Shown one piece after another: positions 1 to 64,000 of a stretch of 64,000 nt of DNA. A model generated the notes under the pieces. It was given only the letters and a program-made list of their open reading frames with translations, was not told the origin of the DNA and made no database searches. Origin of the DNA: an uncultured Nitrospiraceae bacterium. Lineage in GTDB: Bacteria > Nitrospirota > Thermodesulfovibrionia > Thermodesulfovibrionales > UBA9159. Within the stretch, counting starts at the first letter, position 1. Each line of letters begins with the position of its first letter. The stretch is taken from the NCBI GenBank assembly GCA_964475485.1, contig CAYYWY010000007.1, forward strand, positions 15,849 through 79,848. The letters are read 5' to 3'. The translations under genes were made by a program, and so were the position numbers.

Positions 1-2
1 CA

Positions 3-479
3 ATGCCCGACCTTAATGGTATAGAGGCCACGCGGCAGATCGTCGCCGAATGCCCGGATGTAAAAGTCATAGCGGTCTCCATGCACTCTGACAAACGTTT
101 CGTGTCTGAGATGCTGAAGGCGGGCGCATCCGCCTATCTTTCGAAGGATTGCGCCTTCGACGAACTCGAAAACGCCATACGTACCGTGGTTACAGAGAAG
201 GTGTATCTCAGCCCGGATATTTCCGGTGTTGTTGTCGAAAATTATGTGCGCCGGTCGCCGAAGCCCGAATCTTCCGCTTTCTCCCTCCTGTCCGACAGGG
301 AAAGAGAGGTTTTGCAGCTTCTGGCGGAAGGAAAAACCGCAAAGGAGATCGCCGACCAGCTGCACGTAAGCATAAAGACAGTAGAGACGCACCGAACGAA
401 TATCATGGCGAAACTGAATATCCACAGGATCGCCGAGCTGACCAAATACGCCATCAGGGAAGGTCTGACGCCCCTATAA
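3..479 (+). CDS. LuxR/NarL-family response regulator, 5' end cut by the window edge (receiver tail plus LuxR HTH)
   Basis: The ORF is open to the window start. Receiver tail 'VIAVSMHSD..LKAGASAYLSKD'. LuxR HTH 'LSDREREVLQLLAEGKTAKEIADQLHVSIKTVETHRTNIMAKL'. Confidence 0.85.
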   Translation: MPDLNGIEATRQIVAECPDVKVIAVSMHSDKRFVSEMLKAGASAYLSKDCAFDELENAIRTVVTEKVYLSPDISGVVVENYVRRSPKPESSAFSLLSDREREVLQLLAEGKTAKEIADQLHVSIKTVETHRTNIMAKLNIHRIAELTKYAIREGLTPL

Positions 480-805
480 GATCGCTGAGAGGCTCTTATT
501 GCCTTCGTTGCGAAGAAGCCGTAATTCGTAACCGCCACGCGTAACTCGCCGCGAGTTCACAATTCCGGGTACGCGGCACATCCCTGAAAATAATACTCAC
601 AACACTCTTCCCCTGTTTCCATCCTTTTCACGGGTGGCATAGGGTCTTTTCCGTATCAAAATCAGGGGAAAACCCGATTGTTTTTCTTTCCTCCGAAGCC
701 GGATAATGAGATATGGACGGCAATTGTCGTGCAGACGGTCGCAAACAGTAATGAAGGAGCGGGGACGGCAATCCCGACACAAACAGCAGTAATGAAAGGA
801 GAAAT

Positions 806-1858
806 ATGTCAGGGGATAATTTGACACCAAGAGAGAGGGTGCTTAGATTTCTGAAGGGAGAAGATGTCGTCCGCCCGCCGATTTTCAGCGGGATGGGCAA
901 TGTGATAAAGCCCGTGCTTGACAAGTACGGGATAGTTTTCTCGAAGGTCCACAGGGATGCCGAATTGATGGCGAAGGCAGCGGGAGGAATGTACAGGGAG
1001 TTCGGTTACGAATGTGCGGTCGTGCCTTTCGACCTTGGGGTGGAGGCAGAGGCGCTTGGCGCGAAAATGAACTTCTATGACGATGTGGAAGGGCTCCTTT
1101 ATCCGACGATCAAGGAAAAATCGGTGAAGGAAGTCGATGACATCCGCATCCCCGAAGACCTGGAGCATGCAGGAAGGATACCGGTTGTCACAGGCGCGAT
1201 AAGAGCCCTTCGCAGAGAGCTCGGCGACGAGGTGGCCATCGGCACCTATGTCCTCGGGCCGTTCACGCTCGCTGGACAGGTGAAGGAGCTCGACGAACTC
1301 TTCGAGGAATCCTTCCTCGATCCCGACAAGACCAACAAGCTCCTCGAAAGGCTCTCGGATTTCATCGTGAGGGTATTCCGGATTTATGAAAAAGCAGGAG
1401 CGGATTATTTCACCCTCAGGGAAATGGGCGGTACATCGGACGTCATGAGTCCCAAAAGCTTTAGAAGCCTCATAAAGCCACACCTGGTAAGGATCATTGA
1501 GGAGATGCCGCGACCGAACATACTTCATATCTGCGGCGATACCAATTCCATAGTGAAAGACATGGCAGAGTGCGGGGCCGATGCCATAAGCGTGGATCAG
1601 AAGAACTGCATGGCCGAGACCAGGGAAAAACTCGGATCCGAAATCATTATTCTCGGCAACTTCGACCCCATAAAGGTTCTCCACAAGGGCGAGGCAGGCA
1701 ACGTGGGGCCTGCGGTACTTGAATCCCTCAGGGGCGGGGCGAGTGCAGTATGGCCGGGCTGCGATCTCTGGCCCGAGGTACCGAGGGAAAACATGGAGGC
1801 GCTGATGACAACCCTTAAGGCTGCTAAAAAGATGACCGCGCAGAAGGTCTTACGATGA
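806..1858 (+). CDS. URO-D family corrinoid methyltransferase (MtaA/MtbA-like), paralogue 1
   Basis: 350 aa with SD 'aaaggag' upstream of the ATG. Family pattern 'TPRERVLRFLKGEDVVRPP', 'VPFDLGVEAEALGA'. Zn-ligand-type motif 'LHICGDT' ... 'VWPGCDLWP'. Confidence 0.85.
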   Translation: MSGDNLTPRERVLRFLKGEDVVRPPIFSGMGNVIKPVLDKYGIVFSKVHRDAELMAKAAGGMYREFGYECAVVPFDLGVEAEALGAKMNFYDDVEGLLYPTIKEKSVKEVDDIRIPEDLEHAGRIPVVTGAIRALRRELGDEVAIGTYVLGPFTLAGQVKELDELFEESFLDPDKTNKLLERLSDFIVRVFRIYEKAGADYFTLREMGGTSDVMSPKSFRSLIKPHLVRIIEEMPRPNILHICGDTNSIVKDMAECGADAISVDQKNCMAETREKLGSEIIILGNFDPIKVLHKGEAGNVGPAVLESLRGGASAVWPGCDLWPEVPRENMEALMTTLKAAKKMTAQKVLR

Positions 1859-2472
1859 GGATTTTTCAGGTCGCAGGGTGGCTCGGCTCTGGGAAGACGA
1901 CGCTGATCATCGCCCTGAGCAGGGCTCTTGCTGAGAGGAATTGCAGGGTTGCAATACTGGTGAACGAGATAGGCGCAATCCCTGTGGACGGAAAAGTGAT
2001 TCAGGAATACGGTCTCACCGTCAAGGATATAGGAGGAGGATGCATCTGCTGCCAGGTGGCAGGCAACCTGATGAAGACGTTGCGACTCCTGTCACAGGGG
2101 GCCAAACCTGAGATAGTTATAATAGAGCCTACCGGCATAGCAGTTCCCAGCTCGATCAAGCAGACGATCCTTTCAGGAGCACAGCTTCCGGAAATATCGA
2201 TAGGTCCCACAATTGTCCTCTTCGACACCACAAGGGAGGAAAAACTCCTGAATTACGAATCGCTGAAGAGGCTGGTTGAGACGCAGTTGAGGGACGCCGA
2301 CATCATAGCCCTCAGCAAGGTGGATATGGTTTCTGAGGAGGTGATCTCCCGGGCCCGAGCAGCAGTACGCCGTATCAATCCCGCTGCCACGGTAATACTT
2401 CTTTCAACAACGAGGGGTGACGGGCTTGAAGTCCTCGTTCGGGCCACGCAGGAGATCCCGGCGAAGGTATGA
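1855..2472 (+). CDS. G3E-family P-loop GTPase (CobW/HypB/UreG-like), GTPase domain only
   Basis: Walker A 'GWLGSGKTT' and metal motif 'GGGCICCQ'. Start overlaps the previous stop (ATGA at 1855). Only 205 aa, so it lacks the C-terminal domain seen in the paralogue at 33002. Confidence 0.8.
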   Translation: MRIFQVAGWLGSGKTTLIIALSRALAERNCRVAILVNEIGAIPVDGKVIQEYGLTVKDIGGGCICCQVAGNLMKTLRLLSQGAKPEIVIIEPTGIAVPSSIKQTILSGAQLPEISIGPTIVLFDTTREEKLLNYESLKRLVETQLRDADIIALSKVDMVSEEVISRARAAVRRINPAATVILLSTTRGDGLEVLVRATQEIPAKV

Positions 2473-2924
2473 GCAAGCGCCTCAGACTGATAACCCCAAG
2501 CCCGCTGCATGAGGATATCAAAGCCTACTCGGTGAGTTTCGAACTGTCGAGGGACAAGGAAGTGGATAGTTGGGAACTGCGGGAATTTGCGGCCGAGCTG
2601 ATGAGGTCCGTCTCAGGTGCATGCATAACCAGGGGAGCAAAGGTGATAGGGCACATCAAGGCATATATCGAACATGGTTCTGGATTCCTCCATGCAAATA
2701 CCGTTGGTAAATCCGGCGATGTGACGGTCGACGGCAGGGACGGAGACCCGGTGGGGAGGTTCACCCTTGTGGTGAACTCCATTGTTTATGCGCTTACTGA
2801 GACCTTAGTAAGAGACGCGACTGTAATGGCAATTGAGGAGACGTCTTCGGCGTTCGGATTAAAGACGGCAATGATAAGTGAGGCGGCTACGGCCGATTTC
2901 ATAGAGAAAGGAGAAAAAGAATGA
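2469..2924 (+). CDS. Hypothetical 151-aa protein, possibly a detached CobW C-terminal-like domain
   Basis: ATGA start/stop overlaps on both sides (2469 and 2921) argue for a real, translationally coupled CDS. '[26 protein letters not shown]' loosely resembles the CobW_C pattern; this is inference only. Confidence 0.55.
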
Positions 2925-3751
2925 GAGAGTCTGTGCATCAGATGCCGCTCGAGATAAGCATGCAGGATTACAGAATAGAGAAGGAGCCCTTTTATCTTCC
3001 AATACAGGACGAGGTGAAGCTTTTCGAAATAGCTTATGAAAGCAAGCTTCCTCTTATGCTGAAAGGCCCCACCGGATGCGGGAAAACCAGATTCCTTTCA
3101 TATATGGCTTACAAGCTGGATCTCCCGCTCATCACTGTAGCCTGTCACGAAGACCTTACGGCGAGCGACCTGATAGGCCGTTATCTTCTTGACGGCTCCA
3201 CAACCCGCTGGCAGGATGGTCCAGTGACCCTTGCTGTCAGGTACGGAGGGATTTGTTATCTCGACGAGATAGTTGAGGCTAGGAAGGACACAACGGTTGT
3301 CATCCATCCCCTCACCGATGACAGGCGTGTCCTCCCTATTGAAAAGCGGGGTCAGATTATCGAGGCGACTGACAGTTTTATGCTCGCTATCTCCTATAAC
3401 CCCGGTTATCAGACTGTCCTGAAGGATCTAAAGCAGAGCACCAAGCAGCGGTTTGTTTCTATTGGTTTCGATTACCCTCCGGCACAACTTGAAGAGGAAA
3501 TAGTGATTCACGAAAGCAGCGTTGGCCGGAGCGAAGCGGCGACCCTGAGGAAGATTGCCGAGAAGTTCCGCGCAATGAAGGGCAGGGGTCTCGATGAAGG
3601 GGTGAGCACGAGACTCCTGATCTATGCAGGGACGCTCATCCAGAAGGGCGTCGATCCGCGTCGTGCATGCACGGTTGCGCTTATACGGCCGATAACTGAT
3701 GACCCTGAAATCCAGAAGACGCTGGAAGAGATCGTGTCGGCTGTGGTTTAA
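2921..3751 (+). CDS. MoxR-class AAA+ ATPase, CbbQ/NirQ/NorQ/GvpN family
   Basis: Family-typical strings along the whole length: '[14 protein letters not shown]' (Walker A), '[26 protein letters not shown]' (Walker B region), '[20 protein letters not shown]', '[15 protein letters not shown]'. Confidence 0.9.
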
Positions 3752-3770
3752 GGAAGGGAAAGAAGATAGG

Positions 3771-6464
3771 ATGCCGGGAAATGTAGTTCACTCTGAAATG
3801 GAAAGGACACTAATCGGGAAGCTCGGGAATGCCGAACTCGTGGAGGAGGCGCTCGGCAAGGTTGGCACCATACTGGATGAAGAAGGCATGCGGTCCTATC
3901 TTTTGCTCATCGATTCCTTTACTTCGCTGGATCCGTCATTCTCGGGTTTCCTGCTCAGTTCCGGCCACAGGATATTGTCAGCCCTCAGATCTCCCAGTGT
4001 CCGGGGGAAAGCACTTGAGTCCCTTCTTGGAATGGGCAGATCAAAATGGAGTGTCGTGGAGCACGCGTACAGGACTCTTCCCCATGTCTCTGAAATGCTG
4101 CCGGAGGTCATTGAAGAATGGCTGAGATGCGGAAGCTCGCTCGCCGATATAGATCAGGATGTGGCGATACAGTACTTCGAATCAAGCCCGGCAGTGTTTG
4201 AAGAGCTGGGTTCTGAGAAGCTTCGGCACTGGGCCTCCCTCGGGCTTGAGATAGTCGGTATGTCGTGGAAGGCAGCGAAGGAATACTTCAGATCGAGTCC
4301 CGAGGTCCTGAAGAGGATAGACAGCTGTGACCTTGAGCGCTGGGCTCGCATCGGAATGTATCTGATCGAGAAAAGTCCTCGTATCAAAGTGGAATATAGT
4401 GTGCACAGCATGCTCGCGCAGGGAATTCAGGCAGGCAAGGCAAAGATGATGAACCTCGCTGTTCAGTATTTCAAGTCGGCCCCTCAGATACTGGGGAGGC
4501 TTTCGATACAGGACATCGAAAACTGGGTCGAAAAGGGCCTTGAAGTTACCGACGCAAAGAAAGAAAAAGGAGAGGCATACTTCTCTCTACAGACCGAGAA
4601 GAGCAGGAAGGAGATGGAGACCCTCGTCAAGGGCCTTGAGCTAAAGAATGTCCTTATCGTGCTCAACTCTTACGCTGCTGCACTTTTCGGGAAAAAGGTA
4701 AGGATACGGTCGTCTTCGATCTTTTATAAGAACCTTCCCGGGTTGAGCAGGTTCTTTTCCGTCACCGACGGAACGAGGGTGTTTCTGCCGTCGCGGATCG
4801 AGACGTTTGAAGACGAGGAACTCAATTTTAAGACATATAAATGGGCGCTTACGCATGAAATCGGTCACATGCTCTTCGGGACATTTATGGTGAGTCCCGC
4901 AGACCTTCTGAGACTTGCAGAGTTTCAGGACCCTCTTCCGGCTTTCAAAATCTTCGAATTCCTCGAAGATGAGAGGGTCGATTATCTTATGGGACTTGAA
5001 TATCCCGGACTTGAAAAGGACAGACGGGTGATCATGGATGCCTATATTTCAAAACTGCCGCAGAAGGGGGAGGTCATAAGGTCGGTGTTCGAATCCCTCA
5101 GCTTCAGGGTGGCCAGGAATGCGGATGAGCCTGTTGTTAGGGACTGCAGGTTGATGCATCTGCTGAAGGAAGCCCTTCCGAAAGTGATGACTCCTGACTG
5201 TACAGCCCGTGAAGTACTTGACCTGACTGTCCGGATGTACGAATCCCTGAACGGAGACTCGTCCTGTGAGGTATGCGGAAAACGGGAGGCCTGGGACAGA
5301 GTCTTTTACAGAGGAGTGCTCGATTTCAGGCTTGTCGGGGAGACGCGCAAAGGTGTGTCGAAACTCGTTCTGAGCATGGTCGAACGGTTCAGCGAAAAGA
5401 ATATCGATGTGAAGCCCGAGCAGATCGAGGAAGCGCTCGACAGGATAGACGATGCAGAGGGTCCGGAATCGGAGGTCCTGCTATGGCAGATAACGGATCA
5501 GGAGAACCTTGACGAGCTCTTCGAAAAAGTGAAGACCGCCGTGGAGGAACTCGATGAGGAGAGGCGCTTCAGGAGGACTGTCTATTACGATGAGTGGGAT
5601 ATGAAGCTCGAGGACTACAAGAAGGACTGGTGTAGGGTGAGAGAGACGCAGATGCCCTCCACATCCATGCTTTTCTACGAGCAGACAATCAGGAAGTATT
5701 ACGGCATGGTGAGCCTCCTGAGGAGGCACTTCGGTTTGCTGCGCCCCGACCGGTTCAAGCGTTATTTCCGGGAGGAGCGCGGTGACGATCTCGACCTTGA
5801 CGCAGTCATCGAATCGGTCGTCGACCGTCACGCCGGTATGACCCCGTCCGACAGGGTCTACTTACGTCGGGACAAGAAACTGCGGGATGTCTCGGTGGCA
5901 TTTCTCATTGATATGAGCTATTCAACGGGTGAAGTGCTTCCCTCCGGGAAGAGAATTATCGATGTGGAGCGGGAGGGACTCGTCCTGATGGCTGAGGCGC
6001 TCGAAAGCATCGGCGACCGCTGGGCCGTGTTCGGATTTTCGACTGAACGGAGGGACAAGGCCGACTTCTTTGTGGTGCGGGACTTTGACGAACCCTTCAC
6101 AGATGCAGTGAAGATGCGTTTCGAGGGTATAAGACCGATCGCTCTTACCAGGCTGGGAGCTGCCATACGACATGCAAACAGCTTTCTTGAAAAGCAGGAT
6201 TCGCTTATACGGCTCCTGATCCTCCTCTCGGACGGAAGGCCTTATGACATTGATTACGGGGACGTCGACTACTCTGTTGAAGACACCCGTGTAGCCCTTT
6301 GGGAGGGCAGGAACAAAGGGATAAAGTCTTTCTGCATCACGGTGGACAAAAAGAGCAGGGACTACCTGCCCTATATGTATGGGGAGGCGAACTACACGAT
6401 CATCGACAACATCGAGGCGCTGCCTATAAGTCTCCCTTTGATATACAAGAAACTTACGATGTAA
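3771..6464 (+). CDS. Large VWA-domain protein, CbbO/NorD-like partner of the AAA+ ATPase, with an internal HExxH motif
   Basis: I prefer the ATG at 3771, preceded by 'aaggaagggaaagaag', over the ORF-track start at 3699, which overlaps the previous gene. C-terminal VWA domain with MIDAS 'DMSYS' (5910-5924) and 'LLSDGRP'. 'HEIGH' at 4854-4868. Three ~40-aa N-terminal repeats. Confidence 0.8.
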   Translation: MPGNVVHSEMERTLIGKLGNAELVEEALGKVGTILDEEGMRSYLLLIDSFTSLDPSFSGFLLSSGHRILSALRSPSVRGKALESLLGMGRSKWSVVEHAYRTLPHVSEMLPEVIEEWLRCGSSLADIDQDVAIQYFESSPAVFEELGSEKLRHWASLGLEIVGMSWKAAKEYFRSSPEVLKRIDSCDLERWARIGMYLIEKSPRIKVEYSVHSMLAQGIQAGKAKMMNLAVQYFKSAPQILGRLSIQDIENWVEKGLEVTDAKKEKGEAYFSLQTEKSRKEMETLVKGLELKNVLIVLNSYAAALFGKKVRIRSSSIFYKNLPGLSRFFSVTDGTRVFLPSRIETFEDEELNFKTYKWALTHEIGHMLFGTFMVSPADLLRLAEFQDPLPAFKIFEFLEDERVDYLMGLEYPGLEKDRRVIMDAYISKLPQKGEVIRSVFESLSFRVARNADEPVVRDCRLMHLLKEALPKVMTPDCTAREVLDLTVRMYESLNGDSSCEVCGKREAWDRVFYRGVLDFRLVGETRKGVSKLVLSMVERFSEKNIDVKPEQIEEALDRIDDAEGPESEVLLWQITDQENLDELFEKVKTAVEELDEERRFRRTVYYDEWDMKLEDYKKDWCRVRETQMPSTSMLFYEQTIRKYYGMVSLLRRHFGLLRPDRFKRYFREERGDDLDLDAVIESVVDRHAGMTPSDRVYLRRDKKLRDVSVAFLIDMSYSTGEVLPSGKRIIDVEREGLVLMAEALESIGDRWAVFGFSTERRDKADFFVVRDFDEPFTDAVKMRFEGIRPIALTRLGAAIRHANSFLEKQDSLIRLLILLSDGRPYDIDYGDVDYSVEDTRVALWEGRNKGIKSFCITVDKKSRDYLPYMYGEANYTIIDNIEALPISLPLIYKKLTM

Positions 6465-6479
6465 GGAAAGGAGTGCAGG

Positions 6480-6719
6480 ATGGAGACGTGTTACAAGTGT
6501 GGAAGAAGGGCGGATTTTATTTGCCCCGATTGCGGGAGCAAGATATGCCAGGCTCACATGGAATTGCGTTACACCGGACCCGACCGTGGCTTTAAGTCCC
6601 GGTATATGTGTCCGGTCTGCTGGAAGGTCAAGCGTAGGGTTCTCAACGAACAGATGATCAGGGCGAAGGACTTCAAGCCGAAACTCTACGTCTTTACGTC
6701 CAGGAAATTCGGCATATAG
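6480..6719 (+). CDS. Small zinc-ribbon protein (79 aa)
   Basis: Cys pairs 'CYKC', 'CPDC', 'CPVC'. Lies 16 nt after the VWA gene on the same strand. Confidence 0.55.
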   Translation: METCYKCGRRADFICPDCGSKICQAHMELRYTGPDRGFKSRYMCPVCWKVKRRVLNEQMIRAKDFKPKLYVFTSRKFGI

Positions 6720-6748
6720 TGCCGTGAGGACTGTGTAAGAAAGGCAAT

Positions 6749-7411
6749 TTGAAAGAGTCTGCCCTGGCAAAGAAGTTGAGTGAACTCGAGCAGTTCGCCC
6801 TCGAAAAAGGGGCGTATCGTGCAAAGGCCTTCCCGGCCAGACTGATCGTTATTGACGAACGGGTGAGGCTCAAATGTCAGATACCCCTCTGCCCTCACTT
6901 CGGCTGCACCCTCACCTGTCCGCCTAATGTCCCGACGGCGGAGGAATTCAGCAAGGCCTTGAAACGTTACAGGAAGGCCATTCTTATCCAGACCAGGAGC
7001 CCTCTGAGCGGGGAGATAGATACCTATGACAAGGAAGAAGTCATGAAGTATTTTGCAGCGCCAGACACAGCGTCCAGATCGAAAGGAGGTGAAAAGGCCG
7101 AGAAACTAAAGGATCTCGACAGCATGAAGATTGCGGCGATCAGATTGCATAAACTCGTAAACGATGTGGAAGGCAAGGCAATGACCCTCGGATTTCCTTA
7201 TGCACTCGGGCTTATCGGAGGCGAATGCATGCTATGCACCGAATGCGTGGGAGTTGATTCCGGACAAGCATGCCGTCGTCCTTATCAGGCAAGACCTTCG
7301 ATGGAAGGTGTAGGGATCGATGTAATCAGGACGAGCATCGGGGCCGGGCTTCCCTTCGATATGCCGCCAAAGAAAGAGATAATCTGGTCAGGACTGATCC
7401 TGATCGATTAG
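6749..7411 (+). CDS. DUF2284-like predicted metal-binding protein
   Basis: TTG start. Motifs 'CQIPLCPHFGCTLTCPP' and 'GGECMLCTEC', as in the Cys-rich family commonly found next to corrinoid methyltransferases. Confidence 0.65.
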   Translation: MKESALAKKLSELEQFALEKGAYRAKAFPARLIVIDERVRLKCQIPLCPHFGCTLTCPPNVPTAEEFSKALKRYRKAILIQTRSPLSGEIDTYDKEEVMKYFAAPDTASRSKGGEKAEKLKDLDSMKIAAIRLHKLVNDVEGKAMTLGFPYALGLIGGECMLCTECVGVDSGQACRRPYQARPSMEGVGIDVIRTSIGAGLPFDMPPKKEIIWSGLILID

Positions 7412-7488
7412 GTGAAGGTCATCGGTTCCTTTGGGGAACCGCACGGCGAATGGAATGAAGTTAAGAAGTATGAGATAGGAGGTAATCA

Positions 7489-8568
7489 ATGGCACAGGTT
7501 CTCACGAAAACTGAACAAATGACGAGTCTTGAGCGGGTCGGCACGACGTTTCAGCACAAGGAGCCGGATCGGGTACCCGCTGCACCTCTTGTATGTGGCG
7601 CTTCACACAGATTTTCGGGAATTACCTATGGAGAGTGGTCGCAGGGGACGAACGTGGACGCGATGATAAAGGGTCACCTGGATGCCCTGGACATGATCGG
7701 TCACGACGGAGTGGTGATGCTTATCGATCTCTCCGTCGAGGCCCATGCCTTCGGCTGCGAAATCATCTTTCCAGAGTTCGACACAGCCCATCCCAATTAC
7801 GACGATCCCTTTATCAAGGGGCCCGAGGATTACAAGAAAATCAAGAAGGTCAACCCGAGGAAGACCATGCGGATGAAGACCGTTATAGATCTGGCCTCGG
7901 GGCTTTCAAAGGAGATAGGCAAAACCCATGCTATCGTGGGATTTGTCTATGGATCCATAGGTGTGTTGAGTATGATGCGGGGGCCTGAAGCTTTCTTCAT
8001 GGACCTCATGGAGCATCCTGATGAGGTGATGGAGGCAATTCAGGTGGTGGACGACGTCCTTATCGAATACGCCCTTGCCCAGGTCGAAGCGGGCTGCCAT
8101 TCGGTTTGCTACGACAACCTATATGCGTCTCAGAGCATTCTGAGCAAGGAACTGTGGGAGAAGTTCGAGGGGATGTCTGTGAAGAAAGTATGTGACGCGG
8201 TCAGGAACGCAGGCGCTCTTGTGTCATTCCACAACTGTGGGAACGGCATATATTTCGACATGACAGAGAAATGGGGGAATCCGGTGGCGATCTCACACGC
8301 CTACGTAGCCGACGACGTTGACAGCTGGGAAGAACACAAGGAGAAATGGGGCAAGAAGATATCCACTATCGGTTGGGTGCCTCCGGGACCTGTGGCGATG
8401 CTCGGGACACCTGAAGAGATTGAAGAGGAGTGCAAGGCTGAGATAGAGATCTTCGGAAAGGACGGGGGCTTTGTGCTCGCCACGGGCTGCGAGTTCGGTC
8501 CGAATGCCCCCCTCCGGAACGCCAAGAGGATCGTGGAAGCAGCAAAGAAATACGGTGTCTACAAATAA
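7489..8568 (+). CDS. URO-D family corrinoid methyltransferase (MtaA/MtbA-like), paralogue 2
   Basis: 359 aa with SD 'taggagg'. 'LERVGTTFQHKEPDRVP', 'DLSVEAHAFGCEI'. Zn-type motif 'FHNCGNG' ... 'LATGCEFGP'. Confidence 0.85.
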   Translation: MAQVLTKTEQMTSLERVGTTFQHKEPDRVPAAPLVCGASHRFSGITYGEWSQGTNVDAMIKGHLDALDMIGHDGVVMLIDLSVEAHAFGCEIIFPEFDTAHPNYDDPFIKGPEDYKKIKKVNPRKTMRMKTVIDLASGLSKEIGKTHAIVGFVYGSIGVLSMMRGPEAFFMDLMEHPDEVMEAIQVVDDVLIEYALAQVEAGCHSVCYDNLYASQSILSKELWEKFEGMSVKKVCDAVRNAGALVSFHNCGNGIYFDMTEKWGNPVAISHAYVADDVDSWEEHKEKWGKKISTIGWVPPGPVAMLGTPEEIEEECKAEIEIFGKDGGFVLATGCEFGPNAPLRNAKRIVEAAKKYGVYK

Positions 8569-8617
8569 GGGGAAAGGGCAGACGCATCAACTCTAAAACA
8601 AAAGGAAGGAGAACGAA

Positions 8618-9289
8618 ATGGCAACGAAAGAAAAAGAGCAGGAGATAATCAAGAGACTGCAGGATGCAGTCATCAACTACAAGGTGACGGAAGCAAAGAA
8701 GGCAGCGGAGGAAGCGGTACAGCTCGGTCTTGACGCATACAAGATGACAATGGAAGGCCTTGCAGGCGGTATGGAGGTAGTCAGCCAGAAGTTCGACTGC
8801 CACGAGTATTTCGTGCCTGAGACGCTTCTATGCGCAAAAGCGCTTTACGCCGCCCTTGATGTTTTGAAACCTCACATCAAGGTCACGGGAAATGGAGCGA
8901 GGGGGCAGGTCGTGCTTGGGGTCATGCAGGGAGATGTCCATGACCTCGGGAAAAACCTCATTAAGGCGATATTCGAGGCAGCAGGATGGACGGTCCATGA
9001 CCTTGGCAGGGACGTCCCGCTGCAGAAATTCGTCGAAGAGCAGCTCAGAACCGATTCCGACATCGTGATGCTTTCCGCAATGATGACGACCTCGATGGTC
9101 GGTATCAAGAAACTGATCCCGATGATAAAGGAGAAGAACCCGAAGGTAAAGATCATGATTGGGGGGGCTCCCATCACCGAGAAGACTGTTGAAGAGTATG
9201 GAGCGGATACCACGGCCGACAACGCGCCCAACGCCCTTCGCGAGGCGATGAAGATGCTCGAGACGCTGAAGAGAGGAAAGGCGGCATAA
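8618..9289 (+). CDS. Corrinoid (B12-binding) protein, MtaC/MtbC-like
   Basis: N-terminal helical cap followed by a B12-binding Rossmann domain. Has the DxHxxG motif 'GDVHDLGKN', plus 'LSAMMTTSM' and 'IMIGGAP'. Confidence 0.9.
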   Translation: MATKEKEQEIIKRLQDAVINYKVTEAKKAAEEAVQLGLDAYKMTMEGLAGGMEVVSQKFDCHEYFVPETLLCAKALYAALDVLKPHIKVTGNGARGQVVLGVMQGDVHDLGKNLIKAIFEAAGWTVHDLGRDVPLQKFVEEQLRTDSDIVMLSAMMTTSMVGIKKLIPMIKEKNPKVKIMIGGAPITEKTVEEYGADTTADNAPNALREAMKMLETLKRGKAA

Positions 9290-9459
9290 GGTTTCTCCCG
9301 CCTGTGGGATGCTGATGCGGCAACTCCGAAGGTGCCGCATGAATATGGCCCTGCTCACGCACTCTTGCAGGGCTGTATTCGTCATCCAGTCTGCATCGAA
9401 GGGTCTTATTGAGCGGACGCAGAATGAGGAGAGCCCCGAAAAGGAGGATTTAAAACGAT

Positions 9460-11412
9460 ATGGAGCACACGATTATTTTTCAGCCTTCCGGCAGGCGAGG
9501 CAAGGTGCCTGAAGGCACCACGATCCTCGATGCCGCCCGAAGGCTGGGGGTAGGCATCGAAGCCGTTTGCGGTGAGCAGCTTGTCTGCGGGAAATGCCGC
9601 GTCAAGGTGATGGAAGGGTCGTTTCCGAAAGAGGGCATTACCTCGCACATAGATCACCTGAGCGACCTAGACGAGAAAGAGATCAGGGTCTTAAAGCGTA
9701 AGGATTCGGAAGAACACATACGCCTAGCCTGTTCCAGCCGGATAAAAGGGGATGTGCTTGTGTTCGTGCCCGAGGCAAGCCGTACAGGCAAGCAGGTAGT
9801 GAGCAAGGCAGCCGGCAAGATCAATGTAAGGGTGAAACCGGCGGTAAAGAAGTACTATGTTGAACTCCCGCAGCCTTTGTTGGACGACCCGGAAGGTGAT
9901 TTCGAGCGCCTTGAGCGCGTGCTTGCCGCGAAGCACGGCCTCAAGAAACTCTCGATAGACTACAGGGCTCTGCAGGAACTGCCCGATGTGCTCAGAAAAG
10001 GGGACTGGAAGGTGACCGTGACGGTTTGGCAGAACACCGAGGTTATCAGGGTGGAGCCAGGCGAGGTCGAGACGAACATAGGCCTTGCCGTTGATGTCGG
10101 GACGACTACCGTGGCAGGATATCTCACCGATCTCAACACCGGCGAGGTTCTGGTTACCGAGTCGATGATGAACCCACAGGTGCGTTACGGCGAGGATGTT
10201 ATGTCCCGTATCACCTATTGCATGATGAACGAGGGATCGGGCTTAAGAGAACTGCGGCAAAGCATAGTAGAGGGTTTGAATACGATTGCAAAACAGGCGG
10301 CTCACAAAGCCGGGCATTCGCCGGAGGACATCAGCGAGATGACCCTTGTCGGAAATACCGCAATGCACCACATCCTGCTCGGGATTAACCCCGAATACAT
10401 GGGAGTGGCGCCCTTCACTCCTGCCCTGCACCAGTCGATGGACATCAAGGCCGAGCGTTTCGGGATCGGGATCCTCCCGGCAGGCAATATCCATGTGCTT
10501 CCGATAGAGGCAGGCTTTGTCGGCGCCGATAACGTGGGTTGCCTCATAGCGGACGAACCCCATAAACGGAAGGAGATAACACTTTTGATTGATATAGGTA
10601 CCAATGGAGAGCTTGTCCTCGGAAACAGGGAGAAGCTTATCTCCTGTTCCTGTGCTACGGGCCCTGCCCTTGAGGGGGCACAAATAGAATTCGGAATGCG
10701 AGCCGCGCCTGGCGCCATAGAAAGGGTAAGGATAGACCCGGTCACTCTGGAGCCTATCTATAAAGTAATAGGGAACGACCGGTGGAGCGACGGCGAGATG
10801 AACATGCAGGCAAAGGGAATCTGCGGTTCCGCCATCATCGATGTCATAGCTGAGATGTTCAAGGCCGGGATACTGAAGAAGAACGGACAGATCAACATGG
10901 AGCCGAAGTCGCCGCGGTTGAGGAAGGGCAATAAGGGAATGAACGAGTACGTACTTGCATGGAGACACGAGACGTCAATCGATCAGGACATCGTTGTGAA
11001 TCAGAAGGATGTACGCGCCATACAGCTTGCCAAGGGGGCCCTTTATTCGGGCTGCCTCATCATGATGCGCAAGCTCGGCATTAAGGAATTCGACAGGTTG
11101 GCTGTGGCGGGCGCCTTCGGAAGCCACATAGACAAGGTCGAGGCCATGGTGATCGGGATGTTCCCGGACTGCGATCTGAAGAAGGTGAAGTACATCGGCA
11201 ATGCGGCCGGTGACGGGGCCCGCATCGCGCTTCTCAATGTGGACAAGAGGAAAGAGGCCAATGTGATTGCGAGGAAGGTGGAGTATGTGGAACTCGCCCT
11301 TGAAGAGGACTTCAATGATCGCTTCGGAGAAGCGATGCAGTTTCCCCATATGTTTGATGAGTTTCCGCACCTTGAAGGTATCTTGCCTTCTGAGACTGTG
11401 AGTGCGGATTAG
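9460..11412 (+). CDS. Corrinoid activation protein (RACE/RamA-like): 2Fe-2S ferredoxin domain fused to an ASKHA ATPase domain
   Basis: N-terminus 'IIFQPSGRRG..CGEQLVCGKCRVKV'. ASKHA motifs 'LAVDVGTTTVAGYL' and 'IDIGTNGELVLG'. 650 aa. Confidence 0.9.
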   Translation: MEHTIIFQPSGRRGKVPEGTTILDAARRLGVGIEAVCGEQLVCGKCRVKVMEGSFPKEGITSHIDHLSDLDEKEIRVLKRKDSEEHIRLACSSRIKGDVLVFVPEASRTGKQVVSKAAGKINVRVKPAVKKYYVELPQPLLDDPEGDFERLERVLAAKHGLKKLSIDYRALQELPDVLRKGDWKVTVTVWQNTEVIRVEPGEVETNIGLAVDVGTTTVAGYLTDLNTGEVLVTESMMNPQVRYGEDVMSRITYCMMNEGSGLRELRQSIVEGLNTIAKQAAHKAGHSPEDISEMTLVGNTAMHHILLGINPEYMGVAPFTPALHQSMDIKAERFGIGILPAGNIHVLPIEAGFVGADNVGCLIADEPHKRKEITLLIDIGTNGELVLGNREKLISCSCATGPALEGAQIEFGMRAAPGAIERVRIDPVTLEPIYKVIGNDRWSDGEMNMQAKGICGSAIIDVIAEMFKAGILKKNGQINMEPKSPRLRKGNKGMNEYVLAWRHETSIDQDIVVNQKDVRAIQLAKGALYSGCLIMMRKLGIKEFDRLAVAGAFGSHIDKVEAMVIGMFPDCDLKKVKYIGNAAGDGARIALLNVDKRKEANVIARKVEYVELALEEDFNDRFGEAMQFPHMFDEFPHLEGILPSETVSAD

Positions 11413-11459
11413 ATTGGATTGCACAGCCGCCGAGCGCGGTCGTGGGAAAGGAGAGGAAC

Positions 11460-11654
11460 ATGAAAGTGAAGTATGTCGGAGAAACCAAAGAAGTCAAAAC
11501 TATAAGCGGCAAGGATGCGAAGTTGGAAAAAGGCATGGAGCTTGACTGCATGGAGAAGGAGTATCACTCAGCCACGACAGTGAGAGCGATCCTGGCATCG
11601 GGCGAGCATGTGAAGGTCAGGAGGAACGAACTGCAGAAGGTCGAAGTGTGCTGA
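11460..11654 (+). CDS. Hypothetical small protein (64 aa)
   Basis: ATG at 11460 preceded by 'gggaaaggagagg'. No recognisable motif. Confidence 0.4.
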   Translation: MKVKYVGETKEVKTISGKDAKLEKGMELDCMEKEYHSATTVRAILASGEHVKVRRNELQKVEVC

Positions 11655-11769
11655 CGGTTCGTCCCGGGATTTTCGTCTTGGGAATTGAACGGCAACATCC
11701 GGGCTCAACGGCCTCTGCGTCGCCTCTTTTGGATGGTGTTGACGGGAAGTGCACGGGGAGCGAGGGACT

Positions 11770-12015
11770 ATGAAACTGTCGATAGAATATTGCGGAACCT
11801 GCAATTACAGACCGATTGCCGCCAGTTTGGCCATGGCTATAGAGAAGGCAATCAACATAAAAGCGGTTCTTGTACATTCCCGGGATATGGGTGCTCTTGA
11901 AGTAAGGGCAGACGGTGAGCTTATCTTTTCAAAAAAGGAGTCCGGGATTTTCCCCGATCATTCGGAGATCGTCGAGATGTTGAGAGCCCGGGAAATGATC
12001 AAGGCAAAGAAATGA
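11770..12015 (+). CDS. Rdx (SelW/SelT-like) thioredoxin-fold protein with a CxxC motif
   Basis: 'MKLSIEYCGTCNYRPIA' is the typical Rdx N-terminus. I prefer the ATG at 11770, preceded by 'ggggagcgaggga', over the ORF-track start at 11749. Confidence 0.6.
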   Translation: MKLSIEYCGTCNYRPIAASLAMAIEKAINIKAVLVHSRDMGALEVRADGELIFSKKESGIFPDHSEIVEMLRAREMIKAKK

Positions 12016-12016
12016 C

Positions 12017-12045
12017 TTGACAGGTAAATGATTTCATTATATATG
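12017..12045 (+). promoter_or_regulatory. Possible sigma-70-type promoter for the riboswitch-btuFCD transcript
   Basis: TTGACA at 12017-12022, a 17-nt spacer, then TATATG in an AT-rich stretch directly upstream of the riboswitch. Confidence 0.35.
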
Positions 12046-12049
12046 ATAA

Positions 12050-12240
12050 TAGTGACAAGGTGCCGGGAGGCTTAATAGGGAATCCCGTGAAGGTGAAAGC
12101 CGATTCGGGAGCGGTCCCGCCGCTGTGAACGGGGACAAAAGTCGACTTAGCCACTTTTCCGACTATCGGGATGGGAAGGCCGGCAAGTAGGATGATCCGT
12201 GAGCCAGAAGACCTGCCTGTAAACGACAGTGAGTGGCGTG
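12050..12240 (+). promoter_or_regulatory. Cobalamin riboswitch 1
   Basis: Core 'AATAGGGAATCCCGTGAAGGTGAAAGCC..GGTCCCGCCGCTGTGAACGGGGAC', 'GCCACT..GGGAAGGCCGG', and B12 box 'GAGCCAGAAGACCTGCC' (12201-12217). Lies upstream of a B12 ABC importer. Confidence 0.85.
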
Positions 12241-12339
12241 CTGTGATCAGCGAGCAGTCCTGAACAGCAATTACTGACACTGAAGCACTGTAAGGCTTCC
12301 CGAGGAGGAAGCGGAGGATGAAGTAAATCAGGGTGCAAT

Positions 12340-12376
12340 CCTCAGGGCAAAGGTGCCCTGAGGATTTTTGTTTTTG
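12340..12376 (+). terminator. Intrinsic terminator acting as the expression platform of riboswitch 1
   Basis: 9-bp stem CCTCAGGGC/GCCCTGAGG followed by 'ATTTTTGTTTTT', immediately before the btuF-like start. Confidence 0.7.
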
Positions 12377-12388
12377 GAGGTATTCCGA

Positions 12389-13237
12389 GTGAGTCTTGAC
12401 AAGAAGGACCGGATTTATGCAATTGCACTTCTCCTCTTTGTTCTATACTCTTTGCTTAGTGTTGCACATGCCTCCGAAACGCCGGGACGTATCGTCTCAC
12501 TGGCGCCGAGCATGACGGAAGTCCTATTTGCGATCGGGCTCGGGGACCATGTTGTCGGCGTCACAAATTTCTGTGACTTTCCCGAGGAAGCAAAGAAGAA
12601 ACCGAAGATAGGGGGGATGTCGACCCCATCCCTCGAGGCGGTCATTGCGCTGAAACCTGATATTGTAGTAATGACCGTGGACGGAAACCCAAAGGAGTTC
12701 GAGGAGAGAATCCGCTCCATGAATATTAAAACCTATGTCTTCAGGAGAACCCGGCTTTCGGAATTTTCTCAGGGAATAAGAGAGATGGGAGCCGCACTCG
12801 GGGTATCACAGAAGGCTGACCTGCTCGCCGGGAATATCGAAAAGACGCTTCTGAAATTCAGGACGGCAAAGCAGCCCGCCCGAAAGAAAAAGGTGCTTTT
12901 CATCGTTTGGCCTGAGCCGCTGATCGCTGCCGGACGGGGCAGCATCACTGACGACGCACTCACGCTCCTTGGAGAGAAGAACATTGCAGACGACTCGAAG
13001 ACGTCCTATCCGAAGTATTCCATCGAAGAGATCATCCGAAGGGCGCCCGACTTCATATTCATCGGCAAAGGTTCCGGTATGGAGAACATTTCCGAGGGGC
13101 TTCTGCGGCGCCTGAAGACTGTGCCCGCGGTGAAAAACGGCAAGGTCTTCTTTGTGGGCGACTACCTTTACCGGCTTACCCCCAGAACGGTTGAGGGCAT
13201 AGTGGAGCTGGCTGGCCACCTGGGACGGGAGAAATGA
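12389..13237 (+). CDS. btuF: Periplasmic cobalamin/siderophore-type ABC substrate-binding protein (BtuF-like)
   Basis: GTG at 12389, 8 nt after 'ggagg'. Signal peptide, then 'RIVSLAPSMTEVLFAIGLGDHVVGVTNFCDFP'. Riboswitch-controlled. Confidence 0.8.
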   Translation: MSLDKKDRIYAIALLLFVLYSLLSVAHASETPGRIVSLAPSMTEVLFAIGLGDHVVGVTNFCDFPEEAKKKPKIGGMSTPSLEAVIALKPDIVVMTVDGNPKEFEERIRSMNIKTYVFRRTRLSEFSQGIREMGAALGVSQKADLLAGNIEKTLLKFRTAKQPARKKKVLFIVWPEPLIAAGRGSITDDALTLLGEKNIADDSKTSYPKYSIEEIIRRAPDFIFIGKGSGMENISEGLLRRLKTVPAVKNGKVFFVGDYLYRLTPRTVEGIVELAGHLGREK

Positions 13238-14196
13238 AGACCAGACTCTTTACAGTCATCCTCATCCTGCTTGCGGTACTGGTCTCATCAGTGGTGCTCG
13301 GCCCGAAGATCATCAACCCTTTTGACATGGACGAGACATCAATTGAAATACTCCTCTTCGTAAGGGCTCCACGGAGCATCGTCGCCATGCTCATGGGGAT
13401 GGCCCTGGGAGCCTCTGGTGCTGTGCTTCAGGGGATTCTCAGAAACCCGCTCGCAGACCCTTACATACTCGGCATATCGAGCGGGGCATCTCTTTCAGCC
13501 GCTCTCGGCATACTCGGGGGGCTGACCTTTTTCGGCGCCTTCACGATTCCTCTTCTCGCGTTTTTAGGCGCAGTCGTCACAGGAGGGATGGTGGGCGTGA
13601 TGGGTTGGAAGAGGGGAGGCTTATGGCCTGAGAGGCTCCTCCTTGCAGGGGTGGGCCTTGGCTTCCTCTTCTCAGCGCTCCTCATGCTTCTGTTGAGCAT
13701 CTCATCGGACGAGGGCTTAAGAAGAGCGATCCTCTGGATATTCGGGGACCTTTCGATGTCCGAATGGGCGCGGGTACCCTACGGGATGGTCTTCGTAATG
13801 CCTGGCATTATCATATCGGTATCAAGGGCAAAGGCCTTGAATGCCCTTACTTTGGGTGACGAGTTCGCCCACAGTCTGGGTTTCACTCCACGTGTGGAGA
13901 GATTCATTCTCTTCATATCAGTGGGTCTGATGACGGCCGCTTCCGTGTCCCTCGGCGGCATGATAGGCTTTATCGGTCTGCTTGTCCCCCATATCATGCG
14001 GTTTTTCATAGGGGCGGACAGCAGGGTTCTCATCCCTGCATCCGCACTCGGGGGCGGAGCGCTCCTCTGCACAGCGGACGTTGTAAGCAGGTCCATACTG
14101 CCGCCAATGGAGCTTCCCGCAGGCATTGTTACCGCCATTCTCGGGTCTCCATACTTTCTGTACCTCTTGAGGAAAAGAAATGTTCTCGGGATGTAA
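13234..14196 (+). CDS. btuC: FecCD-family ABC permease (BtuC-like)
   Basis: 'GASGAVLQGILRNPLADPYILGISSGASL' and multiple TM segments. Start overlaps the btuF stop. Confidence 0.85.
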   Translation: MKTRLFTVILILLAVLVSSVVLGPKIINPFDMDETSIEILLFVRAPRSIVAMLMGMALGASGAVLQGILRNPLADPYILGISSGASLSAALGILGGLTFFGAFTIPLLAFLGAVVTGGMVGVMGWKRGGLWPERLLLAGVGLGFLFSALLMLLLSISSDEGLRRAILWIFGDLSMSEWARVPYGMVFVMPGIIISVSRAKALNALTLGDEFAHSLGFTPRVERFILFISVGLMTAASVSLGGMIGFIGLLVPHIMRFFIGADSRVLIPASALGGGALLCTADVVSRSILPPMELPAGIVTAILGSPYFLYLLRKRNVLGM

Positions 14197-15004
14197 CACC
14201 CCCATACTTCAGCTTGACCGGGTCAGTTTTTCCTATGGCAAGCAAGCTGCCTTTATAAGCGACCTGTCCTTAACTGTCGGAGAAGGAGAATTCATCGGCC
14301 TTCTGGGCGCCAACGGCTCCGGAAAATCAACAATCCTCAAGCTCGGAAGCGGCATCCTAAGGCCGTCATCAGGAACTGTGACGCTTTGGGGCAGGCCACT
14401 CCATGCTTACAATAACAGGGACAGGGCAAAACTTATAAGCTACCTGCCCCAGAGCCTCGATGTCACCGTGCCTTTTACCATCAGGGAGCTCGTGAGCATG
14501 GGCCTTTATCCCTATGACATTCCCCCTGCGATGACTCCTGAGGATGCCCTTGAAATGGTCGGGCTTAAAGAAAGGGCCGACGCCCGTCTTTCCGACCTCA
14601 GCGGAGGCGAGCGGAGAAGGACATTTGTCGCTATGACCCTGCTTCAGGGGGCCGGTCTTCTCCTACTGGATGAGCCGCTCGCAAATCTCGACATTCGCTA
14701 TCAGATAGAACTGGTAAAACTCCTGAGGAGTCTCAGGCGGGAAAGGAACATCTCTGTTGTGATGGCGCTTCATGATATCAATATCGCGCTCCAGTTTGAA
14801 AAGGTGGTTGTCATCAAGGACGGAGCTATACTCGGAGCCGGTGCGACGTCCGATGTCCTTACCGAGAGGCTGATAGAGAATGCCTTTGATGTTGATGTGG
14901 AAGTATTCACTCATCCGTACGGCAAGGCTTACGTGAGCTTTGAAAGCAGTTTCTTTCCGCAGGGGACGGAAAGGGCGGAAAGGAACGCGGAGAAGAGGGT
15001 ATGA
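14180..15004 (+). CDS. btuD: ABC ATP-binding protein (BtuD/FepC-like)
   Basis: Walker A 'GANGSGKST', signature 'LSGGERRR', Walker B 'LLLDEP'. Confidence 0.85.
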   Translation: MFSGCNTPILQLDRVSFSYGKQAAFISDLSLTVGEGEFIGLLGANGSGKSTILKLGSGILRPSSGTVTLWGRPLHAYNNRDRAKLISYLPQSLDVTVPFTIRELVSMGLYPYDIPPAMTPEDALEMVGLKERADARLSDLSGGERRRTFVAMTLLQGAGLLLLDEPLANLDIRYQIELVKLLRSLRRERNISVVMALHDINIALQFEKVVVIKDGAILGAGATSDVLTERLIENAFDVDVEVFTHPYGKAYVSFESSFFPQGTERAERNAEKRV

Positions 15005-15711
15005 CGACCACTCTTTATTTGATCAGGCACGGAGAGACAGAATGGAGCGGTGCAAGACGCTATTGCGGGAGCATCGATGTGCCCCTCAATGAGAAGGGGA
15101 TGGACCAGATGAGGAGAGCCGCCCTTTTCGTGAGAGAGCATCTGAAAACTTCGACTTTGTCAAAATACTCAAGCTATTTAAGGGACCTCAATAGCAAGGA
15201 AAGGGCGAGCTCGGAAAGCGCTGGTCTTCCGGAGTTCCCGGAGCCGGTCTTGTCCGCGGTCTATTCTTCAGATCTGCGGAGAGCCTTTAAGAGTGCGGAG
15301 ATCGTGGCCGGGTGCCACGGTTTACAGGCCGTTGCGGTACCGGATCTGAGGGAACGGAGCTTCGGTGTCTGGGAGGGCATGACGTTTACTGAAATAAGAG
15401 AGAGGTATCCTTCGGAGTTCGAGTCCTGGGCCGGCAACCCTCTGAAGTATCATCCCGTGGGCGGAGAGAGCACCCATGAGGTGCGGGACAGGGTCGTTCC
15501 GGCGATTGAGGGGACACTGCAGGGGCACTCAGGCAAGAACATCGCAGTGGTTGCCCACGGAGGAGTGAACAGGATAATCCTCTGCCACTTCCTAGGGATG
15601 CCGTTGAAGCACATCTTCAGGATCGAGCAGGACCACGGCGCTGTGAACATCATCGAATTTTGGGAGAGATATCCTGTCGTGAAACTCATAAACGGAGTAC
15701 CGTATGATTAG
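15001..15711 (+). CDS. cobC: Histidine-phosphatase family protein, probably alpha-ribazole phosphatase CobC, with a low-complexity insertion
   Basis: 'LYLIRHGETEWS' (RHG motif), 'SSDLRRA', 'VVAHGG'. Last gene of the btuFCD operon. Confidence 0.7.
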   Translation: MTTTLYLIRHGETEWSGARRYCGSIDVPLNEKGMDQMRRAALFVREHLKTSTLSKYSSYLRDLNSKERASSESAGLPEFPEPVLSAVYSSDLRRAFKSAEIVAGCHGLQAVAVPDLRERSFGVWEGMTFTEIRERYPSEFESWAGNPLKYHPVGGESTHEVRDRVVPAIEGTLQGHSGKNIAVVAHGGVNRIILCHFLGMPLKHIFRIEQDHGAVNIIEFWERYPVVKLINGVPYD

Positions 15712-15744
15712 CCGTTAATACACCTGCTTTCAGCAGGAAAAGAG

Positions 15745-15950
15745 GGGTATACAAGGGGAATCCCGTAGATCCGGGAACTGCCCCGCAACTGTGAAGGGAA
15801 CGAAAGCCATATAAGCTCGTGGCTCATGGTTAACAGCTCATAGTCTGTGAACTGAGACCTGCGAGCTTCGAGCCAAAGAGGCCACTCGGCTTTAAAAGCC
15901 GGGGAAGGCGGGCAAGTAGGTAGATGCCCTGAGTCAGGAAACCCTGGATA
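15745..15950 (+). promoter_or_regulatory. Cobalamin riboswitch 2, with an enlarged variable region
   Basis: 'AAGGGGAATCCCGTAGATCCGGGAACTGCCCCGCAACTGTGAAGGGAACG', 'GCCACTCGG..CCGGGGAAGGCGG', and B12-box-like 'GAGTCAGGAAACCCTGGA' (15931-15948). Lies upstream of the btuB-like receptor. Confidence 0.8.
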
Positions 15951-16098
15951 CCTCGGAAACGTTATCCTTCGAGGGAAAAGGAGGTTTGCTATGAGACGGA
16001 ATACATGATAGCCGGAAATCAGTCCATACCTTAGCGGATCCGCCTAGGCGGACAGTCAAGGGTCAATAATTGAAAATGATCAAAAAGGAGAAAGGGTT

Positions 16099-17955
16099 AT
16101 GAGTAGACTATGGGTATTGTTCGTCCTGACCTCACTCACTCTTCACTCTTCACTATTGTGGGCGGAGGAAAAAGTAACGGTCGGGGAGGTTGTGGTAACA
16201 GCCTCGAAGATTGAAGAAGGGATCGGAGAGACCACAAGCGGGGTCACAGTTATAAAAGGGGAGGAGATAGAAAATATGAACGTTGCGTTCGTCCCGGACG
16301 TCTTGCGAAAGGTGCCTGACTTGAGTGTTGTTCAGAGCGGAGGCGACGGGAAACTCGCCTCCGTCTTCCTGAGGGGCGGGGATCCCAAGCATACGCTTGT
16401 CATGATCGACGGGGTGAAGGTCAACGCCCCCTCAACAGGAGGGTATGACTTTTCCGGAATCTCTGTCGAAGACATTGAGAGGATAGAGATAGTGAAGGGA
16501 GCGCAGAGCACCATTTATGGTTCGGAGGCGATGGCTGGCGTTATTAACATCATTACGAAGAAGGGGGAGGGCAGACTGAAGCTGGATGCTTCCCTCGAGG
16601 GAGGCTCCTTCGGCACCTATCATCCTGCGCTCACGGTTTCAGGAAGCGAAAAAGAGCTGAGTTACCGGGTGACAACGCAATACTTCCATACGGACGGCAT
16701 ATCAGCCGCAAGAGACGGAACCGAACAGGATAAGTTCAGGTCTGCTTCCGTGTCATGGAAATTCGGCTACAAGCCAACAAAGAACACCGAACTCGAACTT
16801 TTCGGGAATTACTACGATGACCGCTCGGACCTCGACGATTTCGACTTCGTCACAGGCAGGGCCATTGATTCACTGAGCTTTGTGCAAAAAGGAAACCGGC
16901 ATCTCGTCTCTGCGCGAGGCAAGCTATATCTTTTCGACAAATGGGAGCAGATACTGTCGCTGTCGACTCTTCGGGATTCCCTCAAATTCAGAGACTCTGT
17001 AAATATCTTCAACGAGGCTGACATCGTCAACAAAAGGCAGGTCCTGGATTGGCAGCACAATCTCTATCTCATTGATGCGTTTACGCTCACAGCGGGCTTC
17101 GAATACAGAGAAGAGGGGGTGGAGAACTCAAGCCCGTTCGGCGGTTTCGAAGATACTGTCGCTAACAAGGCTGTTTATATCAACAGCAAGGTCAAACTGC
17201 TGCGGGACAATTTGATCCTCAACGCTGGCGTTAGATACGACGATCATGAAACCGCAGGCAATAAGACCACCTACAGGGTGGGTGCGGCATATACGGTAAA
17301 AGAAGCAGGCATTACATTCAGGACGAGCTATGGCACAGGTTTCCGCGCGCCTTCGCTGAACGATCTCTTCTTCCCGGGTTTTGGGAACCCGAATCTGAAA
17401 CCTGAAGACTCAAAATCTTTCGAGGCAGGTATTTCCAAGAGCCTATTCATGGAGAGACTGACGTTGTCTTTGACCTATTTCAAGCAGGACTTTGAGAACC
17501 TGATTCAGTCCGATCCGCTCACGTTCACCCCCGTCAACATAGCACAGGCGACGATCAAGGGAATCGAGACAACTGCCACTTTCAGGTTCACCGATTCCAT
17601 CGATCTGAAGGCGGGGTATTCGAACATCGATGCAAGGGACAAGAATACGAACCTGAGACTCATCAGGAGGCCCATAGACAAGTTCAGTTTCGGTGCGGGT
17701 TACACATCCCGTGCTTTCTCGGTTCTGGCCGACTATATCTATGTTGGTAATCGTTATGACTCCATCAGCGACGCAAAAAAAGGGGACAAGATGCCCTCCT
17801 ATTCCATAGTAAGCCTGAGCGGAAATTACCAGGTGACAAAGAAGTTCTCTGCATTCGGAAGGGTCGAAAACCTTCTTGATGAGGACTACGAAGAGGTGAA
17901 GGGCTTCGGTACCAAGGGTTTTTCTGTCTACGGAGGCGTGAGGGTGACCTTGTAG
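16099..17955 (+). CDS. btuB: TonB-dependent outer-membrane receptor (BtuB-like)
   Basis: Signal peptide, TonB box 'GEVVVTA', plug domain 'VQSGGDGKLASVFLRGGDPKHTLVMIDGVKVN', and a 618-aa beta-barrel. Confidence 0.85.
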   Translation: MSRLWVLFVLTSLTLHSSLLWAEEKVTVGEVVVTASKIEEGIGETTSGVTVIKGEEIENMNVAFVPDVLRKVPDLSVVQSGGDGKLASVFLRGGDPKHTLVMIDGVKVNAPSTGGYDFSGISVEDIERIEIVKGAQSTIYGSEAMAGVINIITKKGEGRLKLDASLEGGSFGTYHPALTVSGSEKELSYRVTTQYFHTDGISAARDGTEQDKFRSASVSWKFGYKPTKNTELELFGNYYDDRSDLDDFDFVTGRAIDSLSFVQKGNRHLVSARGKLYLFDKWEQILSLSTLRDSLKFRDSVNIFNEADIVNKRQVLDWQHNLYLIDAFTLTAGFEYREEGVENSSPFGGFEDTVANKAVYINSKVKLLRDNLILNAGVRYDDHETAGNKTTYRVGAAYTVKEAGITFRTSYGTGFRAPSLNDLFFPGFGNPNLKPEDSKSFEAGISKSLFMERLTLSLTYFKQDFENLIQSDPLTFTPVNIAQATIKGIETTATFRFTDSIDLKAGYSNIDARDKNTNLRLIRRPIDKFSFGAGYTSRAFSVLADYIYVGNRYDSISDAKKGDKMPSYSIVSLSGNYQVTKKFSAFGRVENLLDEDYEEVKGFGTKGFSVYGGVRVTL

Positions 17956-18693
17956 GTGATGCACATCAGAAACACCATAGTATTCTCTTTTTTTCTCCAT
18001 ACGTTCTTTCTCACTGCGGCGCTGGTGTCTGCAAAATACATTGTCTCAGCAGAGAGGATATTCGTGGTGGAGCTAAGGGATGATCGTGCCGCTGAGCCGG
18101 CGAAGGCCGGGAATGACATTCCGGAGGCGAAGAAGGAGATAAAGAAAGGCGTTGTGAAGAATCCTCCGGGAAAAGACAGGAGGATTGTCTCATTTCAGCC
18201 TACTGCAAAGGGAGCAGAGAGGACGCCAGGAGAGGATGCTGCGGATGTTAGGGTAGAACAGATACTTGATAGAGACGCGAAAGGAGAGAACGCCTTCTCA
18301 GGGGAGGGGGTTACGATGCGGTCCGGCTCAGGTGAAGGCGGTCTCCCTTCCGCTTCCGGACCGGATGGTGCGGCACGTCAGGGAATGAGTTCCGCGATAA
18401 CGGTGGAGCTTCATGGTTCGGGAGGCGGCGACCAGGGGCTGTTGCGGCAGATAAAGGAAGCTATTGAGCGGGCCAAGGTATATCCTGACCTTGCACGGAA
18501 GAGGAGGCAGGAGGGGACAGTTGTCATGGAATTCCTGATAAATTCGAGAGGGATACCCGAGGATATTAGAATAACAAAGAGTTCCAGTTTCGACCTTCTG
18601 GATTCTGCTGCGAAGAGGACTATCGTAAGGGCAGCTCCCTTTCCTGTCGTCAAAGGAAGGATAGAGGTGCCGATTACATTCGTCCTGAAATGA
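17956..18693 (+). CDS. tonB: TonB-family energy transducer
   Basis: N-terminal TM segment, charged and Pro/Gly-rich linker, and C-terminal TonB domain 'YPDLARKRRQEGTVVMEFLINSRG..LDSAAKRTIV'. Confidence 0.75.
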   Translation: MMHIRNTIVFSFFLHTFFLTAALVSAKYIVSAERIFVVELRDDRAAEPAKAGNDIPEAKKEIKKGVVKNPPGKDRRIVSFQPTAKGAERTPGEDAADVRVEQILDRDAKGENAFSGEGVTMRSGSGEGGLPSASGPDGAARQGMSSAITVELHGSGGGDQGLLRQIKEAIERAKVYPDLARKRRQEGTVVMEFLINSRGIPEDIRITKSSSFDLLDSAAKRTIVRAAPFPVVKGRIEVPITFVLK

Positions 18694-18766
18694 GGACTCG
18701 GCTGCAAAGAAGCGCGTTATCGGTTACAATAGACCCGGAACAGCACCGGCTGGAGAAAGGATTTCC

Positions 18767-19285
18767 ATGCGAAGAGGATATATTCAGGTGTACACCGGCA
18801 ACGGTAAGGGAAAGACGACAGCGGCGCTGGGGCTTGCCCTGCGGGCGGCAGGCGCGGGCCTCAGGGTTTTTATTGTCCAGTTCATCAAGAAGAGGAGATG
18901 CAGCGAGCACAGGATGCTTGAGAGATTCAAGGATGCGGTCACCGTACGGCAGTACGGCAAGGGTTTTATTCTCGGACGAAAGGCGGATGGGGCGGACATA
19001 AGGGCGGCACAGCTTGGTCTTGAAGAGGTCAGAAAGGTGATTCAGTCAAAGAACTACGACGTCGTGATCCTCGATGAGGCTACCGTTGCGGTGAATTGCG
19101 GTCTTCTCAGGGTTGAGGATCTCCTGGATATAATGAGCCTGAAGCCGAAGAGCATCGAACTGGTCATTACAGGAAGATATGCGGACAAGAGGATCATCAG
19201 GGCAGCGGACCTGGTCACGGAGATGAAGGAAGTCAAACATTACAAGAAGAAGGGAGTGAAGGCAAGGGCCGGCATCGAGTGGTGA
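18767..19285 (+). CDS. cobO: Cob(I)yrinic acid a,c-diamide / cob(I)alamin adenosyltransferase (CobO/BtuR type)
   Basis: 'GYIQVYTGNGKGKTTAALGLALRAAGAG' and 'DVVILDE'. 172 aa. Confidence 0.85.
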   Translation: MRRGYIQVYTGNGKGKTTAALGLALRAAGAGLRVFIVQFIKKRRCSEHRMLERFKDAVTVRQYGKGFILGRKADGADIRAAQLGLEEVRKVIQSKNYDVVILDEATVAVNCGLLRVEDLLDIMSLKPKSIELVITGRYADKRIIRAADLVTEMKEVKHYKKKGVKARAGIEW

Positions 19286-20001
19286 ACAGGCTCTGTATCA
19301 TAGGCATCGGCTACAGGCCGCTTTACGAGAAAGCGAGGGAGATCGTTCTTCGTTCGGACGTCATCCTCGCATCCGGAAGGCTTTTCGATATTTTCAGGAG
19401 ATACGAGGAATTTAAGAGCGTAAGGGACAGGGTAGAGGTCATCGACAACGTCGAGGCAACCATGAACTTCATAAGGAGCTGTTTCGCAGGTACCGAGCAC
19501 GGGACTTCGAACTTGGAGGGTAAGACCGTAGTTCTTCTTGCCTCCGGCGACCCCATGTTCTTCGGCATCGGGAGAAGGACGGTGGAGGAGTTCGGAAAGG
19601 TCGTGGTAGAGGTATTCCCCGATCTTTCGAGCATTCAGGTTGCCTTTTCGAAGATAAAGGAGCCGTGGGATGACGTATTTTTCATGAGTCTGCACGGAGG
19701 TCCGGATCCGCAAAAAAGAAGGAAACTGAGGCATGAGAAAAGTGATATACCGTTTTTGCTTGCAAAACATCACAAGATTGCCATTCTCACAGATAAAGAA
19801 AATAATCCTGGTGCCATAGCAAAAATTCTTGCCCAATCACCAATTACCAATCACCAATCACTGATAATGTACGTCTGCGAAAAACTCGGGTATCCGGATG
19901 AAAGAATCACTGAAGGGGCTCCAGAAGATATCGCAAAGGGGGTGTTTTCCGATCCGAACGTAGTCATACTTATCGCGGGGAATGATCTTTCCGGAGATTG
20001 A
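19279..20001 (+). CDS. cbiE: Precorrin-6Y C5,15-methyltransferase subunit CbiE-like (tetrapyrrole methylase fold)
   Basis: 'LCIIGIGY', 'VVLLASGDPMFFGIGRR'. No cbiT or other cbi genes follow it. Confidence 0.7.
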   Translation: MVNRLCIIGIGYRPLYEKAREIVLRSDVILASGRLFDIFRRYEEFKSVRDRVEVIDNVEATMNFIRSCFAGTEHGTSNLEGKTVVLLASGDPMFFGIGRRTVEEFGKVVVEVFPDLSSIQVAFSKIKEPWDDVFFMSLHGGPDPQKRRKLRHEKSDIPFLLAKHHKIAILTDKENNPGAIAKILAQSPITNHQSLIMYVCEKLGYPDERITEGAPEDIAKGVFSDPNVVILIAGNDLSGD

Positions 20002-20205
20002 CATGCTTGAGATTATCAGGCAAAGGGAAGCGTCAGGTCTTATCTTAAGAAAGAGGGCGAGAAGGAAAAGCTGAACAAGGCACTCAAGGCCGCCATATTC
20101 TCGCCATCCCGGTTGATCATTGTGCCCAATGCCTTCTGTCCATAGGGTATCCCGCTTTCTATTTCATGTGCTATATTAAGAAAAAAAGATGAAGGTGAGA
20201 TAATC

Positions 20206-20796
20206 ATGTCAGAGAAGGAAAAGCCTTTGCCGAGACCTCCGAAAACCCCCTTCGGAAGAAGGCGCTTTGACCAGGGGGAAGGAAATGCTCCCCTTATGGC
20301 CGAGAGGATGGCAGTTGCGATGGCACAGGGGAAACTGGATGATTTTATGAAGGAAGAGATGCCTGACAACGACTATGCAAGGACTCTTGCTGCGATGATG
20401 ATGGGAATGACGGGAATGATGGTCCCCGGGGGCATGCCTTCAGGTGGCGAGAAAAGAGAAGAGGAGCATTCAGGGAAGGGAGAAGTGGTGAGGCCCTCCG
20501 AGGAAGTGCGTTCCGGGCAATCCTCTGAGGGGGTGATCAGTGCCGCACTGGCAGGGGACGTAAAGGGGTTGATGGAGATACTTGCCACTGAACACAAGAA
20601 GAGGATGCCGGAGCCGGGATCCGATCCTGCTGGAGAGAAAGAGATGCAGGAATCACCGGGACTCAGTGGCCTCGAAAGGAAGACCCTTGACCGGATCGTA
20701 GGAATCGCCTCTGAGAACAATGTGAGCGTCGACTGGATTGTGATGAGGGCATTGAAACTGTATATACAGGAGTATCAGAAAACCGGCCGGCTGTAG
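20206..20796 (+). CDS. Hypothetical protein with a Met/Gly-rich disordered region and a C-terminal ribbon-helix-helix-like segment
   Basis: 'AAMMMGMTGMMVPGGMP', and C-terminus 'LDRIVGIASENNVSVDWIVMRALKLYIQEY'. Confidence 0.5.
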   Translation: MSEKEKPLPRPPKTPFGRRRFDQGEGNAPLMAERMAVAMAQGKLDDFMKEEMPDNDYARTLAAMMMGMTGMMVPGGMPSGGEKREEEHSGKGEVVRPSEEVRSGQSSEGVISAALAGDVKGLMEILATEHKKRMPEPGSDPAGEKEMQESPGLSGLERKTLDRIVGIASENNVSVDWIVMRALKLYIQEYQKTGRL

Positions 20797-20810
20797 TCAA
20801 AGGAGGTTCG

Positions 20811-21164
20811 TCACGATGATTGGATCGATCCACTGCTTCTGCTTAACTTTCCGCTATCGATGAATGTGATGCTCACGTCTTTCGGAAGGGCGAACCCGGC
20901 CTCCACCTCCATAGCCTTCAAGATGCCCGACGGCACGGGACAGGTGACATGCTTCAGATGTTTCGAGGCTGAACGGTAGACAGGGTTGTCGAGGAACCGG
21001 ACGAATACCGTCATCATATCCAGATACTCAACGTCCCCGGCCATCTTGCTCACCATCTCACAATCAGACGCAAGCGAGATGCGTATCTTCTTTCCGGCGG
21101 TTTTCTCAGCTGCTATTGTAGTCGTGAAACCGCAGATACCCGACTTTACAACGACCTTGGTCAT
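20811..21164 (-). CDS. Small Cys-containing hypothetical protein (117 aa), last gene of the minus-strand row
   Basis: 'VVVKSGICGFTTTI', 'SDCEMV', 'HVTCPVPSGILKAMEVEAG'. I cannot assign a family with confidence. Confidence 0.5.
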   Translation of the reverse strand: MTKVVVKSGICGFTTTIAAEKTAGKKIRISLASDCEMVSKMAGDVEYLDMMTVFVRFLDNPVYRSASKHLKHVTCPVPSGILKAMEVEAGFALPKDVSITFIDSGKLSRSSGSIQSS

Positions 21165-21210
21165 TCTTATATCCCTTTTATTATATCATGGAATGTCCGG
21201 GCAAAATCCG

Positions 21211-22020
21211 TCACACTTCCGGGATGTTACGGACATGGGCGAACATCCCGTTTATGGTTCTCGTCTTTTCCCTCTCTTTGGCAAGGAACAGGAGGATATC
21301 CTTCCTTATGGCATTGAGTTCGGCGCTCGTCCTGTCCCTGGGCCGGGGGATATCCACCTTGAGCATCTTTCCGATCTCGGCAGGCCTCGATGTCAGACAG
21401 ATGATCTCATCTCCAAGAAAAACAGCCTCTTCCACATTGTGTGTGACGAAAAGCACGGTCTTTCCTGTCTTTTCCCATACGTGCAGGAGGGCCACCTGCA
21501 TGTAGTTCCTTGTCTGGCAGTCAAGGGAGACGAACGGTTCATCCATGAGCAGCACCTTTGGTTCCACTACGAGGGCCATCGCAAGGGCAACCTTCTGTTT
21601 CATCCCCCCCGAGATCTCCTTGGGGTAAAAGTCCTTGAAATCCTGAAGCTCCACGAGCTCCAGGGCGTTTAGAGCCTTCTCCCTCCTCTGCTCTTTGGGA
21701 AGTCCCGCAATCTCAAGCCCGAACTCCACATTCCGTATCACTGTTCTCCAGGGCAGGAGGGCTGGCTCCTGAAAGATATACCCGATCTCCCTCGCCGGTG
21801 CGGTAATCTCCTTATCCCCGAGAAATACCCTTCCCCTGTCAGGCCTTTCGAGACCCGAGATCATCCTCAGAAGGGTTGTCTTTCCACAGCCGCTGGGGCC
21901 TATGATGCAGACAAATCTACCCTCGGATACTGTGAAAGAGATGTTACTTATGGCGTCTATCCTTCCCTCCTCCGTTGTGCTCACGAAGGACTTGTGAAGA
22001 GCGGTCACCCTCAGCTCCAT
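21211..22020 (-). CDS. ABC ATP-binding protein, NitT/TauT (nitrate/sulfonate/taurine) type
   Basis: 'GPSGCGKTTLLRMISGLERPDRG', 'ISGGMKQKVALAMAL', 'LLMDEPF'. Confidence 0.85.
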   Translation of the reverse strand: MELRVTALHKSFVSTTEEGRIDAISNISFTVSEGRFVCIIGPSGCGKTTLLRMISGLERPDRGRVFLGDKEITAPAREIGYIFQEPALLPWRTVIRNVEFGLEIAGLPKEQRREKALNALELVELQDFKDFYPKEISGGMKQKVALAMALVVEPKVLLMDEPFVSLDCQTRNYMQVALLHVWEKTGKTVLFVTHNVEEAVFLGDEIICLTSRPAEIGKMLKVDIPRPRDRTSAELNAIRKDILLFLAKEREKTRTINGMFAHVRNIPEV

Positions 22021-22021
22021 C

Positions 22022-22789
22022 TCATCTCCATCTAAGGAGCCTGCGTTCTGCGCTCCTTATGAGAAAATCCATGATGTATCCTATCGCTCCGATCACAGCC
22101 ATCCCGGCAATAATCTGGTCCGGCCGCTGAATGTCCCTTGCAGTCATGATCATGTATCCGAGGCCGTAGCCGCTCTTCACCCCGGTGAATTCCGCCGCCA
22201 CAAGGGTCATCCACCCGATGCCCATGGCTATCCTTATCCCTGTAATGATGGAGGGCATCGCCCCCGGGGCAAGTACCTTGATGAGGAAAGCCGCTTTCTT
22301 TGCGCCTAATATTCTCGATGACTCAATAAGTCTTCTGTTGATGGACATCACCCCTCCGGTCGTGTTCAGGAGGATAGGGAAAAAGGCGCCGAGGAATATG
22401 ATGAAGGATGAGGACTTGTCGCCTATGCCAAACCAGAGAATTGCTATGGGTACCCATGCAAGGGGAGGTATGGGCCGTATCATCTCCACAAAGGGAGTGA
22501 GGAGATCCCTTACCTTCCCCCAGTATCCCATGAATATTCCCAGGGGCAGGGCCGCGACTATGGCTATGGCCACGCCGCCCAATACCCTCTTCAAACTCCC
22601 GATACAGTGACCGATAAGGTGATACCCGGGAGGCAGACCATCTGTTACGAGTTCCGTGAAACCATGGAGTATCGTGACTGGAGAAGGAAGCCTGTTGCCG
22701 GGGATGACACCATAGAAGGACAGAGTTTCCCAGAGGATGATAAGGCCAAAGACCGGAAGATAGCGGAGCGCTTTATATGCCCCTGGCAT
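22022..22789 (-). CDS. ABC permease, NitT/TauT type
   Basis: Six-TM BPD-type permease with 'EMIRPIPPLAWVPIAILWFG'. Confidence 0.85.
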   Translation of the reverse strand: MPGAYKALRYLPVFGLIILWETLSFYGVIPGNRLPSPVTILHGFTELVTDGLPPGYHLIGHCIGSLKRVLGGVAIAIVAALPLGIFMGYWGKVRDLLTPFVEMIRPIPPLAWVPIAILWFGIGDKSSSFIIFLGAFFPILLNTTGGVMSINRRLIESSRILGAKKAAFLIKVLAPGAMPSIITGIRIAMGIGWMTLVAAEFTGVKSGYGLGYMIMTARDIQRPDQIIAGMAVIGAIGYIMDFLIRSAERRLLRWR

Positions 22790-22830
22790 GCTCTTGCTCT
22801 CCCTGTCTGAAGTGAAGGAGAATCATCCGC

Positions 22831-23793
22831 CTATCTTGTTGCGTCCCTGATCATCTTCGTGTCAAGAAATTCGAGGGCGAAGGCGTCTATATCAAGTGGC
22901 TTCACATATCCGAGCTTGAGGAGATAGGTTACATACTCCTTTATGTCCTCCTCTCTCGGAGAATGATTGTAGTCGATGTGCCTTATCGCCTCCCTGACCG
23001 TGGCTTCGTCCATTCCCGTATATTTCGTGCCGACCTTCAGGGCCTCCTCCCGGTTCTTCTTTATGAATTCAGTCGCCTTCACGTGGGCCTTCACAAAGGC
23101 CTTCACGACCTGAGGATTTTCCCTGTAGAAGCCCTCCTCCACCGCAACGATACAGCAGGGATGGCCTTTCCATATCATGGGAGACGAGGTGAGGACCCTG
23201 CCCTTGCCTCTGGTCACCGCCTTTGAGGGATGGGGCTCCCATGCGATAAATGCATCTATCTGTCTTGATTCCAGGGCCACGAGCATCTCAGGGGGCTTGA
23301 TCACGATGATGTTCACCTTCCTGGGGTCGACCCCTGCTCCCTCCAGGGCCTTCCTCAAAAGAAAATCCTGCACGCTGGAATAACCGGGGATTGCAACTGT
23401 CTTCCCTATCAGGTCCTTCACATTCCTTATTGCCGAGTCCTTCCCCACCACTATTGAAGAGCCCTCCGCATTTGCGAGGGCGACCGCCTTCACGGAAGCG
23501 GACCTGTTCGCTACCCCCGTTGCACTCGGCGCAACTCCGATGTAGCCTATGTCGAGGCTCTTTGAGGCAAAGGCAGACATCTCCTCGGGGCCGGCATTGA
23601 ATATCCCTGCTACTTCCACTTCGATCCCCTCGTCCTTAAAGAAACCCCTTTCCATCGCCACCCATGCAGCGAGGTGATGGAGGTCATTCCTCAGGTAACC
23701 GAGCCTGACCTTCTTGGGTGGAGCAGCAAAGACCAGCGTACAGAGCACGATCAGTATTACTGAGACCGCCGTCAAGATCCATTTCGATTTCAT
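22831..23793 (-). CDS. ABC substrate-binding protein, NMT1/SsuA-like
   Basis: Signal peptide, then 'KVRLGYLRNDLHHLAAWVAMERGFFKDEGIEVEV'. Confidence 0.8.
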   Translation of the reverse strand: MKSKWILTAVSVILIVLCTLVFAAPPKKVRLGYLRNDLHHLAAWVAMERGFFKDEGIEVEVAGIFNAGPEEMSAFASKSLDIGYIGVAPSATGVANRSASVKAVALANAEGSSIVVGKDSAIRNVKDLIGKTVAIPGYSSVQDFLLRKALEGAGVDPRKVNIIVIKPPEMLVALESRQIDAFIAWEPHPSKAVTRGKGRVLTSSPMIWKGHPCCIVAVEEGFYRENPQVVKAFVKAHVKATEFIKKNREEALKVGTKYTGMDEATVREAIRHIDYNHSPREEDIKEYVTYLLKLGYVKPLDIDAFALEFLDTKMIRDATR

Positions 23794-23804
23794 CTCTTCT
23801 CCCT

Positions 23805-25778
23805 TTATGCTTTTATTTCCACTATGCTCTCTGACTTTTCGAGCATCGCCTTCAGATTCGGAAATTTATCTTTCATGTGGGGGATATGCATTGCCTGCAT
23901 GAACTCCTTTTCGAATGACGGGTCAGTGGCTATCTCAAGGAACTCGACCCATCTTGCCCTTTCATTGGCCTCAACCCTTTTCCCCTTGTTAAGAAGGGCC
24001 ATCCTTGCGCCGTCTCCCGCCGCATTGCCCACGGCGTACACCTTTTCAATGGGACAGTCGGGGAACATGCCGAGGGTGAGGGAGGCTTCCCTGTCGATGT
24101 GGCTGCCGAAGGCCCCTGCGAGCACAACCCTGTCGAGCTTTGCGATCCCGAGCCTCTTCATCATCAGTTTCGCCCCTGTGTACAGGGCTCCCTTCGCGAG
24201 TTGAAGGGCTCTCACGTCCGCCTGTGTGATCGTGATATCGGTTCCGATCGACGTCTCTTCAGCCCAGGCAAGGACATACTCAGGTTTGCCTTCCGCATCC
24301 TTCCGTACTCTCGGTGTGCCGAGGTCCATCACGAATCTTCCCGACTTGTCTATAATCCCGGCCTTGAACATCTCGGCAACAATCTCTATTATCCCTGACC
24401 CGCAGATGCCCTTCGCATTCACCTTCTCGAGATAGGTATGCCAGTCTGCCTTTCCGATGACCTTGTAAAGGGGCTCCTTTGTGACAGGGTCGATCTTGAC
24501 CTTCTCGATGGCGCCGGGCGCCGCTCTCATGCCGAACTTGATCTGGGCGCCTTCAAAGGCAGGCCCCGTGGCGCACGAGGTCGAGCAGACCTTCTCCCTG
24601 TTGCCGAGGAGAAGTTCGCCGTTTGTCCCGATGTCGATGATGAGTACCATCTCGTCCTGATTGTAGGGTTCCTCCGCAATTAAGACCCCCACGTTGTCCG
24701 CACCAACGAAGCCTGCCTCTATGGGCAGGACATGGATATATGCAGCGGGATTGATCTTCAGGCCGATATCCCTTGCCTTGATGTTTAGTGAACTCTGCAC
24801 TGCAGGTATAAAGGGGGAGCGTCCGATATATTCAGGGTTGAACCCGAGCAGTATATGGTGCATGGCGGTATTGAAGACGATGGTGAGGTCATCTATTGCA
24901 AAGCCGGGGTTCGAACCGTCCTTTCTGATCTCTGTCACCACTTTTTCGATAATCTCGTTCAAGCCATCGATGATGGCCTTCTGCATTATTTTAAGACCAT
25001 CAGGGTTGCTCATGGCATAGGTTATGCGGGACATCACGTCTTCTCCGTAGGGCACCTGAGGGTTCATCATCGATTCGGTATTCACGACCCTGCCTGTGTT
25101 CAGGTCGGAGAGATATCCGACGCAGGTTGTGGTTCCCACGTCCACTGCAAGGCCGTAGCAAGTCTCTACAAAGCCCGGCTCGACCTTAATGATCTCCCTG
25201 TCCATCCATACCGTTACGGTCGCCTTCCAGTTGCCCTTTCTCAGAACGTCCTGAAGATCCCTAAGCACCATGTAATCGAACGTAAGGTTCTTGAGGCCAT
25301 AATCCTCTTCGAGGAATCTGAGCACCCTCTCATAATCACCGGTCGTCATGTCATGAAGTGTTGGGGGAACAAGGTCGACGTTGTACTTCTTGACAGCCGG
25401 ATCCAAGGCTATGGAAAGTTCCTTTGCCGCCTTCCGTACGACCTGCTTGCCCGCCCTTGAACGTTCTGGGACGAAGACCTTTACATCGCCGTACACCTCG
25501 GCAGTGCAGGCAAGACGGATCCCGGGGCCGTCCTCGGGTTTGATATGTTTCTTTTCAGCCTCGGTGATGGGGGAGAGATGGGCCATGCCTGACTCCATCC
25601 CGTCTTTTTCAAAGTACCCCTCCTCAATCCTTACCTTGCATTTTCCGCAGACCTTCTTGTTTCCGCAGAGGGCCTCAATGTCTACCCCGAGGGACTGGGC
25701 GGCTTCAAGGAGCGTCTTTCCCTCCTCAATCTCCCCCCTTCGTCCCGAAGGCTGGAATATGACTCTATGTTTTGCCAT
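23805..25778 (-). CDS. Second corrinoid activation protein (RACE/RamA-like; 2Fe-2S + ASKHA)
   Basis: 'VIFQPSGRRGEIEEG..CGNKKVCGKCKVRI', 'LAVDVGTTTCVGYL', 'IDIGTNGELLLG'. Colinear with the paralogue at 9460. Confidence 0.9.
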   Translation of the reverse strand: MAKHRVIFQPSGRRGEIEEGKTLLEAAQSLGVDIEALCGNKKVCGKCKVRIEEGYFEKDGMESGMAHLSPITEAEKKHIKPEDGPGIRLACTAEVYGDVKVFVPERSRAGKQVVRKAAKELSIALDPAVKKYNVDLVPPTLHDMTTGDYERVLRFLEEDYGLKNLTFDYMVLRDLQDVLRKGNWKATVTVWMDREIIKVEPGFVETCYGLAVDVGTTTCVGYLSDLNTGRVVNTESMMNPQVPYGEDVMSRITYAMSNPDGLKIMQKAIIDGLNEIIEKVVTEIRKDGSNPGFAIDDLTIVFNTAMHHILLGFNPEYIGRSPFIPAVQSSLNIKARDIGLKINPAAYIHVLPIEAGFVGADNVGVLIAEEPYNQDEMVLIIDIGTNGELLLGNREKVCSTSCATGPAFEGAQIKFGMRAAPGAIEKVKIDPVTKEPLYKVIGKADWHTYLEKVNAKGICGSGIIEIVAEMFKAGIIDKSGRFVMDLGTPRVRKDAEGKPEYVLAWAEETSIGTDITITQADVRALQLAKGALYTGAKLMMKRLGIAKLDRVVLAGAFGSHIDREASLTLGMFPDCPIEKVYAVGNAAGDGARMALLNKGKRVEANERARWVEFLEIATDPSFEKEFMQAMHIPHMKDKFPNLKAMLEKSESIVEIKA

Positions 25779-25875
25779 ATGATTCCTCCGAAAATAATTT
25801 TATGGATTCGTCTTTAAACCAAAGGTCATCATTAAAGGTTACGCGACAGGCAATGTGACTGAGCGCGAGCCCGGC

Positions 25876-26541
25876 CTACCCTGCCTTGCAGGAAACAGCC
25901 GAACCTTTCCGGGGCACCTTCCTTCCGTAAGGACATATGTTCACGCACAATCCACAGTTTGGCTTGCCGTTGAGGCTCCTCGCATTCCCCTTATGAGAAC
26001 GGCACTTGTCCAACCGTATTAGTTCGACAAAAGGTTCGTATCGGGACCATTGCCCTCCCGTGATCGCATTGGATGGACAGAAATCAGCGCAGAGATTACA
26101 TTCCCCACACATGCTGAACTCAACAGGTGCATCCGCCGGGACAGGGGCGTCCGTAAGAACCGTTGCAAGTGAGAGTCTGGGACCGAAGTCAGGGCTGATC
26201 AGGAGGCCATTTCTGCCGACCCAGCCCAGTCCCGCAGAGGTAGCGGCCATCTTATGGTTGAAAAGCGGGTAAAGCCTTGATACGAACGTGCCCCTCACCC
26301 TGTCCGAGTCCGGGGGGATGCAGAGGTACCTGTATCCCTTCCTCTTAAGATACTGGGCAGCCTTTTTCTGCAGCCTGACGAGCAGGAGGATTGTATCCTC
26401 GTTCAACTTCCTGGCGACCCCTATGGAAATTGCGGTCTCAAGGTGTGCAATCTCTTCCCCGAGCACTCCCCGCAAGTGTGCATAGCCCACGACCGTGGCG
26501 CCTGCCTTCAGAAGTTCACTCTTTAGGGTCCTGGCTATCAC
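25876..26541 (-). CDS. Short QueG/RdhA-like 4Fe-4S protein
   Basis: 'HKMAATSAGLGWVGRNGLLISPDFGPRLSLATVLTDAPV' and two Cys clusters 'CGECNLCADFCP', 'CGLCVNICPYG'. I prefer the GTG at 26541, which overlaps the upstream stop (GTGA), over the ORF-track start at 26649. Confidence 0.7.
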   Translation of the reverse strand: MIARTLKSELLKAGATVVGYAHLRGVLGEEIAHLETAISIGVARKLNEDTILLLVRLQKKAAQYLKRKGYRYLCIPPDSDRVRGTFVSRLYPLFNHKMAATSAGLGWVGRNGLLISPDFGPRLSLATVLTDAPVPADAPVEFSMCGECNLCADFCPSNAITGGQWSRYEPFVELIRLDKCRSHKGNARSLNGKPNCGLCVNICPYGRKVPRKGSAVSCKAG

Positions 26542-27227
26542 GCTCTCTTTGCCTCGGCCTCTTCCTTGAGTTTCTTGAGTGAGCTGATCATATTGATGGC
26601 ATCCTTCAAAGCGTTGTTCGCATCCTTTGCATACCCGTCTGCTCCCCACTTCTCTGCGATGTCCTGTGAAACAGGCGCGCCGCCGATCATGATCTTTACG
26701 TTTGGATTCTTCGCATGGAGGTTGTCGATGACCTTCTTCATGCCCGTCATCGTAGTGGTCATCATGGCAGAGAGGCAGACGAGGTCCGAATCGGTCCTCA
26801 GCTGTTCTTCCACAAACTTGTCAAGAGGGACGTCGCGGCCGAGGTCGTACACCGTGAAACCTGCGACATCGAACATCATCTTCACGATATTCTTGCCGAT
26901 GTCGTGGACATCGCCTTCCACTGTACCGATGACCACCGAGCCTTTTACCCCAAGGTCGAGCTGCTTGACGTGCGGTTTCAGTATGTCCAGTCCGGCATAG
27001 AGGGCGTCGGCGCACATGAGGAGCTCGGGCACAAAGTACTCCTGTGCCTCAAAGAGCCTACCTACCTCCTCCATGCCGCTCACCAGACCGTTAAAGATCG
27101 CTTCATTTGCATCCATGCCCACATCCAGCGCCTCCTGCGCAGTCTCTTTCGCCGCATCCTCGTCATACTGTATCACGGCGTTTCTCAGTCTCTCTAAAAG
27201 CTCTTTCTTTTTTTCTTCTGTTACCAT
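26538..27227 (-). CDS. Second corrinoid (B12-binding) protein
   Basis: ATG at 27227 preceded by 'caggaggtagaa'. DxHxxG motif 'GDVHDIGKN', plus 'LSAMMTTTM' and 'IMIGGAP'. Confidence 0.9.
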   Translation of the reverse strand: MVTEEKKKELLERLRNAVIQYDEDAAKETAQEALDVGMDANEAIFNGLVSGMEEVGRLFEAQEYFVPELLMCADALYAGLDILKPHVKQLDLGVKGSVVIGTVEGDVHDIGKNIVKMMFDVAGFTVYDLGRDVPLDKFVEEQLRTDSDLVCLSAMMTTTMTGMKKVIDNLHAKNPNVKIMIGGAPVSQDIAEKWGADGYAKDANNALKDAINMISSLKKLKEEAEAKRA

Positions 27228-27229
27228 TT

Positions 27230-28267
27230 CTACCTCCTGTAATTTCTTACTTCGTCCATCATTGCCAGAATGTTTTCGGCCGGGACGGTGGGCCATATGT
27301 CGCAGCCGGGCCAGACCGCGCTCACCCCATCGTCCATGCATTTCTTCATGGTTTGTCTCACCAGCTTGGTGGTCCCTGCCACAAGGATATTGTAAGGATC
27401 GTAGTTGCCGAAGATCAGGGCGTCCCTGCCCAGCTTCTTTCGGGACTCAGCCACGTCGTTTTTCTGGTCGACGCTTATCGCCTTTGCACCGGTCTCCATC
27501 ATAAAGGGGACGATGTCGTTGGTCTTGCCGCATATATGAAGAACGCTCGGGACGGTGAGCCTGTCGAATATCTTCTTCAGATAAGGCTGTATGAGGTTCT
27601 TGAAGACTCTGGGGCTAAGGACGTCCGACGTCGCACCCATCTCCCTCACCGTGAGGTAATCTACCCCTGCCTTCTCATACCGGCCGGCCACTGCTATAAT
27701 GGCATCGGCGAGCAGGTCGAGGAGGCTCCCGACCTTGTCCGGCTTCTTGAATGAGAGTTTCAGCAGGTCGTTCAGTTCCATGATCTGTCCTGCAAGAGTG
27801 AACGGACCGAGGACATAGGAGCCCACAGGGACCTCCTCGCCTATCTGATTCTTTAACAGTCCGATGGCCTCGCATACAAGGGATATCCTGCCCTTTTCCT
27901 GAAAGTCGGCGGATACCGAGATTCCCATCTCCTCCTCACTGGTGATGAGTTTCTTTTTGATGGTGGGATAGAGAAGGTCTTCGGAATGGGCATACACGTT
28001 TATCTCACAGCCCAGCGCCTCTGCCTCGACGCAGAGGTCAAATGGTACCACACCGCACTCAAATCCGAAAAGTCTGTAGGTCGACGCCGCCGCGTCGGCC
28101 ATCATCTTTGCATCGAGATGAGAAGCCGCGAACTTATATCCGAGGGACTTCAACCCCTCTGCAGTGACATTTCCCATCCCGCTGAAACAGGGCGGACGGT
28201 CAACCTCTTCCCCTGCAAAGAGTCTGGCTATCCTTTCTTTAGGTGTTACGGTTGTGATCGACATCAT
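27230..28267 (-). CDS. URO-D family corrinoid methyltransferase, paralogue 3 (closest to paralogue 1)
   Basis: 'TPKERIARLFAGEEVDRPPCFSGMGNV', 'VPFDLCVEAEALGC', 'LHICGKT' ... 'VWPGCDIWP'. Confidence 0.85.
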   Translation of the reverse strand: MMSITTVTPKERIARLFAGEEVDRPPCFSGMGNVTAEGLKSLGYKFAASHLDAKMMADAAASTYRLFGFECGVVPFDLCVEAEALGCEINVYAHSEDLLYPTIKKKLITSEEEMGISVSADFQEKGRISLVCEAIGLLKNQIGEEVPVGSYVLGPFTLAGQIMELNDLLKLSFKKPDKVGSLLDLLADAIIAVAGRYEKAGVDYLTVREMGATSDVLSPRVFKNLIQPYLKKIFDRLTVPSVLHICGKTNDIVPFMMETGAKAISVDQKNDVAESRKKLGRDALIFGNYDPYNILVAGTTKLVRQTMKKCMDDGVSAVWPGCDIWPTVPAENILAMMDEVRNYRR

Positions 28268-28300
28268 TCCTCCTTAAGATAATAAAGTTATGCGCGATAA

Positions 28301-29248
28301 TTACTTGCGTGCTCCTCCAAGTGTCAGTTTTTCTATGAAATCGGAGAAGAATTTCCTTATAGGCAGACCCCTGTTCTCGGGCATATGCTTTGTTTCATCA
28401 TACACAAGGGTGGTAAGCAGGATGTGCGCTGTTGCTACCGCAGGGAATATCCTCGGTGCGGTTACAATGGGTCCATAGAAATTGAAATCGCTCCACAAAA
28501 CCGAAGACATGCCCTGGGCTACTGCATCCATAGCCCTGAAACCGTCCAGACCCCAGACCGTCTTCGCATCTTTCCACATGTGCGTGCCGTTGGAATAGGC
28601 GCCGCCGCATGGAAGGCCCAGTTTCTCCTTTATGAGTCTGTTTGCGAGGAGGGAAAAGGACGTGGCAGGTAGGTTCATCACGGAAGTATCCACGATGACA
28701 GTGTCAAAGCTGTCCGCCCCCTGAGCAAGAATGCTTTCCAGGGACTTGAGACGGCCTGCCGGTGATTGGTCCGTGTCGTCGAATGCCTGTATCACCACAT
28801 GCCTTATGCCGAGGTCTTTGAGTTTGTTCACCTGCCCCATTATGTCCTTGTCCCAAGGGGTGATGCTGTTATACAGGAACTTGTCCTGCACACCGAGTTT
28901 CGATACGTACTCTGTTGCCTTTGCCCTTTTTTCGGCGACCCACATATCTATGCCGAAAGGCATAGAGGTCGTCTCGAGATAGAAGTCTATGTAAACCTGA
29001 GCTTCTTCAGGGGTATTTGCCACCATCGCCACCATTCCGGGGATTCCGGTGGAGGCTGAGAGCTCTTCCTGTTTCCTGATAAGTTCCTTTGCCTTCTGCC
29101 TGTCGAAGTTTCCCTTCCTGTCCACAAGGATCTTGTCCTTATTGTGAAACATTGAAGCAATGAGCAGAGGCGGGTATTCTCCCGGCTGACCGCCTATCCT
29201 TATTCCCGACAAATCGAAAACCTTCTGTTCAGTTGTGAAATTAAACAT
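28301..29248 (-). CDS. MtrH-like pterin (tetrahydrofolate/tetrahydromethanopterin) : corrinoid methyltransferase
   Basis: N-terminus 'MFNFTTEQKVFDLSGIRIGGQPGEYPPLLIASMFH' matches the MtrH family signature. The ATG at 29248 is chosen; the upstream extension in the ORF track has no homology pattern. Confidence 0.8.
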   Translation of the reverse strand: MFNFTTEQKVFDLSGIRIGGQPGEYPPLLIASMFHNKDKILVDRKGNFDRQKAKELIRKQEELSASTGIPGMVAMVANTPEEAQVYIDFYLETTSMPFGIDMWVAEKRAKATEYVSKLGVQDKFLYNSITPWDKDIMGQVNKLKDLGIRHVVIQAFDDTDQSPAGRLKSLESILAQGADSFDTVIVDTSVMNLPATSFSLLANRLIKEKLGLPCGGAYSNGTHMWKDAKTVWGLDGFRAMDAVAQGMSSVLWSDFNFYGPIVTAPRIFPAVATAHILLTTLVYDETKHMPENRGLPIRKFFSDFIEKLTLGGARK

Positions 29249-29337
29249 TTCTTCTCCTCGTTCTTGAATCAAGACACAACCCTTCCCTGAAATGCAGGAA
29301 ATTGCGGGGGAGGCAGCGCCTCCCCCGTGCACAGCGA

Positions 29338-29784
29338 TTAGTACACACCATGGTCGAACTTAGGCTGCGGCAGATACTCCCAGCTCTCTCCCTTTCTGTA
29401 CTTTGCCTCGATATCAAGACATTTCAGTGCGTATTCGAAGGCGTAAGGTATTCCAGGTCCGCCGGGCACAAAGCCTGCCAGGATCATGCCAACGGCCGCT
29501 GCCTCGAATATCTCACCGGTGGTCGCTCCTGCGTCGATGGCAGGGATTACATGGATAATGCAGCGAGGCGAGCAGTAACCCACTCCTCCCGCCATGAACA
29601 TGAGTTCCTTCACTTTCTTGGACAGAGCTCCGTCTCCGAAGATCGTGGCATAGAAGTCAGCAAATGTCTTTCCCGGATCAGGGGTGACCGTGTTGATGAT
29701 CTGGAACATCCTCGGGACAAATCCCATCTTGTTCTTCATGTAATCATTCACTTCCTGAGCCGACATCTTTTTCTCTTCTGCCAT
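29338..29784 (-). CDS. Carboxymuconolactone decarboxylase / AhpD-like family protein
   Basis: ATG at 29784 preceded by 'aaaggagg'. 'LSKKVKELMFMAGGVGYCSPRCIIHVIPAIDAGATTGEIFEAAAV' resembles the CMD core, but with C-x3-C spacing. Confidence 0.55.
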   Translation of the reverse strand: MAEEKKMSAQEVNDYMKNKMGFVPRMFQIINTVTPDPGKTFADFYATIFGDGALSKKVKELMFMAGGVGYCSPRCIIHVIPAIDAGATTGEIFEAAAVGMILAGFVPGGPGIPYAFEYALKCLDIEAKYRKGESWEYLPQPKFDHGVY

Positions 29785-29904
29785 TGTTGCCTCCTTTTGG
29801 TGGCCGGAAGGCGCCTTCCGGACGAACAGTTTTCTCACCTCATCAAAAATCCCCATGGTCTACCTCCGTTACATCGGGTTGCTCTCTTTCACCTCCTTCA
29901 GTCC

Positions 29905-30942
29905 TCAGAGTTTCCACTGAAACGCCACATCGTGGAATCTCTTAAGGTTTTCGTATGGTATGGTTGGCGGTATGTCGCATCCCGGCACGAGAACGAATCC
30001 CCCGTCCTTGCCAGCGATTTCTATCACCTCTCTGCACGCCTGTTCGACCTCATCTGCCGTTTTGTTGAGCAGTACGTGAACAGGGGCGATATTCCCTCCG
30101 AAGCACATCTTGCCGAAGAGGACTTCCTTTGCCTTCCTGATATCAACCTTCTGGTCAAAGAATATGGTGCTTGCGCCTGTCACCGGGAAAAGCTCGAGGC
30201 GGTCGCTGGTATCTCCGCAAATGTGCAGGATGGTATGAACCTTCCTTGCCCTTGCCCAGTCAGTCATTTTTTTCAGCGGAGGCACGGCAAAACGTTCCAT
30301 CTGCTTTCTGTTTATCAGGTCTCCGGATGCGGTCGGGTCCGCGATACTGATGCACTCAAGCCCGTCCGAGACAAGAGGCTCGTAAAGATGGATGAGAAGG
30401 TCCGCGCAAAAGTCCGCCATCTTTTCGACGAAGGCGGGCTTTTTGAATATGGCCTTCATAAACGGCTCTTCACCCACCATACGAGCTGCAAGGGTAAAGG
30501 GACCCCAGCAGGTCATAGTTACGAGGTGCCTGTTGCCGATTTTTTCCTTCACCCTCCTTGTGGCTTCCATCACGGTCTGAACGACCGGCTCCTTGTGCAC
30601 ATCCCCGATATCGAGCTTTGCGATATCCTCCTCGGAATTGATAAAGTGGGTGGTTAGGTCGGGAGCTCCTATTTCGCGGTACTTGATCCCAGCGCCGAAA
30701 GCCTTGCCGAGGGCGAAAGCATGGAAGTTGTTATAGCCGGAACCGACGTATACCACATCGCTCCTTATCCTCTCTGCCTCCGCGACGCACATGTCGGTCA
30801 TCTTGCCGGGGTCGAGAGAGAGTTCTTCGAAGCTTGTGCCGTAATCCTTGATAGACCACATACCCCCTCCGAAAAGGGTAACCGGAACCCTTTCTGGTTT
30901 TCCCATCTCAAAAGCCCTCAGTACGATTTCCCTCGGCGTCAT
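29905..30942 (-). CDS. URO-D family corrinoid methyltransferase, paralogue 4
   Basis: 'TPREIVLRAFEMGKPERVPV', 'LHICGDTSDRL' ... 'LVPGCDIPP'. Confidence 0.85.
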   Translation of the reverse strand: MTPREIVLRAFEMGKPERVPVTLFGGGMWSIKDYGTSFEELSLDPGKMTDMCVAEAERIRSDVVYVGSGYNNFHAFALGKAFGAGIKYREIGAPDLTTHFINSEEDIAKLDIGDVHKEPVVQTVMEATRRVKEKIGNRHLVTMTCWGPFTLAARMVGEEPFMKAIFKKPAFVEKMADFCADLLIHLYEPLVSDGLECISIADPTASGDLINRKQMERFAVPPLKKMTDWARARKVHTILHICGDTSDRLELFPVTGASTIFFDQKVDIRKAKEVLFGKMCFGGNIAPVHVLLNKTADEVEQACREVIEIAGKDGGFVLVPGCDIPPTIPYENLKRFHDVAFQWKL

Positions 30943-30962
30943 ACAAGATCCTCCTTTTATAG

Positions 30963-31316
30963 CTAAAATGGATGGAATAATGCTCCAAAACCGCGAACAT
31001 CCCTGATAGTCCTCCTGAACTCCTCAAGGTCAAGGGGCGACCTCATGCTCACCACATCACTATCGGGTCTATCAGGCCCTACGAAAATGACCACAATGTC
31101 AGGGGACTCGCTCCGAATGATCTGCGCCGCTTCATCGGCGGAAAGTCCAAAGGAGTCCGAATCGATTATGACGGCACGAAACTTTCTCCGGAAGACCATC
31201 TGGACAGCAAGGGCGGAATGATCCACAGTCTCAACACTGAAACCCTCATCTCTAAGTATCCCGTAGAGGTTTTTGATCAGGATGGGATTATGTGTACATA
31301 AAAGGACTTCATTCAC
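30963..31316 (-). CDS. Stand-alone CheY-like receiver domain with a degenerate acidic pocket
   Basis: GTG start. 'AVIIDSD' could hold the phospho-Asp, but the N-terminal DD/DE pair is replaced by 'CTHN'. 117 aa. Confidence 0.5.
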   Translation of the reverse strand: MNEVLLCTHNPILIKNLYGILRDEGFSVETVDHSALAVQMVFRRKFRAVIIDSDSFGLSADEAAQIIRSESPDIVVIFVGPDRPDSDVVSMRSPLDLEEFRRTIRDVRGFGALFHPF

Positions 31317-31328
31317 GATATATATACA

Positions 31329-31346
31329 GGCAACTTTGGTGCCAAC
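31329..31346 (-). promoter_or_regulatory. Sigma-54 (-24/-12) promoter
   Basis: The minus strand reads GTTGGCACCAAAGTTGCC, i.e. TGGCAC-N5-TTGC with exact GG-N10-GC spacing. It lies directly upstream of the receiver/methyltransferase genes. Confidence 0.6.
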
Positions 31347-31416
31347 AAGAAACGATTGAAAAAGAAAGAGAATTCGTCATGTCCAATTAATAGGGATGAA
31401 ATATGCCCCACAGTCA

Positions 31417-31435
31417 TGGGGAAAAATTCCCCATA
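31417..31435 (-). terminator. Hairpin just after the metF stop (weak terminator or processing site)
   Basis: Perfect 8-bp stem ATGGGGAA/TTCCCCAT with a 3-nt loop. There is no clear U-tract on the minus strand. Confidence 0.3.
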
Positions 31436-31437
31436 TC

Positions 31438-32328
31438 TTATGTTGAGGAAGGTGAGGATGAGGGAAGGATGCTCAATGCACTGATGATTTCGCTGACAGA
31501 ATCCGACCTGTTCATGGTGTAGAAGTGGAGATACCTGACACCGTTTTTCAAGAGGTCTTCACACTGTTTGATAGCGTACTCCGTTCCGATCTTTCTCATC
31601 TCCTCTGGTTTATCGAGAACGGATGCCATCCTGTCCATCACCGCCTTTGGGATCGTCGCGTTGCAGAAGTTCGCAAACTCCTCTATCTTTCTGCAGTCAA
31701 AAATGGGCATGATGCCGGGCAGAACAGGAATTACGATACCCAGTTTCATTGCCCTGTCCATGAAGTCATAGAAGTACCGGTTATCGAAAAACATCTGGGT
31801 AACACCGAAGTCGGCCCCCGCATCGATTTTCTGTTTTGTATATTCCATGTCCTTTTCAATGCTGGGGGATTCCGGATGACCTTCGGGGTAGACCGCAACG
31901 GCTATCGAGAAGTAATTGTATTTCCCGGTGAACTCCACGAGATCCCTTGCATATTTGAATTCACCCCTTGACGAATCGAAGTCAGGCACGTTCCTCGGCG
32001 GGTCTCCCCTGAGGGCGAGGATGTTGTCTATGCCAGCGGCCATATAATCCCTGAGAAGAGCGTCTATGGATTCCCTGGTCGCGCCGATGCAGGTCAGATG
32101 TGACATCACCGTGAGGTCGGTCTCCTCCCTTATCCATTTGAGGGTGTTGGAAGTCCTTTCCCGCGTACTGCCTCCCGCCCCGTAGGTGACGGAGACATAC
32201 AGTGGGTCGTAATGTCGGAGGTCATTCACGACCTTCATGAAACTCCACCTTGCTTCCGGGGATTTTGGGGGAAAGAACTCGAACGACACGCCCCTTTTCC
32301 TCACCCTCAAGACTTCTCTGATCTTCAA
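31438..32328 (-). CDS. metF: Methylenetetrahydrofolate reductase
   Basis: 'VSFEFFPPK', 'YVSVTYGAGGSTRERT', 'MSHLTCIG'. 296 aa. Confidence 0.9.
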   Translation of the reverse strand: MKIREVLRVRKRGVSFEFFPPKSPEARWSFMKVVNDLRHYDPLYVSVTYGAGGSTRERTSNTLKWIREETDLTVMSHLTCIGATRESIDALLRDYMAAGIDNILALRGDPPRNVPDFDSSRGEFKYARDLVEFTGKYNYFSIAVAVYPEGHPESPSIEKDMEYTKQKIDAGADFGVTQMFFDNRYFYDFMDRAMKLGIVIPVLPGIMPIFDCRKIEEFANFCNATIPKAVMDRMASVLDKPEEMRKIGTEYAIKQCEDLLKNGVRYLHFYTMNRSDSVSEIISALSILPSSSPSST

Positions 32329-32331
32329 GGC

Positions 32332-32862
32332 TCACTCCCCTTCAGATTTTCTATTTATCATGACGGCACCGGAGACGGATGTCGGTTTCACGAGACTGTC
32401 CACCACAGGGCAGCGGGCGATCACCTTTTCCGCGAGTTCCCTTATCTTTTCTTCATCATCAGGCGTCTCAATAGTAAGAATATATTTTATACCCTTAAGG
32501 CCGGCTGGTATGTCGTCGATCATGAAAAGGCCCCTCAAATCGAGAGTCCCTTCGACCTCCACAGAGAGCGAATGTATCGTATAGCCCTGATGCACGGCAA
32601 ACTCGTAGAACGCTGCCTCAATGCAGGCTGCCATGGCAGAGAGCAGAAGCTCTATGGGGTTCGGCCCAAGGTTTGTGCCTCCTGCTGCCTCGCCGTAGTC
32701 GGACCGGACAAGATGCTCCCTCACCTTTGTCTCCGTACAGAGCCCTTCCACGTGGCGTGACGAGACTCTCGGCTTGTAGATGGCAGCTTCGGGCTTTCTC
32801 CTGAAAAACTCCAGCCTCCTCGACACGATCTCCTCCAGATCTTTCCCGCGTCCCTCTCTCAT
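32332..32862 (-). CDS. OsmC/Ohr-family protein
   Basis: 'GPNPIELLLSAMAACIEAAF' and 'IARCPVVDSL' (two-Cys OsmC pattern). ATG at 32862 preceded by 'gaaggagaagg'. The 341-aa version in the ORF track is rejected. Confidence 0.75.
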   Translation of the reverse strand: MREGRGKDLEEIVSRRLEFFRRKPEAAIYKPRVSSRHVEGLCTETKVREHLVRSDYGEAAGGTNLGPNPIELLLSAMAACIEAAFYEFAVHQGYTIHSLSVEVEGTLDLRGLFMIDDIPAGLKGIKYILTIETPDDEEKIRELAEKVIARCPVVDSLVKPTSVSGAVMINRKSEGE

Positions 32863-33001
32863 AGGCCTTCTCCTTCGTTTCCTGACAACCACGACCCTAT
32901 TAAACATTTTAGCGAAATTCCGGGAAAATGATATGATGAAGGTCAGCGAATGGGAGAAGATCCTATCCATTATATTATAATAATATTGTGGAGATACCGT
33001 C

Positions 33002-33913
33002 TTGAAGACAACTATTGTTTGCGGACTGCTCGGAGCAGGGAAGACGACCTTTATCCGGCACGTTGCGAAAGGTTCGGCGGAAAAGACGGTCATCCTTGTC
33101 AATGACTTCGGAAAGGCCGGTATCGACGGCGAGATATTCTCCTCGGGCGGTCTCGAATCGATTGAATTGCCCAGCGGGTGCGTCTGCTGCACCCTCAAGT
33201 TTGATCTTATCACCACGATACAGGGAATAATGGAGACGCTGTCTCCCGAACATCTCCTCATCGAACCGAGCGGCGTGGCCTCGCCCTCCGGAGTCCTGGA
33301 CGCCCTAAATACCCTCAAGATCGCTCCGGTGACGGTGGTAGGGATAGTGGATGCCACTGAATTCGTAGAGCTCCACGAGACCGGGATGTACGGCTATTTT
33401 TTCGAAGACCAAATTGTGAACTCCGACATTATCCTAGTGAACAAGACCGACCTTGCTGGCAGAGAGAGGACAGACGGGACGGTTACTCTTGTGGAGAGCA
33501 TTAACCCTCGGGCAATAGTACTCAGGACAGTGAACGCAGCACTTCGGGACCCGATTCCTCTTGTATTGCACGCAAAGCGGACCATAGGCAGAAATCTCCC
33601 GCACTTTCGGTTCGATACACTGTCGCTGAGGCTCAAAGCCGCGAGGAAAAAGACTCTCTACGAGAAGTTCTTTGATGACATGGCAAAGGGTATCTACGGA
33701 AACGTGGTGAGGGCAAAAGCTCTTGTCCAGACGGACGAGGGTCCCTTCAGGTTCGACCTTTCTTACGGCTCCGTTGACAAGAGCCCTTTCCCGCGGGAAA
33801 TCACAGAGAGCAGGCTTGTGGTGATCGGTGAGGATTTGGGAGAAGAAAGATTTGACCTTATTGCAGGCGCGGCTGATGGCCTTTCCCGTGATCACCCAGA
33901 TTCACTAATATAA
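33002..33913 (+). CDS. Full-length CobW-type G3E GTPase (GTPase plus C-terminal domain)
   Basis: TTG start. 'GLLGAGKTTFI', 'GCVCCT', 'ILVNKTD'. C-terminal domain 'VVRAKALVQTDEGPFRFDLSYG..LVVIGEDL'. Confidence 0.8.
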   Translation: MKTTIVCGLLGAGKTTFIRHVAKGSAEKTVILVNDFGKAGIDGEIFSSGGLESIELPSGCVCCTLKFDLITTIQGIMETLSPEHLLIEPSGVASPSGVLDALNTLKIAPVTVVGIVDATEFVELHETGMYGYFFEDQIVNSDIILVNKTDLAGRERTDGTVTLVESINPRAIVLRTVNAALRDPIPLVLHAKRTIGRNLPHFRFDTLSLRLKAARKKTLYEKFFDDMAKGIYGNVVRAKALVQTDEGPFRFDLSYGSVDKSPFPREITESRLVVIGEDLGEERFDLIAGAADGLSRDHPDSLI

Positions 33914-33933
33914 GAGAAATGATAAGATAAACA

Positions 33934-35433
33934 ATGGATGAAGCATGCGCGGCACCTGAGATGTTGGAGAGGCAAAACAAGAGGCTCTCCATCCTCTATC
34001 AAATCGCTCTCACTGTAAGCAAGTCCCTCGACCTTAAGAGCATTCTCAACGATGTCCTTGAAATCATCATAGACTTTATGGGGGTGGATTCCGGAGTCAT
34101 TTATGTGATAAATGACGAAACCCTGGAGATGATACCCGTTACCTTCAGGAACCTAACCGATGAAGTGGTAAGAGACCTCTGTGAGAACAGGGTGAAGGTT
34201 GGTGAATGCATGTGCGGCACCATCGCCCAGTGCGACAAAGAGGTAATCATCCTTGAAAAGGCATCGGACGATCCAAGGTTTACCCGGGGAGTTCTCAAGA
34301 AGGAGGGGATGGAGTTTTACGCAGGGCTGCCTCTCAAGGCAAAGGGCAAGGTGGTGGGGGTGCTCTGTGTCATCACTCATGCTGCATATTCGCTGGATGA
34401 CGAACTCCTGGATGTGTTGCGGGCTGCAACAGTTCCGATCGGCCTTGCTATAGAGAACGCCAGACTTTTCGAAGATACAAAGAAAGAAGCAGAGTCCCGG
34501 ATGAGGTATTACAACTTCGAAGGTATCATCGCTAACAGTCCGAAGATGGGGGAGGTATTAAGGTTAGTGAGGAAAGTGACAAATGTCCCTTCGAGCATCC
34601 TCATCTATGGTGAGAGCGGTACAGGGAAGGAGCTGATTGCCAGGGCCATTCATTTCAACAGTGTCAGGAAGGGCAAGCCTTTCATCGCTGTGAACTGCAC
34701 TGCGATTCCCGAGACCCTTCTGGAGTCGGAGCTCTTCGGATATGTTAAGGGTGCCTTCACCGGAGCTTCTGCCGACAAGATGGGGCTCTTCGAGGCTGCG
34801 AACGGAGGCACGATCTTCCTTGACGAAGTGGAGGCTATGTCCAGGAATCTACAAGTGAAGCTTCTGAGGGTTCTGCAGGACAGCACATTCTTTAAAGTGG
34901 GCAGCCCACGACCTCTTACGGTGGACATAAGGATAATCGCGGCAACAAACCAGGACCTTGAAGAAAAGGTAAGGGCTAAACACTTCAGGGAGGATCTTTA
35001 TTACAGACTGAAGGTGATAAAGATAGAGCTGCCCCCTTTAAGGGAGAGGAGGGAGGACATTCCCTTGCTTATAAGGTACTTCATCAACAAGTTCAACAGG
35101 AAAATGGGAAAGAATGTCAGGAGAGTCTCGGATGACGCGTTCGGAATCCTTATCAACTATTCATGGCCTGGCAATATCAGGGAACTGGAGCATACGGTCG
35201 AAAGGGCCATCGTCATTGCGGAGACCGATGAACTGATGCGGGAAGATCTTGCGCTCGAAATAACTCCGCACACTGACGAGAGGAGCGATTGGAGAATGGA
35301 ATCCATAGAGAGGGAACATATACTCAGGGTTTTGGGCCTCACCGGATGGAACAAGAAAAAGGCCTCGGGCCTGCTTGGGATGGATGCAGCCACCCTTTGG
35401 AGAAAACTGAAGAAATACGGCATACCACTCTGA
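33934..35433 (+). CDS. Sigma-54-dependent transcriptional activator with an N-terminal GAF domain
   Basis: GAF-like N-terminus, AAA+ 'YGESGTGKE', sigma-54 contact loop 'GAFTGA', and C-terminal Fis-type HTH 'KKASGLLGMDAATLWRKLKKYGI'. Confidence 0.9.
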   Translation: MDEACAAPEMLERQNKRLSILYQIALTVSKSLDLKSILNDVLEIIIDFMGVDSGVIYVINDETLEMIPVTFRNLTDEVVRDLCENRVKVGECMCGTIAQCDKEVIILEKASDDPRFTRGVLKKEGMEFYAGLPLKAKGKVVGVLCVITHAAYSLDDELLDVLRAATVPIGLAIENARLFEDTKKEAESRMRYYNFEGIIANSPKMGEVLRLVRKVTNVPSSILIYGESGTGKELIARAIHFNSVRKGKPFIAVNCTAIPETLLESELFGYVKGAFTGASADKMGLFEAANGGTIFLDEVEAMSRNLQVKLLRVLQDSTFFKVGSPRPLTVDIRIIAATNQDLEEKVRAKHFREDLYYRLKVIKIELPPLRERREDIPLLIRYFINKFNRKMGKNVRRVSDDAFGILINYSWPGNIRELEHTVERAIVIAETDELMREDLALEITPHTDERSDWRMESIEREHILRVLGLTGWNKKKASGLLGMDAATLWRKLKKYGIPL

Positions 35434-35783
35434 GTGAATTCGGCGGCGATATGGATGCGGATTGTATGAGAACTTCCTTTATTTTAAGATTGAGGAGACG
35501 ACGTGCATGAGAGATCAAAATAAAAAAGAGATAGAATGGAAGCCTCTGTGACAGCTTGAAGTAGGAACAGGAAAAGAAGAAACCGAAATTCCTCTTTTTC
35601 TCAAAATACCGCCAGAATCCGGATCCATTCGTCATGCTTCTGTGTTGAGAAACCTCATTTTTGTGTTCTATATTGAAATTAGAAAGCTTGAACGAGCGCT
35701 GAACCTTGCAGGGGTTCGGATCGGGCCGGTAAAACCGGAACGTTTTCTCTTTGTCAAACATTCTGCAGGAAGGAGGTTTGGAT

Positions 35784-36461
35784 ATGGCGACTTCTACAAA
35801 GACAATTGAGGAAATGCGGGAAGAAAAGAAGTCTCTGAGAACGTTGATAAGCGGCTCAGTTGCTGAGAGCATATTCAGCGGCGCCGCTATCGTGCTTGCG
35901 CTTATGGGTCTTTCAGGTATAATGCCTCAGACGTTGCTCCCTGTGGCTGTGATAGTAATGGGTGCGGCTTTTCTCTTTGAGGGTGGGGCTATCTCGATAA
36001 GGTTTTCGAAGCTGTTGTCTGGAGCAAGGAAAGACCCCCTTGATCAGTTTGAATTAGGTCTCGGTGTGACTTCTGAGTTCGTCGGAGGAGTTGCCGGTGT
36101 AGTTCTCGGTATCCTTGCTCTTCTTGGGATGTATCCGATGGTGATGATTCCGGCTGCTATAGTCGTATTCGGCGGGACGTTGGTAATCAGCAGCATTGTG
36201 ACGCTGCGTCTCAACACTCTTGAGCTTGAAGGATATGAAGAGACGACTCCCTTCAAGAAGATCGCCCGTGAGGCGATGATGGCGTCCGCGGGGGTAGAGA
36301 TTCTGTTTGGCCTTGGCGCCCTTGTTCTCGGTATCGTGGCGCTCGGTGAGACACCCGCTGCGGCTACCATCAGTTTTGCCGGACTTCTTGTGGTAGGCAT
36401 CTCGGGTTTTGTCACCGGAGCTTCAATAACGGCAAGGCTGTTTCCGGCGTTAACCCGATAG
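35784..36461 (+). CDS. Integral membrane protein built from three repeated two-helix units
   Basis: ATG at 35784 preceded by 'aggaaggagg'. Gly/Ala/Val-rich TM pairs recur three times. Confidence 0.6.
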   Translation: MATSTKTIEEMREEKKSLRTLISGSVAESIFSGAAIVLALMGLSGIMPQTLLPVAVIVMGAAFLFEGGAISIRFSKLLSGARKDPLDQFELGLGVTSEFVGGVAGVVLGILALLGMYPMVMIPAAIVVFGGTLVISSIVTLRLNTLELEGYEETTPFKKIAREAMMASAGVEILFGLGALVLGIVALGETPAAATISFAGLLVVGISGFVTGASITARLFPALTR

Positions 36462-36467
36462 CAGCAA

Positions 36468-36505
36468 AAAGGGCGCTGTTTTTTCCGAACGCGCCCTTTC
36501 TTAAT
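36468..36505 (+). terminator. Probable intrinsic terminator
   Basis: 9-bp stem AAAGGGCGC/GCGCCCTTT (36468-36476 and 36491-36499) with a T-rich tail, directly after the stop codon. Confidence 0.5.
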
Positions 36506-36785
36506 TCAATATCTCGTTGCATTTTGCAATTCGGCGAAAGCTTGAATTCTGAGCAAGTCTGGTACCTTCCCGATGGCCCGCCAGTTACTCCTTTACAGTA
36601 ATTGCAATTTGCAATTGTAAAAGAAGTGTCTCCGTTCAGCCCGGAGGAAAAGCTGGATGGGCAACCCTTTGAAAACTAATGGATTTATCTTGGATGATGG
36701 TCGGTTCTCCGCTTCAGGGGTTTTGGCAAGCAAATTGCTTGTATTTGAGAAGGAGAAAGAAACTAAAGAAAAGGAGGCAACGAGT

Positions 36786-37325
36786 ATGACAGTGGCGACA
36801 GTTATAAACGGGCTCGACCCGGAAAAGCTCATGAAGGTTGTGGAGACCGTCAAACAGAACTGGGAGACGGGAAGAACGGTATGGAAGGCTTCAACCACGT
36901 GGAAGGGCGGATTTAAGGTTGAAACCTGCTCACGGGAATTTACGCTTCTTGCAGACGAGCCCGAGATGCTCTGCGGGACGAATACGGCAGCGAACCCTGT
37001 AGAAATGGTCCTGCAGGCATACGGGGCATGCCTTACAATCGGTTACGCCATGAATGCGGCAGCTAGGGGAATCAGGATAGACGACATAAAGATCGACCTG
37101 GAGGGAGAGATAGATCTCCCCGGTTTTCTCGGTCTTGAGCCGCCTGAAAAATATGGGATGGATAAACTTCCGGGGTTCAAGAGCATTACTGCAAAGGTGA
37201 AGATCAAGGCTGATGCTGACGAGAAGACCCTGATTGAACTCCATGAGCAGGTTAACAAGACGTCTCCCGTGGGCCTCACTCTCTCTCGACCTGTAAAGCT
37301 TTCGTCCAGCCTCGAGGTATGGTAG
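36786..37325 (+). CDS. OsmC-like protein (variant)
   Basis: ATG at 36786 preceded by 'aaaggagg'. 'AANPVEMVLQAYGACLTIGYA'. The position of the second OsmC Cys reads 'KTSPVGL'. Confidence 0.7.
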   Translation: MTVATVINGLDPEKLMKVVETVKQNWETGRTVWKASTTWKGGFKVETCSREFTLLADEPEMLCGTNTAANPVEMVLQAYGACLTIGYAMNAAARGIRIDDIKIDLEGEIDLPGFLGLEPPEKYGMDKLPGFKSITAKVKIKADADEKTLIELHEQVNKTSPVGLTLSRPVKLSSSLEVW

Positions 37326-37473
37326 CGACAGGACATTCTGAGCGGCCTTGAGACATGAAGACCCTCGCCCTGCCGGTCGTAGACAGTGACTCCCAAATCC
37401 CTCCGGCCCGCCGATCCCCCCCAATGGCGGGTCTTATCATTGTCTGCGACTCGCAGGGCGAGGGACTTGCGTT

Positions 37474-37491
37474 CCGGCAAAATAATTGCAA
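37474..37491 (+). promoter_or_regulatory. Sigma-54-type promoter upstream of the DsrE-like gene
   Basis: CCGGCAAAATAATTGCAA has GG-N10-GC spacing and a perfect TTGCA -12 element. The -24 element is CGGCA rather than TGGCA. Confidence 0.5.
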
Positions 37492-37530
37492 CCTGTTAAG
37501 AAAGTAAATAAAAATAAAAGGGGTGAGGTA

Positions 37531-37968
37531 ATGACGACTAAGGAAAATCTCGAAAATCCCTCTTATGAATTGTTGGCGAAAGAACAAGCCGTTAACGAGA
37601 CAGAGGATATCTTCATCGTCCTTTGTGCCTCGGGGTTTGAAAACAGCGCAAGGATGCGGTCGGCCCTGATGTTTGCCACCCTGGCGGCGTCTGCAAATTT
37701 CAGGACGATCCTTTATTGTATCCAGAACGCCGTTGATGTGATGGTGAGAGGGGCTATCGAGAGAAACGAAGTTCCGCAGCCCGGAGTTCCGACACTCAGT
37801 CAGAGACTTCAGGAAGCGAGGGAGATGGGTGTGGAAATCCAGTGCTGTACGCAGACCATGGCGAATAAGGGAATCGTGGGAGAAGATCTCATAGAAGGTG
37901 TAAAGGCCGCGGGCGCTATGAGTCTTATCGATCTCAGTACTAGGGCCAGGGGGACACTCTGTTTTTGA
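37531..37968 (+). CDS. DsrE/DsrF-like family protein
   Basis: ATG at 37531 preceded by 'aaaggggtgagg'. 'IFIVLCASGFENSARMRSALMFATLAA', 'GVEIQCCTQTMANKGI'. Confidence 0.55.
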   Translation: MTTKENLENPSYELLAKEQAVNETEDIFIVLCASGFENSARMRSALMFATLAASANFRTILYCIQNAVDVMVRGAIERNEVPQPGVPTLSQRLQEAREMGVEIQCCTQTMANKGIVGEDLIEGVKAAGAMSLIDLSTRARGTLCF

Positions 37969-37998
37969 GTGCCGTAATGGGTGCCACCATGCCGTGGA

Positions 37999-39723
37999 TC
38001 AGCCCTGGTGCGATCCCGCACCACTAAGCCGGTATTTCCGGATCTTTCTGACTATCGTGGAATGGTCCACTCCAAGCAAGCGGGCGATCTCCCGTGTAGT
38101 ACGCTTCATCTTCAGGGCTTGAGCGAGCATGGCTTTTTCCGTATTCTCTCTGGCTCGGCTGAGGGGAAGGATTCCGGGGCTGCCGTTTTCGAGCCGGCAG
38201 CCTTCGCCCTCTCCTCTGTGATGGATGCTTCTCGGCAGATGTTCCGGTCTCAGTATATCGGAGTCGCCTGTCACCACGAGGCGTTCGATAGTGTTCTGAA
38301 GCTCCCTTACGTTTCCGGGCCATGTATGCGCTTCAAGAACCGTGATAAGTTCTGATGAGAAGGTTTTTGACTGTCTGTACTTCTGGTTGTACTGCTTGAG
38401 GAAATGCCATGTCAGGGGGAAAATATCTTCTCTCCGTTCCCTCAATGGAGGGACTTCTATGGGCACCACATAGAGTCGGTAAAAGAGGTCTTCCCTGAAT
38501 CTTCCCTCCTTCACGAGATCGCGAAGGGTGCGGTTCGTTGCCGCAATAACACGGACGTCGAACTTCACCGGCTTTATTCCTCCGACCCTATACACCTCCA
38601 TGTCCTGAAGGACCTTAAGCAGTTTTACCTGGAGACTGAGGGGCATTTCACCTACCTCGTCGAGAAAAATTATCCCACCGTTTGCCAGCTCGAACAACCC
38701 AGGCTTGCCTTCTTTCCATGCCCCTGTGAAGGAGCCTTTTTCGTAGCCAAAGAGTTCGGACTCCAGAAGCTGCTCGGGGATGGCGGCGCAATTAATCGAT
38801 ATGAAAGGTCCCTGACTCCTGTTGCTCAGGCGGTGGATCAGCCGAGCAATTACCTCCTTGCCGGTGCCACTCTCACCCTGAATCAAGACGGCAGAGTCCA
38901 CCGGAGCCACTCTTACGGCAAGATCGATCGCGCGCTTCATTGCAGGGCTCTCGACAATAATATTCTCGTTTGCCAGTCCTGTTGCGAGATTGTCATCCGG
39001 CGCTGAAAGATATAGGGCTGTGAGACGCGAGACCTGTTCCTGCAGGCGCTGGAGTTCCGTGACATCACGGATGTTCACCGTTACATGATCTATCTTGCCG
39101 TCACAGAGGGCAGGGGTCCCCGTTATATAGATCTCGTTGCCGCGGTGCATCCGCCGCATGATCGTGACGCTCTTTTTTTTCTGATGCACAAGATGGAAGA
39201 CCTCATTTATCGATTTGAGGCAGACGTGAGCGCTGTCTGAGAGATCCGAGACGGGCCTGCCTTCCACCTTCTCTTTCTTCAGCCCGGATATTCTTAGAAA
39301 GCTGCTGTTCACCTTCACTATCTTTTCATGGTCGGTAAGAATGATGCCGTCATGAGAGCCTTCCATAATCGATTCCACTTGTGGGGGATGACATTCTGAG
39401 ACCTCCTGGATACAATAAAGCACACCGACAGCCCTCTTTTGCGAACGTATGAAGTTCTTCACTATGAGAAGCCTCCTTCTGTTTCGGTAGTGCATGATTG
39501 AAGGGATCCCCTCAGCCGGCATGGCGGCTGATTCTGCGTATAGACCAAGGTCGGACATGGCTTTTCCAATCAGATCGCCCGCCATCATGCCGAATATCTC
39601 TTCCGCTTTTCTATTCGCTCTGACAATGAACCCCCCTGCGTCTGTTGCGATGATCCCCAAAGGAAGCGATTTAACTATTTGATCGGCACTAAACGGAGAG
39701 CTAATCCGGACAGCCTTCTTCAT
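37999..39723 (-). CDS. Sigma-54-dependent transcriptional activator with N-terminal PAS domains
   Basis: PAS-like 'LPLGIIATDAGGFIVRANRKAEEIFG', AAA+ 'QGESGTGKE', 'GSFTGA' loop, and HTH 'REIARLLGVDHSTIVRKIRKY'. Confidence 0.9.
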   Translation of the reverse strand: MKKAVRISSPFSADQIVKSLPLGIIATDAGGFIVRANRKAEEIFGMMAGDLIGKAMSDLGLYAESAAMPAEGIPSIMHYRNRRRLLIVKNFIRSQKRAVGVLYCIQEVSECHPPQVESIMEGSHDGIILTDHEKIVKVNSSFLRISGLKKEKVEGRPVSDLSDSAHVCLKSINEVFHLVHQKKKSVTIMRRMHRGNEIYITGTPALCDGKIDHVTVNIRDVTELQRLQEQVSRLTALYLSAPDDNLATGLANENIIVESPAMKRAIDLAVRVAPVDSAVLIQGESGTGKEVIARLIHRLSNRSQGPFISINCAAIPEQLLESELFGYEKGSFTGAWKEGKPGLFELANGGIIFLDEVGEMPLSLQVKLLKVLQDMEVYRVGGIKPVKFDVRVIAATNRTLRDLVKEGRFREDLFYRLYVVPIEVPPLRERREDIFPLTWHFLKQYNQKYRQSKTFSSELITVLEAHTWPGNVRELQNTIERLVVTGDSDILRPEHLPRSIHHRGEGEGCRLENGSPGILPLSRARENTEKAMLAQALKMKRTTREIARLLGVDHSTIVRKIRKYRLSGAGSHQG

Positions 39724-39849
39724 GCGTTATTATAGCATGGTTGGTGGAAAGATGCACCGCTTTCCGGCCAAATGGTGACCTATTGCACCAATTCTCTCCA
39801 AGAAAGGCCACCCAGGGATTGTTTTTTGAGAACAATTGGGGAGATGATG

Positions 39850-39867
39850 TTGGCATATAAGATGCTA
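39850..39867 (+). promoter_or_regulatory. Sigma-54 (-24/-12) promoter upstream of the ABC transporter operon
   Basis: TTGGCATATAAGATGCT has GG (39852-53), 10 nt, then GC (39864-65). It sits about 60 nt upstream of the ATG at 39925 and is divergent from the PAS activator gene. Confidence 0.6.
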
Positions 39868-39924
39868 GCAGGGGAAAGAAGTAGTTACTAAAAGGGAAAG
39901 AGCATCCAGAAAAGGAGGAGGTAA

Positions 39925-41124
39925 ATGAAAAGGCGGGAGGAAACGGACGAATTGGTCGGGGAGTCCGAAAAAGGAAGAATGGACCGTAGGACTTTTATGA
40001 GAAGGGCCGTTGCCATGGGTCTGACCATGTCTGGCGCAGGCGCCTTTTTGTCTGCCGGCGGAAAGGTAGCAGGTGAGGCATTTGCGCAGACCACGCTGGC
40101 AGGCAAACCGGTGAATATAGGAGTCGGTTATTTCCCGAGCTGGGTCGGAGGATGGTCAGGCGCCATAATAAAGCATAAGGAGCTCTGGAGGAAATATCTT
40201 CCTGCGGGAAGCAAGATAGATTGGGATGTGCATGTGGTCGGGGCACCAGTTGCGAATAACCTGCTTGCCGGTAAACTGCAGATCGGGTACCTGGGGGACA
40301 CACCCGGTTTTGTGGCTACGACAAAGAGAAACATAGCAGACTTGCGGATCGTCTCGATAAATATATTCTCGAACACTGGACAGATATGCGCCGACATGTT
40401 GCTCAGGAGTGACGCCCCGCACTTTAAGAGCGCGGATGAGGCGATCAGGTGGTTGAATGGGAAGAAGATCGGTGTTTCCGGAAAGGGTTCCTGCGGTGAC
40501 CGGTTTGTTTCAGGACTTGTGAAGAAATACAATATCAAGGCCGAAGTCCAGTATCTTGATCCTACAATAATAAAAACAGTCCTTCAATCCAAAAAGATCG
40601 ATGCTGCACAGAGCTTCCAGCCGCATGTGGCGCAAATCTCGGATGGCGGACACGGGAAGGTGGCGTTCACCGGTGCCGAATGGGGATGGCAGGAAGGGAG
40701 CGTTATTCTTATGCGGAAGGACTTCATCGACAGCCACAGGGAAATTGCAAAGGGGTGGCTGAAGGCGGATATCGAGGCGCTTCAGTTCATGCTGAAGAAT
40801 CCATATGAGACGGTGAAACTCATTTCTCAGGATTTGCCTGGTTTTTCTACGAAGGACCTCTGGACGGCACTTTACGGGCGATACCCTGAAAACATCAAGG
40901 CATCGGAAATCAATGCAGTGGCTTTGGTGCCGTTTGACGGACAGATTATGGAATACATAAACGAGGCTTTTCAGTTCCTGCATTCCATCGGCGCTGTTAC
41001 GGTCGATAAGCCCATGCAGGGCGCTATATTCCCCGAACTACTGGATCAGGCGGCAAAGGAGATGGGTGTCAAGCTGCCGTTAGGAGAGTTCAAGGGGCGC
41101 CCGGCCGGCGAATTCAAAGGGTGA
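39925..41124 (+). CDS. ABC substrate-binding protein (NitT/TauT/SsuA-like) with a twin-arginine signal
   Basis: Strong SD 'aaaggaggagg' before the ATG at 39925; an alternative ATG at 39979 is possible. Tat motif 'DRRTFMRRAVAMGL', AxA-like 'AFA' cleavage site, and 'NIGVGYFPSW'. Confidence 0.75.
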   Translation: MKRREETDELVGESEKGRMDRRTFMRRAVAMGLTMSGAGAFLSAGGKVAGEAFAQTTLAGKPVNIGVGYFPSWVGGWSGAIIKHKELWRKYLPAGSKIDWDVHVVGAPVANNLLAGKLQIGYLGDTPGFVATTKRNIADLRIVSINIFSNTGQICADMLLRSDAPHFKSADEAIRWLNGKKIGVSGKGSCGDRFVSGLVKKYNIKAEVQYLDPTIIKTVLQSKKIDAAQSFQPHVAQISDGGHGKVAFTGAEWGWQEGSVILMRKDFIDSHREIAKGWLKADIEALQFMLKNPYETVKLISQDLPGFSTKDLWTALYGRYPENIKASEINAVALVPFDGQIMEYINEAFQFLHSIGAVTVDKPMQGAIFPELLDQAAKEMGVKLPLGEFKGRPAGEFKG

Positions 41125-41140
41125 CGGGGACGCCGAAAAC

Positions 41141-41578
41141 ATGTCCGCAACGAGGGACGTAAGACGGAAAAAACGGAAGGAAGTAAAGATCGTCTGGGAT
41201 GTGACCATCGGGAATGAGGCGCTCTTTGAGGACAGGCTCTGTCTCATTCAGCACACGGCGGAAGTGATCCGTAAGAACGGTATGGCTCCGAATTTCGTGA
41301 TCGTTATCCACGGCCCTGCAACTAAATTCGTTGCCAATTCCATCAGCAAGACCAAGTTCGGCAACGAATGTCTCGGGAGGCTCCCAGCTATTCAGAAGAT
41401 AATCGTGGAGATGAACGAAGACGGGATGCGCTTTGTCCAGTGCCAGGTCCCGATGATCAGGAAAGATGTCTCCAAAGACAACATTCTTCCATTTGTCAGT
41501 GTCTCTGAAACCGTCTTTTACGACCTTGCTATCCTCCAGATGAAAGGATATGCATATATCCCCATCTATGAAATGTGA
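41141..41578 (+). CDS. DsrE-related small protein (COG1416-like)
   Basis: 'KIVWDVT', 'FVIVIHGPATKF', and C-terminus 'YDLAILQMKGYAYIPIY', typical of the DsrE-related family. Confidence 0.55.
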   Translation: MSATRDVRRKKRKEVKIVWDVTIGNEALFEDRLCLIQHTAEVIRKNGMAPNFVIVIHGPATKFVANSISKTKFGNECLGRLPAIQKIIVEMNEDGMRFVQCQVPMIRKDVSKDNILPFVSVSETVFYDLAILQMKGYAYIPIYEM

Positions 41579-41641
41579 GCTGCAGGGAGTATGGGGAAAT
41601 GATGTGGTATTATCTTCTTAGGGCATCAAGGAGGCTTTTCG

Positions 41642-42454
41642 GTGATTAGTCGCGTATGGGCGAGACTTTCAGACCCGAAGCTGCTCAGGGCCGCTGCAGG
41701 GATTTTCCTTTTTGTAGGTCTCTGGTATCTGTTCACTGCGGTACTGAACCTCCCTCGGTTCAAGCTGATCCCCAACCCTATTGCGGTACTTAAGGAATGG
41801 TTAAGCTTCACACCGATATCGGGACGTTCCATCTTCACAAAAATCTATTATCTCGATATCGCTTATAGTGTGGGAAGGACGCTGGCCGCCTTTACCATCG
41901 CGACGCTGCTAGGAGTGACACTTGGTCTCCTTATGGGGTGGAGCAGGACTTTTTACGATTTCACTTTCCCTGTGGTCGAGATACTGAGGCCCATGCCGCC
42001 CTTGAGCTGGATACCACTTGCGGTTCTGATCCTCCCCGGCGTGGAGATGGCGGTTGTCTATGTCACATTTATCGCAGCTTTTTTTGCAACGGTCCTCAAC
42101 ACGTTGCTGGGGGTCTTTTCCATTGACAAGAATTACTTTCTGGCTGCGCGATGCCTGGGATCGAAGCAGAAGGACATCTTCCTGAATGTGATAGTCCCCG
42201 GCGCACTGCCTTTCATCTTCACCGGATTACAGATAGGCATGGGTATATCGTGGATGTCCCTTGTCGCAGGGGAGATTATCGCTGGCAAGCAGGGGCTCGG
42301 CTATGCCATATATGAAGGATACTTTCTCTACCAGTTTGAACATGTCATAAGCTATATGTTCACCCTCGGGATTCTTGGTTATATGAGCAGCGCGGGCATC
42401 AGGGCGTTGGGAAGAAGGCTGATGGCCTGGGAAGCGAGAAGGAGGGGTGCATAG
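41642..42454 (+). CDS. ABC permease 1, NitT/TauT type
   Basis: 'EILRPMPPLSWIPLAVL' and six predicted TM segments. Confidence 0.85.
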   Translation: MISRVWARLSDPKLLRAAAGIFLFVGLWYLFTAVLNLPRFKLIPNPIAVLKEWLSFTPISGRSIFTKIYYLDIAYSVGRTLAAFTIATLLGVTLGLLMGWSRTFYDFTFPVVEILRPMPPLSWIPLAVLILPGVEMAVVYVTFIAAFFATVLNTLLGVFSIDKNYFLAARCLGSKQKDIFLNVIVPGALPFIFTGLQIGMGISWMSLVAGEIIAGKQGLGYAIYEGYFLYQFEHVISYMFTLGILGYMSSAGIRALGRRLMAWEARRRGA

Positions 42455-43293
42455 TGACAGCGAATGGACTGAATCACCACGGAGAGATCTTGATAAGGGA
42501 TGTCACTAAGATATACGACCCGGAAGGGGTCCATGTGGTAGCCATGAAGGACTGCTCCTTTGATATAGCCGCAGGAGAATTCGCTGTCATCGTGGGACCG
42601 TCGGGATGTGGAAAGACCACTCTCCTGAACGCGATCGCCGGGTTCGATACAATCACTTCAGGGGAGATATATCTCGACGGCGAGCTTATTTCTTCCCGCG
42701 ATACGCAGATAAGTCCCGACGTAGAGCGGATGGTTGTCTTCCAGAACGGAGCGCTTTTCCCATGGAAAACGGTCATGGAAAATATCGTTTACGGCCCTGT
42801 CGTCCAGAAGAGGATGAAAAGGAGAGAGGCGATAGAAACCGCCAGAGGGATGCTGAAACAGGTCGGGCTGAACGGCATCGAGGACAAATACCCCGAAGAG
42901 CTTTCTTCAGGTGTCCAGAGGAGGGTCGAGATACTGAGGGCCTTGATAAACAAGCCGAAAGTCGTGATGCTCGACGAACCCTTCAGGGGTCTTGATGCCG
43001 TGGCAAAGACCGTCATGCACGAGTTTCTCATGGAGATATTCTGCGATTCTCCCCGTACAATGTTCTTCATTACCCATGACCTTGATGAAGCCATTTTTCT
43101 CGGCGGCAAGGTGATCATCATGACGACCCGCCCAGCACAGGTCAAGAAGATAGTTTATGTCAATTTGCCGTGGCCGCGCGAACACCACATGATGGGTACT
43201 GAGACCTATCTCGAACTCAAGAGGGAGGTGCTCGAGGCCGTTCACGAGGAGGCCAGGAAGGCCTTTGAGGCAGGAGAAAGGGAGATGGCCTGA
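42454..43293 (+). CDS. ABC ATP-binding protein 1
   Basis: 'GPSGCGKTTLLNAIAGFD', 'LSSGVQRRVEILRAL', 'VMLDEPF'. Confidence 0.85.
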   Translation: MTANGLNHHGEILIRDVTKIYDPEGVHVVAMKDCSFDIAAGEFAVIVGPSGCGKTTLLNAIAGFDTITSGEIYLDGELISSRDTQISPDVERMVVFQNGALFPWKTVMENIVYGPVVQKRMKRREAIETARGMLKQVGLNGIEDKYPEELSSGVQRRVEILRALINKPKVVMLDEPFRGLDAVAKTVMHEFLMEIFCDSPRTMFFITHDLDEAIFLGGKVIIMTTRPAQVKKIVYVNLPWPREHHMMGTETYLELKREVLEAVHEEARKAFEAGEREMA

Positions 43294-43296
43294 GCC

Positions 43297-44097
43297 ATGG
43301 AGATGACTCAGGAACTAAAAGTGAAGAGGGAATTCAAGAAAGTCTTTAATGTAAGGCTCCTGAGAGGGTTACTTTCCATCGTCACGTTTGCCGTCCTGTG
43401 GCAGCTCGTTGTGTTCTTGAAAGTCCCCTATCTCGAAAATCTGCCCTACCCGAAGGATGTCGCGATCGACGCCATTGATGCGGCCGGTTCCAGGACCTAT
43501 TGGTTCGGCTGGGGGATCAGCCTCTCACGCATATTTGTAGGATTCGTCGTTGCTCAGCTCGTCGGTATCCCTCTCGGTCTTGCGATGGGCATCAGCAGGG
43601 CATTCAAGGACTTCACCTTCCCGGTGTTCGAGATGATGAGACCCGTTCCCCCCATAGCATGGATTCCCCTGGCCATACTCTTTTGGCCGACAAGGGAACT
43701 GTCGATATATTTTCTCGTATTTATTGGAGCCTTCTTCATCATCGTGATAAACGTCATACAGGGGGTCTCAAATATCTCCGTCTCTGTCAAATGGGCGGCC
43801 TCTTCCCTCGGTGCGGGGCCGAAGGACATATTCTGGAGAATCCTGGTGCCCGGCTCCCTTCCCTCCATCATTACGGGGATGACCGTTGGAATGGGCGTTA
43901 CATGGAATGTTCTCATCGCCGCAGAGATGATCGCGGGGCAGGGGGGGCTCGGCAGGATGACCTGGGAGGCGTATACGAACAACAACATCCCTTTCATTGT
44001 TGTCGGGATGGTCAGCATAGGCGTGGCGGGCTATCTTTGCAGCATGCTCGTGAGATGGCTGGGCGAAAAGGCCATGCCATGGAAGAGAAGGTTTTAG
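43297..44097 (+). CDS. ABC permease 2, NitT/TauT type
   Basis: 'EMMRPVPPIAWIPLAILFW'. Paralogous to permease 1. Confidence 0.85.
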   Translation: MEMTQELKVKREFKKVFNVRLLRGLLSIVTFAVLWQLVVFLKVPYLENLPYPKDVAIDAIDAAGSRTYWFGWGISLSRIFVGFVVAQLVGIPLGLAMGISRAFKDFTFPVFEMMRPVPPIAWIPLAILFWPTRELSIYFLVFIGAFFIIVINVIQGVSNISVSVKWAASSLGAGPKDIFWRILVPGSLPSIITGMTVGMGVTWNVLIAAEMIAGQGGLGRMTWEAYTNNNIPFIVVGMVSIGVAGYLCSMLVRWLGEKAMPWKRRF

Positions 44098-44109
44098 AGG
44101 AGGCTGACT

Positions 44110-44991
44110 GTGCCCGGAAAAAATGGCGAGGGCGTATTGACTAGAGGTGGTTTCGGTGAAGTGCGGATAGAAGATGTCACGAAGGTTTACGAAAAGGGTG
44201 AAGAGAGCCAGAAAGTCCTAGACGGGTGCAGCTTCCGCATAGAGCGGGGAAAGCTGACGGTTCTCATGGGACCGTCCGGGTGTGGAAAGACTGTGCTCAT
44301 AAACCTCATTGCCGGATACGAAAAGCCCTCGGCAGGCCGCATATCCATCGATGGAAGCCCTGTGGCAGGGCCGGGTTCCGACCGCCTGGTCGTGTTCCAG
44401 GAGACGGCCCTCTTTCCCTGGATGACCGTGTACTCCAATGTGACGTTCGGATGTCAGGTGCAGGGACTCGGCAAGGGGGAGACAAGGGACAGGGCGGAGC
44501 TGATCCTGAAGAAAGTGGGGCTCTATGAATTTAGGGATAAATACCCGACTCAACTCTCGGGAGGCATGCAGAGAAGGGCTGAGCTCGCCCGTGCCATGAT
44601 CAACGACCCGAAGATCATGATGCTCGATGAGCCTTTCAGGGGGCTGGATGCCATGACCCGCCAGCTGATGCAGGAATTTTACGTCGGACTTTTCGAGGAA
44701 GTGGGCAGGACGAACCTCTTTGTAACCCATGAGATCGATGAGGCGGTATTTCTTGCCGACAGGGTGGTCATTATGACTTTCCAGCCAGGCACGGTAAAGG
44801 CGGAAATAGAGGTCGACCTTCCGAGGCCCAGGGAGTTCCATATGCTTGCATCACCGCGCTTTATGGAGATACGCGAACAGATCATCGATCTCCTGTATGA
44901 GGAGGCAGCGAAAGCCTTCGCGGCGGGTAGCAAAACCGCGTATGACCTGGTAGGAGCTATTGTTGCGCGCAAGGGCTTCTGTGAGAAGTGA
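44110..44991 (+). CDS. ABC ATP-binding protein 2
   Basis: 'GPSGCGKTVLINLIAGYEKPSAG', 'LSGGMQRRAELARAM', 'MMLDEPF'. Confidence 0.85.
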   Translation: MPGKNGEGVLTRGGFGEVRIEDVTKVYEKGEESQKVLDGCSFRIERGKLTVLMGPSGCGKTVLINLIAGYEKPSAGRISIDGSPVAGPGSDRLVVFQETALFPWMTVYSNVTFGCQVQGLGKGETRDRAELILKKVGLYEFRDKYPTQLSGGMQRRAELARAMINDPKIMMLDEPFRGLDAMTRQLMQEFYVGLFEEVGRTNLFVTHEIDEAVFLADRVVIMTFQPGTVKAEIEVDLPRPREFHMLASPRFMEIREQIIDLLYEEAAKAFAAGSKTAYDLVGAIVARKGFCEK

Positions 44992-45006
44992 ACATGGCGG
45001 GCCGGG

Positions 45007-45450
45007 ATGGTTCCAGAAAAAGTCCTTATCGGAATCCTAATATTTATCGCTTCCCTGCTCCAGGGGGTATTCGATTTCACCTTTATGCTCATCGCGTTGC
45101 CACTGCTTTCACTCTTTCTGAGTGTCAAGGTTGCGGTTCCCCTGCTGTCGTTCTTCCTGGCCCTGCTGTCGGGAATTCTGGCCTTCCGGTTCAGGAGCAA
45201 GTTCGATCTGAAGGACGTCATGCCGCTCCTGTCATGTGCGCTCATCGGGATACCTCTCGGCATCCTGTTTCTCATTGAGTTCAGCGACAAGTTCATAAAG
45301 ACGACCCTGGGGCTGCCTCTCATCGGGTATTCGGTTTATTCGCTCTTTATGAGAAAGATACCTTCCCGGCTGCCCAGGTGGACAGGATGTATTGCCGGAT
45401 TTTCGGCAGGAGCGCGGGCGGTGCCTTCAATATTACCGGCCCCCCAGGTA
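45007..45450 (+). pseudogene. TauE/SafE (DUF81) sulfite-exporter-family remnant, frameshifted and 3'-truncated
   Basis: The N-terminal TM pattern 'LLQGVFDFTFMLIALPLLSLFLSVKVAVPLL' is in one frame. The family motif 'GGAFNITGPP' appears only in a second frame (ORF 45378..45566). Homology stops about 17 nt before the convergent FtsX gene's stop at 45467. Confidence 0.6.
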
Positions 45451-45466
45451 ATTCAGCCGGCTCAGG

Positions 45467-46630
45467 TCACACCCGCAAGGAGTCGACGATATTCATCCGT
45501 GCGGCCCTGGCAGCAGGGAGTACGCCTCCCACAAAACCCATAACGAGAGAGAACGTCAGGGACTGATAGATGATCTTTCCTGTGAGGGTGAAGGAGAATG
45601 CCAGTTCCGAAAATGTCTGCCAGTTAATGGTCGAGATGGTGAGGAGCTGCAAAAAGGAAGCGAAAAAAAGGCCTGCACATCCTCCTGTGAGACCGAGAAG
45701 CATCGATTCGGCAAGAAAGGCGGCGAGGATGCTTCTCCTCTGATAGCCGAGGGCGCGGAGCGTCCCTATCTCAGCGGTCCTGTTCGCCACTGCTGCGTAC
45801 ATCGTGATCATCGCGCCTATCATCGCACCGAGGGAGAAGATGATGGTCAGGGATATCCCGAGGATCCTCAGGAACTTCGCCATCACCTCGGACTGGTCGG
45901 CATAGTACTGCGTTTCGCGCTTTGCCTCAAGGGTGAGACGGGGATCACTCTCTATGCGCTCCTTGAAGCTACGGAACTCCGCAGGGTCGCGGAGCTTGAA
46001 CAGTACGGATGAGTACACTGGTCTCCTGAATGCCTGCATCAACTGGTCGGCATCGCCCCATATCTCGGAGCTGTAGCCGGTCTTCCCAGCCTCGAATATG
46101 CCCACTACTGTCCAGTCACGCATTCCGAAGCGGAGCTTCTCTCCGAGACCCCCTCCCTTGAATCTCCTCGCGATGCTTTCTCCGGCAATGATCTCAGACG
46201 AACCCGGTCTCGGCAGACGTCCCTCCTTGATCCTGGCCTGGGGCCTCAGGGCGAGTGAAAATTCGCCGATCCCCCTGATTGTCACATTGGAAGGCTTGTC
46301 TGTGCCTCTCTTCGGAAGGTTTATCAATACCACCAGCTCTTTCGCAAGGAAAGGTCTACCGCCTTCGCCTCCGGCCACTTCAGGCTGCGTCCCCACTATA
46401 GACGCCGAGGTCCGGTCCACCCCGCTCTGCATTTCAGAGGCGGAGGCGCGTCTTATCACGATAACGTTATCGTACGAGCCCGTTTCGATCAGGGTCTGGC
46501 GCAGCCCTTCGGCCAGCATCAGCACCGAGGCAAACACGAAGACGACAAGGGCCATTCCTGAGGCGGTGAGCACAGTGGTCAGCCGCCTTGTCCAGAGGTT
46601 TCTGAAGCTGTAGGAAATGGGGATCCCCAT
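45467..46630 (-). CDS. FtsX-family ABC permease (MacB/LolE-like), copy B
   Basis: 'FRNLWTRRLTTVLTASGMALVV' and a C-terminal FtsX four-helix region. 387 aa. Confidence 0.85.
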   Translation of the reverse strand: MGIPISYSFRNLWTRRLTTVLTASGMALVVFVFASVLMLAEGLRQTLIETGSYDNVIVIRRASASEMQSGVDRTSASIVGTQPEVAGGEGGRPFLAKELVVLINLPKRGTDKPSNVTIRGIGEFSLALRPQARIKEGRLPRPGSSEIIAGESIARRFKGGGLGEKLRFGMRDWTVVGIFEAGKTGYSSEIWGDADQLMQAFRRPVYSSVLFKLRDPAEFRSFKERIESDPRLTLEAKRETQYYADQSEVMAKFLRILGISLTIIFSLGAMIGAMITMYAAVANRTAEIGTLRALGYQRRSILAAFLAESMLLGLTGGCAGLFFASFLQLLTISTINWQTFSELAFSFTLTGKIIYQSLTFSLVMGFVGGVLPAARAARMNIVDSLRV

Positions 46631-46667
46631 ATCGTTTATCGCTCTCGGAGAATGCGCCGCATCGAGT

Positions 46668-46748
46668 CGTCATTGCGAACGCAGTGAAGTAATCTTAAGG
46701 CCGGATTGCCGCATCGTCCCGATCGAGCCGGGACTCCTCGCAATGACG
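46668..46748. repeat. Palindromic intergenic element (REP/MITE-like)
   Basis: 11-bp terminal inverted repeat CGTCATTGCGA (46668-46678) / TCGCAATGACG (46738-46748). An internal 9-mer, GCCGCATCG, occurs at 46656 and 46708. Confidence 0.5.
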
Positions 46749-46754
46749 GCATAG

Positions 46755-47912
46755 TCATCCTATCCTCCTAAGCCCGTCAGCGACCCTGAGTTTTATTGCC
46801 CGCCAGGTCGGAAACAGGGCAGCGACGAATCCCACGACGACCGAGGCAACGATATCCATGTAGATGGACTCAGGTTCAACGATAAAGACAGGGAAATACT
46901 GGCTCAATGAATCGCCGAACATCTTTGCCGCAGGAAAGGTAAGCGCAATCCCAAGCGCGCATCCAAGGGATGAAATGAACAACGACTCCCCGAATATGAG
47001 TTTTGCGATATGCCAGCCGCCGAACCCGAGGGTCTTCATGATGGCATATTCCCCCATACGCTCCCTCGCGGTCATGGCCATGGTGTTTGCCATCACCGCC
47101 ATGATGATGACGATTACGACGAACGATACGATCTGAATGACGATGACGATGGCCTCTGTCATCGCGATGAAACCGAGCTGGAAGGCCTTCTCTGTTTCCG
47201 TTATCGTCTCGGCAAGGGAGTTCTTGAACATCTTGTCGATGGCCACCGCCACTTCGGCTGCCAGCTCGGGTTTCGTTACCCCCACGACATACCAGCCTAC
47301 CTGATCGGCCCGGTGCGGGGCCGTCTTCTTCAGGGATTCGTTGAGGTAATCCCAATGGAAAAAGAACTGAGTCTCGTCGGTGCCCTCCTGCGCTCCTCGA
47401 TAGATGCCACGAATGTTGAATTCCCAGTTGCCCGGGAATATAGTCCCCTTGAGCGTGATCGTGTCGCCTATCTTCCAGCCGAACCTTTCAGCGGTTTTTA
47501 TGCCGACAACGGCTCCTTTCCTGTCCCTGAAAAAGGAGTTCTTCTGTACCTCCGGCAACAGGAATTCGGGGAAAAGGTCAAGGGCGCTTCTTGCTTCCGT
47601 CGCAAAACTGGGAAAGAAATTCTTTTCGGAGATGTACACGCCCCCGAACCAGTATGAGTAACCCACTTCCTTCACTCCCGGTACCTGGCGGATCTTGTCC
47701 TTGTATGAAAGGGGAAGAAAAAAGACGAGGGAAATGGAATTCCTCGTGATCAACCTGGTCGCCGAGGACGCCTCCACGCCGGCATACCACGCGCTCACCA
47801 CAGTGCGCAGGAGGCCGAAGGCAAGGATCGCTATGGTGATACCCAGGACAGTGAGACCGGTGCGGAGTTTATGTCGAAACGCGTTTCTGAAAAGCAGTTT
47901 CAGTATGTGCAT
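46755..47912 (-). CDS. FtsX-family ABC permease (MacB/LolC-like), copy A
   Basis: '[24 protein letters not shown]' plus a periplasmic domain and FtsX C-terminus. 385 aa. Confidence 0.85.
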   Translation of the reverse strand: MHILKLLFRNAFRHKLRTGLTVLGITIAILAFGLLRTVVSAWYAGVEASSATRLITRNSISLVFFLPLSYKDKIRQVPGVKEVGYSYWFGGVYISEKNFFPSFATEARSALDLFPEFLLPEVQKNSFFRDRKGAVVGIKTAERFGWKIGDTITLKGTIFPGNWEFNIRGIYRGAQEGTDETQFFFHWDYLNESLKKTAPHRADQVGWYVVGVTKPELAAEVAVAIDKMFKNSLAETITETEKAFQLGFIAMTEAIVIVIQIVSFVVIVIIMAVMANTMAMTARERMGEYAIMKTLGFGGWHIAKLIFGESLFISSLGCALGIALTFPAAKMFGDSLSQYFPVFIVEPESIYMDIVASVVVGFVAALFPTWRAIKLRVADGLRRIG

Positions 47913-48621
47913 TCAGGATGCCTTTTTCGAGATGTCTGATGGCATGGGCCTTCTCCGCTGCGCGGGGGTCGTGCGTCACCATGATAATGGTCTTTCCGAT
48001 CTCATGAACAAGACGTTCCATGAGGTCCAGTATCTCCACGGCAGAGACCCTGTCCAAGTCACCCGTCGGCTCATCAGCCACGAGGATGGTCGGATCGGTA
48101 ACAACGGCGCGGGCAATGGCGACGCGCTGCTGTTGTCCGCCGGAAAGCTGGGAAGGGTAGTGGTCCATGCGGTCGGTAAGATTGACCATCCCAAGGGTGA
48201 TTTCCACATGCTCCCTGCGCTCCTTCTTCGAAAGATTGGTGAGCAATAATGGAAGTTCCACATTTTCGAAAGCGGTGAGCACAGGGATCAGGTTGTAGAA
48301 CTGGAAGATAAAACCGACGTTGAAGGCCCGCCAGTGAGCAAGCTCGGTCTCGGTGAGGGAGGTGATATCGAGGCCTCCGACGAGAATCGTGCCGCTGTCG
48401 GGCCTGTCTATCCCGGCGATGAGATTTAGCAGTGTTGTCTTGCCGGACCCCGATGGTCCCATCAGGGCGAGGAATTCACCTTGCGCAATGTCGAGATTTA
48501 TGTCCTGGAGCACAGGCAGTGTCTGGTTGCCGCGCCGGTAGGATTTGTTGAGACCCCTGATTGTTACAATAGGCTCTTTGATTTCCATGGTTTTGGATAC
48601 CTTCGCCCTGTCTTCATTCAT
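47869..48621 (-). CDS. ABC ATP-binding protein (MacB/LolD-type)
   Basis: '[23 protein letters not shown]', '[15 protein letters not shown]', '[11 protein letters not shown]'. An alternative start at 48588 is possible. Confidence 0.85.
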
Positions 48622-48643
48622 CCGGGCAGGAGCGATGGGTTGA

Positions 48644-49891
48644 TTACTTTTCAGCGACCTTCACCCGGATACCGCTCTTCAGTTTCTCGAGAGGCTTCAA
48701 TACTACTCTGTCACCGGTCTTAACACCTTCGAGCGCCTCCGTCATGTCCCCGATACGTTCCCCAAGAGTCACCGGTGTTTCGACAGCCCTGTCTCCCCTG
48801 ACGAGAAAAACCACCGTCTTCCCGTTGCGCGTCGTTATCGCCGCAGGATTAACGGCCGTGCGGGGTCTCTTTTCCGCCTCTCTTACCTCTCTTTCGAGAA
48901 AGGCGACCTTCGCGCTCATTTCAGGCAGTATCCGGCCGTCTCTGTCCAAAAAACGCACTTTCACCAATACCGTGGCCTTGGTACGATCTGCGGTGGGTAC
49001 GATCATGTGCACCACGCCCCGGAAGCGCGTCTCCGGAAGAGCATCGAGTTGTATCTCGCAGGGCTGCCCCACTTTCACCTGTTCGAGATTCGATTCGGAG
49101 ACATCCACCTCCACCTGAAGGGAACCCATGTCTGCAATGTTGACGACAGCCGCTTTTGCGTTCGCCGCAGCGCCCAATGGGGTGACGATGTCGCCTATGT
49201 CCGCGTTCTTGGTCAGCACAACGGCGTCAAAGGGGGCCCTGATGAATGTGTACTCCACAGCGACGTCGGCGTTCTTCAGGGCGGCAGCGCTTGCCTTCAC
49301 TGCAGCCTCGGCGCCTGCAACCGCGGCGGCCGCCTTTCTGTATCGTGCCTCAGATGCATCGAATTCCGCCTTCGAGATATATCCCTTCCCTACCAGATCC
49401 ACGTTCCGTTGAAAGAGCAGCATGGCGTCGTCCAGCTCCGCCCTGGCCTGCTCTAGACCTTGTTGCGCCACGCTCAGGTTCGCGGCAGCCTGCTCCCTGA
49501 CAGCGATCACATCGTCACCTTCAAGACGTGCGATCACCTCCCCCCTTTTTACACTGTTGCCCTCCTCCACGAAAAGGGAGACGAGACGGCTCGTGATCTT
49601 TGACGACACGGCTGCCTTTCTCTGGGCGACCACATAGCCGCTGGCGTTGAGGAGGGTGAATGTCTGCGACGCATAGATCTGTGTGACGCTGGTTGTCTCA
49701 ACGGTAACTGCAGGGGCAAGGATGCCGGTAAAATAGAGAAATCCAAGGACAACAACAAGCGCAGAGGCAGCAGCCCAGCGGAGGAGGCGCTTCTGCCTCC
49801 TCGGCCGGACCATTGCCTCTGCCTTGTCGATCCTCAGCTTTGAAATGTCTTCATCAGGCATACAGATGCTCCTTGGAAAAATATCTGTCAT
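48644..49891 (-). CDS. Efflux periplasmic adaptor (HlyD/MacA family)
   Basis: N-terminal TM anchor, long Ala-rich coiled-coil, and beta-barrel C-terminus. 415 aa. Confidence 0.8.
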   Translation of the reverse strand: MTDIFPRSICMPDEDISKLRIDKAEAMVRPRRQKRLLRWAAASALVVVLGFLYFTGILAPAVTVETTSVTQIYASQTFTLLNASGYVVAQRKAAVSSKITSRLVSLFVEEGNSVKRGEVIARLEGDDVIAVREQAAANLSVAQQGLEQARAELDDAMLLFQRNVDLVGKGYISKAEFDASEARYRKAAAAVAGAEAAVKASAAALKNADVAVEYTFIRAPFDAVVLTKNADIGDIVTPLGAAANAKAAVVNIADMGSLQVEVDVSESNLEQVKVGQPCEIQLDALPETRFRGVVHMIVPTADRTKATVLVKVRFLDRDGRILPEMSAKVAFLEREVREAEKRPRTAVNPAAITTRNGKTVVFLVRGDRAVETPVTLGERIGDMTEALEGVKTGDRVVLKPLEKLKSGIRVKVAEK

Positions 49892-50129
49892 TATAACAGA
49901 TTCTTCCTCGCCCTAACCCGGTTTGTTCGTAGGTTTCCTTGTTTGAGTTGGCATCCGTCTCTCGGCAAGACAACAGCCGTTGCCGACAGTACTGGGCTCT
50001 CTGCACCCAAGGGCACTTTGTTCACATGCATCGTAAATGTCCCGAGTTTTAGGACCTGCACATAACCCGGGTCTTGCCTTTCGAGCCGGACATTCAACTC
50101 TGTTTATGAATAAGCCGGGCCGAAGGTGA

Positions 50130-50720
50130 CTATTCTGTTCTACACCGGATCTTAATGGAAAGGAGAGGGAGGGAAATGAGAACAAGGATACCGCCCTGGA
50201 TTACGATCAGGGTCTTCACACCTGCGATGGTTATAAGATAAAAAGATGTGAGGAGAGTCCCCATGATACTCCCGAAGGTCGAAAGTGCGTAGAGGGTCCC
50301 TATCGTCCTTCCGGACGTATGGAGACTGCAGATCATGAGCCTTGCCGTATATGGGCTCACGACGCCGAGAAAAACAGAGGGTATGAAGAAAAGGATCGTG
50401 GAGGCAAGAAGGGGGCTCAGTCTCATGCCCATGTCCTTGGCAAATATCCAGTCGGACACGGGGTTGCCGTAAAGGGGAAAAGTGATGAAGAGGACGCCAG
50501 ATGAGATGATAATCAAGCCCAATTTTCGCGAGGAAGGATTCATGTCGGCTATCTTCCCTCCGAGGTAGTATCCCGCCGAAAGCCCGGCAAGGAAAACGCT
50601 GATAAGACTGCCCCAGACGAATACGGAGTTCCCGAAATTCGGGGCAAGCACCCTGCTACCCAGTATCTCGAAGGACATGACCACCGCGCCGCAGACAAAG
50701 ACGATTATCTTGATCATCAT
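50130..50720 (-). CDS. Membrane protein resembling the N-terminal membrane module of fused 'MFS/spermidine synthase' proteins
   Basis: 'FVCGAVVMSFEILGSRVLAPNFGNSVFVWGSLISVFLAGLSAGYYLGG' and 5-6 TM segments. Confidence 0.6.
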   Translation of the reverse strand: MMIKIIVFVCGAVVMSFEILGSRVLAPNFGNSVFVWGSLISVFLAGLSAGYYLGGKIADMNPSSRKLGLIIISSGVLFITFPLYGNPVSDWIFAKDMGMRLSPLLASTILFFIPSVFLGVVSPYTARLMICSLHTSGRTIGTLYALSTFGSIMGTLLTSFYLITIAGVKTLIVIQGGILVLISLPLLSIKIRCRTE

Positions 50721-50733
50721 CGAATTTCTCGTA

Positions 50734-51711
50734 TCAGTTATCGGCTTTCATATGCCTGTAAAGATTCACTGGGGCAAAATCATCCGTAAGGACCTTTGCA
50801 TTTGTCCTGTACTCGTCGCAGTATTCGCACGTGCTGCCAATAGCCGACAGATCGACATCCATTTTCTTCATCGACTGGATCCTCCGGGCCTTTGTGGAGA
50901 TCTCCTCGTTACTCTTTATTGTCTTGCTCTTTGTTGCGATGAATATGAAATTGTTCGACCTTCTGCCCTTAAAGATGTAGAGGTGGGGGAATTCCTTCTC
51001 GTATGTAGCGACCATGGAGTTGAAGAATCTGTTTCTGAACTGCGAGAGGATATTCGCGACCACGACGCCGTCATCCTTCAGCTTCCCCTTCACCTCTCTG
51101 AGGAATTCTACTGTCGTGAGGTGAAAAGGTATATCACCGCCCTGATACGCGTCCAGGAAAATAATATCATATTTCTTAGGCGTCCTCTTGATATACACCC
51201 TGCCGTCGCTGACATGGACCTTCATATTGTTGTTTTCGGTGAAGTAAAAATACTTTTTTGCTATCTCAACAACATCAGGGTCAAGCTCGACGACATCGAC
51301 CGTCGCCTCAGGGTAATACTTGTTGAAATACCTGGGCATTGAGCCTGAACCGAGACCGATGTAGAGAACTTCCCTCGGCTCTCTGTCAAGGAAGGCAAGG
51401 GAGACAAAGGAGATCTGCGCATACTCGAAAAGGAGCCTGTCGGGGGCGTTCAGATAAATTCCGCCTTGTATCCCGTCCCTCTTGTTGCTGTAGTAAAACC
51501 TTTCTCCTTTTGAGGAGTCCTCCAGCACGACCAAGCGCTGATAGAGAGAATCCTTTTCATATATAACCTTCTCCGTCTTCTGCCCCGCCAGGCAGGGGAG
51601 ATGGAACAACAAAAGATAAATGACGATTGTTGCCGCAAATAACTTTCTTATCACCGCGCTCAGCTCCCTTTGTAGTTTACTACATTTTCTCCGGATGAAG
51701 GAAGCCGGCAT
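50734..51711 (-). CDS. Spermidine/spermine synthase-like SAM-dependent transferase with an N-terminal membrane anchor
   Basis: 'VLYIGLGSGSMPRYF', 'VDVVELDPDVVEIAKKYF', 'DIIFLDAY'. The ATG at 51711 avoids overlap with the upstream gene. Confidence 0.7.
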   Translation of the reverse strand: MPASFIRRKCSKLQRELSAVIRKLFAATIVIYLLLFHLPCLAGQKTEKVIYEKDSLYQRLVVLEDSSKGERFYYSNKRDGIQGGIYLNAPDRLLFEYAQISFVSLAFLDREPREVLYIGLGSGSMPRYFNKYYPEATVDVVELDPDVVEIAKKYFYFTENNNMKVHVSDGRVYIKRTPKKYDIIFLDAYQGGDIPFHLTTVEFLREVKGKLKDDGVVVANILSQFRNRFFNSMVATYEKEFPHLYIFKGRRSNNFIFIATKSKTIKSNEEISTKARRIQSMKKMDVDLSAIGSTCEYCDEYRTNAKVLTDDFAPVNLYRHMKADN

Positions 51712-51718
51712 ATTCGTT

Positions 51719-52327
51719 CTATCGAAGTGGAGCGCCATTTAAGAATGCCTCAAACCTATCTATCCCTTTAAGGAAGGTCGGTATCCTTGCGGGAATTCTT
51801 TTAGTTCTATATATGGGCTTGAACTCAAGGGTGTTTGCCTCTCCTTCTCCAAGACTTATCTCCACCTCCGTGAAGTAGTTGTCCTCATGAAGACCAAAGA
51901 ATACTTTGTGTGTCCCCGCTTGAAGTCTTACTTTCTTTTCAAGAACGTACTTTACACCTTCCCCTGCTTCCGGATCACGGCTTGTTTTGCCGTCCTCAGC
52001 ATGCGCTGGTTTACTGTCTTTCATGCCTTCCGCTTTCCATGTTCTGACATGGCCATCGATGTTGATCAGGAACGGATAGGCCGGCTTACCGTGGAGCGAT
52101 TCCCTTGATTCGCCGATGTAATATCCTTCGACATGGGTTTTGATATTCGCTTTGATGATAAGGTCGGCAAAGCCGTTAGGAACCGCACCCCCGTTTTCTA
52201 TCTCCGTGAAGATATCTGTCTTTTCACCATGCGCCTTGATCTGTATTTGCCTGGCAGCCGTCCCGCAGCCTGCAAGTATCCCCAAAAGCAAGACCGCTGC
52301 AGCAATCACCGTTATTTTTATTTTCAT
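51719..52327 (-). CDS. Lipoprotein, function unknown
   Basis: Signal peptide with lipobox 'LGILAGC'. Confidence 0.65.
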   Translation of the reverse strand: MKIKITVIAAAVLLLGILAGCGTAARQIQIKAHGEKTDIFTEIENGGAVPNGFADLIIKANIKTHVEGYYIGESRESLHGKPAYPFLINIDGHVRTWKAEGMKDSKPAHAEDGKTSRDPEAGEGVKYVLEKKVRLQAGTHKVFFGLHEDNYFTEVEISLGEGEANTLEFKPIYRTKRIPARIPTFLKGIDRFEAFLNGAPLR

Positions 52328-52361
52328 TAATATGTCTCCATCCTTATGTGGTTAAAGTGTT

Positions 52362-52694
52362 CTATAAAATCTCACCCCTGCCGATCTTATATGCCCTGCT
52401 GACCTCAGAGACGTAGATCTTCCCATCACCGCGAAGGCCTGTACGGGAAGCCCTGTCGATCACCGCTGCAATCTCGTTCGTAAGGGCGTCCTCACAGAAA
52501 ATTTCGATCTTCACATATTTCGCAAAGTCAATAAGCTCATCAACCGATGGACACGATGCATCCTTTTCTTCACGGCGTCCGAACCCCCGGACGTCCATTA
52601 TGGTCATTCCTCTGAGGCCCTCCACTTTCTGAAGTGCCATTGCAACGTCGTTCAGTTTGTGCGGCTTGATGTATGCCTGAATCTGTTTCATCAC
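52362..52694 (-). CDS. PII-like (GlnB-superfamily) signal protein linked to the RND pump
   Basis: 'MKQIQAYIKPHKLNDV..MTIMDVRGFGRR', 'GDGKIYVSEV'. 110 aa, 8 nt downstream of the RND gene. Confidence 0.75.
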   Translation of the reverse strand: MMKQIQAYIKPHKLNDVAMALQKVEGLRGMTIMDVRGFGRREEKDASCPSVDELIDFAKYVKIEIFCEDALTNEIAAVIDRASRTGLRGDGKIYVSEVSRAYKIGRGEIL

Positions 52695-52701
52695 ATCCTC
52701 C

Positions 52702-55700
52702 TCATTTCATCACCGTTTCCTCTTCAGGGTTTATGGCAAACCACCGGTACAGGGCCGGAATCACCAGCAGCGTCAGAATGGTGGACGTGACCAACCCGCC
52801 GATTACTACTGTGGCAAGAGGCCGCTGGACCTCGCTCCCTGTACCGCTCGAAAGGACCATGGGCACAAGTCCGAGCGCTGCGGCTAGTGCCGTCATAAGC
52901 ACCGGCCTTAACCTCAGGCAGGCCCCCTGAATACAGGTCTCCTCCATAGGGAGTCCTCCTCGAAGAAGCTGATTCAGATAGGTCACGAGGACCATGCCGT
53001 TCGCAAGGGCGATACCGAAGAGAGCGATGAACCCGACAGAGGCAGGGACGGAGAGGTTCTGGCCGGTGATCCAGAGGCCCAAAACGCCGCCCACGAGGGC
53101 AAGCGGGATGTTCAGGAGTATCAGGAAGGAGTTCTTCAATGAGCTAAACGACAAATACAGGAGGAGGAACACTATCAGGAACGTGACAGGTATCACCAGT
53201 ATAAGCCTTCTGTTTGCCTCTTGCTGAAGCTCGAATTGCCCTCCCCAGCTGGAAAGATATCCCGGTGGCAGACTGACCTTGGCATTAATCGCGGCCTGGG
53301 CATCCTTCACAAAAGAGCCGATGTCCCGGTTCCTCACATTGCACTGGACTGTGATGAAGCGCTGGTTGTTTTCCCGCGTCACCTGCCGGGGACCCACGAT
53401 TTCTTCAATCTTCGCAAGCTCGGCAAGAGGCACCTTCGGCCCTCCGGGCGCAGGGACAAGGATATTGCCTATCGCCTCGGCACTGTCTCTCGTTCCTTGT
53501 GTATAGCGCACTAGGATGTCAAACCGCTTGATTCCCTCGAAGACTTGTCCCGCCTTCTCACCGCCGACAGCGGTTCTGATAATCTCCTGGACATCCTGCA
53601 CGTTAATGCCGTAACGGGAAATGGCCTGCCGGTTTATCGTTATCCTTAGCTGGGGCGTTCCCGCCGCCTGGTCCTTCTGCACATCCGCCGCACCCGGCAC
53701 TTCCCCGATAACCTTCTCGATCTCCCCGGCCTTTTCTTTCAGCACTTCCAAGTCCGGCCCGAATATCTTGATCGCAATGTCTGCCTTGATGCCGGTCAGA
53801 AGCTCATCAACGGCAGCAGCTATGGGCTGAGTGAAATTGAACTGGACCCCCGGGAAATCCTCAAATGTCTTGCTCATCTTGTAAGTGAGTGCATCAAGGG
53901 ACTTTGCCGTTTTCCATTCACTTCTCGACTTTAATCCTACAAATGCCTCTGCGTTGTTTACAGGGTCCGCATGCGCCCCGACCTCTCCTCTTCCGACACG
54001 CGTTACGACCCTGGTCACTTCGGGGAATTTCGACATGAGCCTCTTTTCGAACCGAAGCATGGTGTCGCGCGCTTCCTCAAGCGAGATGGAGGGTGCCATG
54101 GTTGCGCGGACAAGCATGTCCCCTTCGTTCAGCCGGGGGACGAACTCTGATCCGAGAAAGAAGAAGAGAGCGCCGCCCATGGCTACGAGAAGAAGGGAAA
54201 TTGTGATTGCTGTCTTCGGGCATCTGACGAAGTGGGTCACGGCAGGACGGTAGTACTTTAGAAGCCAGCGAATGGCAAAAACATCGGAATGGCCTTCTTG
54301 AGCGGTTGCCTTTGGCCTTCTTATAAGAAATGTGCCGAGCACGGGGACAAAGAGCATTGCGAAGAAGAGAGAACCGAGCATCGCAAACGACATGGTCTGG
54401 GCGAGGGGCCTGAACGTTTTGCCTTCGACACCCTGGAGAGCGAAGAGGGGGAGAAAGACGATTGCAATGATCAGGAGCGAAAAAAGGATGGGTTTCGCAA
54501 CCTCAATGCATGAGCGGGCGATGACATGGATGAAGGGCTCGTCGGGGTCCGCATCTCTCAGGTGCCGATCTATATTCTCGACCATGACAACAGCGCCATC
54601 GACCAGAAGACCGAGTGCAATCGCAAGGCCGCCGAGGGACATGAGGTTGGCCGAGACTCCGAAATACCGCATGAGGAGAAAGGCGAAGGCGAGAGAGAAG
54701 GGAATCGCGCTCAGCACGACGATGCTCGGACGTATCCCGCCGAGCATGACGAACTGAATGGCGATAACCAGCGCCACAGCTTCAGCAAGTGCTTTTGTGA
54801 CGGTCGCAATACACTTCTTTACAAGCGTTGCCTGATCATAATAGGGGACAACCCTGACCCCGTGCGGGAGTACCTTGTTGATCTCCTCCATCCTTTTCTT
54901 TATGTCGGCAATTACCGTAGAGGTGTTTGTGCCGATCAGTTTGAGCACCATGCCTACGACCGCCTCGCCGGCGCCGTTCATTGTTGCCAGACCTCTTCGG
55001 ATCTCACCGCCGATGGCCACTTCTGCTACTTGGCTCAGAAAGACAGGCGTGCCCTTCCTCGATTTGAGGACGATGTTTTCGAGATCAGAGATCTTTTCGG
55101 CGAGGCCGACGGACCTAACTATGTATTCCTCGGCATTTCTGACGATAAACTGCGCGCCGACGTTAGAGTTATTCGCCTTTACGGACTCGATGATATCCTT
55201 CAGTGAAAGGTCATATCGCAACAGGTCGGGGGGCCTGATCCTGATGTGGAACTGCTTGACTTCGCCGCCGAGGGAGAGCACTTCGGTCACGCCGGGGACT
55301 GTCTGGATGTTGAATTTGATGAGCCAGTCCTGTATCTCGCGCATCTCCTCGGGGGTCCGCTTGCCGGTTTTATCCTCCAGTACATAGAAAAGGACCTGGC
55401 CCAATCCCGTAGAGACCGGTCCCATCTCAGGGACGCCGAACCCTTCGGGTATCTCCTCGCGCGCGTGCTGAAGCCGCTCGTTGACGAGTTGACGGGCAAA
55501 GTAGGTGTCCGTCCCGTCCTTGAAGTAGATGTTTATGACGGAGAGGCCGAAGTTCGAGACAGAGCGGATTTCCTTAAGGTCGGGCAGGCCGCTCATCGCA
55601 GCCTCGACAGGGTAGGTGACATATTTTTCCACTTCCTCGGGCGCAAGTCCCTCCGTCTCTGTGAAGATCTGAACCAAACTCGGCGTAACATCCGGAAAGG

Positions 55701-55812
55701 CGTCAACCGGGAGCTTCACATAGCTGTAATATCCGGCCGCCAGCACCAGCAAGGCGATCATGCTTATGAGGAGACGGTTCCTGAGCGAGAAATAGATTAT
55801 CTTGTCCATCAC
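52702..55812 (-). CDS. Heavy-metal-efflux-type RND inner-membrane pump (CusA/CzcA family)
   Basis: 1036 aa, 12-TM RND architecture, 'GLLVDGAVVMVENI' in TM4, flanked by adaptor and TolC-like genes. Confidence 0.85.
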   Translation of the reverse strand: MMDKIIYFSLRNRLLISMIALLVLAAGYYSYVKLPVDAFPDVTPSLVQIFTETEGLAPEEVEKYVTYPVEAAMSGLPDLKEIRSVSNFGLSVINIYFKDGTDTYFARQLVNERLQHAREEIPEGFGVPEMGPVSTGLGQVLFYVLEDKTGKRTPEEMREIQDWLIKFNIQTVPGVTEVLSLGGEVKQFHIRIRPPDLLRYDLSLKDIIESVKANNSNVGAQFIVRNAEEYIVRSVGLAEKISDLENIVLKSRKGTPVFLSQVAEVAIGGEIRRGLATMNGAGEAVVGMVLKLIGTNTSTVIADIKKRMEEINKVLPHGVRVVPYYDQATLVKKCIATVTKALAEAVALVIAIQFVMLGGIRPSIVVLSAIPFSLAFAFLLMRYFGVSANLMSLGGLAIALGLLVDGAVVMVENIDRHLRDADPDEPFIHVIARSCIEVAKPILFSLLIIAIVFLPLFALQGVEGKTFRPLAQTMSFAMLGSLFFAMLFVPVLGTFLIRRPKATAQEGHSDVFAIRWLLKYYRPAVTHFVRCPKTAITISLLLVAMGGALFFFLGSEFVPRLNEGDMLVRATMAPSISLEEARDTMLRFEKRLMSKFPEVTRVVTRVGRGEVGAHADPVNNAEAFVGLKSRSEWKTAKSLDALTYKMSKTFEDFPGVQFNFTQPIAAAVDELLTGIKADIAIKIFGPDLEVLKEKAGEIEKVIGEVPGAADVQKDQAAGTPQLRITINRQAISRYGINVQDVQEIIRTAVGGEKAGQVFEGIKRFDILVRYTQGTRDSAEAIGNILVPAPGGPKVPLAELAKIEEIVGPRQVTRENNQRFITVQCNVRNRDIGSFVKDAQAAINAKVSLPPGYLSSWGGQFELQQEANRRLILVIPVTFLIVFLLLYLSFSSLKNSFLILLNIPLALVGGVLGLWITGQNLSVPASVGFIALFGIALANGMVLVTYLNQLLRGGLPMEETCIQGACLRLRPVLMTALAAALGLVPMVLSSGTGSEVQRPLATVVIGGLVTSTILTLLVIPALYRWFAINPEEETVMK

Positions 55813-55820
55813 CGTCTCCT

Positions 55821-57035
55821 TTAGTGTGCGTGGCCGTCGCCGAAGGCGCCCTTGCCGAGCTGTGCCTTGAGGGTAAAACCGCCTTTTGCCACGTAGCGCT
55901 GACCGGTCTTGAGTCCTGACGTCACTTCCACGTTCATGTTATCGGACCTGCCTATCTTTATCGGCTGGAGACTGAAGCCCTCGTCAGTTTCGACAAAGAT
56001 CTCCGTCTTCTCGCCCTCCATGACAAGAGCTGTCTTCGGCACGAGGAGAGGAACGTTCACTTCATCCACCATTATCTTCGCGGTTACAAACAGCCCGGGG
56101 CGAAGCACGCTGTTCGGATTGGGCAATACGACGCGGGCGACTGCCGTCCTCGTCTCCTCTCCGGTGACCGGAGAAATATATGAGATGAGCCCTTTTGTGT
56201 CAGGTACCCTGCCGCCTGCCGATATCGTCACCTCCTGACCATTTCTGACGTACGGCATGTCCTTCTGGTAGACACTGATGTTCACCCAGACGGAGCTCAG
56301 GTCGGCGATCACGAAGGCGTCTTTATCGTCCTTCAGATATTCTCCCAACGCGATGTGTTTCTCGAGCACGGTACTGCCGAAAGGTGCCCTGATCTCGTAA
56401 TTTGTATAAGTCACGTCGGGCTGCAATGGGAGTTTTTCGACATATTCTTCGGAAAGGCCCAGCGCATGTAACTTCTGTTCCGCGGACTTCAACTCGATTT
56501 GTGCTTCGTCAAAGGTCTTTCTGGCCTCGAGAAAGTCGATCTCGGGAGAAATTCTCTTCTTCCAGAGCTCTTCTTCGCGCTTCATGTTCGCCCGTGCTAT
56601 TTCAAGCCGTTTGAGAGCGCCGAGGTACGCTGCCTTGGCGTCTGCAAGTTCCCCGCTGTCGATTACAGCGAGGAGTTCTCCAGCCTTCACCGTCTCACCG
56701 GCATTCTTAAGAACCCAGCGAACGACACCTGCAACACGGGGGACGATATGAGCGAGCCTGTTGGCATTCAGAACGATCTCACCGGGGAGCTCACGCTGCA
56801 CCGAGAGTCTCCCGGGACCGGCCTCTTTTACCTCGATGCCGAATTCTTTGATATCCTCGGGGTGGATCTTCACGAGTTTCTTATCGTCCCGTACCTCCTC
56901 CTTCCCTCCACCACGTCTCTCTTCTTTATGTTTTTCGGTCCCTGCCTTCTGAGGAGCCGGTAAATATTTCATCGAAAGCGCTCCGATGATCATTCCGGAA
57001 ATCGCAGCGAATATGATCAGTCCCTTGTTCTTCAT
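55821..57035 (-). CDS. RND periplasmic adaptor (CzcB/CusB-like)
   Basis: 404 aa with an N-terminal anchor, coiled-coil hairpin and beta-barrel domains. Sits between the TolC-like and RND genes. Confidence 0.8.
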   Translation of the reverse strand: MKNKGLIIFAAISGMIIGALSMKYLPAPQKAGTEKHKEERRGGGKEEVRDDKKLVKIHPEDIKEFGIEVKEAGPGRLSVQRELPGEIVLNANRLAHIVPRVAGVVRWVLKNAGETVKAGELLAVIDSGELADAKAAYLGALKRLEIARANMKREEELWKKRISPEIDFLEARKTFDEAQIELKSAEQKLHALGLSEEYVEKLPLQPDVTYTNYEIRAPFGSTVLEKHIALGEYLKDDKDAFVIADLSSVWVNISVYQKDMPYVRNGQEVTISAGGRVPDTKGLISYISPVTGEETRTAVARVVLPNPNSVLRPGLFVTAKIMVDEVNVPLLVPKTALVMEGEKTEIFVETDEGFSLQPIKIGRSDNMNVEVTSGLKTGQRYVAKGGFTLKAQLGKGAFGDGHAH

Positions 57036-57037
57036 TC

Positions 57038-58357
57038 TTATTCCACCTTCTCTTTGGTATCGTTCATTAGAAAAGCGCCGGTCAGTCTCTGAACATCGGC
57101 TTTTGATTTCTGATAGGCGGCAAGGGTTTCCACGTATTTCACCTTGGACTCAAATAGTGTCCTCTGAGTATCGAGAACGTCGAGATAGCCTAACTTCCCG
57201 TAACTGTATCCTTCGTGGACGGCATCGTAGGCACTTTGCAGGGCGGGAAGGACGCTATCTCTCAGTGTCTTCGCTTCAAGGAAGGAGGTTGACAGGGCCT
57301 GGTATGTCTCGGATAGTGCTGTTTGCGCCTTTAAAATGGCCGCCTTTTTTTCTTCCCCTGCCTTCGAAAGCCTTTTTTCCGCCTCCAGTATCCCGCCCTG
57401 ATTTCTGTTGAATATGGGCAGCGGTATTGTCATCCCCATGATGAAGGCGCTGGCGTGCGTTTCGTTAAGCCGTCTTATGCCTCCCGACAGAACTATGTCT
57501 GGAAAGCGGGCTGCTCTTTCCACCTTTAATGCGGCCTTACGTCGTTCAATCTCGTCATCCCACCGGGCGATATCCGGATTGATGGGAACCCGACTTGACA
57601 AGTCCTCATAGGTGGGAATTGAAGGGTCTATATCCAACCTTCCTTCGACTTTCTTGAAGTCAGCCAGGGGGCTTCCCCACGTGGCGGATAAACGCTTTCG
57701 TGCTGCCTCAAGAGAGCGTTTGGCGCGCTCCACTTCTATTCTTGTGAGAGATAATGTGGCTGATGCCTTTGTCTCGTCAATGGGTGAGACCTTTCCGGCC
57801 TGAACACGTGCAGAAGCCGTCCTGAATGCTTCCTCAGCGAGGCGCACGAGTTCTTCGGTCAGGGCCAGGCGGTCCTGTTCTATGACCACATCAATGAATG
57901 CCTTTGATACTTCTGCAACAAGATCGAGCCTCTTTGCCCTGTAGTCCCATTCAGATAGCTCCAGCTCCCGTGCAGCCAGCTCGACCCTCTTCGATATCTT
58001 GCCCCCGAGGAGTATGGGTTGGCTCAAAGTTACGGTTGACTCGGCTGCGTCAAAACGGCGGAACTCCTTGTTACCGTAAAAGTTCTCAAATTCAAGGTTG
58101 AACTCGGGGTTCGGAAGGAGCCGTGATTGCAGAACCAGCGCTTCACGGGCCTTTATCTCTATTAATGATGCCAGAAGATCGGGATTTCTCGAAAAGGCGA
58201 GAGAGAGAGCTTGATTCAAAGTCAGGACTTCCGCGGATGACGGTCTTCCTTTCAGAGCCTGAACGGCGGAATTGACAGGGCCGGCCGTTGCCTGAAATAT
58301 CCAGATCAGGGTTGTCAATAGGGCAACGGGATAAGCTAAGAAATATCTTAAATGCAT
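57038..58357 (-). CDS. TolC-family outer-membrane factor (CzcC-like)
   Basis: 439 aa with a signal peptide and duplicated helical-repeat pattern. First large gene of the operon. Confidence 0.8.
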   Translation of the reverse strand: MHLRYFLAYPVALLTTLIWIFQATAGPVNSAVQALKGRPSSAEVLTLNQALSLAFSRNPDLLASLIEIKAREALVLQSRLLPNPEFNLEFENFYGNKEFRRFDAAESTVTLSQPILLGGKISKRVELAARELELSEWDYRAKRLDLVAEVSKAFIDVVIEQDRLALTEELVRLAEEAFRTASARVQAGKVSPIDETKASATLSLTRIEVERAKRSLEAARKRLSATWGSPLADFKKVEGRLDIDPSIPTYEDLSSRVPINPDIARWDDEIERRKAALKVERAARFPDIVLSGGIRRLNETHASAFIMGMTIPLPIFNRNQGGILEAEKRLSKAGEEKKAAILKAQTALSETYQALSTSFLEAKTLRDSVLPALQSAYDAVHEGYSYGKLGYLDVLDTQRTLFESKVKYVETLAAYQKSKADVQRLTGAFLMNDTKEKVE

Positions 58358-58446
58358 ATAGATCCTCCTCGTGTGATTCTTGCCTCAGGCTGGCGACTCA
58401 GAGGCGTGCTCCTCCATAGAGCATAAGCGGAGAGACTACAGATGAA

Positions 58447-58866
58447 TCAGATAAGGAGGATGACGGTGCGGATGCTTTCGAGATAATCCTTGGATGGTAA
58501 GGGGGGAGAGGGCAGGAAAATATGACCTCCCTGATTCGTCAGAGAGACTGCCCGTGTTTGAAAGACGATAGCGACTGCATCAAGGAAAGACTTTGCATAT
58601 ACGGGCGCTCTTATGGTCAGTGCACTGCTTACAGATGGGATATCGGTGCACGGTCCGCAGCCGTCCTGAGGAGCATCGGTCAGCATTGAGGATACGACAT
58701 GCTTTCCACCCTCCTGATTGTTGCATCCGTCAACGAACTCAATGCCGAAATGTCCGTCTTCTCCAAGGCATAATACAGAGCCCTCCACCCTGAAAACGGC
58801 TGACAGGGCAAACAAAAGTAATAAAGAAGAGACAGGGAGTTTCACGAAGCGCCTCTTTTTACACAT
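58447..58866 (-). CDS. Exported Cys-containing hypothetical protein upstream of the RND operon
   Basis: The ATG at 58866 gives 'MCKKRRFVKLPVSSLLLLFALSAVF', a signal peptide. Contains several Cys, including 'DGCGPC'. Confidence 0.45.
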   Translation of the reverse strand: MCKKRRFVKLPVSSLLLLFALSAVFRVEGSVLCLGEDGHFGIEFVDGCNNQEGGKHVVSSMLTDAPQDGCGPCTDIPSVSSALTIRAPVYAKSFLDAVAIVFQTRAVSLTNQGGHIFLPSPPLPSKDYLESIRTVILLI

Positions 58867-59013
58867 ATTAAGTTCATTCTCACAGATCAAAGTATAATAA
58901 GTCAAGCGATTTCAAAATCCCCTCGGTTTACCGTTTCATCCAGATGACCTTCTGACGGCAGGGGGATTGGTTTCTCGGCCAGTACATGATCACGAAAACG
59001 CCTGAGAGGCATA

Positions 59014-60957
59014 TCATAGTACTGCCATCGCCTGTTTGGCGGCCCTGCGGCCTTCCTCGATCGCTCCGACCCAGTGCTGGTGACCGTTCAGTTCCGAGTG
59101 GCCGAAGGAGATCCTGCCGAAACGCTTCCTGAGAAGATAGCGGGGCGCGGGTGAGCCATCTTTGCCGAAATAGAAGCCCGGCTGCGGATTTACAAACGCA
59201 TGACCCCACCGGTTCAGGATAATTCCTGCGATATCCCTCCTTGGGTCAAATCCCAACCTGCCGAAAAGTCCGAGCATCTGTTCTCTTATTTTCATCTCAT
59301 AAGCAGAATAACCTGTCGAGAGCAGTTCCATGCGCCCCTTAATCCCCTGATCTTTAGCGGGAAGCCCGGGATAATAGAAGGGCACATAGAAAGTTATGAT
59401 AGCCGGCCTTTCAGGATCCAGGGAAGGCCTATAGTCTCCGACGATCATGGGCTGACGGATATTGCAGCTGAAACCGAATCCGTCGAACCACCGGCAGGCC
59501 GTCACTCCAAGCTTGTAAAGGAAACGCCAGTTCGTGACAGCGACATTGACGACCATGAAAGCAGAATGATGGAAATTGCTCAATGCCTGTCCGTATTCCC
59601 CGGGAAGGTCGCTTACGATCCTGCGGCTCACCTGCCCACCTGAAGCCACTACAGCGCAACGCGCCTTCAGGCGGTAAAGCTTCCCTCCCTTAAAATAGGT
59701 GATGAGGAGAAAATCTGATTTCTCCGGCTCGGAATCATGCCTTATCCGGACTGCCGTAGCGCCGAGGCGCATCCTGATACTGTTTTCAGAGTTGTCGAGG
59801 GCTCCGAAGTCGATAGGCCCATTGAGGATGTCTTCGAACCTCACGGAGCCTGAAATTGCCCCGGGGATAAGGGCCTTCACAAGATGACGCACAATGCCGT
59901 CATTGCCTCCCGGAAGGGAATGCCAGTCGCTTTCTTTTATAAGCGCAAGCCTCGAGTATCCTCCCGTAAAACCCTGAAAACCGGGCATCGCCACCTGATA
60001 TGCACCGAAGGCTGAAATGGCATCGCATCCCAAACCGATGCTGCTTGCGAGCACAGGGTCTGCGTACCTTGTGACGGCAGGGTTCAGACCCATCACTTTC
60101 TCGATATAGTTTTTGTAGGTCATGGTATCGAGCCACTGCTCAAAATCGTCGCCTTCATGGTATCTCTTCGTGCCGTCCCTCCAGATGAGAAGGTCCTTTC
60201 TTACCTCCTCGGGAAAGGGACTTCCCTCAAGACGGCGCTTCCATATATCCGGCATCCATCCGGATTCTCCGGTTTGGCGGTCTTTAAAGAGATATCCTAC
60301 GCTCGCGTGGATGTCGTGCCACAGCATGAAGCCGTAGTTTGTTCTGTCGAAGCGGAACATTGCGAGGTCCGGGTTCAAGTTCTGGTATTGGAAGTGACGG
60401 GGAATACCCAGCTCGGAGTATATGCGATAGCCATAAGCGGTGGGCTCATCAATTACGATAAAAGAGTTCGAACCCTGTGGTCCGATCAGTCTCTGGCCAT
60501 TGACAATGAACTCGTTCCGTTTCGCCTCGCCTCCGAAGACCTGATGGTTTTCGAGAATAAGGCACTTCTGACCGGGACGGCTCATCTTCTTGAAGTGATA
60601 GGCAGCCCCCAGTCCGCTCATACCGCCTCCGATGATAACAAGGTCGAAGATCTCTCGTGTATCGGTGACGTCCGCCGCAGCATCCGCGAAACGTCCGTCT
60701 CGCATCTCATGGGCGATTCGTATCACCTCTTCCGTATCGCCATTGGAGTTCGCATAATCGCCTACACCTCCATAACTGTCCCAGGAACCGGCCTGGGCTC
60801 TTAGATGAAGCGGGGCTGGGAGATCCAACAAGAGGGCGCCTGCTCCTATGAGGGTTGCATTGATAAAATCCCTGCGGGTTATTTTTCTGTCGATTCCAAG
60901 GAGGTTTCGATAGCGGGAGGACATTCTTTGTTCCGGCATCTCTTCGCCCCTGTTCAT
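59014..60957 (-). CDS. Tat-exported FAD/NAD(P)-binding oxidoreductase (amine-oxidase-like fold)
   Basis: Tat motif 'ITRRDFINATLIGAGALLL' and dinucleotide fold 'DLVIIGGGMSGLGAAY'. 647 aa. Confidence 0.7.
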   Translation of the reverse strand: MNRGEEMPEQRMSSRYRNLLGIDRKITRRDFINATLIGAGALLLDLPAPLHLRAQAGSWDSYGGVGDYANSNGDTEEVIRIAHEMRDGRFADAAADVTDTREIFDLVIIGGGMSGLGAAYHFKKMSRPGQKCLILENHQVFGGEAKRNEFIVNGQRLIGPQGSNSFIVIDEPTAYGYRIYSELGIPRHFQYQNLNPDLAMFRFDRTNYGFMLWHDIHASVGYLFKDRQTGESGWMPDIWKRRLEGSPFPEEVRKDLLIWRDGTKRYHEGDDFEQWLDTMTYKNYIEKVMGLNPAVTRYADPVLASSIGLGCDAISAFGAYQVAMPGFQGFTGGYSRLALIKESDWHSLPGGNDGIVRHLVKALIPGAISGSVRFEDILNGPIDFGALDNSENSIRMRLGATAVRIRHDSEPEKSDFLLITYFKGGKLYRLKARCAVVASGGQVSRRIVSDLPGEYGQALSNFHHSAFMVVNVAVTNWRFLYKLGVTACRWFDGFGFSCNIRQPMIVGDYRPSLDPERPAIITFYVPFYYPGLPAKDQGIKGRMELLSTGYSAYEMKIREQMLGLFGRLGFDPRRDIAGIILNRWGHAFVNPQPGFYFGKDGSPAPRYLLRKRFGRISFGHSELNGHQHWVGAIEEGRRAAKQAMAVL

Positions 60958-60995
60958 AAAGAACTCATGACGCTATCGGGCGAAGCATGAAGCGA

Positions 60996-62342
60996 TTATC
61001 TTCTCGCAGGCTCATCGATGCCGTATTTCTTCAGCTTGAGATAGAGGGTCTTCCTGTCGATGCCGAGGATCTGGCTTGCCTTTGACTGATTGCCGTTGGA
61101 TTCCTTGAGCACCGTAATGATGTAGTCCCTCTCCATATTCTCCAGGGTGGAGTGTATTCCCTGCTCCCTCTGTGCCTGCACGAAGGGGATCGAGAGGTCT
61201 TCAGCGCTTATATTTTCCGAGTCACAGAGGATCACCGCTCTTTCGATGATGTTCTCCAGTTCCCTTACATTCCCCGGCCAGTCATAATTTCCGAGTGCCT
61301 CCGTTGCCTCGGGGGTAAATCCGGAGATCTCCTTCGACAACTTCTGTCCATATTTTTTCAGAAAATACAGTGAGAGCTCAGGAATATCCTCCTTCCTTTC
61401 CCTGAGAGGGGGGATAGTGATGTTGATGACATTAAGGCGGTAATAGAGATCCTGTCTGAACCCTCCTGTCCTGATGAGGTCGGAGAGATCTTTGTTTGTG
61501 GCTGCGATCACCCGGACATCCACGGAAAGGGTCTTGTTTCCTCCGACCCTCCTGAACTCTCCTGAGTCGAGGAACCGTAGAAGCTTTGCCTGAAGCCCCA
61601 GGGGCATCTCTCCTATCTCATCAAGAAAAAGCGTTCCTTTGTCAGCCACCTCAACTATGCCATACTTGGTCTGGTGTGCACTGGTAAAGGCGCCTTTTTC
61701 GTGCCCGAAAAGTTCTGACTCCATGAGGTTTTCGGAGAGGGTTGCACAGTTCAGGGCGATGAGCGGGAAACCGCTCCTCTTGCTGTAATGCCACAGTGTA
61801 TTTGCCACCAGTTCCTTCCCTGTGCCGCTTTCTCCCTGAATGAAGACTGTGGAATCAGTGGGAGCTATCTTCCGGATGAGGGCGAGGATATTCCTGATCT
61901 TGACGCTCCTTCCGATGAAGTCAACGGGAGATTCCTGCCTGAGCAGTTCCTGCTGGAACTGCTGGTTCCGTATCTTGAGCATACCGTACTCATATGCCCT
62001 GTTTATGACGATCACCAGTTCGTCGAGTTTGTAAGGCTTTGTGAGGTAGTCATATGCGCCGTGTTTCATGGCCTCAACCGCCGTCTCTACGGTGGCCTTG
62101 CCGGTCAGGACAATGATGACCGGCGCTTCCGGGTCGGCCTTCAGCCTTTTCATGAGAGAGACGCCGTCAATGCCGGGCATGATAATATCGAGAAGGACAA
62201 CATCATATGCATTCCGCTTGATGAGATTCACGGCCGTCTCCCCGTCAGGGGCGACTTCCACAGAGAATCCCTTTCTGGAAAGCTCCTTCTTCAGGAGCCT
62301 TCTGAAGGGCTCCTCGTCATCAACTGCCAGTACCCTTATCAT
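60996..62342 (-). CDS. NtrC-family sigma-54-dependent response regulator
   Basis: Receiver '[18 protein letters not shown]', AAA+ 'GESGTGKE', 'GAFTSA' loop, and HTH '[22 protein letters not shown]'. Confidence 0.9.
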
Positions 62343-64000
62343 GTTCCCTTTGCAGGCAGGCGGATCGTGAAAGTCGTTCCCCTGCCCGCTTCGCTTTCCA
62401 CGTCTATGCTGCCGTTATGCTCCTCCACAATCTTATGACAGATGGCAAGACCGAGTCCTGTGCCTTCTCCTACAGGTTTGGTTGTGAAGAACGGGTCGAA
62501 GACCTTGGCTATGATGTCGGCCGGGATTCCAGGACCGGTGTCCGAGATGCACACCATGATCATGCCTGCATCCTCGCCAAACTCACGGGAGGAAGTGTCA
62601 GGTGAAGTGGTGATGACAATGCTTCCGCCTTCAGGAGTGAAGTACATTGAATTAATGATGATATTCATGAAGAGCTGCCGCAGGCTTCCCGGGTCCGCCT
62701 TAATCTTCGGCAGTTCCCTGTTCAGCCTGAGTTCAATGCTATGATTCAGTTTCGCGGCCTTATGGTTCACAAGGAGGATTACTTCCTTTATAAGCTCGTT
62801 GATATCGATTTCGCGGAATGTCCCTCCGTGGGGCCTGGCGAACTCAAGGAGAGTGCCGAGTATCCTCTTGCACCTGAATATCTCATTGTGGATCGTCTCA
62901 AGGTACTCGGGAAAATCTTCAAACTCCTCAACTCTCAAGAGGGTGCCTTCCCTCGCCCTCTCGATGAGGGCCTCCGAATAGCCCGCGATAATGCCGAGGG
63001 GATTGTTTATCTCGTGGGCGATGCCCGCCACAAGCGTTCCGAGGGATGCGAGCTTGTCAGTCCTTATGAGCTGTTGTTCCAGACGTTTTTGCGCGGTAAC
63101 GTCCTTAAGGTAGTGAACGATTGCGTAGAGCTGGGCGTCTTCGTCAGTTAGAGGGTACGCCCAGAAATGGAAGATGCTTCCGCTGCTGCCCTTCAGCTCG
63201 AGGAAGGAAGGTCTTCTTGTGGAGATCGTTGTCGAACAGAGGCACTCTACAGGGCCTATGCCGATCCTGTCCAGGACTTCCGCGCACTGTTTCCCTATTA
63301 TCTCGACAAGGGAGAAGCCCGTCTTTGCCAGAAGAGTGCGGTTTGCACGGAGCACGCGCTGTTTCCTGTCTTCAATCCAGACCATGTCAGTGATGGCATC
63401 GAATGTCCCCTCCCATTCCTTTTTCTCCCTCGAGATTTCTTCGAACAGGAGTGCGTTTTCGAGGGCTATCGAAATATGCTTTGAGACAGAGAGTAGTAAT
63501 TTAAGGTCTTTTCCGGAGTATTTCGAGGGTTCGGTGCTGTCGAGGTTGAATACCCCCAGCATCTTATCCTGGACAAGGGGAATGCTGATAGTCGACCGTA
63601 TTCCTTCGTCCCGGAGTTTAGCGTCCAGGGGGAACTTGACCTCGGCCCTGAGGTCCTCGTTTATCCACGGCCTGTTGTTCTTTATTACCCAGCCGGCGCT
63701 TATGCCTTCAAGGGGGGCCCTTACACCCCTTTTCAAGATCGTTTTCATATTCGTGTCCAGGGCATAGATGAGGAGATTGTTTTCCTTTTCGTTGAAGAGG
63801 AGTATGCTTCCCCTGTCATAGTCGACGAGTTTACGTATCTCCGACATCATAATCCTGAAGACGGTGCCGATGCTGAGGCTTGAGTTGATGACGCCGCTCA
63901 GCTCATTGGTAAGCCTGATCTCCCTCATCTTCTCCCTTAGCTGTCCGATGAGTTTCGCGTTCTCGATGGCAACTCCGAGTTCGCTTGCGATGGTCGTCAG
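62339..64000 (-). CDS. Sensor histidine kinase (GAF + PAS + HisKA + HATPase), 5' end beyond the window
   Basis: H-box 'IAHEINNPLG', 'DTGPGIP', 'GTGLGL'. The frame stays open upstream of the ORF-track Met (63928) to nt 64000 and reads 'LTTIASELGVAIENAKLIGQLREK', a typical GAF-domain end. Confidence 0.85.
   Translation of the reverse strand: MTTIASELGVAIENAKLIGQLREKMREIRLTNELSGVINSSLSIGTVFRIMMSEIRKLVDYDRGSILLFNEKENNLLIYALDTNMKTILKRGVRAPLEGISAGWVIKNNRPWINEDLRAEVKFPLDAKLRDEGIRSTISIPLVQDKMLGVFNLDSTEPSKYSGKDLKLLLSVSKHISIALENALLFEEISREKKEWEGTFDAITDMVWIEDRKQRVLRANRTLLAKTGFSLVEIIGKQCAEVLDRIGIGPVECLCSTTISTRRPSFLELKGSSGSIFHFWAYPLTDEDAQLYAIVHYLKDVTAQKRLEQQLIRTDKLASLGTLVAGIAHEINNPLGIIAGYSEALIERAREGTLLRVEEFEDFPEYLETIHNEIFRCKRILGTLLEFARPHGGTFREIDINELIKEVILLVNHKAAKLNHSIELRLNRELPKIKADPGSLRQLFMNIIINSMYFTPEGGSIVITTSPDTSSREFGEDAGMIMVCISDTGPGIPADIIAKVFDPFFTTKPVGEGTGLGLAICHKIVEEHNGSIDVESEAGRGTTFTIRLPAKGT

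Follow-up and report, generated by a model that had tools for sequence, protein, structure and literature searches.

The DNA analysed here, a stretch of 64,000 nucleotides (the window), carries a corrinoid-dependent methyltransferase locus, set A, that combines two URO-D-family methyltransferases (URO-D1 and URO-D2), a corrinoid carrier protein and a RACo-type activase. This composition raises the question of how methyl groups would enter and leave a system with no recognisable substrate-specific methyltransferase (MT1) or pterin enzyme. The analysis indicates that set A probably serves methyl transfer between sulfur (or selenium) compounds, a reaction in which neither a classical MT1 nor a folate enzyme is needed.

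Gene content and conservation of set A

Pfam placed all four genes where the original prediction had located them (Table 1). Each is an uninterrupted ORF, hence free of in-frame TAG as had been stated. Neither Pfam nor NCBIfam matched the MttB, MtaB, MtgB or pterin-binding families to any plus-strand gene of 806-11412, in agreement with the same source, or to the scanned ORFs of at least 150 aa elsewhere in the window. Since plus-strand genes fill this interval almost completely, there is no space for a split TAG-containing gene. The loci orthologous to set A have no MT1 on their upstream side either, where a PAS histidine kinase, HupE/UreJ and OsmC lie.

Eight further genes that had been overlooked accompany the four named ones: six (1855-7411) are embedded between the URO-D genes, and two small ORFs follow RACo. 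URO-D1, URO-D2, the corrinoid protein and RACo are members of a larger 13-gene operon, in which the membership of the Rdx gene is uncertain. Neighbouring genes overlap by 4 nt from URO-D1 to the AAA+ ATPase, including the URO-D1 stop and the GTPase start, and the following gaps measure 16-78 nt, indicating a single transcription unit.

Table 1 Features of the set A locus and folate-related genes of the same window
Feature	Position	Strand	Evidence
NarL/LuxR-type response regulator, C-terminal part	3-479	+	Pfam Response_reg + GerE; cut by window start
URO-D1, MtaA/MtbA-like methyltransferase	806-1858	+	Pfam URO-D 224 bits, E 2.5e-66
COG0523 (CobW-like) G3E GTPase domain	1855-2472	+	Pfam cobW, E 5e-34
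hyp151	2469-2924	+	C-terminal domain of COG0523 GTPase as detached ORF
CbbQ/NorQ-type MoxR AAA+ ATPase	2921-3751	+	Pfam AAA_5 + CbbQ_C
NorD/CbbO-like adaptor, 897 aa	3771-6464	+	N-terminal helical-repeat region, HExxH...EDER segment, C-terminal VWA/MIDAS domain
Cys-rich zinc-ribbon-like protein, 79 aa	6480-6719	+	Three CxxC
DUF2284 Cys-rich predicted metal-binding protein	6749-7411	+	Pfam DUF2284, E 4.9e-40
URO-D2, divergent MtaA-superfamily methyltransferase	7489-8568	+	Pfam URO-D 185 bits, E 2.6e-54
Corrinoid (cobamide) carrier protein, His-on type	8618-9289	+	Pfam B12-binding_2 + B12-binding
RACo/RamA-type ATP-dependent reductive activase of corrinoid proteins	9460-11412	+	Pfam Fer2, RACo_linker, Raco_middle, RACo_C_ter
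64-aa ORF after RACo	11460-11654	+	Conserved
Rdx/SelW-like CxxC thioredoxin-fold protein	11770-12015	+	Pfam Rdx 58 bits
MtrH	28301-29332		
MTHFR	31438-32328		

The operon is conserved across Nitrospirota and Nitrospinota, and at least 16 loci, which carry the labels Nitrospirota, Nitrospinota or Desulfobacterales, share the block in synteny. The complete gene order recurs in L001, L002, L004, L006-L009, L011, L016-L018 and L023, and part of it in five loci cut by contig ends (L003, L005, L010, L012 and L019), with 50-84% identity of the VWA protein across both groups. The response regulator, which keeps its place with 73-90% identity in nine of the loci L001-L012, is the likely regulator of the operon, and a multi-PAS HisKA_3 kinase precedes it in L001, L004 and L023. 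We propose that set A is one operon under the control of a PAS-kinase/NarL-type two-component system. Meanwhile, the 3′ side of the operon is occupied by riboswitch-controlled BtuFCD, CobC, BtuB, CobO and a tetrapyrrole methylase.

Two URO-D methyltransferases with a predicted zinc-thiolate site

Both enzymes displayed a predicted zinc site, His241-x-Cys243...Cys319 in URO-D1 and His248-x-Cys250...Cys334 in URO-D2. The ligands are invariant in 14 orthologues of URO-D1 and in 120 members of the URO-D2 family, and the motif is kept in all four URO-D paralogues of the window. This His-Cys-Cys site characterises the sulfur and selenium methyltransferases of the URO-D superfamily, whereas O-demethylases substitute the Cys ligands (Kountz & Balskus 2023, PMC10418091), a rule drawn by a preprint from few characterised enzymes. 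The bacterial O-demethylases (OdmABCD, VdmABC, MtvABC) do share with set A a four-component logic of URO-D-family MT1, corrinoid protein and activase. However, their MT1 has the Cys ligands replaced and works with a pterin-type MT2 partner, and set A has neither trait. Hence, the ligand motif argues against the O-demethylase analogy of the original prediction.

The two enzymes are 20% identical to each other and, as had been proposed, most plausibly divide the two half-reactions on one corrinoid protein between them. URO-D1 and URO-D2 are 32% and 25% identical to MtaA (4AY7), and their scores of 208 and 95 bits against NCBIfam MtaA_Meth (cutoff 400) and of 171 and 98 bits against MtbA (cutoff 600) show that neither is an equivalog of a characterised enzyme. 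URO-D1 reached 244 bits against PRK06252, at the family cutoff, and in a published tree its orthologue GBE01228 branches next to the MtbA clade. Meanwhile, URO-D2, whose gene adjoins that of the corrinoid protein, is 55% identical to WP_207708753 of Heliobacterium mobile, a member of an mlp cluster that neighbours nitrogenase-like and cysteine-synthesis genes. In H. mobile (L020), URO-D2-family genes lie beside nitrogenase-like genes, NifH-like, PALP, NIR_SIR, CobW and DUF1638, and in L022 beside four Oxidored_nitro genes, CBS/PALP and Cys_Met_Meta_PP. In both loci, URO-D2-family genes keep company with sulfur metabolism.

The carrier protein scored 183 bits against TIGR02370 and displays the DxHxxG motif as GDVHDLG.

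A putative metal-chaperone cassette embedded in the operon

What sets this locus apart most is the cassette formed by the six embedded genes, which encode a split COG0523 GTPase, a CbbQ/NorQ AAA+ ATPase, a NorD-like HExxH/VWA adaptor, a zinc-ribbon protein and a DUF2284 protein. The GTPase ORF has a GCICC metal motif, lacks the C-terminal domain, and has CobW_rel_Se as its best, sub-threshold NCBIfam match. The next ORF, hyp151, matched nothing in Pfam or NCBIfam. Its profile (A3) matches residues ~220-335 of 335-352-aa proteins with a Pfam cobW N-terminus, and its AF2 model (pLDDT 85.5) matches YjiA (4IXM/1NIJ, probability 0.97-0.98).

The ATPase and adaptor resemble NorQ/NorD and CbbQ/CbbO, machines of metal insertion or active-site remodelling. 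The ATPase scored 383 bits against CbbQ (5C3C) and 328 against NorQ (9QHD), and CobS gave a weak NCBIfam match (E 0.0017). The adaptor, whose start is likelier at 3771 than at the listed 3699, matches NorD (9QHD) at residues 565-895 with 179 bits and carries the DxSxS (MIDAS) motif; the NorD VWA domain was the only Foldseek match of its model (pLDDT 67.5, moderate), and the N-terminal part matched no fold in that search. It is some 250 aa longer than the solved NorD chains and has N-terminal helical repeats and an HExxH...EDER segment, in which H362, E363, H366 and E399-R402 do not vary among 15 homologues (50-76% identity). Unlike in the known machines, the pair is joined with a COG0523 GTPase, and no NOR or Rubisco client lies nearby.

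The zinc-ribbon-like protein, which had no Pfam match, is 57-67% identical to 74-aa genes in the same place in L016 and L018, and the ORF is also called in L023. The DUF2284 protein has no relative in the PDB and weakly matches the selenoprotein families MbdU and ArsM_DUF2284_UU in NCBIfam.

Precedents exist for parts of this cassette. NorQD puts metal into a client protein (PMC13036017), and COG0523 subfamily 13, CobW-like GTPases with CxCC, clusters with corrinoid-dependent methyltransferases (Haas et al. 2009, PMC2770081). The set A GTPase resembles that subfamily in motif and clustering, and differs from it in having its C-terminal domain as a separate ORF and in being joined to the AAA+/VWA pair. 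Locus L021 retains cobW, a hyp151-like gene, a URO-D2-like gene, CbbQ and a 752-aa VWA relative without the HExxH...EDER segment, and no corrinoid gene was found within 10 kb, suggesting that the cassette is linked to URO-D2. It is best read as a previously undescribed cassette for the maturation or repair of a metallocentre.

A proposed methyl relay between thiols or selenols

Two zinc-thiolate-type MtaA-like enzymes, a B12 carrier, its activase and a metal-insertion set together point to sulfur or selenium methyl transfer. On balance, we favour the view that set A is an mlp-like corrinoid methyl relay between sulfur or selenium nucleophiles, equipped with a metallocentre-maturation cassette; such a relay would explain why MT1 and the folate enzyme are missing. 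RACo would reduce the cobamide on the carrier to Co(I), using ATP and an electron. One Zn(His-Cys-Cys) enzyme, preferably URO-D2 since it is divergent and adjoins the carrier, would then transfer a methyl group from a methyl-thioether or methyl-selenide to Co(I), and the other, the MtbA-like URO-D1, would pass it from methyl-Co(III) to a thiol acceptor, which the original prediction had plausibly offered among its options. The cassette would load or restore a metal centre, for which the catalytic zinc of URO-D2 is the likeliest candidate; the corrinoid protein or cobamide loading may be its target instead. Set A and its immediate surroundings offer no substrate, transporter or downstream sulfur or selenium enzyme, and the sulfur/selenium assignment is therefore drawn from the ligand motif and the context of distant relatives.

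Relays without an MttB/MtaB-type MT1 or pterin enzyme have precedents in MtsA/MtsB and MtpA as well as in the mlp gene clusters. Of these, MtpA has been characterised as a methylthioether:cob(I)alamin enzyme of the URO-D family and requires a second methyltransferase. MtsA/MtsB and MtpA/MtpC likewise combine URO-D-family zinc enzymes acting directly on methyl-thioethers with a small corrinoid protein, but they are archaeal and use coenzyme M as acceptor, whereas set A is bacterial and its enzymes are distant from those of methanogens, as the MtaA identities and equivalog scores above indicate. The mlp clusters, found in anaerobes, share with set A several MtaA-like His-Cys-Cys UroD proteins, a single corrinoid protein with a single Ram/RACE activase, and the lack of an H4folate methyltransferase, and ClMlp2 transfers methyl from methylcobalamin to selenide (PMC10418091). 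However, type 1 MGCs have no conserved synteny, in contrast to the fixed gene order of set A. The URO-D1 and URO-D2 lineages fall outside Mlp1-3, the clades with demonstrated selenide activity, and the tree of that paper shows their orthologues solely as accessions without a label. Its supplementary files, species table included, gave no match to Nitrospirota or Nitrospinota names, and its main text does not mention CobW, COG0523, NorD or GTPase.

Alternative roles

Catabolic methylotrophy with a folate exit is an unlikely alternative, in which URO-D2 would demethylate an O-, N- or halogen-bound methyl, the MtrH-like enzyme of a second carrier/activase set (set B) or URO-D1 as a new H4folate methyltransferase would take it over, and MTHFR would oxidise it. 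It draws on the presence of MtrH, MTHFR and set B in the same window, the first two 17-20 kb from set A, on the URO-D-family MT1 of O-demethylases such as OdmB and VdmB, and on the 51% identity of URO-D1 and URO-D3, which might make sets A and B interchangeable. Kountz & Balskus also left room for an undiscovered H4folate methylase among Mlps (PMC10418091). Against this stand the retained His-Cys-Cys ligands and the recurrence of set A in Nitrospinota and other loci (L016, L018, L023) where the 10 kb around the query gene contain no MtrH. In BMS3Bbin06, moreover, the URO-D3-like gene is ~466 accession numbers from the URO-D1 orthologue. Linkage therefore gives no support to the sharing of MtrH that had been suggested; the original interpretation as a whole is partly supported. 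Furthermore, no URO-D-type H4folate methyltransferase has been characterised, and the acetogen MTII MtaA1, at 29.7 kDa, is of non-URO-D size as inferred from its mass.

Somewhat less probable again is a biosynthetic or salvage role, in which the relay would produce methionine or serve to recycle methylthio or methylseleno by-products. Homocysteine or another cellular thiol would then be methylated by one URO-D enzyme, in line with what has been proposed for the type 1 mlp clusters of the non-selenium kind; Kountz & Balskus suggest methionine salvage for clusters of this sort (PMC10418091). The URO-D2 relatives beside cysteine/methionine PLP enzymes, CBS, sulfite reductase and MarHDK-like nitrogenase homologues agree with this, as does DUF1638, genetically tied to split MetH function and found near set A in L016 and L018. 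A carrier orthologue is named methionine synthase, but by automatic annotation. In the Nitrospirota loci, however, set A has no neighbouring gene for methionine or cysteine biosynthesis, and two-component control suggests an environmental signal rather than housekeeping. This role is a sub-case of the favoured relay with a defined acceptor.

Least probable is that the G3E GTPase and AAA+/VWA pair load, exchange or re-metallate the corrinoid on the carrier, with the URO-D proteins as ordinary partners: G3E GTPases include the B12 chaperone MeaB (a faint Pfam match on the L018 orthologue), CobS/CobT is a MoxR-type AAA+/VWA pair, and the 3′ neighbours and the HupE/UreJ upstream in L001 fit, but there is no CobN-like subunit, the ATPase is far closer to CbbQ/NorQ than to CobS, and L021 has the cassette with a URO-D2-like gene but no corrinoid protein within 10 kb.

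Small ORFs after RACo

In L016 and L018, an Rdx gene lies beside a third URO-D gene and DUF1638, not after RACo. The 64-aa ORF resembles, by eye, the 61-77-aa genes that follow RACo in L016, L018 and L023.

Gene content and organization of set A

The two URO-D genes, the corrinoid protein (hereafter the carrier) and the activase named in the original prediction are all present, as judged by ORFs and Pfam domains, but six genes lying between them and two ORFs following RACo had been overlooked. The first four genes of the set are joined by 4-nt overlaps, and the later gaps range from 16 to 78 nt. The adaptor ORF as listed (921 aa, from 3699) is probably too long, its likely start being the ATG used in the table.

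Genes of methyltransferase set A and the regulator on its 5′ side (window positions)
Feature	Position	Strand	Remarks
NarL/LuxR response regulator	3-479	+	5′ of block
URO-D1	806-1858	+	uninterrupted ORF; Pfam URO-D E 2.5e-66
CobW-like G3E GTPase with GCICC motif	1855-2472	+	Pfam cobW
hyp151, 151-aa ORF	2469-2924	+	COG0523 C-terminal domain by profile and model
CbbQ/NorQ AAA+ ATPase	2921-3751	+	AAA_5 + CbbQ_C
Adaptor, 897 aa, NorD-like with VWA/MIDAS	3771-6464	+	NorD match over residues 565-895
79-aa Cys-rich ORF (Zn-ribbon)	6480-6719	+	
DUF2284 protein	6749-7411	+	
URO-D2	7489-8568	+	uninterrupted ORF; Pfam URO-D E 2.6e-54
Corrinoid carrier	8618-9289	+	B12-binding_2 + B12-binding; His-on motif GDVHDLG
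RACo activase	9460-11412	+	all four RACo domains
64-aa ORF	11460-11654	+	3′ of RACo
Rdx/SelW-like CxxC protein	11770-12015	+	3′ of RACo

No match to the MttB, MtaB, MtgB or pterin-binding families (Pfam/NCBIfam) was found among the + strand genes of 806-11412, nor among the larger ORFs scanned over the rest of the window, in agreement with the predicted lack of a recognisable MT1 or pterin methyltransferase. A TAG-split gene had also been thought absent, and indeed the coding density of the interval leaves no room for one, while the URO-D ORFs are uninterrupted. An MT1 just outside the window was a further case raised by the original prediction. The context 5′ of set A was read from orthologous loci in other genomes (L001, L004 and L023), none of which has an MT1 upstream; all three have a multi-PAS HisKA_3 kinase upstream of the module, and L001 has HupE/UreJ and OsmC genes further upstream. 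The window contains no tRNAs, and therefore no tRNA-Sec or tRNA-Pyl. A promoter/terminator scan gave counts not above those of shuffled sequence.

The carrier displays a cap domain and a Rossmann B12 domain with DxHxxG, features of the TIGR02370 type. Its score against that model (182.6 bits, cutoff 215.3) places it under the threshold of this pyl-associated subfamily.

Two URO-D enzymes with MtaA-type zinc sites

Set A was compared with characterised enzymes through NCBIfam cutoffs, an identity matrix and a published Newick tree, and MtaA 4AY7 was the sequence compared directly. URO-D1 scored 230.5 bits against TIGR01463 (MtaA/CmuA; cutoff 235.4) and 244.4 bits against PRK06252 (cutoff 244). 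URO-D2 was well below both cutoffs (127.6 and 131.1 bits, respectively). Both proteins also fell below the methanogen MtaA/MtbA equivalogs NF040654 (208.5 for URO-D1 and 95.4 for URO-D2, cutoff 400) and NF041608 (171 and 97.5, cutoff 600). URO-D1 shares 32% identity with MtaA 4AY7 and 51% with URO-D3 of set B, the second methyltransferase set of the window; URO-D2 shares 25% with MtaA 4AY7 and 20% with URO-D1.

The predicted zinc ligands of URO-D1 (H241/C243/C319) and URO-D2 (H248/C250/C334) align to LHICG and PGC of MtaA 4AY7. This His-x-Cys...Cys signature is kept in all four URO-D paralogues of the window and is invariant in 120 relatives of URO-D2 and 14 orthologues of URO-D1. We also considered whether a URO-D protein could serve a chelatase as its tetrapyrrole-binding subunit; this was rejected because a methyl-carrier protein, an activase and an MtaA-type zinc site are all present.

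Relationship to mlp gene clusters

The closest described systems are the mlp gene clusters (Kountz & Balskus 2023, PMC10418091). Those authors argue that His-Cys-Cys marks S/Se-methyltransferases and that O-demethylases substitute the cysteines; they showed methylcobalamin:selenide transfer for ClMlp2 and linked a "non-selenium" mlp subgroup to MarHDK-like and methionine/cysteine genes. Set A resembles their type 1 cluster in that no MtrH or pterin-binding domain occurs within 806-12015. It differs in that, in the inspected parts of the authors' unrooted tree, orthologues of URO-D1 and URO-D2 fall outside the clades labelled Mlp (Mlp2/Mlp3). The URO-D1 orthologues seen there, GBE01228 and HDO36566, are plain accessions with no Mlp label, and GBE01228, whose identity as a URO-D1 orthologue was confirmed, sits with Ferroglobus WP_012966229 beside the MtbA clade. 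In the same tree, the URO-D2 orthologues GBE01235 and HDO36248 form an accession-labelled clade that is sister (support 0.995) to heliobacterial accessions.

URO-D2 is 55% identical to WP_207708753, the first gene of the mlp cluster of Heliobacterium mobile, a species listed as a carrier of the type 1 cluster (PMC10418091). Around that gene are found nitrogenase-like genes, a NifH-like gene, PALP, sulfite reductase, CobW, DUF1638 and an NMT1-type ABC system. Another URO-D2 relative (locus L022) occurs with four nitrogenase-like genes, CBS and a Cys/Met PLP enzyme. Names of Nitrospirota or Nitrospinota had no match in the supplementary files of the mlp study, and its main text makes no mention of Nitrospirota, CobW, NorD or GTPase (PMC10418091). 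Among the S/Se corrinoid methyltransferase clusters of mlp type, set A is a variant set apart by two unlabelled UroD lineages, a fixed synteny and an embedded metallochaperone cassette.

A proposed methyl relay on a single carrier

The most likely mechanism for set A is a relay in which RACo and two His-Cys-Cys enzymes serve one carrier. RACo would reduce the carrier to Co(I), one URO-D enzyme would take a methyl group from a methyl-thioether or methyl-selenide onto it, and the other would hand the methyl group to a thiol. MtsA and MtpA are precedents, and MtpA also requires a second methyltransferase. An MtsA/MtpA-type relay with thiol/selenol-activating transferases would remove the apparent gap flagged earlier, that is, the missing MT1 or folate enzyme. 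When a corrinoid methyltransferase set has no obvious MT1 or folate enzyme, it is usually filed under "substrate unknown"; in set A, the lack of both enzymes would be explained by both transferases being of the thiol/selenol-activating type.

Alternatively, the methyl group could exit to folate through the MtrH of set B, which the original prediction had allowed to be shared. This is possible, as set B lies 17 kb from set A and also holds an MTHFR gene, but the linkage between the two sets is not conserved across loci. The zinc ligands argue against reading set A as an O-demethylase: both cysteines are kept in URO-D1 and URO-D2, unlike in the bacterial O-demethylase MT1 enzymes OdmB/VdmB, where one or both Cys are replaced by carboxylates or non-ligands (PMC10418091). 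The original prediction holds in part: one carrier most plausibly serves both URO-D enzymes and a thiol is a plausible acceptor, but the O-demethylase does not serve as its model.

A putative metallochaperone cassette associated with URO-D2

The ATPase of the cassette scored 383 bits against CbbQ (5C3C) and 328 against NorQ, while residues 565-895 of the adaptor aligned with 179 bits to NorD and carry a DxSxS MIDAS motif. The two genes thus have the features of a MoxR-VWA pair, namely an AAA_5 ATPase containing CbbQ_C and, encoded just after it, a partner whose C-terminal domain is of the VWA/MIDAS type. No gene for a cNOR or Rubisco client was found among the Pfam-scanned ORFs of the window or in the inspected loci.

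The AF2 model of the adaptor (mean pLDDT 67.5) matched PDB entries for its VWA part alone (NorD), the N-terminal region being modelled as helical repeats; for these 560 residues, no sequence or fold relative was found beyond designed helical repeats (AF2 model against PDB). The region displays invariant H362-E363-x-x-H366 and E399-D400-E401-R402 motifs. A metalloprotease was rejected, with no fold or family match in its support, and we regard the HExxH motif as a conserved candidate metal site.

The hyp151 ORF had no family match. Its profile covers residues ~220-335 of 335-352-aa proteins with an N-terminal Pfam cobW domain, and its confident model (pLDDT 85.5) matches E. coli YjiA, so the GTPase ORF and hyp151 represent one putative COG0523 chaperone split in two, and hyp151 is a detached C-terminal domain instead of a new family. 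Together they display the features predicted of a COG0523 metallochaperone, with a cobW domain, a GCxCC motif and a C-terminal domain supplied by the next ORF. In a 400-aa protein (P0428), a hyp151-like domain is fused to PAS and LuxR-type HTH domains, which suggests that such domains can act as ligand or metal sensors. No PDB relative was found for DUF2284.

Haas et al. (PMC2770081) noted that genes of one COG0523 subfamily cluster with those for corrinoid methyltransferases, in which MtaA and MtaB are zinc enzymes, and NorQD is a metal-insertion machine (PMC13036017). In the literature searched, no paper describes the partnership of a methyltransferase with a COG0523 GTPase and a chaperone of the NorQD/CbbQO type, and none treats MtaA, corrinoid and CbbQ together.

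We propose that the cassette (COG0523, AAA+, VWA, Zn-ribbon and DUF2284 proteins) most plausibly serves to assemble or repair a metal centre in URO-D2. In locus L021, a URO-D2-like gene (52% identical) occurs with cobW, a hyp151-like gene, CbbQ and a VWA protein and has no corrinoid protein within 10 kb, which ties the cassette to the URO-D2 lineage and not to the carrier. This argues against a role of the cassette in cobamide loading, as does an ATPase far more similar to CbbQ/NorQ than to CobS.

Tentatively, the split GTPase, a NorQ-like ring and a NorD-like adaptor bearing an HExxH metal site of its own might form an undescribed machine that inserts or repairs the metal of a corrinoid-dependent thiol/selenol methyltransferase, whose relay would give Nitrospirota and Nitrospinota a route to methyl-sulfur or methyl-selenium; we hold this combined reading to be possible, if rather doubtful. 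Here we infer the donor-side enzyme and the actual substrates, as well as the client and the metal of the chaperone.

A second CobW paralogue in L021 (9093-9680), which gene calling had broken into two fragments, has a TGA codon in frame within GG-U-LGC and is probably a CobW-related selenoprotein. It adjoins the URO-D2-like gene, CbbQ, the VWA protein and genes with ATP-grasp and PylD_N domains.

Distribution and ecological implications

Searching species-representative genomes with the 897-aa adaptor yielded 13 loci that encode close relatives; these loci carry the labels Nitrospirota, Thermodesulfovibrionales or Ca. Sulfobium. Wherever the contig permits, tblastn recovered the order regulator, URO-D1, CobW, hyp151, CbbQ, VWA, DUF2284, URO-D2, carrier, RACo. 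In the protein database the adaptor has more than 120 clusters (50-84% identity), including MAGs labelled Nitrospinota and Desulfobacterales with the same module on their contigs. In sediments and groundwater, the module is common among uncultured members of the Nitrospirota (Thermodesulfovibrionales, Ca. Sulfobium) and of the Nitrospinota.

To our knowledge, the turnover of methanethiol, dimethylsulfide and methyl-selenides by sediment and groundwater bacteria is poorly understood, and very few clients of MoxR-VWA pairs are known. If our proposal is true, Nitrospirota and Nitrospinota, which are widespread in sediments, would have a route for using or producing volatile methyl-sulfur or methyl-selenium compounds, and the cassette would be the first metal-insertion system of the MoxR-VWA type with a methyltransferase as its assigned client, widening a class with so few clients. 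Were the client shown, these small soluble proteins would provide a tractable system.

A third URO-D gene occurs near the module, with an Rdx protein and DUF1638, in loci from Nitrospinota and one other lineage (L016:4619-6650 and L018:19500-21387); this URO-D is 58% identical between the two loci. In Phaeobacter, genetic evidence connects DUF1638 with the function of a split methionine synthase.

Neighbouring genes

Two cobalamin riboswitches, at 12041-12234 (100 bits) ahead of BtuFCD-CobC and at 15703-15964 (50 bits) ahead of BtuB-TonB-CobO, indicate that B12 uptake/salvage lies directly downstream of set A and is separately controlled. Set B (21211-32328, minus strand) encodes MTHFR, URO-D4, a CMD-family protein, MtrH, URO-D3, a corrinoid protein, a Fer4 protein, RACo, and an NMT1/SsuA-type binding protein with an ABC transporter of the same type as in the H. 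mobile mlp cluster. Its gene content suggests a system of chloromethane (cmu)-like or mlp-like kind, equipped with a dedicated importer and a folate exit. Its corrinoid ORF (26538-27341) overlaps URO-D3 by 112 nt, so the true start is probably internal. ORFs 20206-20796, 20986-21672 and 35751-36461 (196-236 aa) had no Pfam match even at E = 10. Finally, the regions 32332-33357, 36657-37325 and 39925-44991 encode two OsmC-domain proteins that are extended at the N-terminus by long stretches, and a second NMT1-like binding protein; the latter is accompanied by two permeases and two ATPases and is flanked by sigma-54 activators.

Follow-up and report, generated by a model that had tools for sequence, protein, structure and literature searches.

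We found the studied locus to be one variant of an operon conserved in Thermodesulfovibrionia, uncultured, sulfate-reducer-like Nitrospirota, whose transporter probably brings in a coenzyme M (CoM)-like cofactor rather than a methylated food molecule. According to the explanation that we consider best, and to which we give about an even chance, the importer supplies a CoM-type sulfonate thiol, or its precursor, as the methyl-transfer partner in a folate/thiol corrinoid system.

Results

Conserved Core and Its Promoter

The window, by which we mean the whole 64,000-nt stretch of DNA analyzed, contains a minus-strand row of fourteen genes at positions 20811–32862 (coordinates below are on the minus strand unless marked plus). 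All fourteen genes named in a preliminary description were recovered in their order and places; by the gene coordinates, 10 of the 13 junctions measure at most 50 nt, in agreement with the gaps having been called mostly under 50 nt, and the family assignments hold by profile scores, with small corrections for a receiver and a QueG-like protein. The conserved core extends from the receiver-like gene through DUF6951 and is syntenic in 54 of 54 Thermodesulfovibrionia (Nitrospirota) loci, counting those with at least 7.5 kb upstream of the activase gene RACo. The gene order is repeated in 80 species-level genomes, a recurrence far beyond chance. Judged by sequence, four of the core parts, a URO-D methyltransferase, a corrinoid protein, an MtrH/MtgA/MtoA-type pterin methyltransferase and the RACo activase, are the set of an anaerobic corrinoid methyltransferase system, as the demethylase architecture recognized earlier had it. 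The core further encodes another zinc methyltransferase, this one of the MtaA family, together with AhpD-like and 2x[4Fe-4S] proteins. A gene for a CobW/COG0523 GTPase metallochaperone (33002–33913, plus strand; Pfam cobW and CobW_C) is a frequent neighbor and divergent from the cluster in many loci.

The sigma-54 motif TGGCACCAAAGTTGC (31330–31344; −24/−12, pattern TGGCAC-N5-TTGC) lies in the gap after metF, with 13 nt separating it from the receiver-like ORF that follows. A single match to the pattern per 64 kb is by itself not significant; the motif is found at the matching position, ∼390–406 nt upstream of the first URO-D gene, in 45 of 58 related loci, and on this positional conservation we take the promoter claimed at this place to be real. 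As the promoter lies between them, the row comprises at least two units, OsmC–MetF and the receiver-like gene to DUF6951, and the idea of the row as one complete route was not supported in that form. A GAF-domain sigma-54 activator (bacterial enhancer-binding protein; 33934–35433, plus strand; Pfam GAF, Sigma54_activat and HTH_8), with orthologs of 74–83% identity at the equivalent position in loci L004, L007, L070 and L080, is a candidate for the operon's regulator. The first gene of the conserved operon, kept in 44 of 54 loci, encodes a small protein of 117 aa (30963–31316) that is receiver-like but scores 24.3 bits for Pfam Response_reg, under the cut-off of 30.2, such that the original label "receiver" holds in part. 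Its D52 is invariant and the N-terminal acidic pair is absent, and it is probably a pseudo-receiver.

The upstream unit encodes an OsmC-like protein (32332–32862; 176 aa from the ATG at 32862, a start codon picked from the RBS and homolog length; Pfam OsmC, 69 bits) and the methylenetetrahydrofolate reductase MetF (31438–32328; 296 aa; Pfam MTHFR, 315 bits; TIGR00676, 333 with a cut-off of 294). Both genes are outside the sigma-54 operon, upstream of the conserved promoter. An OsmC gene precedes the core in 16 of 49 loci and metF was found in 10 of 49, i.e., about one in five; across the related loci, MetF is accessory to the core.

Methyl-Transfer and Activation Proteins

URO-D methyltransferase A (29905–30942; 345 aa; Pfam URO-D, 197 bits) scores 186 for TIGR01463, below the cut-off of 235. 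Its closest PDB structure is MtaA (4AY7), the Zn ligands H240, C242 and C322 are invariant, and more than 120 homologs show 77–98% identity; we consider it a divergent MtaA relative and a candidate for either the substrate-side (MT1) or a second thiol methyltransferase. URO-D methyltransferase B (27230–28267; 345 aa) passes the cut-offs of TIGR01463 (MtaA/CmuA; 253 with 235 required) and PRK06252 (285 with 244 required), has MtaA 4AY7 as its best solved relative (E = 3e-47) and retains invariant Zn ligands H244, C246 and C322. Archaeal members of the MtaA/CmuA family methylate CoM, and URO-D B is a candidate methylcorrinoid:thiol methyltransferase. With the MtaA equivalog model it reaches 249, far under the cut-off of 400, and the pocket is remodeled: the MtaA residues T28, Q29, R70 and Q94 are not kept and an invariant Arg208 stands where MtaA has A201. 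As the pocket residues differ, kinship with MtaA does not settle the thiol specificity of URO-D B.

The MtrH-family methylcorrinoid:pterin (tetrahydrofolate, THF) methyltransferase (28301–29248; 315 aa; Pfam MtrH, 184 bits; NF002142, 335 with a cut-off of 287) matches MtrH (8Z9U) and the D. hafniense methylcorrinoid:THF methyltransferase (6SJ8, E = 1e-41) in the PDB and groups with the soluble methylcorrinoid:pterin methyltransferases. The MtrH-like MtoA was shown to use H4F and not CoM (PMC8630106). The corrinoid protein (26538–27227; 229 aa; Pfam B12-binding and B12-binding_2) combines a B12-binding cap with a Rossmann domain, carries the motif DVHDIG (DxHxxG), and just misses the TIGR02370 cut-off (213.9 with 215.3 required).

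For the RACo-type ATP-dependent reductive activase (23805–25778; 657 aa; Pfam Fer2, RACo_linker, Raco_middle and RACo_C_ter), species genomes contain 253 relatives, and the top 80 of them share 79–91% identity with it. The 2x[4Fe-4S] protein (25876–26541; 221 aa; Pfam Fer4_16, with partial sub-cut-off RDH and QueG matches) contains eight invariant Cys and is probably an electron carrier for corrinoid activation. PDB structures 4RAS, 4UQU and 5D08 cover its residues 95–213 only; the C-terminal half is similar to the Fe-S portion of RdhA/QueG, and the name QueG-like applies to this half and not to the rest of the protein. The CMD/AhpD-like protein (29338–29856; 172 aa; Pfam CMD, 25 bits; PDB AhpD 5DIK) has a conserved C95-x3-C99-x2-H102 motif and C146. 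The last core gene encodes the small metalloprotein-like Cys protein DUF6951 (20811–21164; 117 aa; Pfam DUF6951, 118 bits), which is found in 67 of the 70 loci that extend far enough downstream; C11, C35, H72 and C75 are invariant over 134 family representatives.

Importer and Sulfonate Genes

The importer genes encode a periplasmic binding protein (22831–23793; 320 aa), a permease (22022–22789; 255 aa; Pfam BPD_transp_1) and an ATPase (21211–22020; 269 aa; Pfam ABC_tran). The NitT/TauT type originally assigned was confirmed by NMT1_2 (146 bits) and TIGR01728 SsuA_fam (205 with a cut-off of 163.5), and on these scores the importer is placed in the SsuA (aliphatic sulfonate) family; the TauA equivalog cut-off was not reached, and the closest PDB structure is TauA 6SSY. 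Permease and ATPase genes accompany the binding-protein gene, with the permease found in all importer-bearing loci. Among loci with enough downstream sequence, 7 of 56 carry the importer, which is an accessory module relative to the core. It is spread over three separate clades of the RACo tree, and in the window and several other loci sits inside the core, between RACo and DUF6951. Of the complete uptake, demethylation and methyl-THF route proposed at first, the corrinoid methyltransferase parts stand; the importer and MetF count as accessory.

In 48 of 56 loci, DUF6951 is directly followed on the same strand by an HdrDE-like pair (an HdrD-like CCG protein and a membrane cytochrome b-like partner), cysteate synthase and sulfopyruvate decarboxylase. 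The latter two were called with NCBIfam equivalog models: in the relatives, cysteate synthase scores 433–468 bits (cut-off 325) and sulfopyruvate decarboxylase alpha 158–185 bits (cut-off 148), and the beta domain of the fused decarboxylase (ComDE) is, with 204, slightly under the cut-off of 221.5. Cysteate synthase and sulfopyruvate decarboxylase form the methanogen class II/III route to sulfoacetaldehyde, a CoM precursor. No match to cysteate synthase or ComDE was found within the 64-kb window, which has the importer only. Considering genes in cis, and counting loci as independent with phylogeny uncorrected, 6 of 10 loci with the importer lack the biosynthesis genes, as against 4 of 49 without it (Fisher p = 7e-4). 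Locus L091 has kept the importer and the HdrDE-like pair and has no biosynthesis genes. The biosynthesis genes of importer-only genomes could lie elsewhere than in the cluster.

The usual core partners being sulfonate biosynthesis and HdrDE-like genes, preferentially missing in the presence of the importer, argues against the earlier claim that the importer brings in a methylated substrate. A cell does not synthesize its own growth substrate; since relatives synthesize the sulfonate, it looks like a cofactor or co-substrate. The prediction of a charged or small polar ligand was therefore apt as to its kind, a sulfonate, and probably wrong as to its role. Four loci (L004, L007, L078 and L084) have both importer and biosynthesis genes, a combination that would suit substrate import as well. 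Binding proteins that are more distantly related (50–55% identity) sit in unrelated sulfonate-type contexts, among them one with an FMN reductase and a radical-SAM protein and another with a LarA-like protein and a disulfide reductase, and for this reason the subfamily is not demonstrably CoM-specific.

Discussion

In the proposed mechanism, the GAF-type enhancer-binding protein and the sigma-54 promoter would direct transcription of the operon from the receiver-like gene to DUF6951. The single corrinoid protein would be held as Co(I) by the RACo activase, with electrons probably arriving via the 2x[4Fe-4S] protein, and be served by three methyltransferases: the MtrH/MtgA/MtoA-type enzyme would exchange methyl groups between the corrinoid protein and THF, and the two zinc (H-x-C...C) URO-D enzymes would exchange them with heteroatom substrates. 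The MtaA-like enzyme may have a CoM-like thiol as its methyl acceptor, or else as its donor, and URO-D A is a possible entry for an external methyl donor. In this genome MetF, encoded in its separate unit with OsmC, would be the link between methyl-THF and the C1 pool. The importer would be a "supply" module, taking up the sulfonate, or precursor, that the relatives make, and the relatives' HdrDE-like pair would function as a quinol:disulfide reductase. We know of no methyl-CoM-consuming enzyme here and saw none at the locus, and the physiological purpose for methyl-CoM is therefore missing.

The importer could instead take up a methylated charged compound, e.g., a methylated sulfonate (methyl-CoM or N-methyltaurine), whose methyl group would pass from URO-D via the corrinoid protein and MtrH/THF to MetF and the C1 pool for oxidation or assimilation. 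The four demethylase components are tightly spaced with the importer, the gap from RACo to the binding-protein gene being 11 nt and no convincing terminator having been found in this stretch; MetF is adjacent; and in the four loci with both importer and biosynthesis genes the importer's job may differ. We nevertheless consider such import somewhat unlikely: most loci keep the whole methyltransferase core without the importer, the importer is inversely associated with the sulfonate biosynthesis genes, and MetF is upstream of the conserved promoter and confined to a minority of loci. It would also leave the second zinc methyltransferase, the HdrDE-like pair and the biosynthesis genes without a role, and passing a methyl group to a pterin from a thioether, methyl-CoM for example, is uphill in thermodynamic terms. 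Quite unlikely, in our judgment, is ordinary methylotrophy or O-demethylation of a diffusible donor (methoxylated aromatic, methanol or methylamine), with sulfonate genes and importer functionally separate and only co-regulated; these might then act in the handling of sulfur or sulfite, in making an osmolyte or in acquiring sulfur from sulfonates. The core alone does have the MT1–CP–MT2–activase layout of the Mto, Odm and Mtg systems, distant binding-protein relatives adjoin FMN reductase as in ssu sulfur-scavenging operons, and a paper on Thermodesulfovibrionia MAGs names MtaA only as a possible methyl-compound route (PMC9326234). The sulfonate genes, however, follow right after DUF6951 on the same strand in the great majority of species-level loci and across the whole clade, a position so unusually stable that unrelated neighbors are disfavored; a donor-to-THF route needs no MtaA-family thiol methyltransferase, and the importer is inserted within the core in several loci.

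Thiol or metalloid methylation, biosynthetic or detoxifying, in which methyl-THF methylates sulfide, methanethiol or a metalloid and the AhpD-like, OsmC and DUF6951 proteins would handle reactive thiol or metal species, strikes us as very improbable. It would suit the two zinc-thiolate type methyltransferases, the ArsM/DUF2284-like methyltransferase upstream in L001 and the DUF2284 protein in the window's second corrinoid cluster. The AhpD-like protein has its weak best matches in AhpD domains of arsenic- and selenium-associated methyltransferase proteins, but all matches of this type are far below cut-offs, no arsenic, mercury or selenium resistance genes were found in the locus, and the biosynthesis or import of a sulfonate would be unexplained.

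Among known systems, Mto (MtoABCD of Methermicoccus shengliensis) and Odm/Mtv of acetogens similarly unite a substrate methyltransferase, a corrinoid protein, the MtrH-like MtoA and a RACo-type activase (PMC8630106). In contrast to these, our locus has an additional MtaA-family zinc methyltransferase and AhpD-like, 2x[4Fe-4S] and DUF6951 proteins, is associated with HdrDE-like genes and with genes that import or make a sulfonate, and contains nothing in the cluster pointing to an aromatic ether substrate. MtgA of the glycine betaine:THF system MtgABC (Desulfitobacterium hafniense) is likewise of the MtrH family, its structure 6SJ8 matching the window protein; the window corrinoid protein scores 188 bits with the MtgC model, but both Mtg-specific models are below cut-off, and the MttB superfamily, to which MtgB belongs, is absent from the cluster. 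The mec cassette for the anaerobic catabolism of dichloromethane (Dehalobacterium and "Ca. Dichloromethanomonas") also joins MtaA/CmuA-family, MtrH-family, corrinoid and RACo proteins; compared by its description and not by sequence, it differs in gene order and accessory genes, having a PocR histidine kinase, MecC/I and an antiporter, and mec proteins are reported to have no homologs above 35% identity outside dichloromethane (DCM) and chloroform degraders (10.1101/2021.08.30.458270).

The supply of CoM in Methanosarcinales offers a parallel to the sulfonate genes. In M. acetivorans, an ssu-type ABC transporter is described as CoM-specific, and ssuBC, cs, comDE and hdr respond jointly to CoM starvation (PMC11844431). 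The likeness extends to the cysteate synthase and fused ComDE of the relatives, which match curated models (ComDE beta just below cut-off), to their HdrD-like pair and to the SsuA-family importer of the window. Unlike in Methanosarcinales, no CoM synthase gene (MMP16/COG1900; MMP16/ComF) was found in a search that covered the clusters, and the window itself carries the importer alone. To our knowledge, CoM has never been reported in the host bacterium. Known bacterial CoM users are alkene oxidizers with the unrelated Xcb pathway (PMC9457059).

With the methanogen methyl-X:CoM systems (MT1, corrinoid protein and MtaA/MtbA), the locus shares an MtaA-family zinc methyltransferase whose nearest structure is 4AY7, although that enzyme scores below the MtaA equivalog cut-off, pocket residues differ and we saw no methyl-CoM reductase. 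Formally, an MtrH homolog plus a corrinoid carrier provide the components for methyl-pterin:thiol transfer, as in the methyl-H4MPT:CoM methyltransferase Mtr, but the present system is soluble and bacterial and lacks the membrane subunits MtrA–G. The analogous methyl-H4MPT:CoM reaction is about −30 kJ/mol, and thermodynamics would favor transfer from methyl-THF to the thiol. Working in that direction, the folate/thiol system with its imported sulfonate would look like a bacterial, soluble equivalent of the reaction that Mtr carries out in methanogens.

Organization of the Gene Row and Its Promoter

The minus-strand row was checked by listing and translating ORFs and then by Pfam and NCBIfam scans, and start codons were adjusted using ribosome-binding sites and the lengths of homologs. 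We recovered the fourteen genes in the order given in the preliminary description: OsmC (32862–32332), MetF (32328–31438), a receiver-like protein (31316–30963), URO-D methyltransferase A (30942–29905), a CMD/AhpD-like protein (29856–29338), an MtrH-family protein (29248–28301), URO-D methyltransferase B (28267–27230), a corrinoid protein (27227–26538), a 2x[4Fe-4S] protein (26541–25876), the RACo activase (25778–23805), an NMT1-type binding protein (23793–22831), a permease (22789–22022), an ATPase (22020–21211), and a DUF6951 protein (21164–20811). The spacing is tight as claimed, with 10 of the 13 junctions measuring at most 50 nt. We refer to the genes from the receiver-like ORF to DUF6951 as the core and to the binding protein, permease, and ATPase as the importer.

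Two gene names had to be narrowed. The receiver is present as a receiver-like ORF that scores 24.3 bits on Pfam Response_reg, short of the required 30.2; other residues stand in place of the N-terminal acidic pair, D52 alone is invariant, and the protein does not qualify as a receiver domain. The protein called QueG-like shares its iron–sulfur half with QueG and RdhA but has no full-length match: only residues 95–213, the Fe–S region, align, and the scores are 63 for QueG (cut-off 200) and 70 for RDH (cut-off 160). With both scores below the cut-off and the cobalamin-binding core unmatched, we rejected its identification as a complete QueG or reductive dehalogenase.

A sigma-54 element, TGGCACCAAAGTTGC, lies at 31344–31330 (TGGCAC-N5-TTGC), 13 nt ahead of the receiver-like ORF. 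One such match per 64-kb window is by itself not significant; it gains meaning because its position is conserved: in 45 of 58 loci, the motif recurs ∼390–406 nt ahead of URO-D A, which bears out the promoter proposed earlier. A GAF sigma-54 activator is encoded near the operon (33934–35433), and the operon has the features of a sigma-54-dependent one. The single row stands as a gene order, but the promoter splits OsmC–MetF from the remaining genes. Scans for intrinsic terminators and sigma-70 promoters gave counts equal to background and no convincing internal terminator.

The Methyl-Transfer Module

In the corrinoid protein, Pfam recognizes the Rossmann-type B12-binding domain (98 bits) and the helical cap, B12-binding_2 (84 bits), and the DxHxxG motif reads DVHDIG; all four RACo Pfam domains are found in the activase, with E values down to 9e-97. 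The MtrH-like protein belongs to the soluble methylcorrinoid:pterin family (NF002142, 335 against a cut-off of 287) and falls short of the MtgA equivalog (166 against 550); its structure matches include 8Z9U (MtrH) and 6SJ8, the Desulfitobacterium hafniense methylcorrinoid:tetrahydrofolate methyltransferase (E = 1e-41). Its relative MtoA demethylates its own corrinoid protein with H4F and not with coenzyme M (CoM) (PMC8630106). The tetrahydrofolate (THF) link put forward in the preliminary description is reasonable because the NF002142 cut-off is exceeded, 6SJ8 is matched, and MtoA works with H4F.

The two URO-D family proteins differ in their fit to the MtaA/CmuA family (TIGR01463, cut-off 235.4): URO-D B scores 253, whereas URO-D A, the more divergent, scores 186. 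In both, the zinc ligands (His-x-Cys…Cys) align with H237, C239, and C316 of Methanosarcina mazei MtaA and are invariant, H244, C246, and C322 over 69 orthologs of URO-D B and H240, C242, and C322 over 61 orthologs of URO-D A. The best solved relative of URO-D B is MtaA, a methylcobalamin:CoM methyltransferase (E = 3e-47), and its score against the MtaA equivalog NF040654 is 249 (cut-off 400). The MtaA pocket residues T28, Q29, R70, and Q94 (PMC13618148) are replaced in URO-D B by M, G, V, and D/Y, varying with the alignment, and an invariant Arg208 occupies the position of MtaA A201. From its sequence, URO-D B is predicted to act like a thiol methyltransferase with an MtaA-like mechanism; we call it MtaA-like and not MtaA because the equivalog score is missed and the pocket residues are not kept.

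A C-x3-C-x2-H motif is conserved in the AhpD-like protein, eight cysteines are invariant in the 2x[4Fe-4S] protein, and DUF6951 has an invariant Cys3His set, patterns that point to putative roles in thiol/disulfide chemistry or electron transfer. A representative search and cluster look-up for DUF6951 yielded 535 clusters, none of them informatively named.

Conservation of the Core and Its Linkage to Sulfonate Genes

Database homologs of URO-D A number more than 120 (77–98% identity), the closest contig protein being 98% identical, and all the named ones come from Thermodesulfovibrionales/Nitrospirota MAGs. A RACo search with one genome per species found at least 253 relatives, the best 80 of which are 79–91% identical and nearly all carry Nitrospirota labels, three being labeled as other phyla. 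We examined the synteny of related loci by tblastn (all loci mentioned are numbered within L001–L092). The genes for the receiver-like protein, URO-D A, CMD, MtrH, URO-D B, the corrinoid and Fe–S proteins, and RACo form a block that is complete in 54 of the 54 loci with sufficient upstream sequence, and DUF6951 follows in 67 of 70. MetF is found upstream in just 10, and OsmC in 16, of 49 loci.

Four same-strand genes follow the core in 48 of the 56 loci that extend at least 6.5 kb downstream; they encode an HdrDE-like pair (a DsrM/NarI-like membrane protein and an HdrD/TfrB-like CCG iron–sulfur protein), a PLP enzyme, and a TPP enzyme. The PLP enzyme is a cysteate synthase (TIGR03844, 433–468 bits against 325 in L001, L002, and L084). 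The TPP enzyme is probably a fused sulfopyruvate decarboxylase (ComDE), with the TIGR03845 alpha domain above its cut-off (158–185 against 148) and the TIGR03846 beta domain just below (204 against 221.5); relative to the cut-off, it fits the phosphonopyruvate decarboxylase model more poorly (188 against 312.5). Cysteate synthase and ComDE catalyze the first committed steps of CoM synthesis in class II/III methanogens, leading to sulfoacetaldehyde (PMC9457059; PMC11844431). The operon in relatives stops after ComDE, and no coenzyme M synthase (MMP16/ComF, COG1900) is present among the called genes of the L001–L003, L084, L089, and L091 clusters. ThiS/ThiF/TusA genes, located downstream of ComDE in L084, were considered as a thiolation route and discarded, being conserved in only one or two loci. 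Within the 64 kb of the window, cysteate synthase, ComDE, and HdrD-like proteins have zero matches.

The related loci (L001–L091) contain two types of URO-D A, type I being 75–89% and type II 59–65% identical to the protein of the window, while the other core proteins are ∼75–90% identical whichever type is present. OsmC lies upstream in 14 of 20 type I clusters against 2 of 29 of type II, and the importer occurs in 7 of 23 against 0 of 37, every importer-bearing locus being type I. The two types may mark two substrate specificities.

In some loci (L010 and L003/L033), RACo is present, either together with the core or by itself, but the genes that normally follow are missing; L010 and L007 belong to one genome. 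L002 and L003/L033 are alike in upstream gene content and identity values and differ in the downstream genes, which suggests a recent rearrangement at the 3′ boundary of RACo. In L001, the region upstream of the cluster (1507–5865 of that locus) encodes an ArsM/DUF2284-like methyltransferase that uses SAM and two radical SAM enzymes of the B12-binding kind, followed by a second NarI-like/CCG pair.

Literature searches found no description of this gene cluster and nothing relevant on CoM, comDE, or cysteate synthase in Nitrospirota; MtaA is mentioned in passing in one MAG paper (PMC9326234).

Distribution and Probable Ligand of the Importer

Besides the window, the importer is present in L004, L007, L052, L054, L060, L076, L078, L081, L084, L089, and L091, either between RACo and DUF6951 or directly behind DUF6951. 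In a neighbor-joining tree of RACo proteins, it is carried by three separate clades, each including loci with and without biosynthesis genes. Among loci with enough sequence, cysteate synthase and ComDE are absent in cis from 6 of 10 importer-bearing loci (including the window) and from 4 of 49 importer-less ones, an inverse association with Fisher p = 7e-4, uncorrected for phylogeny. L091 has the importer and the HdrDE-like pair and lacks the biosynthesis genes.

The binding protein belongs to the SsuA family of aliphatic sulfonate binders (TIGR01728, 204.6 against 163.5) and misses the equivalog for the taurine protein TauA (97 against 304); its best solved relative is TauA 6SSY. An ssu-type ABC transporter of Methanosarcina acetivorans is described as CoM-specific and is induced together with cs, comDE, and hdr on CoM starvation (PMC11844431). 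Homologs 50–55% identical to the binding protein have mixed neighborhoods and therefore do not fix its ligand. They occur in other lineages (L085, L086, L087, L088, L090, and L092) in two recurring contexts, one with a LarA-like nickel-pincer hydroxyacid isomerase, a glutathione-reductase-like flavoprotein, and AhpD-like and URO-D-like proteins, the other with an FMN reductase and a radical-SAM/GNAT protein, sometimes with a multiheme cytochrome, NarI-like, and CCG proteins ahead.

The importer had been proposed as the entry of a methylated substrate, a role at odds with its accessory status and its inverse association with the biosynthesis genes. Because its distribution, its SsuA family, and the M. 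acetivorans parallel agree, we infer that the importer behaves as an alternative supply of the sulfonate that other genomes make and not as the entry of a growth substrate.

Other Genes in the Window

A second, paralogous corrinoid methyltransferase cluster occupies 806–11412 on the plus strand. It encodes an MtaA-like URO-D protein (806–1858; 51% identical to URO-D B; PRK06252, 244 bits), CobW (1855–2472), a 151-aa unknown protein after CobW, a CbbQ/NorQ-type AAA protein (2921–3751), a 921-aa protein without family match (3699–6464), DUF2284 (6749–7411), a divergent URO-D protein (7489–8568), and a corrinoid protein (8618–9289) and RACo (9460–11412) that are 56 and 59% identical to the main-cluster copies. 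Because no MtrH is found among its genes, the cluster looks like a methanogen-style MT1/CP/MtaA set. The L052 locus has this cluster immediately upstream of the main one.

Between the two clusters are two plus-strand cobalamin riboswitches (12041–12234 and 15703–15964; 100 and 50 bits) and, after them, B12 uptake and salvage genes (12368–20001): a BtuF-like binding protein, FecCD permease, ATPase, CobC-like phosphatase, TonB-dependent receptor, TonB, CobO adenosyltransferase, and tetrapyrrole methylase. An Ala/Pro-rich ORF convergent with DUF6951 (20206–20796, plus strand) has no Pfam or NCBIfam match; its conserved C-terminal segment resembles a ribbon-helix-helix, and ∼30 related loci have a homolog (31–55% identity) at the cluster's 3′ end.

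A second block of sulfur/sulfonate flavor spans 35751–45543 (plus strand) and 37999–39723 (minus strand). It holds a second OsmC (36657–37325) with a TGGCAA-N5-TTGC motif at 36724–36739, a DsrE-like protein (37486–37968), a PAS sigma-54 activator, a weaker SsuA-like binding protein (39925–41124; 97 bits, below the cut-off), two permease/ATPase pairs, and a TauE/SafE sulfite-exporter-like protein (45007–45543).

Discussion

We see about even chances that the row forms an operon for corrinoid methyl transfer in which the importer provides a sulfonate of cofactor-like role. In this mechanism, the sigma-54 operon would provide one corrinoid protein, kept active by RACo and shared by three methyltransferases. 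Methyl-THF would be linked through MtrH, with MetF upstream in the window genome, to a thiol serving as methyl acceptor of the MtaA-like enzyme, and URO-D A could either admit methyl groups from an external donor or act as another thiol enzyme. Most simply, the thiol would be a CoM-type sulfonate, made in most relatives and imported in the window genome, and the HdrDE-like pair of the relatives, a putative quinol:disulfide reductase, would keep it reduced. The favored direction would be from pterin to thiol, by analogy with the methyl-H4MPT:CoM reaction. That reaction yields ∼–30 kJ/mol. It is possible, and here we are more tentative, that the sulfonate is CoM itself, used as a methyl carrier. 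We hold with similar reserve the wider proposal that Thermodesulfovibrionia make or import CoM or a close sulfonate thiol, carry out soluble, corrinoid-dependent methyl-THF:CoM transfer with HdrDE-like recycling, and have here replaced biosynthesis by the importer. The main weakness of the model is that no methyl-CoM reductase is evident to use the methylated thiol.

The preliminary description instead had the importer bring in the methylated compound to be demethylated. The tight gene spacing speaks for such substrate import, and loci holding both the importer and the biosynthesis module are compatible with it; we nevertheless consider it rather unlikely, as it leaves the accessory status of the importer and MetF unexplained and gives no account of the inverse association or of the biosynthesis genes. 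That the core serves plain methylotrophy or O-demethylation beside unrelated sulfonate genes is hard to reconcile with a core–sulfonate linkage that is stable clade-wide, and we regard this as distinctly improbable. A role in thiol or metalloid methylation, whose sole basis is sub-threshold matches, seems very improbable indeed.

Among the closest known systems, the Mto/Odm O-demethylases and MtgABC have the pterin-side chemistry and the activase in common with the cluster. Its thiol-side chemistry has parallels in the MT1-CP-MtaA systems of methanogens and in Mtr; the CoM supply genes of Methanosarcina are also among the closest systems. The mec dichloromethane cassette, compared by domain content and gene order, has the same four domain families but differs in gene order and accessory genes; we keep it solely as an analogue.

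Corrinoid methyltransferase systems set which methylated compounds anaerobes can use, and conservation of this cluster extends throughout an entire class of uncultured, sulfate-reducer-like bacteria that are widespread in the subsurface and sediments. That genes of methanogen type for cysteate synthase and sulfopyruvate decarboxylase, along with HdrDE-like genes, are so stably linked to it suggests that CoM, a cofactor considered characteristic of methane and alkane archaea, may operate in Nitrospirota. Known bacterial uses of CoM are so far confined to alkene metabolism, with the unrelated Xcb pathway (PMC9457059). If CoM does operate there, mtaA, mtrH, and com genes in metagenomes, often taken as signals of methanogens, would need a different interpretation, and a binding protein, three methyltransferases, and one corrinoid protein would form a concrete system for studying it. 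The cluster would then be a bacterial, MCR-less counterpart of the central methyl-transfer chemistry of methanogens and the first bacterial CoM-linked C1 metabolism beyond alkene oxidation.

Follow-up and report, generated by a model that had tools for sequence, protein, structure and literature searches.

What does a minimal relative of QueG and of the reductive dehalogenase RdhA do in an operon for corrinoid-dependent methyl transfer? The question is raised by a 64,000-nt stretch of DNA from an uncultured Nitrospiraceae bacterium (hereafter the window, meaning this whole stretch), in which a QueG-like protein of 221 aa is encoded on the minus strand at 25876..26541, between the genes for a corrinoid protein and a RACo-type activase. 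An earlier note on this DNA was aware of no assigned role for the protein, and literature searches likewise turned up no relevant published function for its short family, for DUF6951 or for the Nitrospirota cassette described below. The reading preferred here, with a probability of about 0.4, is a cobamide and 2x[4Fe-4S] mini-reductase that serves the cobalt cycle of the corrinoid protein and is neither a tRNA-modifying enzyme nor a dehalogenase.

The QueG-like gene and its cassette

The QueG-like ORF reads from 26541 down to 25876 on the minus strand and comprises 222 codons including the stop. Its GTG start and the TGA stop of the corrinoid gene overlap in the four nucleotides GTGA (26538..26541, minus strand), with the purine-rich sequence AAGAGAG a short way upstream. 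This start, and the length of about 221 aa that follows from it, had been proposed in the earlier note and are supported by an identical 221-aa protein at NCBI (P0001), by the N-termini of homologues, which are consistent with it, and by the conservation of the junction. The QueG-like start lies -4 to +13 nt from the corrinoid stop in 59/66 measurable genomes, and overlaps it in 26 of these. The possibility that the gene is a full-length QueG under another start codon did not hold. The longest ORF possible in the frame is 257 aa, beginning at a GTG at 26649, 110 nt inside the corrinoid gene, and is thus too short for full-length QueG (379 aa in E. coli). A protein search returned 734 homologues at E<=1e-3, the best 120 of which are 207-248 aa long and 65-100% identical, and the short architecture is common to thousands of proteins. 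Moreover, an alignment of 73 orthologues has 61 positions conserved at 95% or more. Judged by its homologues, the gene is far beyond a chance ORF. Scans of 23500-31600 for promoters and terminators gave counts no higher than those of shuffled controls, and separate transcription is therefore without evidence.

The cassette, all of it on the minus strand, has the order receiver-like, URO-D, AhpD-like, MtrH-like, URO-D (MtaA-like), corrinoid protein, QueG-like, RACo and DUF6951. The first gene (30963..31316) encodes a receiver-domain-like protein of 117 aa with a sub-threshold match to PF00072, and is kept at this position in 51/80 loci. It is followed by UROD_B (29905..30942; PF01208), the second URO-D family methyltransferase, which carries the motifs LHICGD and VPGCDI and scores 186 bits against TIGR01463, below the cut-off. 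The 172-aa AhpD/CMD-like protein (29338..29856; PF02627) has a C-S-P-R-C-x2-H motif and weakly matches NCBIfam families of AhpD-domain (seleno)proteins. The MtrH-like methyl-corrinoid:pterin methyltransferase (28301..29248; PF02007) scores 334.6 bits against NF002142 (cut-off 287); its length of 315 aa depends on a probable start position taken from 315-aa homologues. UROD_A (27230..28267) is an MtaA-like URO-D family methyltransferase with the motifs LHICGK and WPGCDI (H-x-C...C), scoring above the cut-off for both NF004889 (methylcobalamin:CoM methyltransferase; 284.8 bits, cut-off 244) and TIGR01463 (253.2 bits, cut-off 235.4).

The corrinoid protein (26538..27227; 229 aa) consists of a B12-binding_2 cap and a B12-binding Rossmann domain by Pfam, with the DxHxxG motif present as DVHDIG and a TIGR02370 score of 213.3 bits against a cut-off of 215.3. 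Its real start is the ATG at 27227, 2 nt past the upstream URO-D stop and with AGGAGG ahead of it, and homologues are 229-230 aa long. Downstream of the QueG-like gene lies the RACo-type ATP-dependent reductive activase (23805..25778; 657 aa; Pfam Fer2, RACo_linker, Raco_middle and RACo_C_ter), whose N-terminal [2Fe-2S] ferredoxin domain is intact in the translation (C38, C44, C47, C91). The last conserved gene encodes a 117-aa DUF6951 protein (20811..21164; PF22263), which is present in 68/80 loci, has Cys11, Cys35, His72 and Cys75 invariant (alignment A5) and gives weak IscU/SufE-like fold matches. Between it and RACo lies a NitT/TauT-type ABC transporter (21211..23793), also on the minus strand, comprising an NMT1/TauA-like binding protein (22831-23793), a permease (22022-22789) and an ATPase (21211-22020). 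This insertion is also found in L001, L002 and a few other loci.

The QueG-like gene sits inside this fixed cassette in 80/80 GTDB species genomes, nearly all of them Nitrospirota. The succession corrinoid protein, QueG-like protein, RACo is kept in all 80; 78 loci contain the corrinoid gene and 76 contain RACo, with contig ends accounting for the others, and RACo is directly downstream of the QueG-like gene in 76/80. The same synteny occurs in L001-L007 and many metagenome loci. The link to the corrinoid protein and activase on which the earlier note had built is thus borne out both by gene order and by the coupled junction. Across Nitrospirota the QueG-like protein is a constant part of a nine-gene operon for corrinoid methyl transfer and is tightly coupled within it, which points to a real pathway helper rather than a broken QueG.

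Among relatives at 38-56% identity the gene is found in corrinoid methyltransferase clusters that are either reshuffled or of another kind. In a sister clade the same cassette genes occur in other orders, and the QueG-like gene adjoins DUF6951, AhpD-like or DUF2284 genes instead of the corrinoid gene or RACo. The translational coupling to the corrinoid gene that had been read from the window therefore holds for the cassette clade (59/66 junctions), but does not extend to the sister clade. At 38-48% identity the clusters are different ones, sharing solely URO-D methyltransferases, a corrinoid protein and an activase. Here the QueG-like gene is accompanied by a RamA-type activase and DUF1638 in one cluster (L108), and by RACo, DUF1638 and DUF2284 in another (L129). 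Every linked cluster has MtaA-like thiol methyltransferases with H-x-C...C motifs. More distant members of the short family occur in neighbourhoods without corrinoid genes. The longer relatives result from tandem duplication or from fusion to a GNAT or alpha/beta-hydrolase domain, and NUDIX fusions also occur; among these longer relatives there was no 'Rosetta stone' fusion to a corrinoid domain, RACo, DUF6951 or an AhpD-like protein.

In most relatives the cassette stands beside coenzyme M (CoM) biosynthesis genes, and its neighbours in Nitrospirota include cysteate synthase, sulfopyruvate decarboxylase and a heterodisulfide-reductase-like complex. Neither cysteate synthase nor ComDE is encoded within the 64 kb of the window. 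The idea that the QueG-like protein and DUF6951 together form a missing bacterial CoM synthase is conceivable but unsupported, as the pair occurs here without cysteate synthase or ComDE; the two clusters that have the QueG-like gene without DUF6951 (L108 and L129) also count against it. A link to B12 biosynthesis was considered as support for cofactor processing and is weak, with CobW near the cassette in 26/80 loci and CobO, a B12 adenosyltransferase, in 4/80.

Fold and predicted cofactor sites

The earlier note had recognised a QueG/RdhA signature and two 4Fe-4S cysteine motifs, and both are present. The signature stretch, AGLGWVGRNGLLISPDFGPRLSL, spans residues 103-125, and the protein carries an AGLGWVGRNG loop, invariant in family alignments as AGLGWxG(K/R)N. 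The first cysteine set is C145-x2-C148-x2-C151-x3-C155-P and the second C180...C196-x2-C199-x3-C203-P; all eight cysteines (C145, C148, C151, C155, C180, C196, C199, C203) are invariant with QueG spacing (alignments A1 and A2). The pattern is the same as in B. subtilis QueG, Cys188-X2-Cys191-X2-Cys194-X3-Cys198-Xn-Cys214-Xm-Cys240-X2-Cys243-X3-Cys247 (PMC5175355). Fer4_16 exceeds its Pfam cut-off and this ferredoxin domain is the sole one to reach a curated family threshold, the NCBIfam matches to RDH and QueG families being sub-threshold.

An AlphaFold (AF2) model of the protein was confident (pLDDT 90.4, pTM 0.86). Residues 1 to ~143 form a cobalamin-binding-type core, residues ~144-208 a 2x[4Fe-4S] ferredoxin domain, and a 13-aa tail is disordered. 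The best Foldseek matches are QueG structures (5d08, 5t8y and 5d6s; E 2e-10), with TM-scores of 0.64-0.68, normalised to the query, over the whole 221 aa. The description of the protein as truncated is for this reason misleading, as its entire length superposes on the cobalamin core and ferredoxin domain of QueG. QueG, PceA and NpRdhA, all of them matched along the full length of the protein, together span E 2e-10 to 1e-6 and TM 0.60-0.68, also normalised to the query, followed by CblC/MMACHC (E 4e-5, TM 0.47). Sequence and model together support membership of the QueG/RdhA superfamily.

A His96-Lys97 pair and Trp165 are invariant throughout the family. With QueG residues numbered from the PDB chain after calibration against the published cysteine numbers (offset 28), His96-Lys97 align with Asp140-Arg141 of B. 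subtilis QueG, and the invariant Lys97 also with Arg146 of E. coli QueG. Arg141 lies 4 A beneath the corrin ring and its loss impairs QueG (PMC5175355). Lys97 thus retains a basic residue at the Arg141-equivalent position, and the fold and motifs suggest that the QueG-like protein would bind a base-off cobamide. Twenty-seven invariant positions, many with charged residues, set the cassette clade apart; its clade-specific residues include H33, D78 and D80 and the invariant basic residues R81, K184, K193 and R207. Two arginines that the wider short family conserves, one of them aligned with PceA Arg305, have been lost from the clade; both changes fit a re-tooling for a new partner or substrate.

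With RdhA (PceA, 4UQU; NpRdhA, 4RAS; membrane RDH, 8Q4H) the protein shares its fold class and cofactor-binding region. Its strongest PDB sequence matches are RdhA (E 2e-13 to 7e-12), and its best NCBIfam match is TIGR02486 (RdhA), at 70.8 bits well below the cut-off of 160.35. However, it is less than half as long, lacks the extra (fused reductase) domain of catabolic RdhA and has no twin-arginine motif in its N-terminus, MIARTLKSELL. No RdhB anchor gene lies nearby, the adjoining genes being those for the corrinoid protein and RACo. Arg305 of PceA, the active-site arginine partnering the catalytic Tyr, aligns with Ser124, at a position that is not conserved in the cassette clade and is arginine in at least 90% of wider short-family sequences.

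Candidate roles in the methyl-transfer pathway

The cofactor content, electron path and target that we infer are as follows. The distal cluster (Cys145/148/151/203) would be the entry point for low-potential electrons and the proximal cluster (Cys155/180/196/199) their next station, before they arrive at a cobamide bound base-off in the N-terminal alpha/beta core, with the invariant Lys97 below it. A reductive step on the cobalt chemistry required by the cassette would then be performed by the cobalt/Fe-S centre. The most likely target would be the corrinoid cycle, such that the cobamide of the co-translated corrinoid protein is kept, or brought, ligand-free and reduced. This might be achieved through electrons delivered at about -0.5 V in parallel with RACo, through a CblC-like reductive removal of an unwanted upper ligand, or through both. 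The clusters of QueG titrate at -575 and -510 mV, which is sufficient for Co(I) formation (PMC5175355).

Known systems offer partial precedents. CblC/MMACHC, a cobalamin decyanase/dealkylase chaperone, has a B12-binding core of related fold, a relationship already stated in the literature (PMC5175355), and is the precedent for a member of the fold that acts on the cofactor itself, with no outside substrate. However, CblC is without Fe-S clusters, uses flavin or glutathione and shares ~12% identity with the QueG-like protein; a CblC-type cofactor processing is put forward here by analogy and only as a hypothesis. A second comparison is DUF1638 (MecG of the mec cassette; split MetH reactivation), a non-methyltransferase gene that travels with a corrinoid protein and a RACE/Ram activase. 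The QueG-like gene holds the same kind of slot, beside RACo, but the two proteins have no kinship in sequence or fold. MecG of the dichloromethane mec cassette was accordingly rejected as an equivalent; both genes occur together in L108 and L129, and neither therefore replaces the other. By gene content, the cassette shares URO-D methyltransferases, a corrinoid protein and an activase with type 1 mlp clusters, which contain several MtaA-like URO-D methyltransferases (His-Cys-Cys zinc sites), a corrinoid protein and a RACE protein, and for which methyl-sulfur or methyl-selenium metabolism has been proposed (Kountz and Balskus, PMC10418091). Those clusters are without a pterin methyltransferase, whereas the Nitrospirota cassette has MtrH, and neither the QueG-like gene, DUF6951 nor Nitrospirota is mentioned for them (PMC10418091). 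In the Nitrospirota cassette the MtrH, AhpD-like, QueG-like and DUF6951 genes stand in a fixed order.

The earlier note had suggested a low-potential electron relay to the activase or the corrinoid protein, or a second corrinoid binder. Gene context favours the corrinoid-directed role, with a substrate-directed reductase nearly as likely. The linkage has survived both rearrangement and change of partner, which counts for action on the corrinoid protein. Several observations count against it. Most characterised corrinoid methyltransferase systems (the mec cassette, type 1 MGCs) work without a QueG-like protein. Moreover, the [2Fe-2S] domain of RACo is intact and RamA-type activases have clusters of their own, so that an extra electron module is not obviously needed. 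The sister-clade neighbours and the rarity of CobO also argue against this role, and the distant members without corrinoid genes, together with the GNAT and hydrolase fusions, suggest that the family is basically one of small-molecule enzymes.

The strongest competitor, somewhat doubtful in our view, is a B12/Fe-S reductase whose own cobamide converts the methyl donor or thiol cofactor of the pathway to a form acceptable to the URO-D methyltransferases. Possible reactions are sulfoxide or selenoxide deoxygenation, dehalogenation, or a reductive step on a CoM-type sulfonate thiol or its precursor. The full catalytic-type core is conserved, His96-Lys97 and Trp165 included, the four clade-specific basic residues could bind an anionic substrate, and the fusions and corrinoid-free neighbourhoods of the wider family are as expected of enzymes. 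The sister-clade neighbours (AhpD-like, DUF6951, DUF2284) are thiol/metal proteins, and with MtaA-like genes in every linked cluster a shared thiol or methyl-sulfur chemistry could account for the linkage just as well as the corrinoid protein does. However, methyl transfer from a thioether to a pterin requires no net reduction, the methyltransferase content varies widely among linked clusters, and the arginine equivalent to PceA Arg305 has been lost from the cassette clade. The constant place of the gene, coupled to the corrinoid gene on one side and followed by RACo on the other, also speaks against this reading.

It is improbable that the protein is a plain electron carrier, in which two [4Fe-4S] clusters relay electrons from cellular donors to the [2Fe-2S] centre of RACo and the N-terminal part is a docking scaffold without cobamide. 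Such a carrier would suit a protein in which the ferredoxin domain alone reaches curated thresholds and RACo follows directly in nearly every locus, and archaeal RamA takes electrons in through two [4Fe-4S] clusters (TIGR04270 match; compare the RamA-type activase in L108). However, a 55-aa ferredoxin would suffice for electron transfer, and the N-terminal 140 residues are conserved as strongly as the ferredoxin part, with the QueG/RdhA cobalamin-site loop and Lys97 retained. The protein also stands beside RamA-type activases that already bear such clusters.

Many family members are automatically annotated 'epoxyqueuosine reductase', and QueG is the best structural match across the whole protein (B. 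subtilis 5D08/5T8Y, S. thermophilus 5D6S, E. coli b4166), sharing the cobalamin core and 2x[4Fe-4S] ferredoxin, the eight-Cys pattern and the AGLGWxGK loop. A genuine QueG without its HEAT domain, placed in the operon by chance, is nevertheless very unlikely. The alignment with full-length QueG called for in the earlier note shows that the cobalamin core and ferredoxin remain, whereas the HEAT domain and, probably, most of a 28-aa insert are gone. The protein has 221 aa against 379-385 in QueG and ends 13 residues past its last cysteine, with no counterpart to residues 259-379 of E. coli QueG; the C-terminal tRNA-binding HEAT-like domain of the B. subtilis enzyme is Leu257-Leu385 (PMC5175355). 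About 45-50 residues of the QueG N-terminal domain are missing as well, the exact ones not being alignable by sequence; the 28-aa Cbl-insert would account for most of them. The ferredoxin insert is also shorter. The missing parts, the HEAT domain and platform inserts, are those that QueG uses for tRNA. In keeping with this, Pfam did not detect QueG_DUF1730 (PF08331; residues 62-140 in E. coli QueG), and TIGR00276 (QueG) scored 63.3 bits against a cut-off of 200, over residues 97-162 only. His96 replaces Asp140 of B. subtilis and Glu145 of E. coli QueG. The catalytic acid Asp134 (with His106) falls in a loop not alignable by sequence, 6 residues ahead of the block that is; an ungapped extension places it at Leu90/Tyr91, where no acidic residue is conserved. 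Finally, unlike QueG, the gene is placed in a methyltransferase operon, and a synteny fixed in 80/80 genomes has no rationale for a tRNA enzyme.

That the gene is a decayed fragment or mis-called ORF, as its shortness relative to QueG/RdhA and its GTG start within an overlap might suggest, is ruled out for practical purposes by more than 700 homologues of the same length, the 61 conserved positions, the confident structure prediction and the conserved synteny.

Implications for the B12 fold and Nitrospirota

To our knowledge, the known activities of the B12 fold are only three, namely dehalogenation, epoxyqueuosine reduction and CblC cobalamin processing. That a 221-aa version of the cofactor core is locked into an operon for corrinoid methyl transfer suggests an additional use of this fold. 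In its boldest form, which we consider unlikely as it stands, the mini-QueG would add a fourth functional class to the RdhA/QueG/CblC fold, that of a protein-directed cobamide reductase or dealkylase for loading, repairing or ATP-independently re-reducing the cobamide of the co-translated corrinoid protein, within a previously unrecognised bacterial methyl-transfer pathway dependent on CoM or a similar sulfonate thiol.

The minimal protein would be a small, tractable model of the B12 fold, and the dedicated partner gene makes the supply of low-potential electrons and of ligand-free cobamide to corrinoid proteins directly testable. Moreover, routine mis-annotation of the short family as 'epoxyqueuosine reductase' distorts predictions of the queuosine pathway. 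The cassette is common among Nitrospirota of the subsurface and of soil, and an understanding of its parts would inform the picture of anaerobic methyl-sulfur and C1 cycling.

The short QueG-like protein

The QueG-like gene is read on the minus strand from 26541 to 25876, its 222 codons translating to a 221-aa protein. A purine-rich AAGAGAG precedes the GTG start. Just as the earlier note had it, this start and the TGA that ends the upstream corrinoid-protein gene overlap in GTGA (26541-26538). The frame can be extended to at most 257 aa, via a GTG 110 nt within the corrinoid gene, against the 379 aa of E. coli QueG. Therefore no full-length QueG is hidden there, and the alternative start codon that the earlier note had named as fatal to its reading falls away. 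An identical protein of 221 aa is recorded at NCBI (P0001), and a sequence search returned 734 homologues of the window protein at E<=1e-3; the best 120 of these span 207-248 aa and share 65-100% identity with it. We conclude that the gene is real and that the 221-aa start is correct.

The QueG/RdhA signature noticed previously, AGLGWVGRNGLLISPDFGPRLSL, occupies residues 103-125. The two 4Fe-4S motifs reported with it are also borne out, the eight cysteines (C145-x2-C148-x2-C151-x3-C155-P and C180...C196-x2-C199-x3-C203-P) being spaced as published for B. subtilis QueG (PMC5175355). Of the Pfam models, only ferredoxin-type ones passed their cut-offs (Fer4_16, residues 145-206). In NCBIfam, the reductive dehalogenase (residues 96-206, 70.8 bits) and QueG (residues 97-162, 63.3 bits) models scored far under their cut-offs of 160 and 200, respectively, and a search of PDB sequences matched NpRdhA, PceA and QueG over residues ~95-213 only. 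Curated models place the protein inside the superfamily and in neither named family (RdhA, QueG). An AlphaFold model from a 92-sequence alignment (pLDDT 90.4, pTM 0.86) matched QueG best (E 2e-10, query-normalised TM 0.64-0.68), with PceA and NpRdhA ranking next and human CblC/MMACHC matching more weakly (E 4e-5). From these structural matches the first ~95 residues, to which no sequence match extends, are predicted to be part of the cobalamin-binding core as well.

Alignment with full-length QueG, which the earlier note had proposed, revealed that residues 96-208 align with 145-258 of E. coli QueG, whereas the C-terminal 121 residues of the latter have no counterpart. The N-terminal part of E. 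coli QueG is ~49 residues longer and bears a DUF1730 signature. In B. subtilis QueG the C-terminal part is a HEAT-like tRNA-binding domain seated on two inserts, the Cbl-insert (28 residues) and the Fd-insert (PMC5175355). The window protein is therefore missing the C-terminal domain specific to tRNA, and loss of the Cbl-insert would fit the shortness of its N-terminal domain. With the PDB chain numbering of B. subtilis QueG calibrated on published Cys numbers (offset 28), the family-invariant Lys97 aligns with Arg141 (E. coli Arg146), which lies 4 Å below the corrin ring and whose mutation impairs QueG (PMC5175355), and His96 with Asp140 (E. coli Glu145). The catalytic Asp134 loop of QueG falls just beyond the alignable block. 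The QueG clusters have potentials of -575 and -510 mV (PMC5175355).

Linkage to the corrinoid cassette persists through rearrangement

All cassette genes in the window lie on the minus strand. A receiver-like protein (30963-31316) is followed by a URO-D methyltransferase (29905-30942), an AhpD/CMD-like protein with a C-S-P-R-C-x2-H motif (29338-29856), an MtrH-like methyltransferase (28301-29248), an MtaA-like URO-D methyltransferase passing the NCBIfam methylcobalamin:CoM methyltransferase cut-offs (27230-28267), the corrinoid protein (26538-27227), the QueG-like gene, RACo (23805-25778) and, last, DUF6951 (20811-21164). Between RACo and DUF6951 sits a TauA-type ABC transporter (NitT/TauT-type, 21211-23793) with an NMT1/TauA-like binding protein, inserted in a minority of relatives (e.g. 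loci L001, L002, L011, L015, L031). The corrinoid protein starts at ATG 27227, 2 nt past the URO-D stop and with AGGAGG ahead, giving 229 aa rather than the 267 of the overextended mechanical ORF (26538-27341). By homologue lengths, the MtrH-like start is most likely at 29248 (315 aa, versus 343 in mechanical ORF 28301-29332). The AhpD/CMD-like protein has solely weak NCBIfam similarity, to AhpD-domain (seleno)proteins tied to arsenite or other methyltransferases (ArsM_AhpD_UU, MduS, GSU3128 family). In DUF6951, Cys11, Cys35, His72 and Cys75 are invariant; its AF2 model (pLDDT 85.7) found weak Foldseek matches only (E 0.03-0.9), and these were all Fe-S scaffold or sulfur-carrier proteins of the IscU/SufE/CsdE/SufU type. 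Cobalamin riboswitches at 12041-12234 (+) and 15703-15964 (+) (100.2 and 50 bits) precede plus-strand genes. Among these are ones for a TonB-like protein and for a CobO-type adenosyltransferase (18767-19285), as well as a precorrin methylase-like gene (19279-20001), so that a B12 supply locus adjoins the cassette end.

With each GTDB species represented by one genome, a scan yielded 80 loci, nearly all from Nitrospirota and one from Rokubacteria, and cassette order was identical in every one (80/80). The corrinoid gene was present in 78/80 and RACo in 76/80, the missing cases being contig ends. The corrinoid/QueG-like junction measured -4 to +13 nt in 59/66 measurable loci and was overlapping in 26. 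The cassette also occurs in one Methylomirabilia genome. A partial second copy (L010:2366-5170), in a MAG that also carries the full cassette (L011), comprises a QueG-like ORF without ~20 N-terminal residues, then RACo; it contains no corrinoid gene, has opposite-strand ClpB-like gene fragments upstream and may have been left by a rearrangement.

Scanning metagenomes with the nearest outgroup (~43% identity to the window protein) as seed turned up many loci with the same cassette in the same order. Shuffled orders of these genes were also found (e.g. L097, L099, L100, L101, L136, L145), the QueG-like gene there adjoining DUF6951, the AhpD-like gene or DUF2284. DUF6951 is its direct neighbour in the sister clade. 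At some loci of that clade, DUF6951, QueG-like and DUF2284 genes adjoin another module (L091:2509-11262, L141, L159), which by N-terminal sequence inspection only has apparent GcvH-like, lipoyl synthase, dihydrolipoamide-dehydrogenase-like flavoprotein, thioredoxin-like, DGC-type zinc and 311-aa URO-D-like proteins. Relatives at 38-48% identity lie in other corrinoid clusters. One such locus (L108) holds a RamA-type activase, DUF1638, a corrinoid protein, four URO-D, a pterin-binding methyltransferase and formate-tetrahydrofolate ligase; another (L129) holds DUF2284, URO-D, corrinoid protein, RACo, QueG-like gene, URO-D and DUF1638. The gene for the representative P0125 is ~5 kb away from pyrrolysine genes and an MtmB/MtmC pair. 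All linked clusters share a corrinoid protein, its activase and thiol-type methyltransferases. The QueG-like gene is under strong purifying selection, and its linkage to the corrinoid protein, ATP-dependent activase and MtaA-like methyltransferases is obligatory and persists through rearrangement. Among relatives under ~38% identity, the association with corrinoid clusters is gone.

The wider short family

A search of 1.84 billion cluster representatives matched 7001 at E<=1e-3, of which 1177 also reached E<=1e-10; the best-scoring among the matches listed are mostly ~220-260 aa. A profile search gave 2955 proteins (E<=1e-10) from Planctomycetota, Clostridia and other groups, many auto-annotated 'epoxyqueuosine reductase'. 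Thirty-four positions are common to the window's clade and distant members, including His96, Lys97, Thr101, the GxGWxG loop, Trp165 and the eight Cys. The window's clade has a further 27 invariant positions of its own, among them His33, the I-P-P-D-S-D-R loop (75-81), Leu90-Tyr91, Asn111, Lys184, Lys193-Pro194-Asn195 and Arg207, and has lost two arginines kept in the wider family, one of which aligns with PceA active-site Arg305. Longer relatives are tandem duplications or GNAT, NUDIX or hydrolase fusions, with no fusion to a corrinoid domain or activase among them. Distant members of this kind (P0335, P0350, P0375, P0180, P0198, P0220, P0244, P0129, P0135) include fusions to GNAT acetyltransferase, NUDIX and alpha/beta-hydrolase, and one (L009) lies among many GNAT, APH and glyoxalase genes, suggesting that the same minimal core serves other, unrelated substrates.

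A large survey of RdhA-like proteins covers lengths of 300-1000 aa, not this family. Literature searches gave no description of the short QueG-like protein, DUF6951 or the Nitrospirota cassette, in agreement with the earlier note, whose author knew of no assigned role. The mec cassette of anaerobic dichloromethane degradation pairs RACo with DUF1638. Type 1 mlp clusters have URO-D methyltransferases, a corrinoid protein and a RACE protein, but neither a pterin methyltransferase nor a QueG-like gene (Kountz and Balskus, PMC10418091). From this comparison and the negative searches, we class the window protein as a distinct subfamily of the QueG/RdhA/CblC fold class.

Proposed function and a possible coenzyme M link

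The window protein has a core of the QueG/RdhA type, in which every cluster ligand and the cobalamin-site signatures are kept. We infer that its cofactors are a cobamide and two low-potential clusters and that it carries out a reductive step for the cassette. Because the gene has a fixed position, flanked by the corrinoid gene and RACo, with a coupled junction, we favour, tentatively (probability about 0.4), a corrinoid-directed role: the protein would deliver electrons to cobalt, reductively remove an unwanted upper ligand as CblC does, or both. Nearly as likely, though still doubtful, is a reductase whose substrate is the methyl donor or thiol cofactor, given that distant members occur in enzyme-like contexts, thiol and metal proteins flank the gene in the sister clade and most corrinoid systems do without such a factor. 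A plain ferredoxin-like carrier is improbable, as it does not account for the conserved N-terminal domain. A genuine QueG is effectively excluded, and a gene fragment still more firmly so.

In 54-56 of the 80 genome loci (L010-L089; example L004:12753-17139) the cassette is followed by genes for a membrane cytochrome-b-like (NarI/QmoC-like) protein, an HdrD/TfrB/DsrK-like CCG Fe-S protein, cysteate synthase (467.7 bits for TIGR03844, whose equivalog cut-off is 324.9) and a fused sulfopyruvate decarboxylase, ComDE. Cysteate synthase and sulfopyruvate decarboxylase form the methanogen-type path to sulfoacetaldehyde and coenzyme M; in these bacteria such genes adjoin MtaA-like 'methylcobalamin:CoM methyltransferases'. 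The four genes are absent from the 64-kb window, which has the sulfonate-type ABC transporter instead, and the two arrangements may represent synthesis and uptake of a sulfonate. Taken together, the coenzyme M-type genes, the transporter and the Cys-Cys-His-Cys set of DUF6951 suggest that this Nitrospirota methyl-transfer pathway requires coenzyme M or a comparable thiol, which adds value to working out every component of the cassette, the QueG-like protein included.
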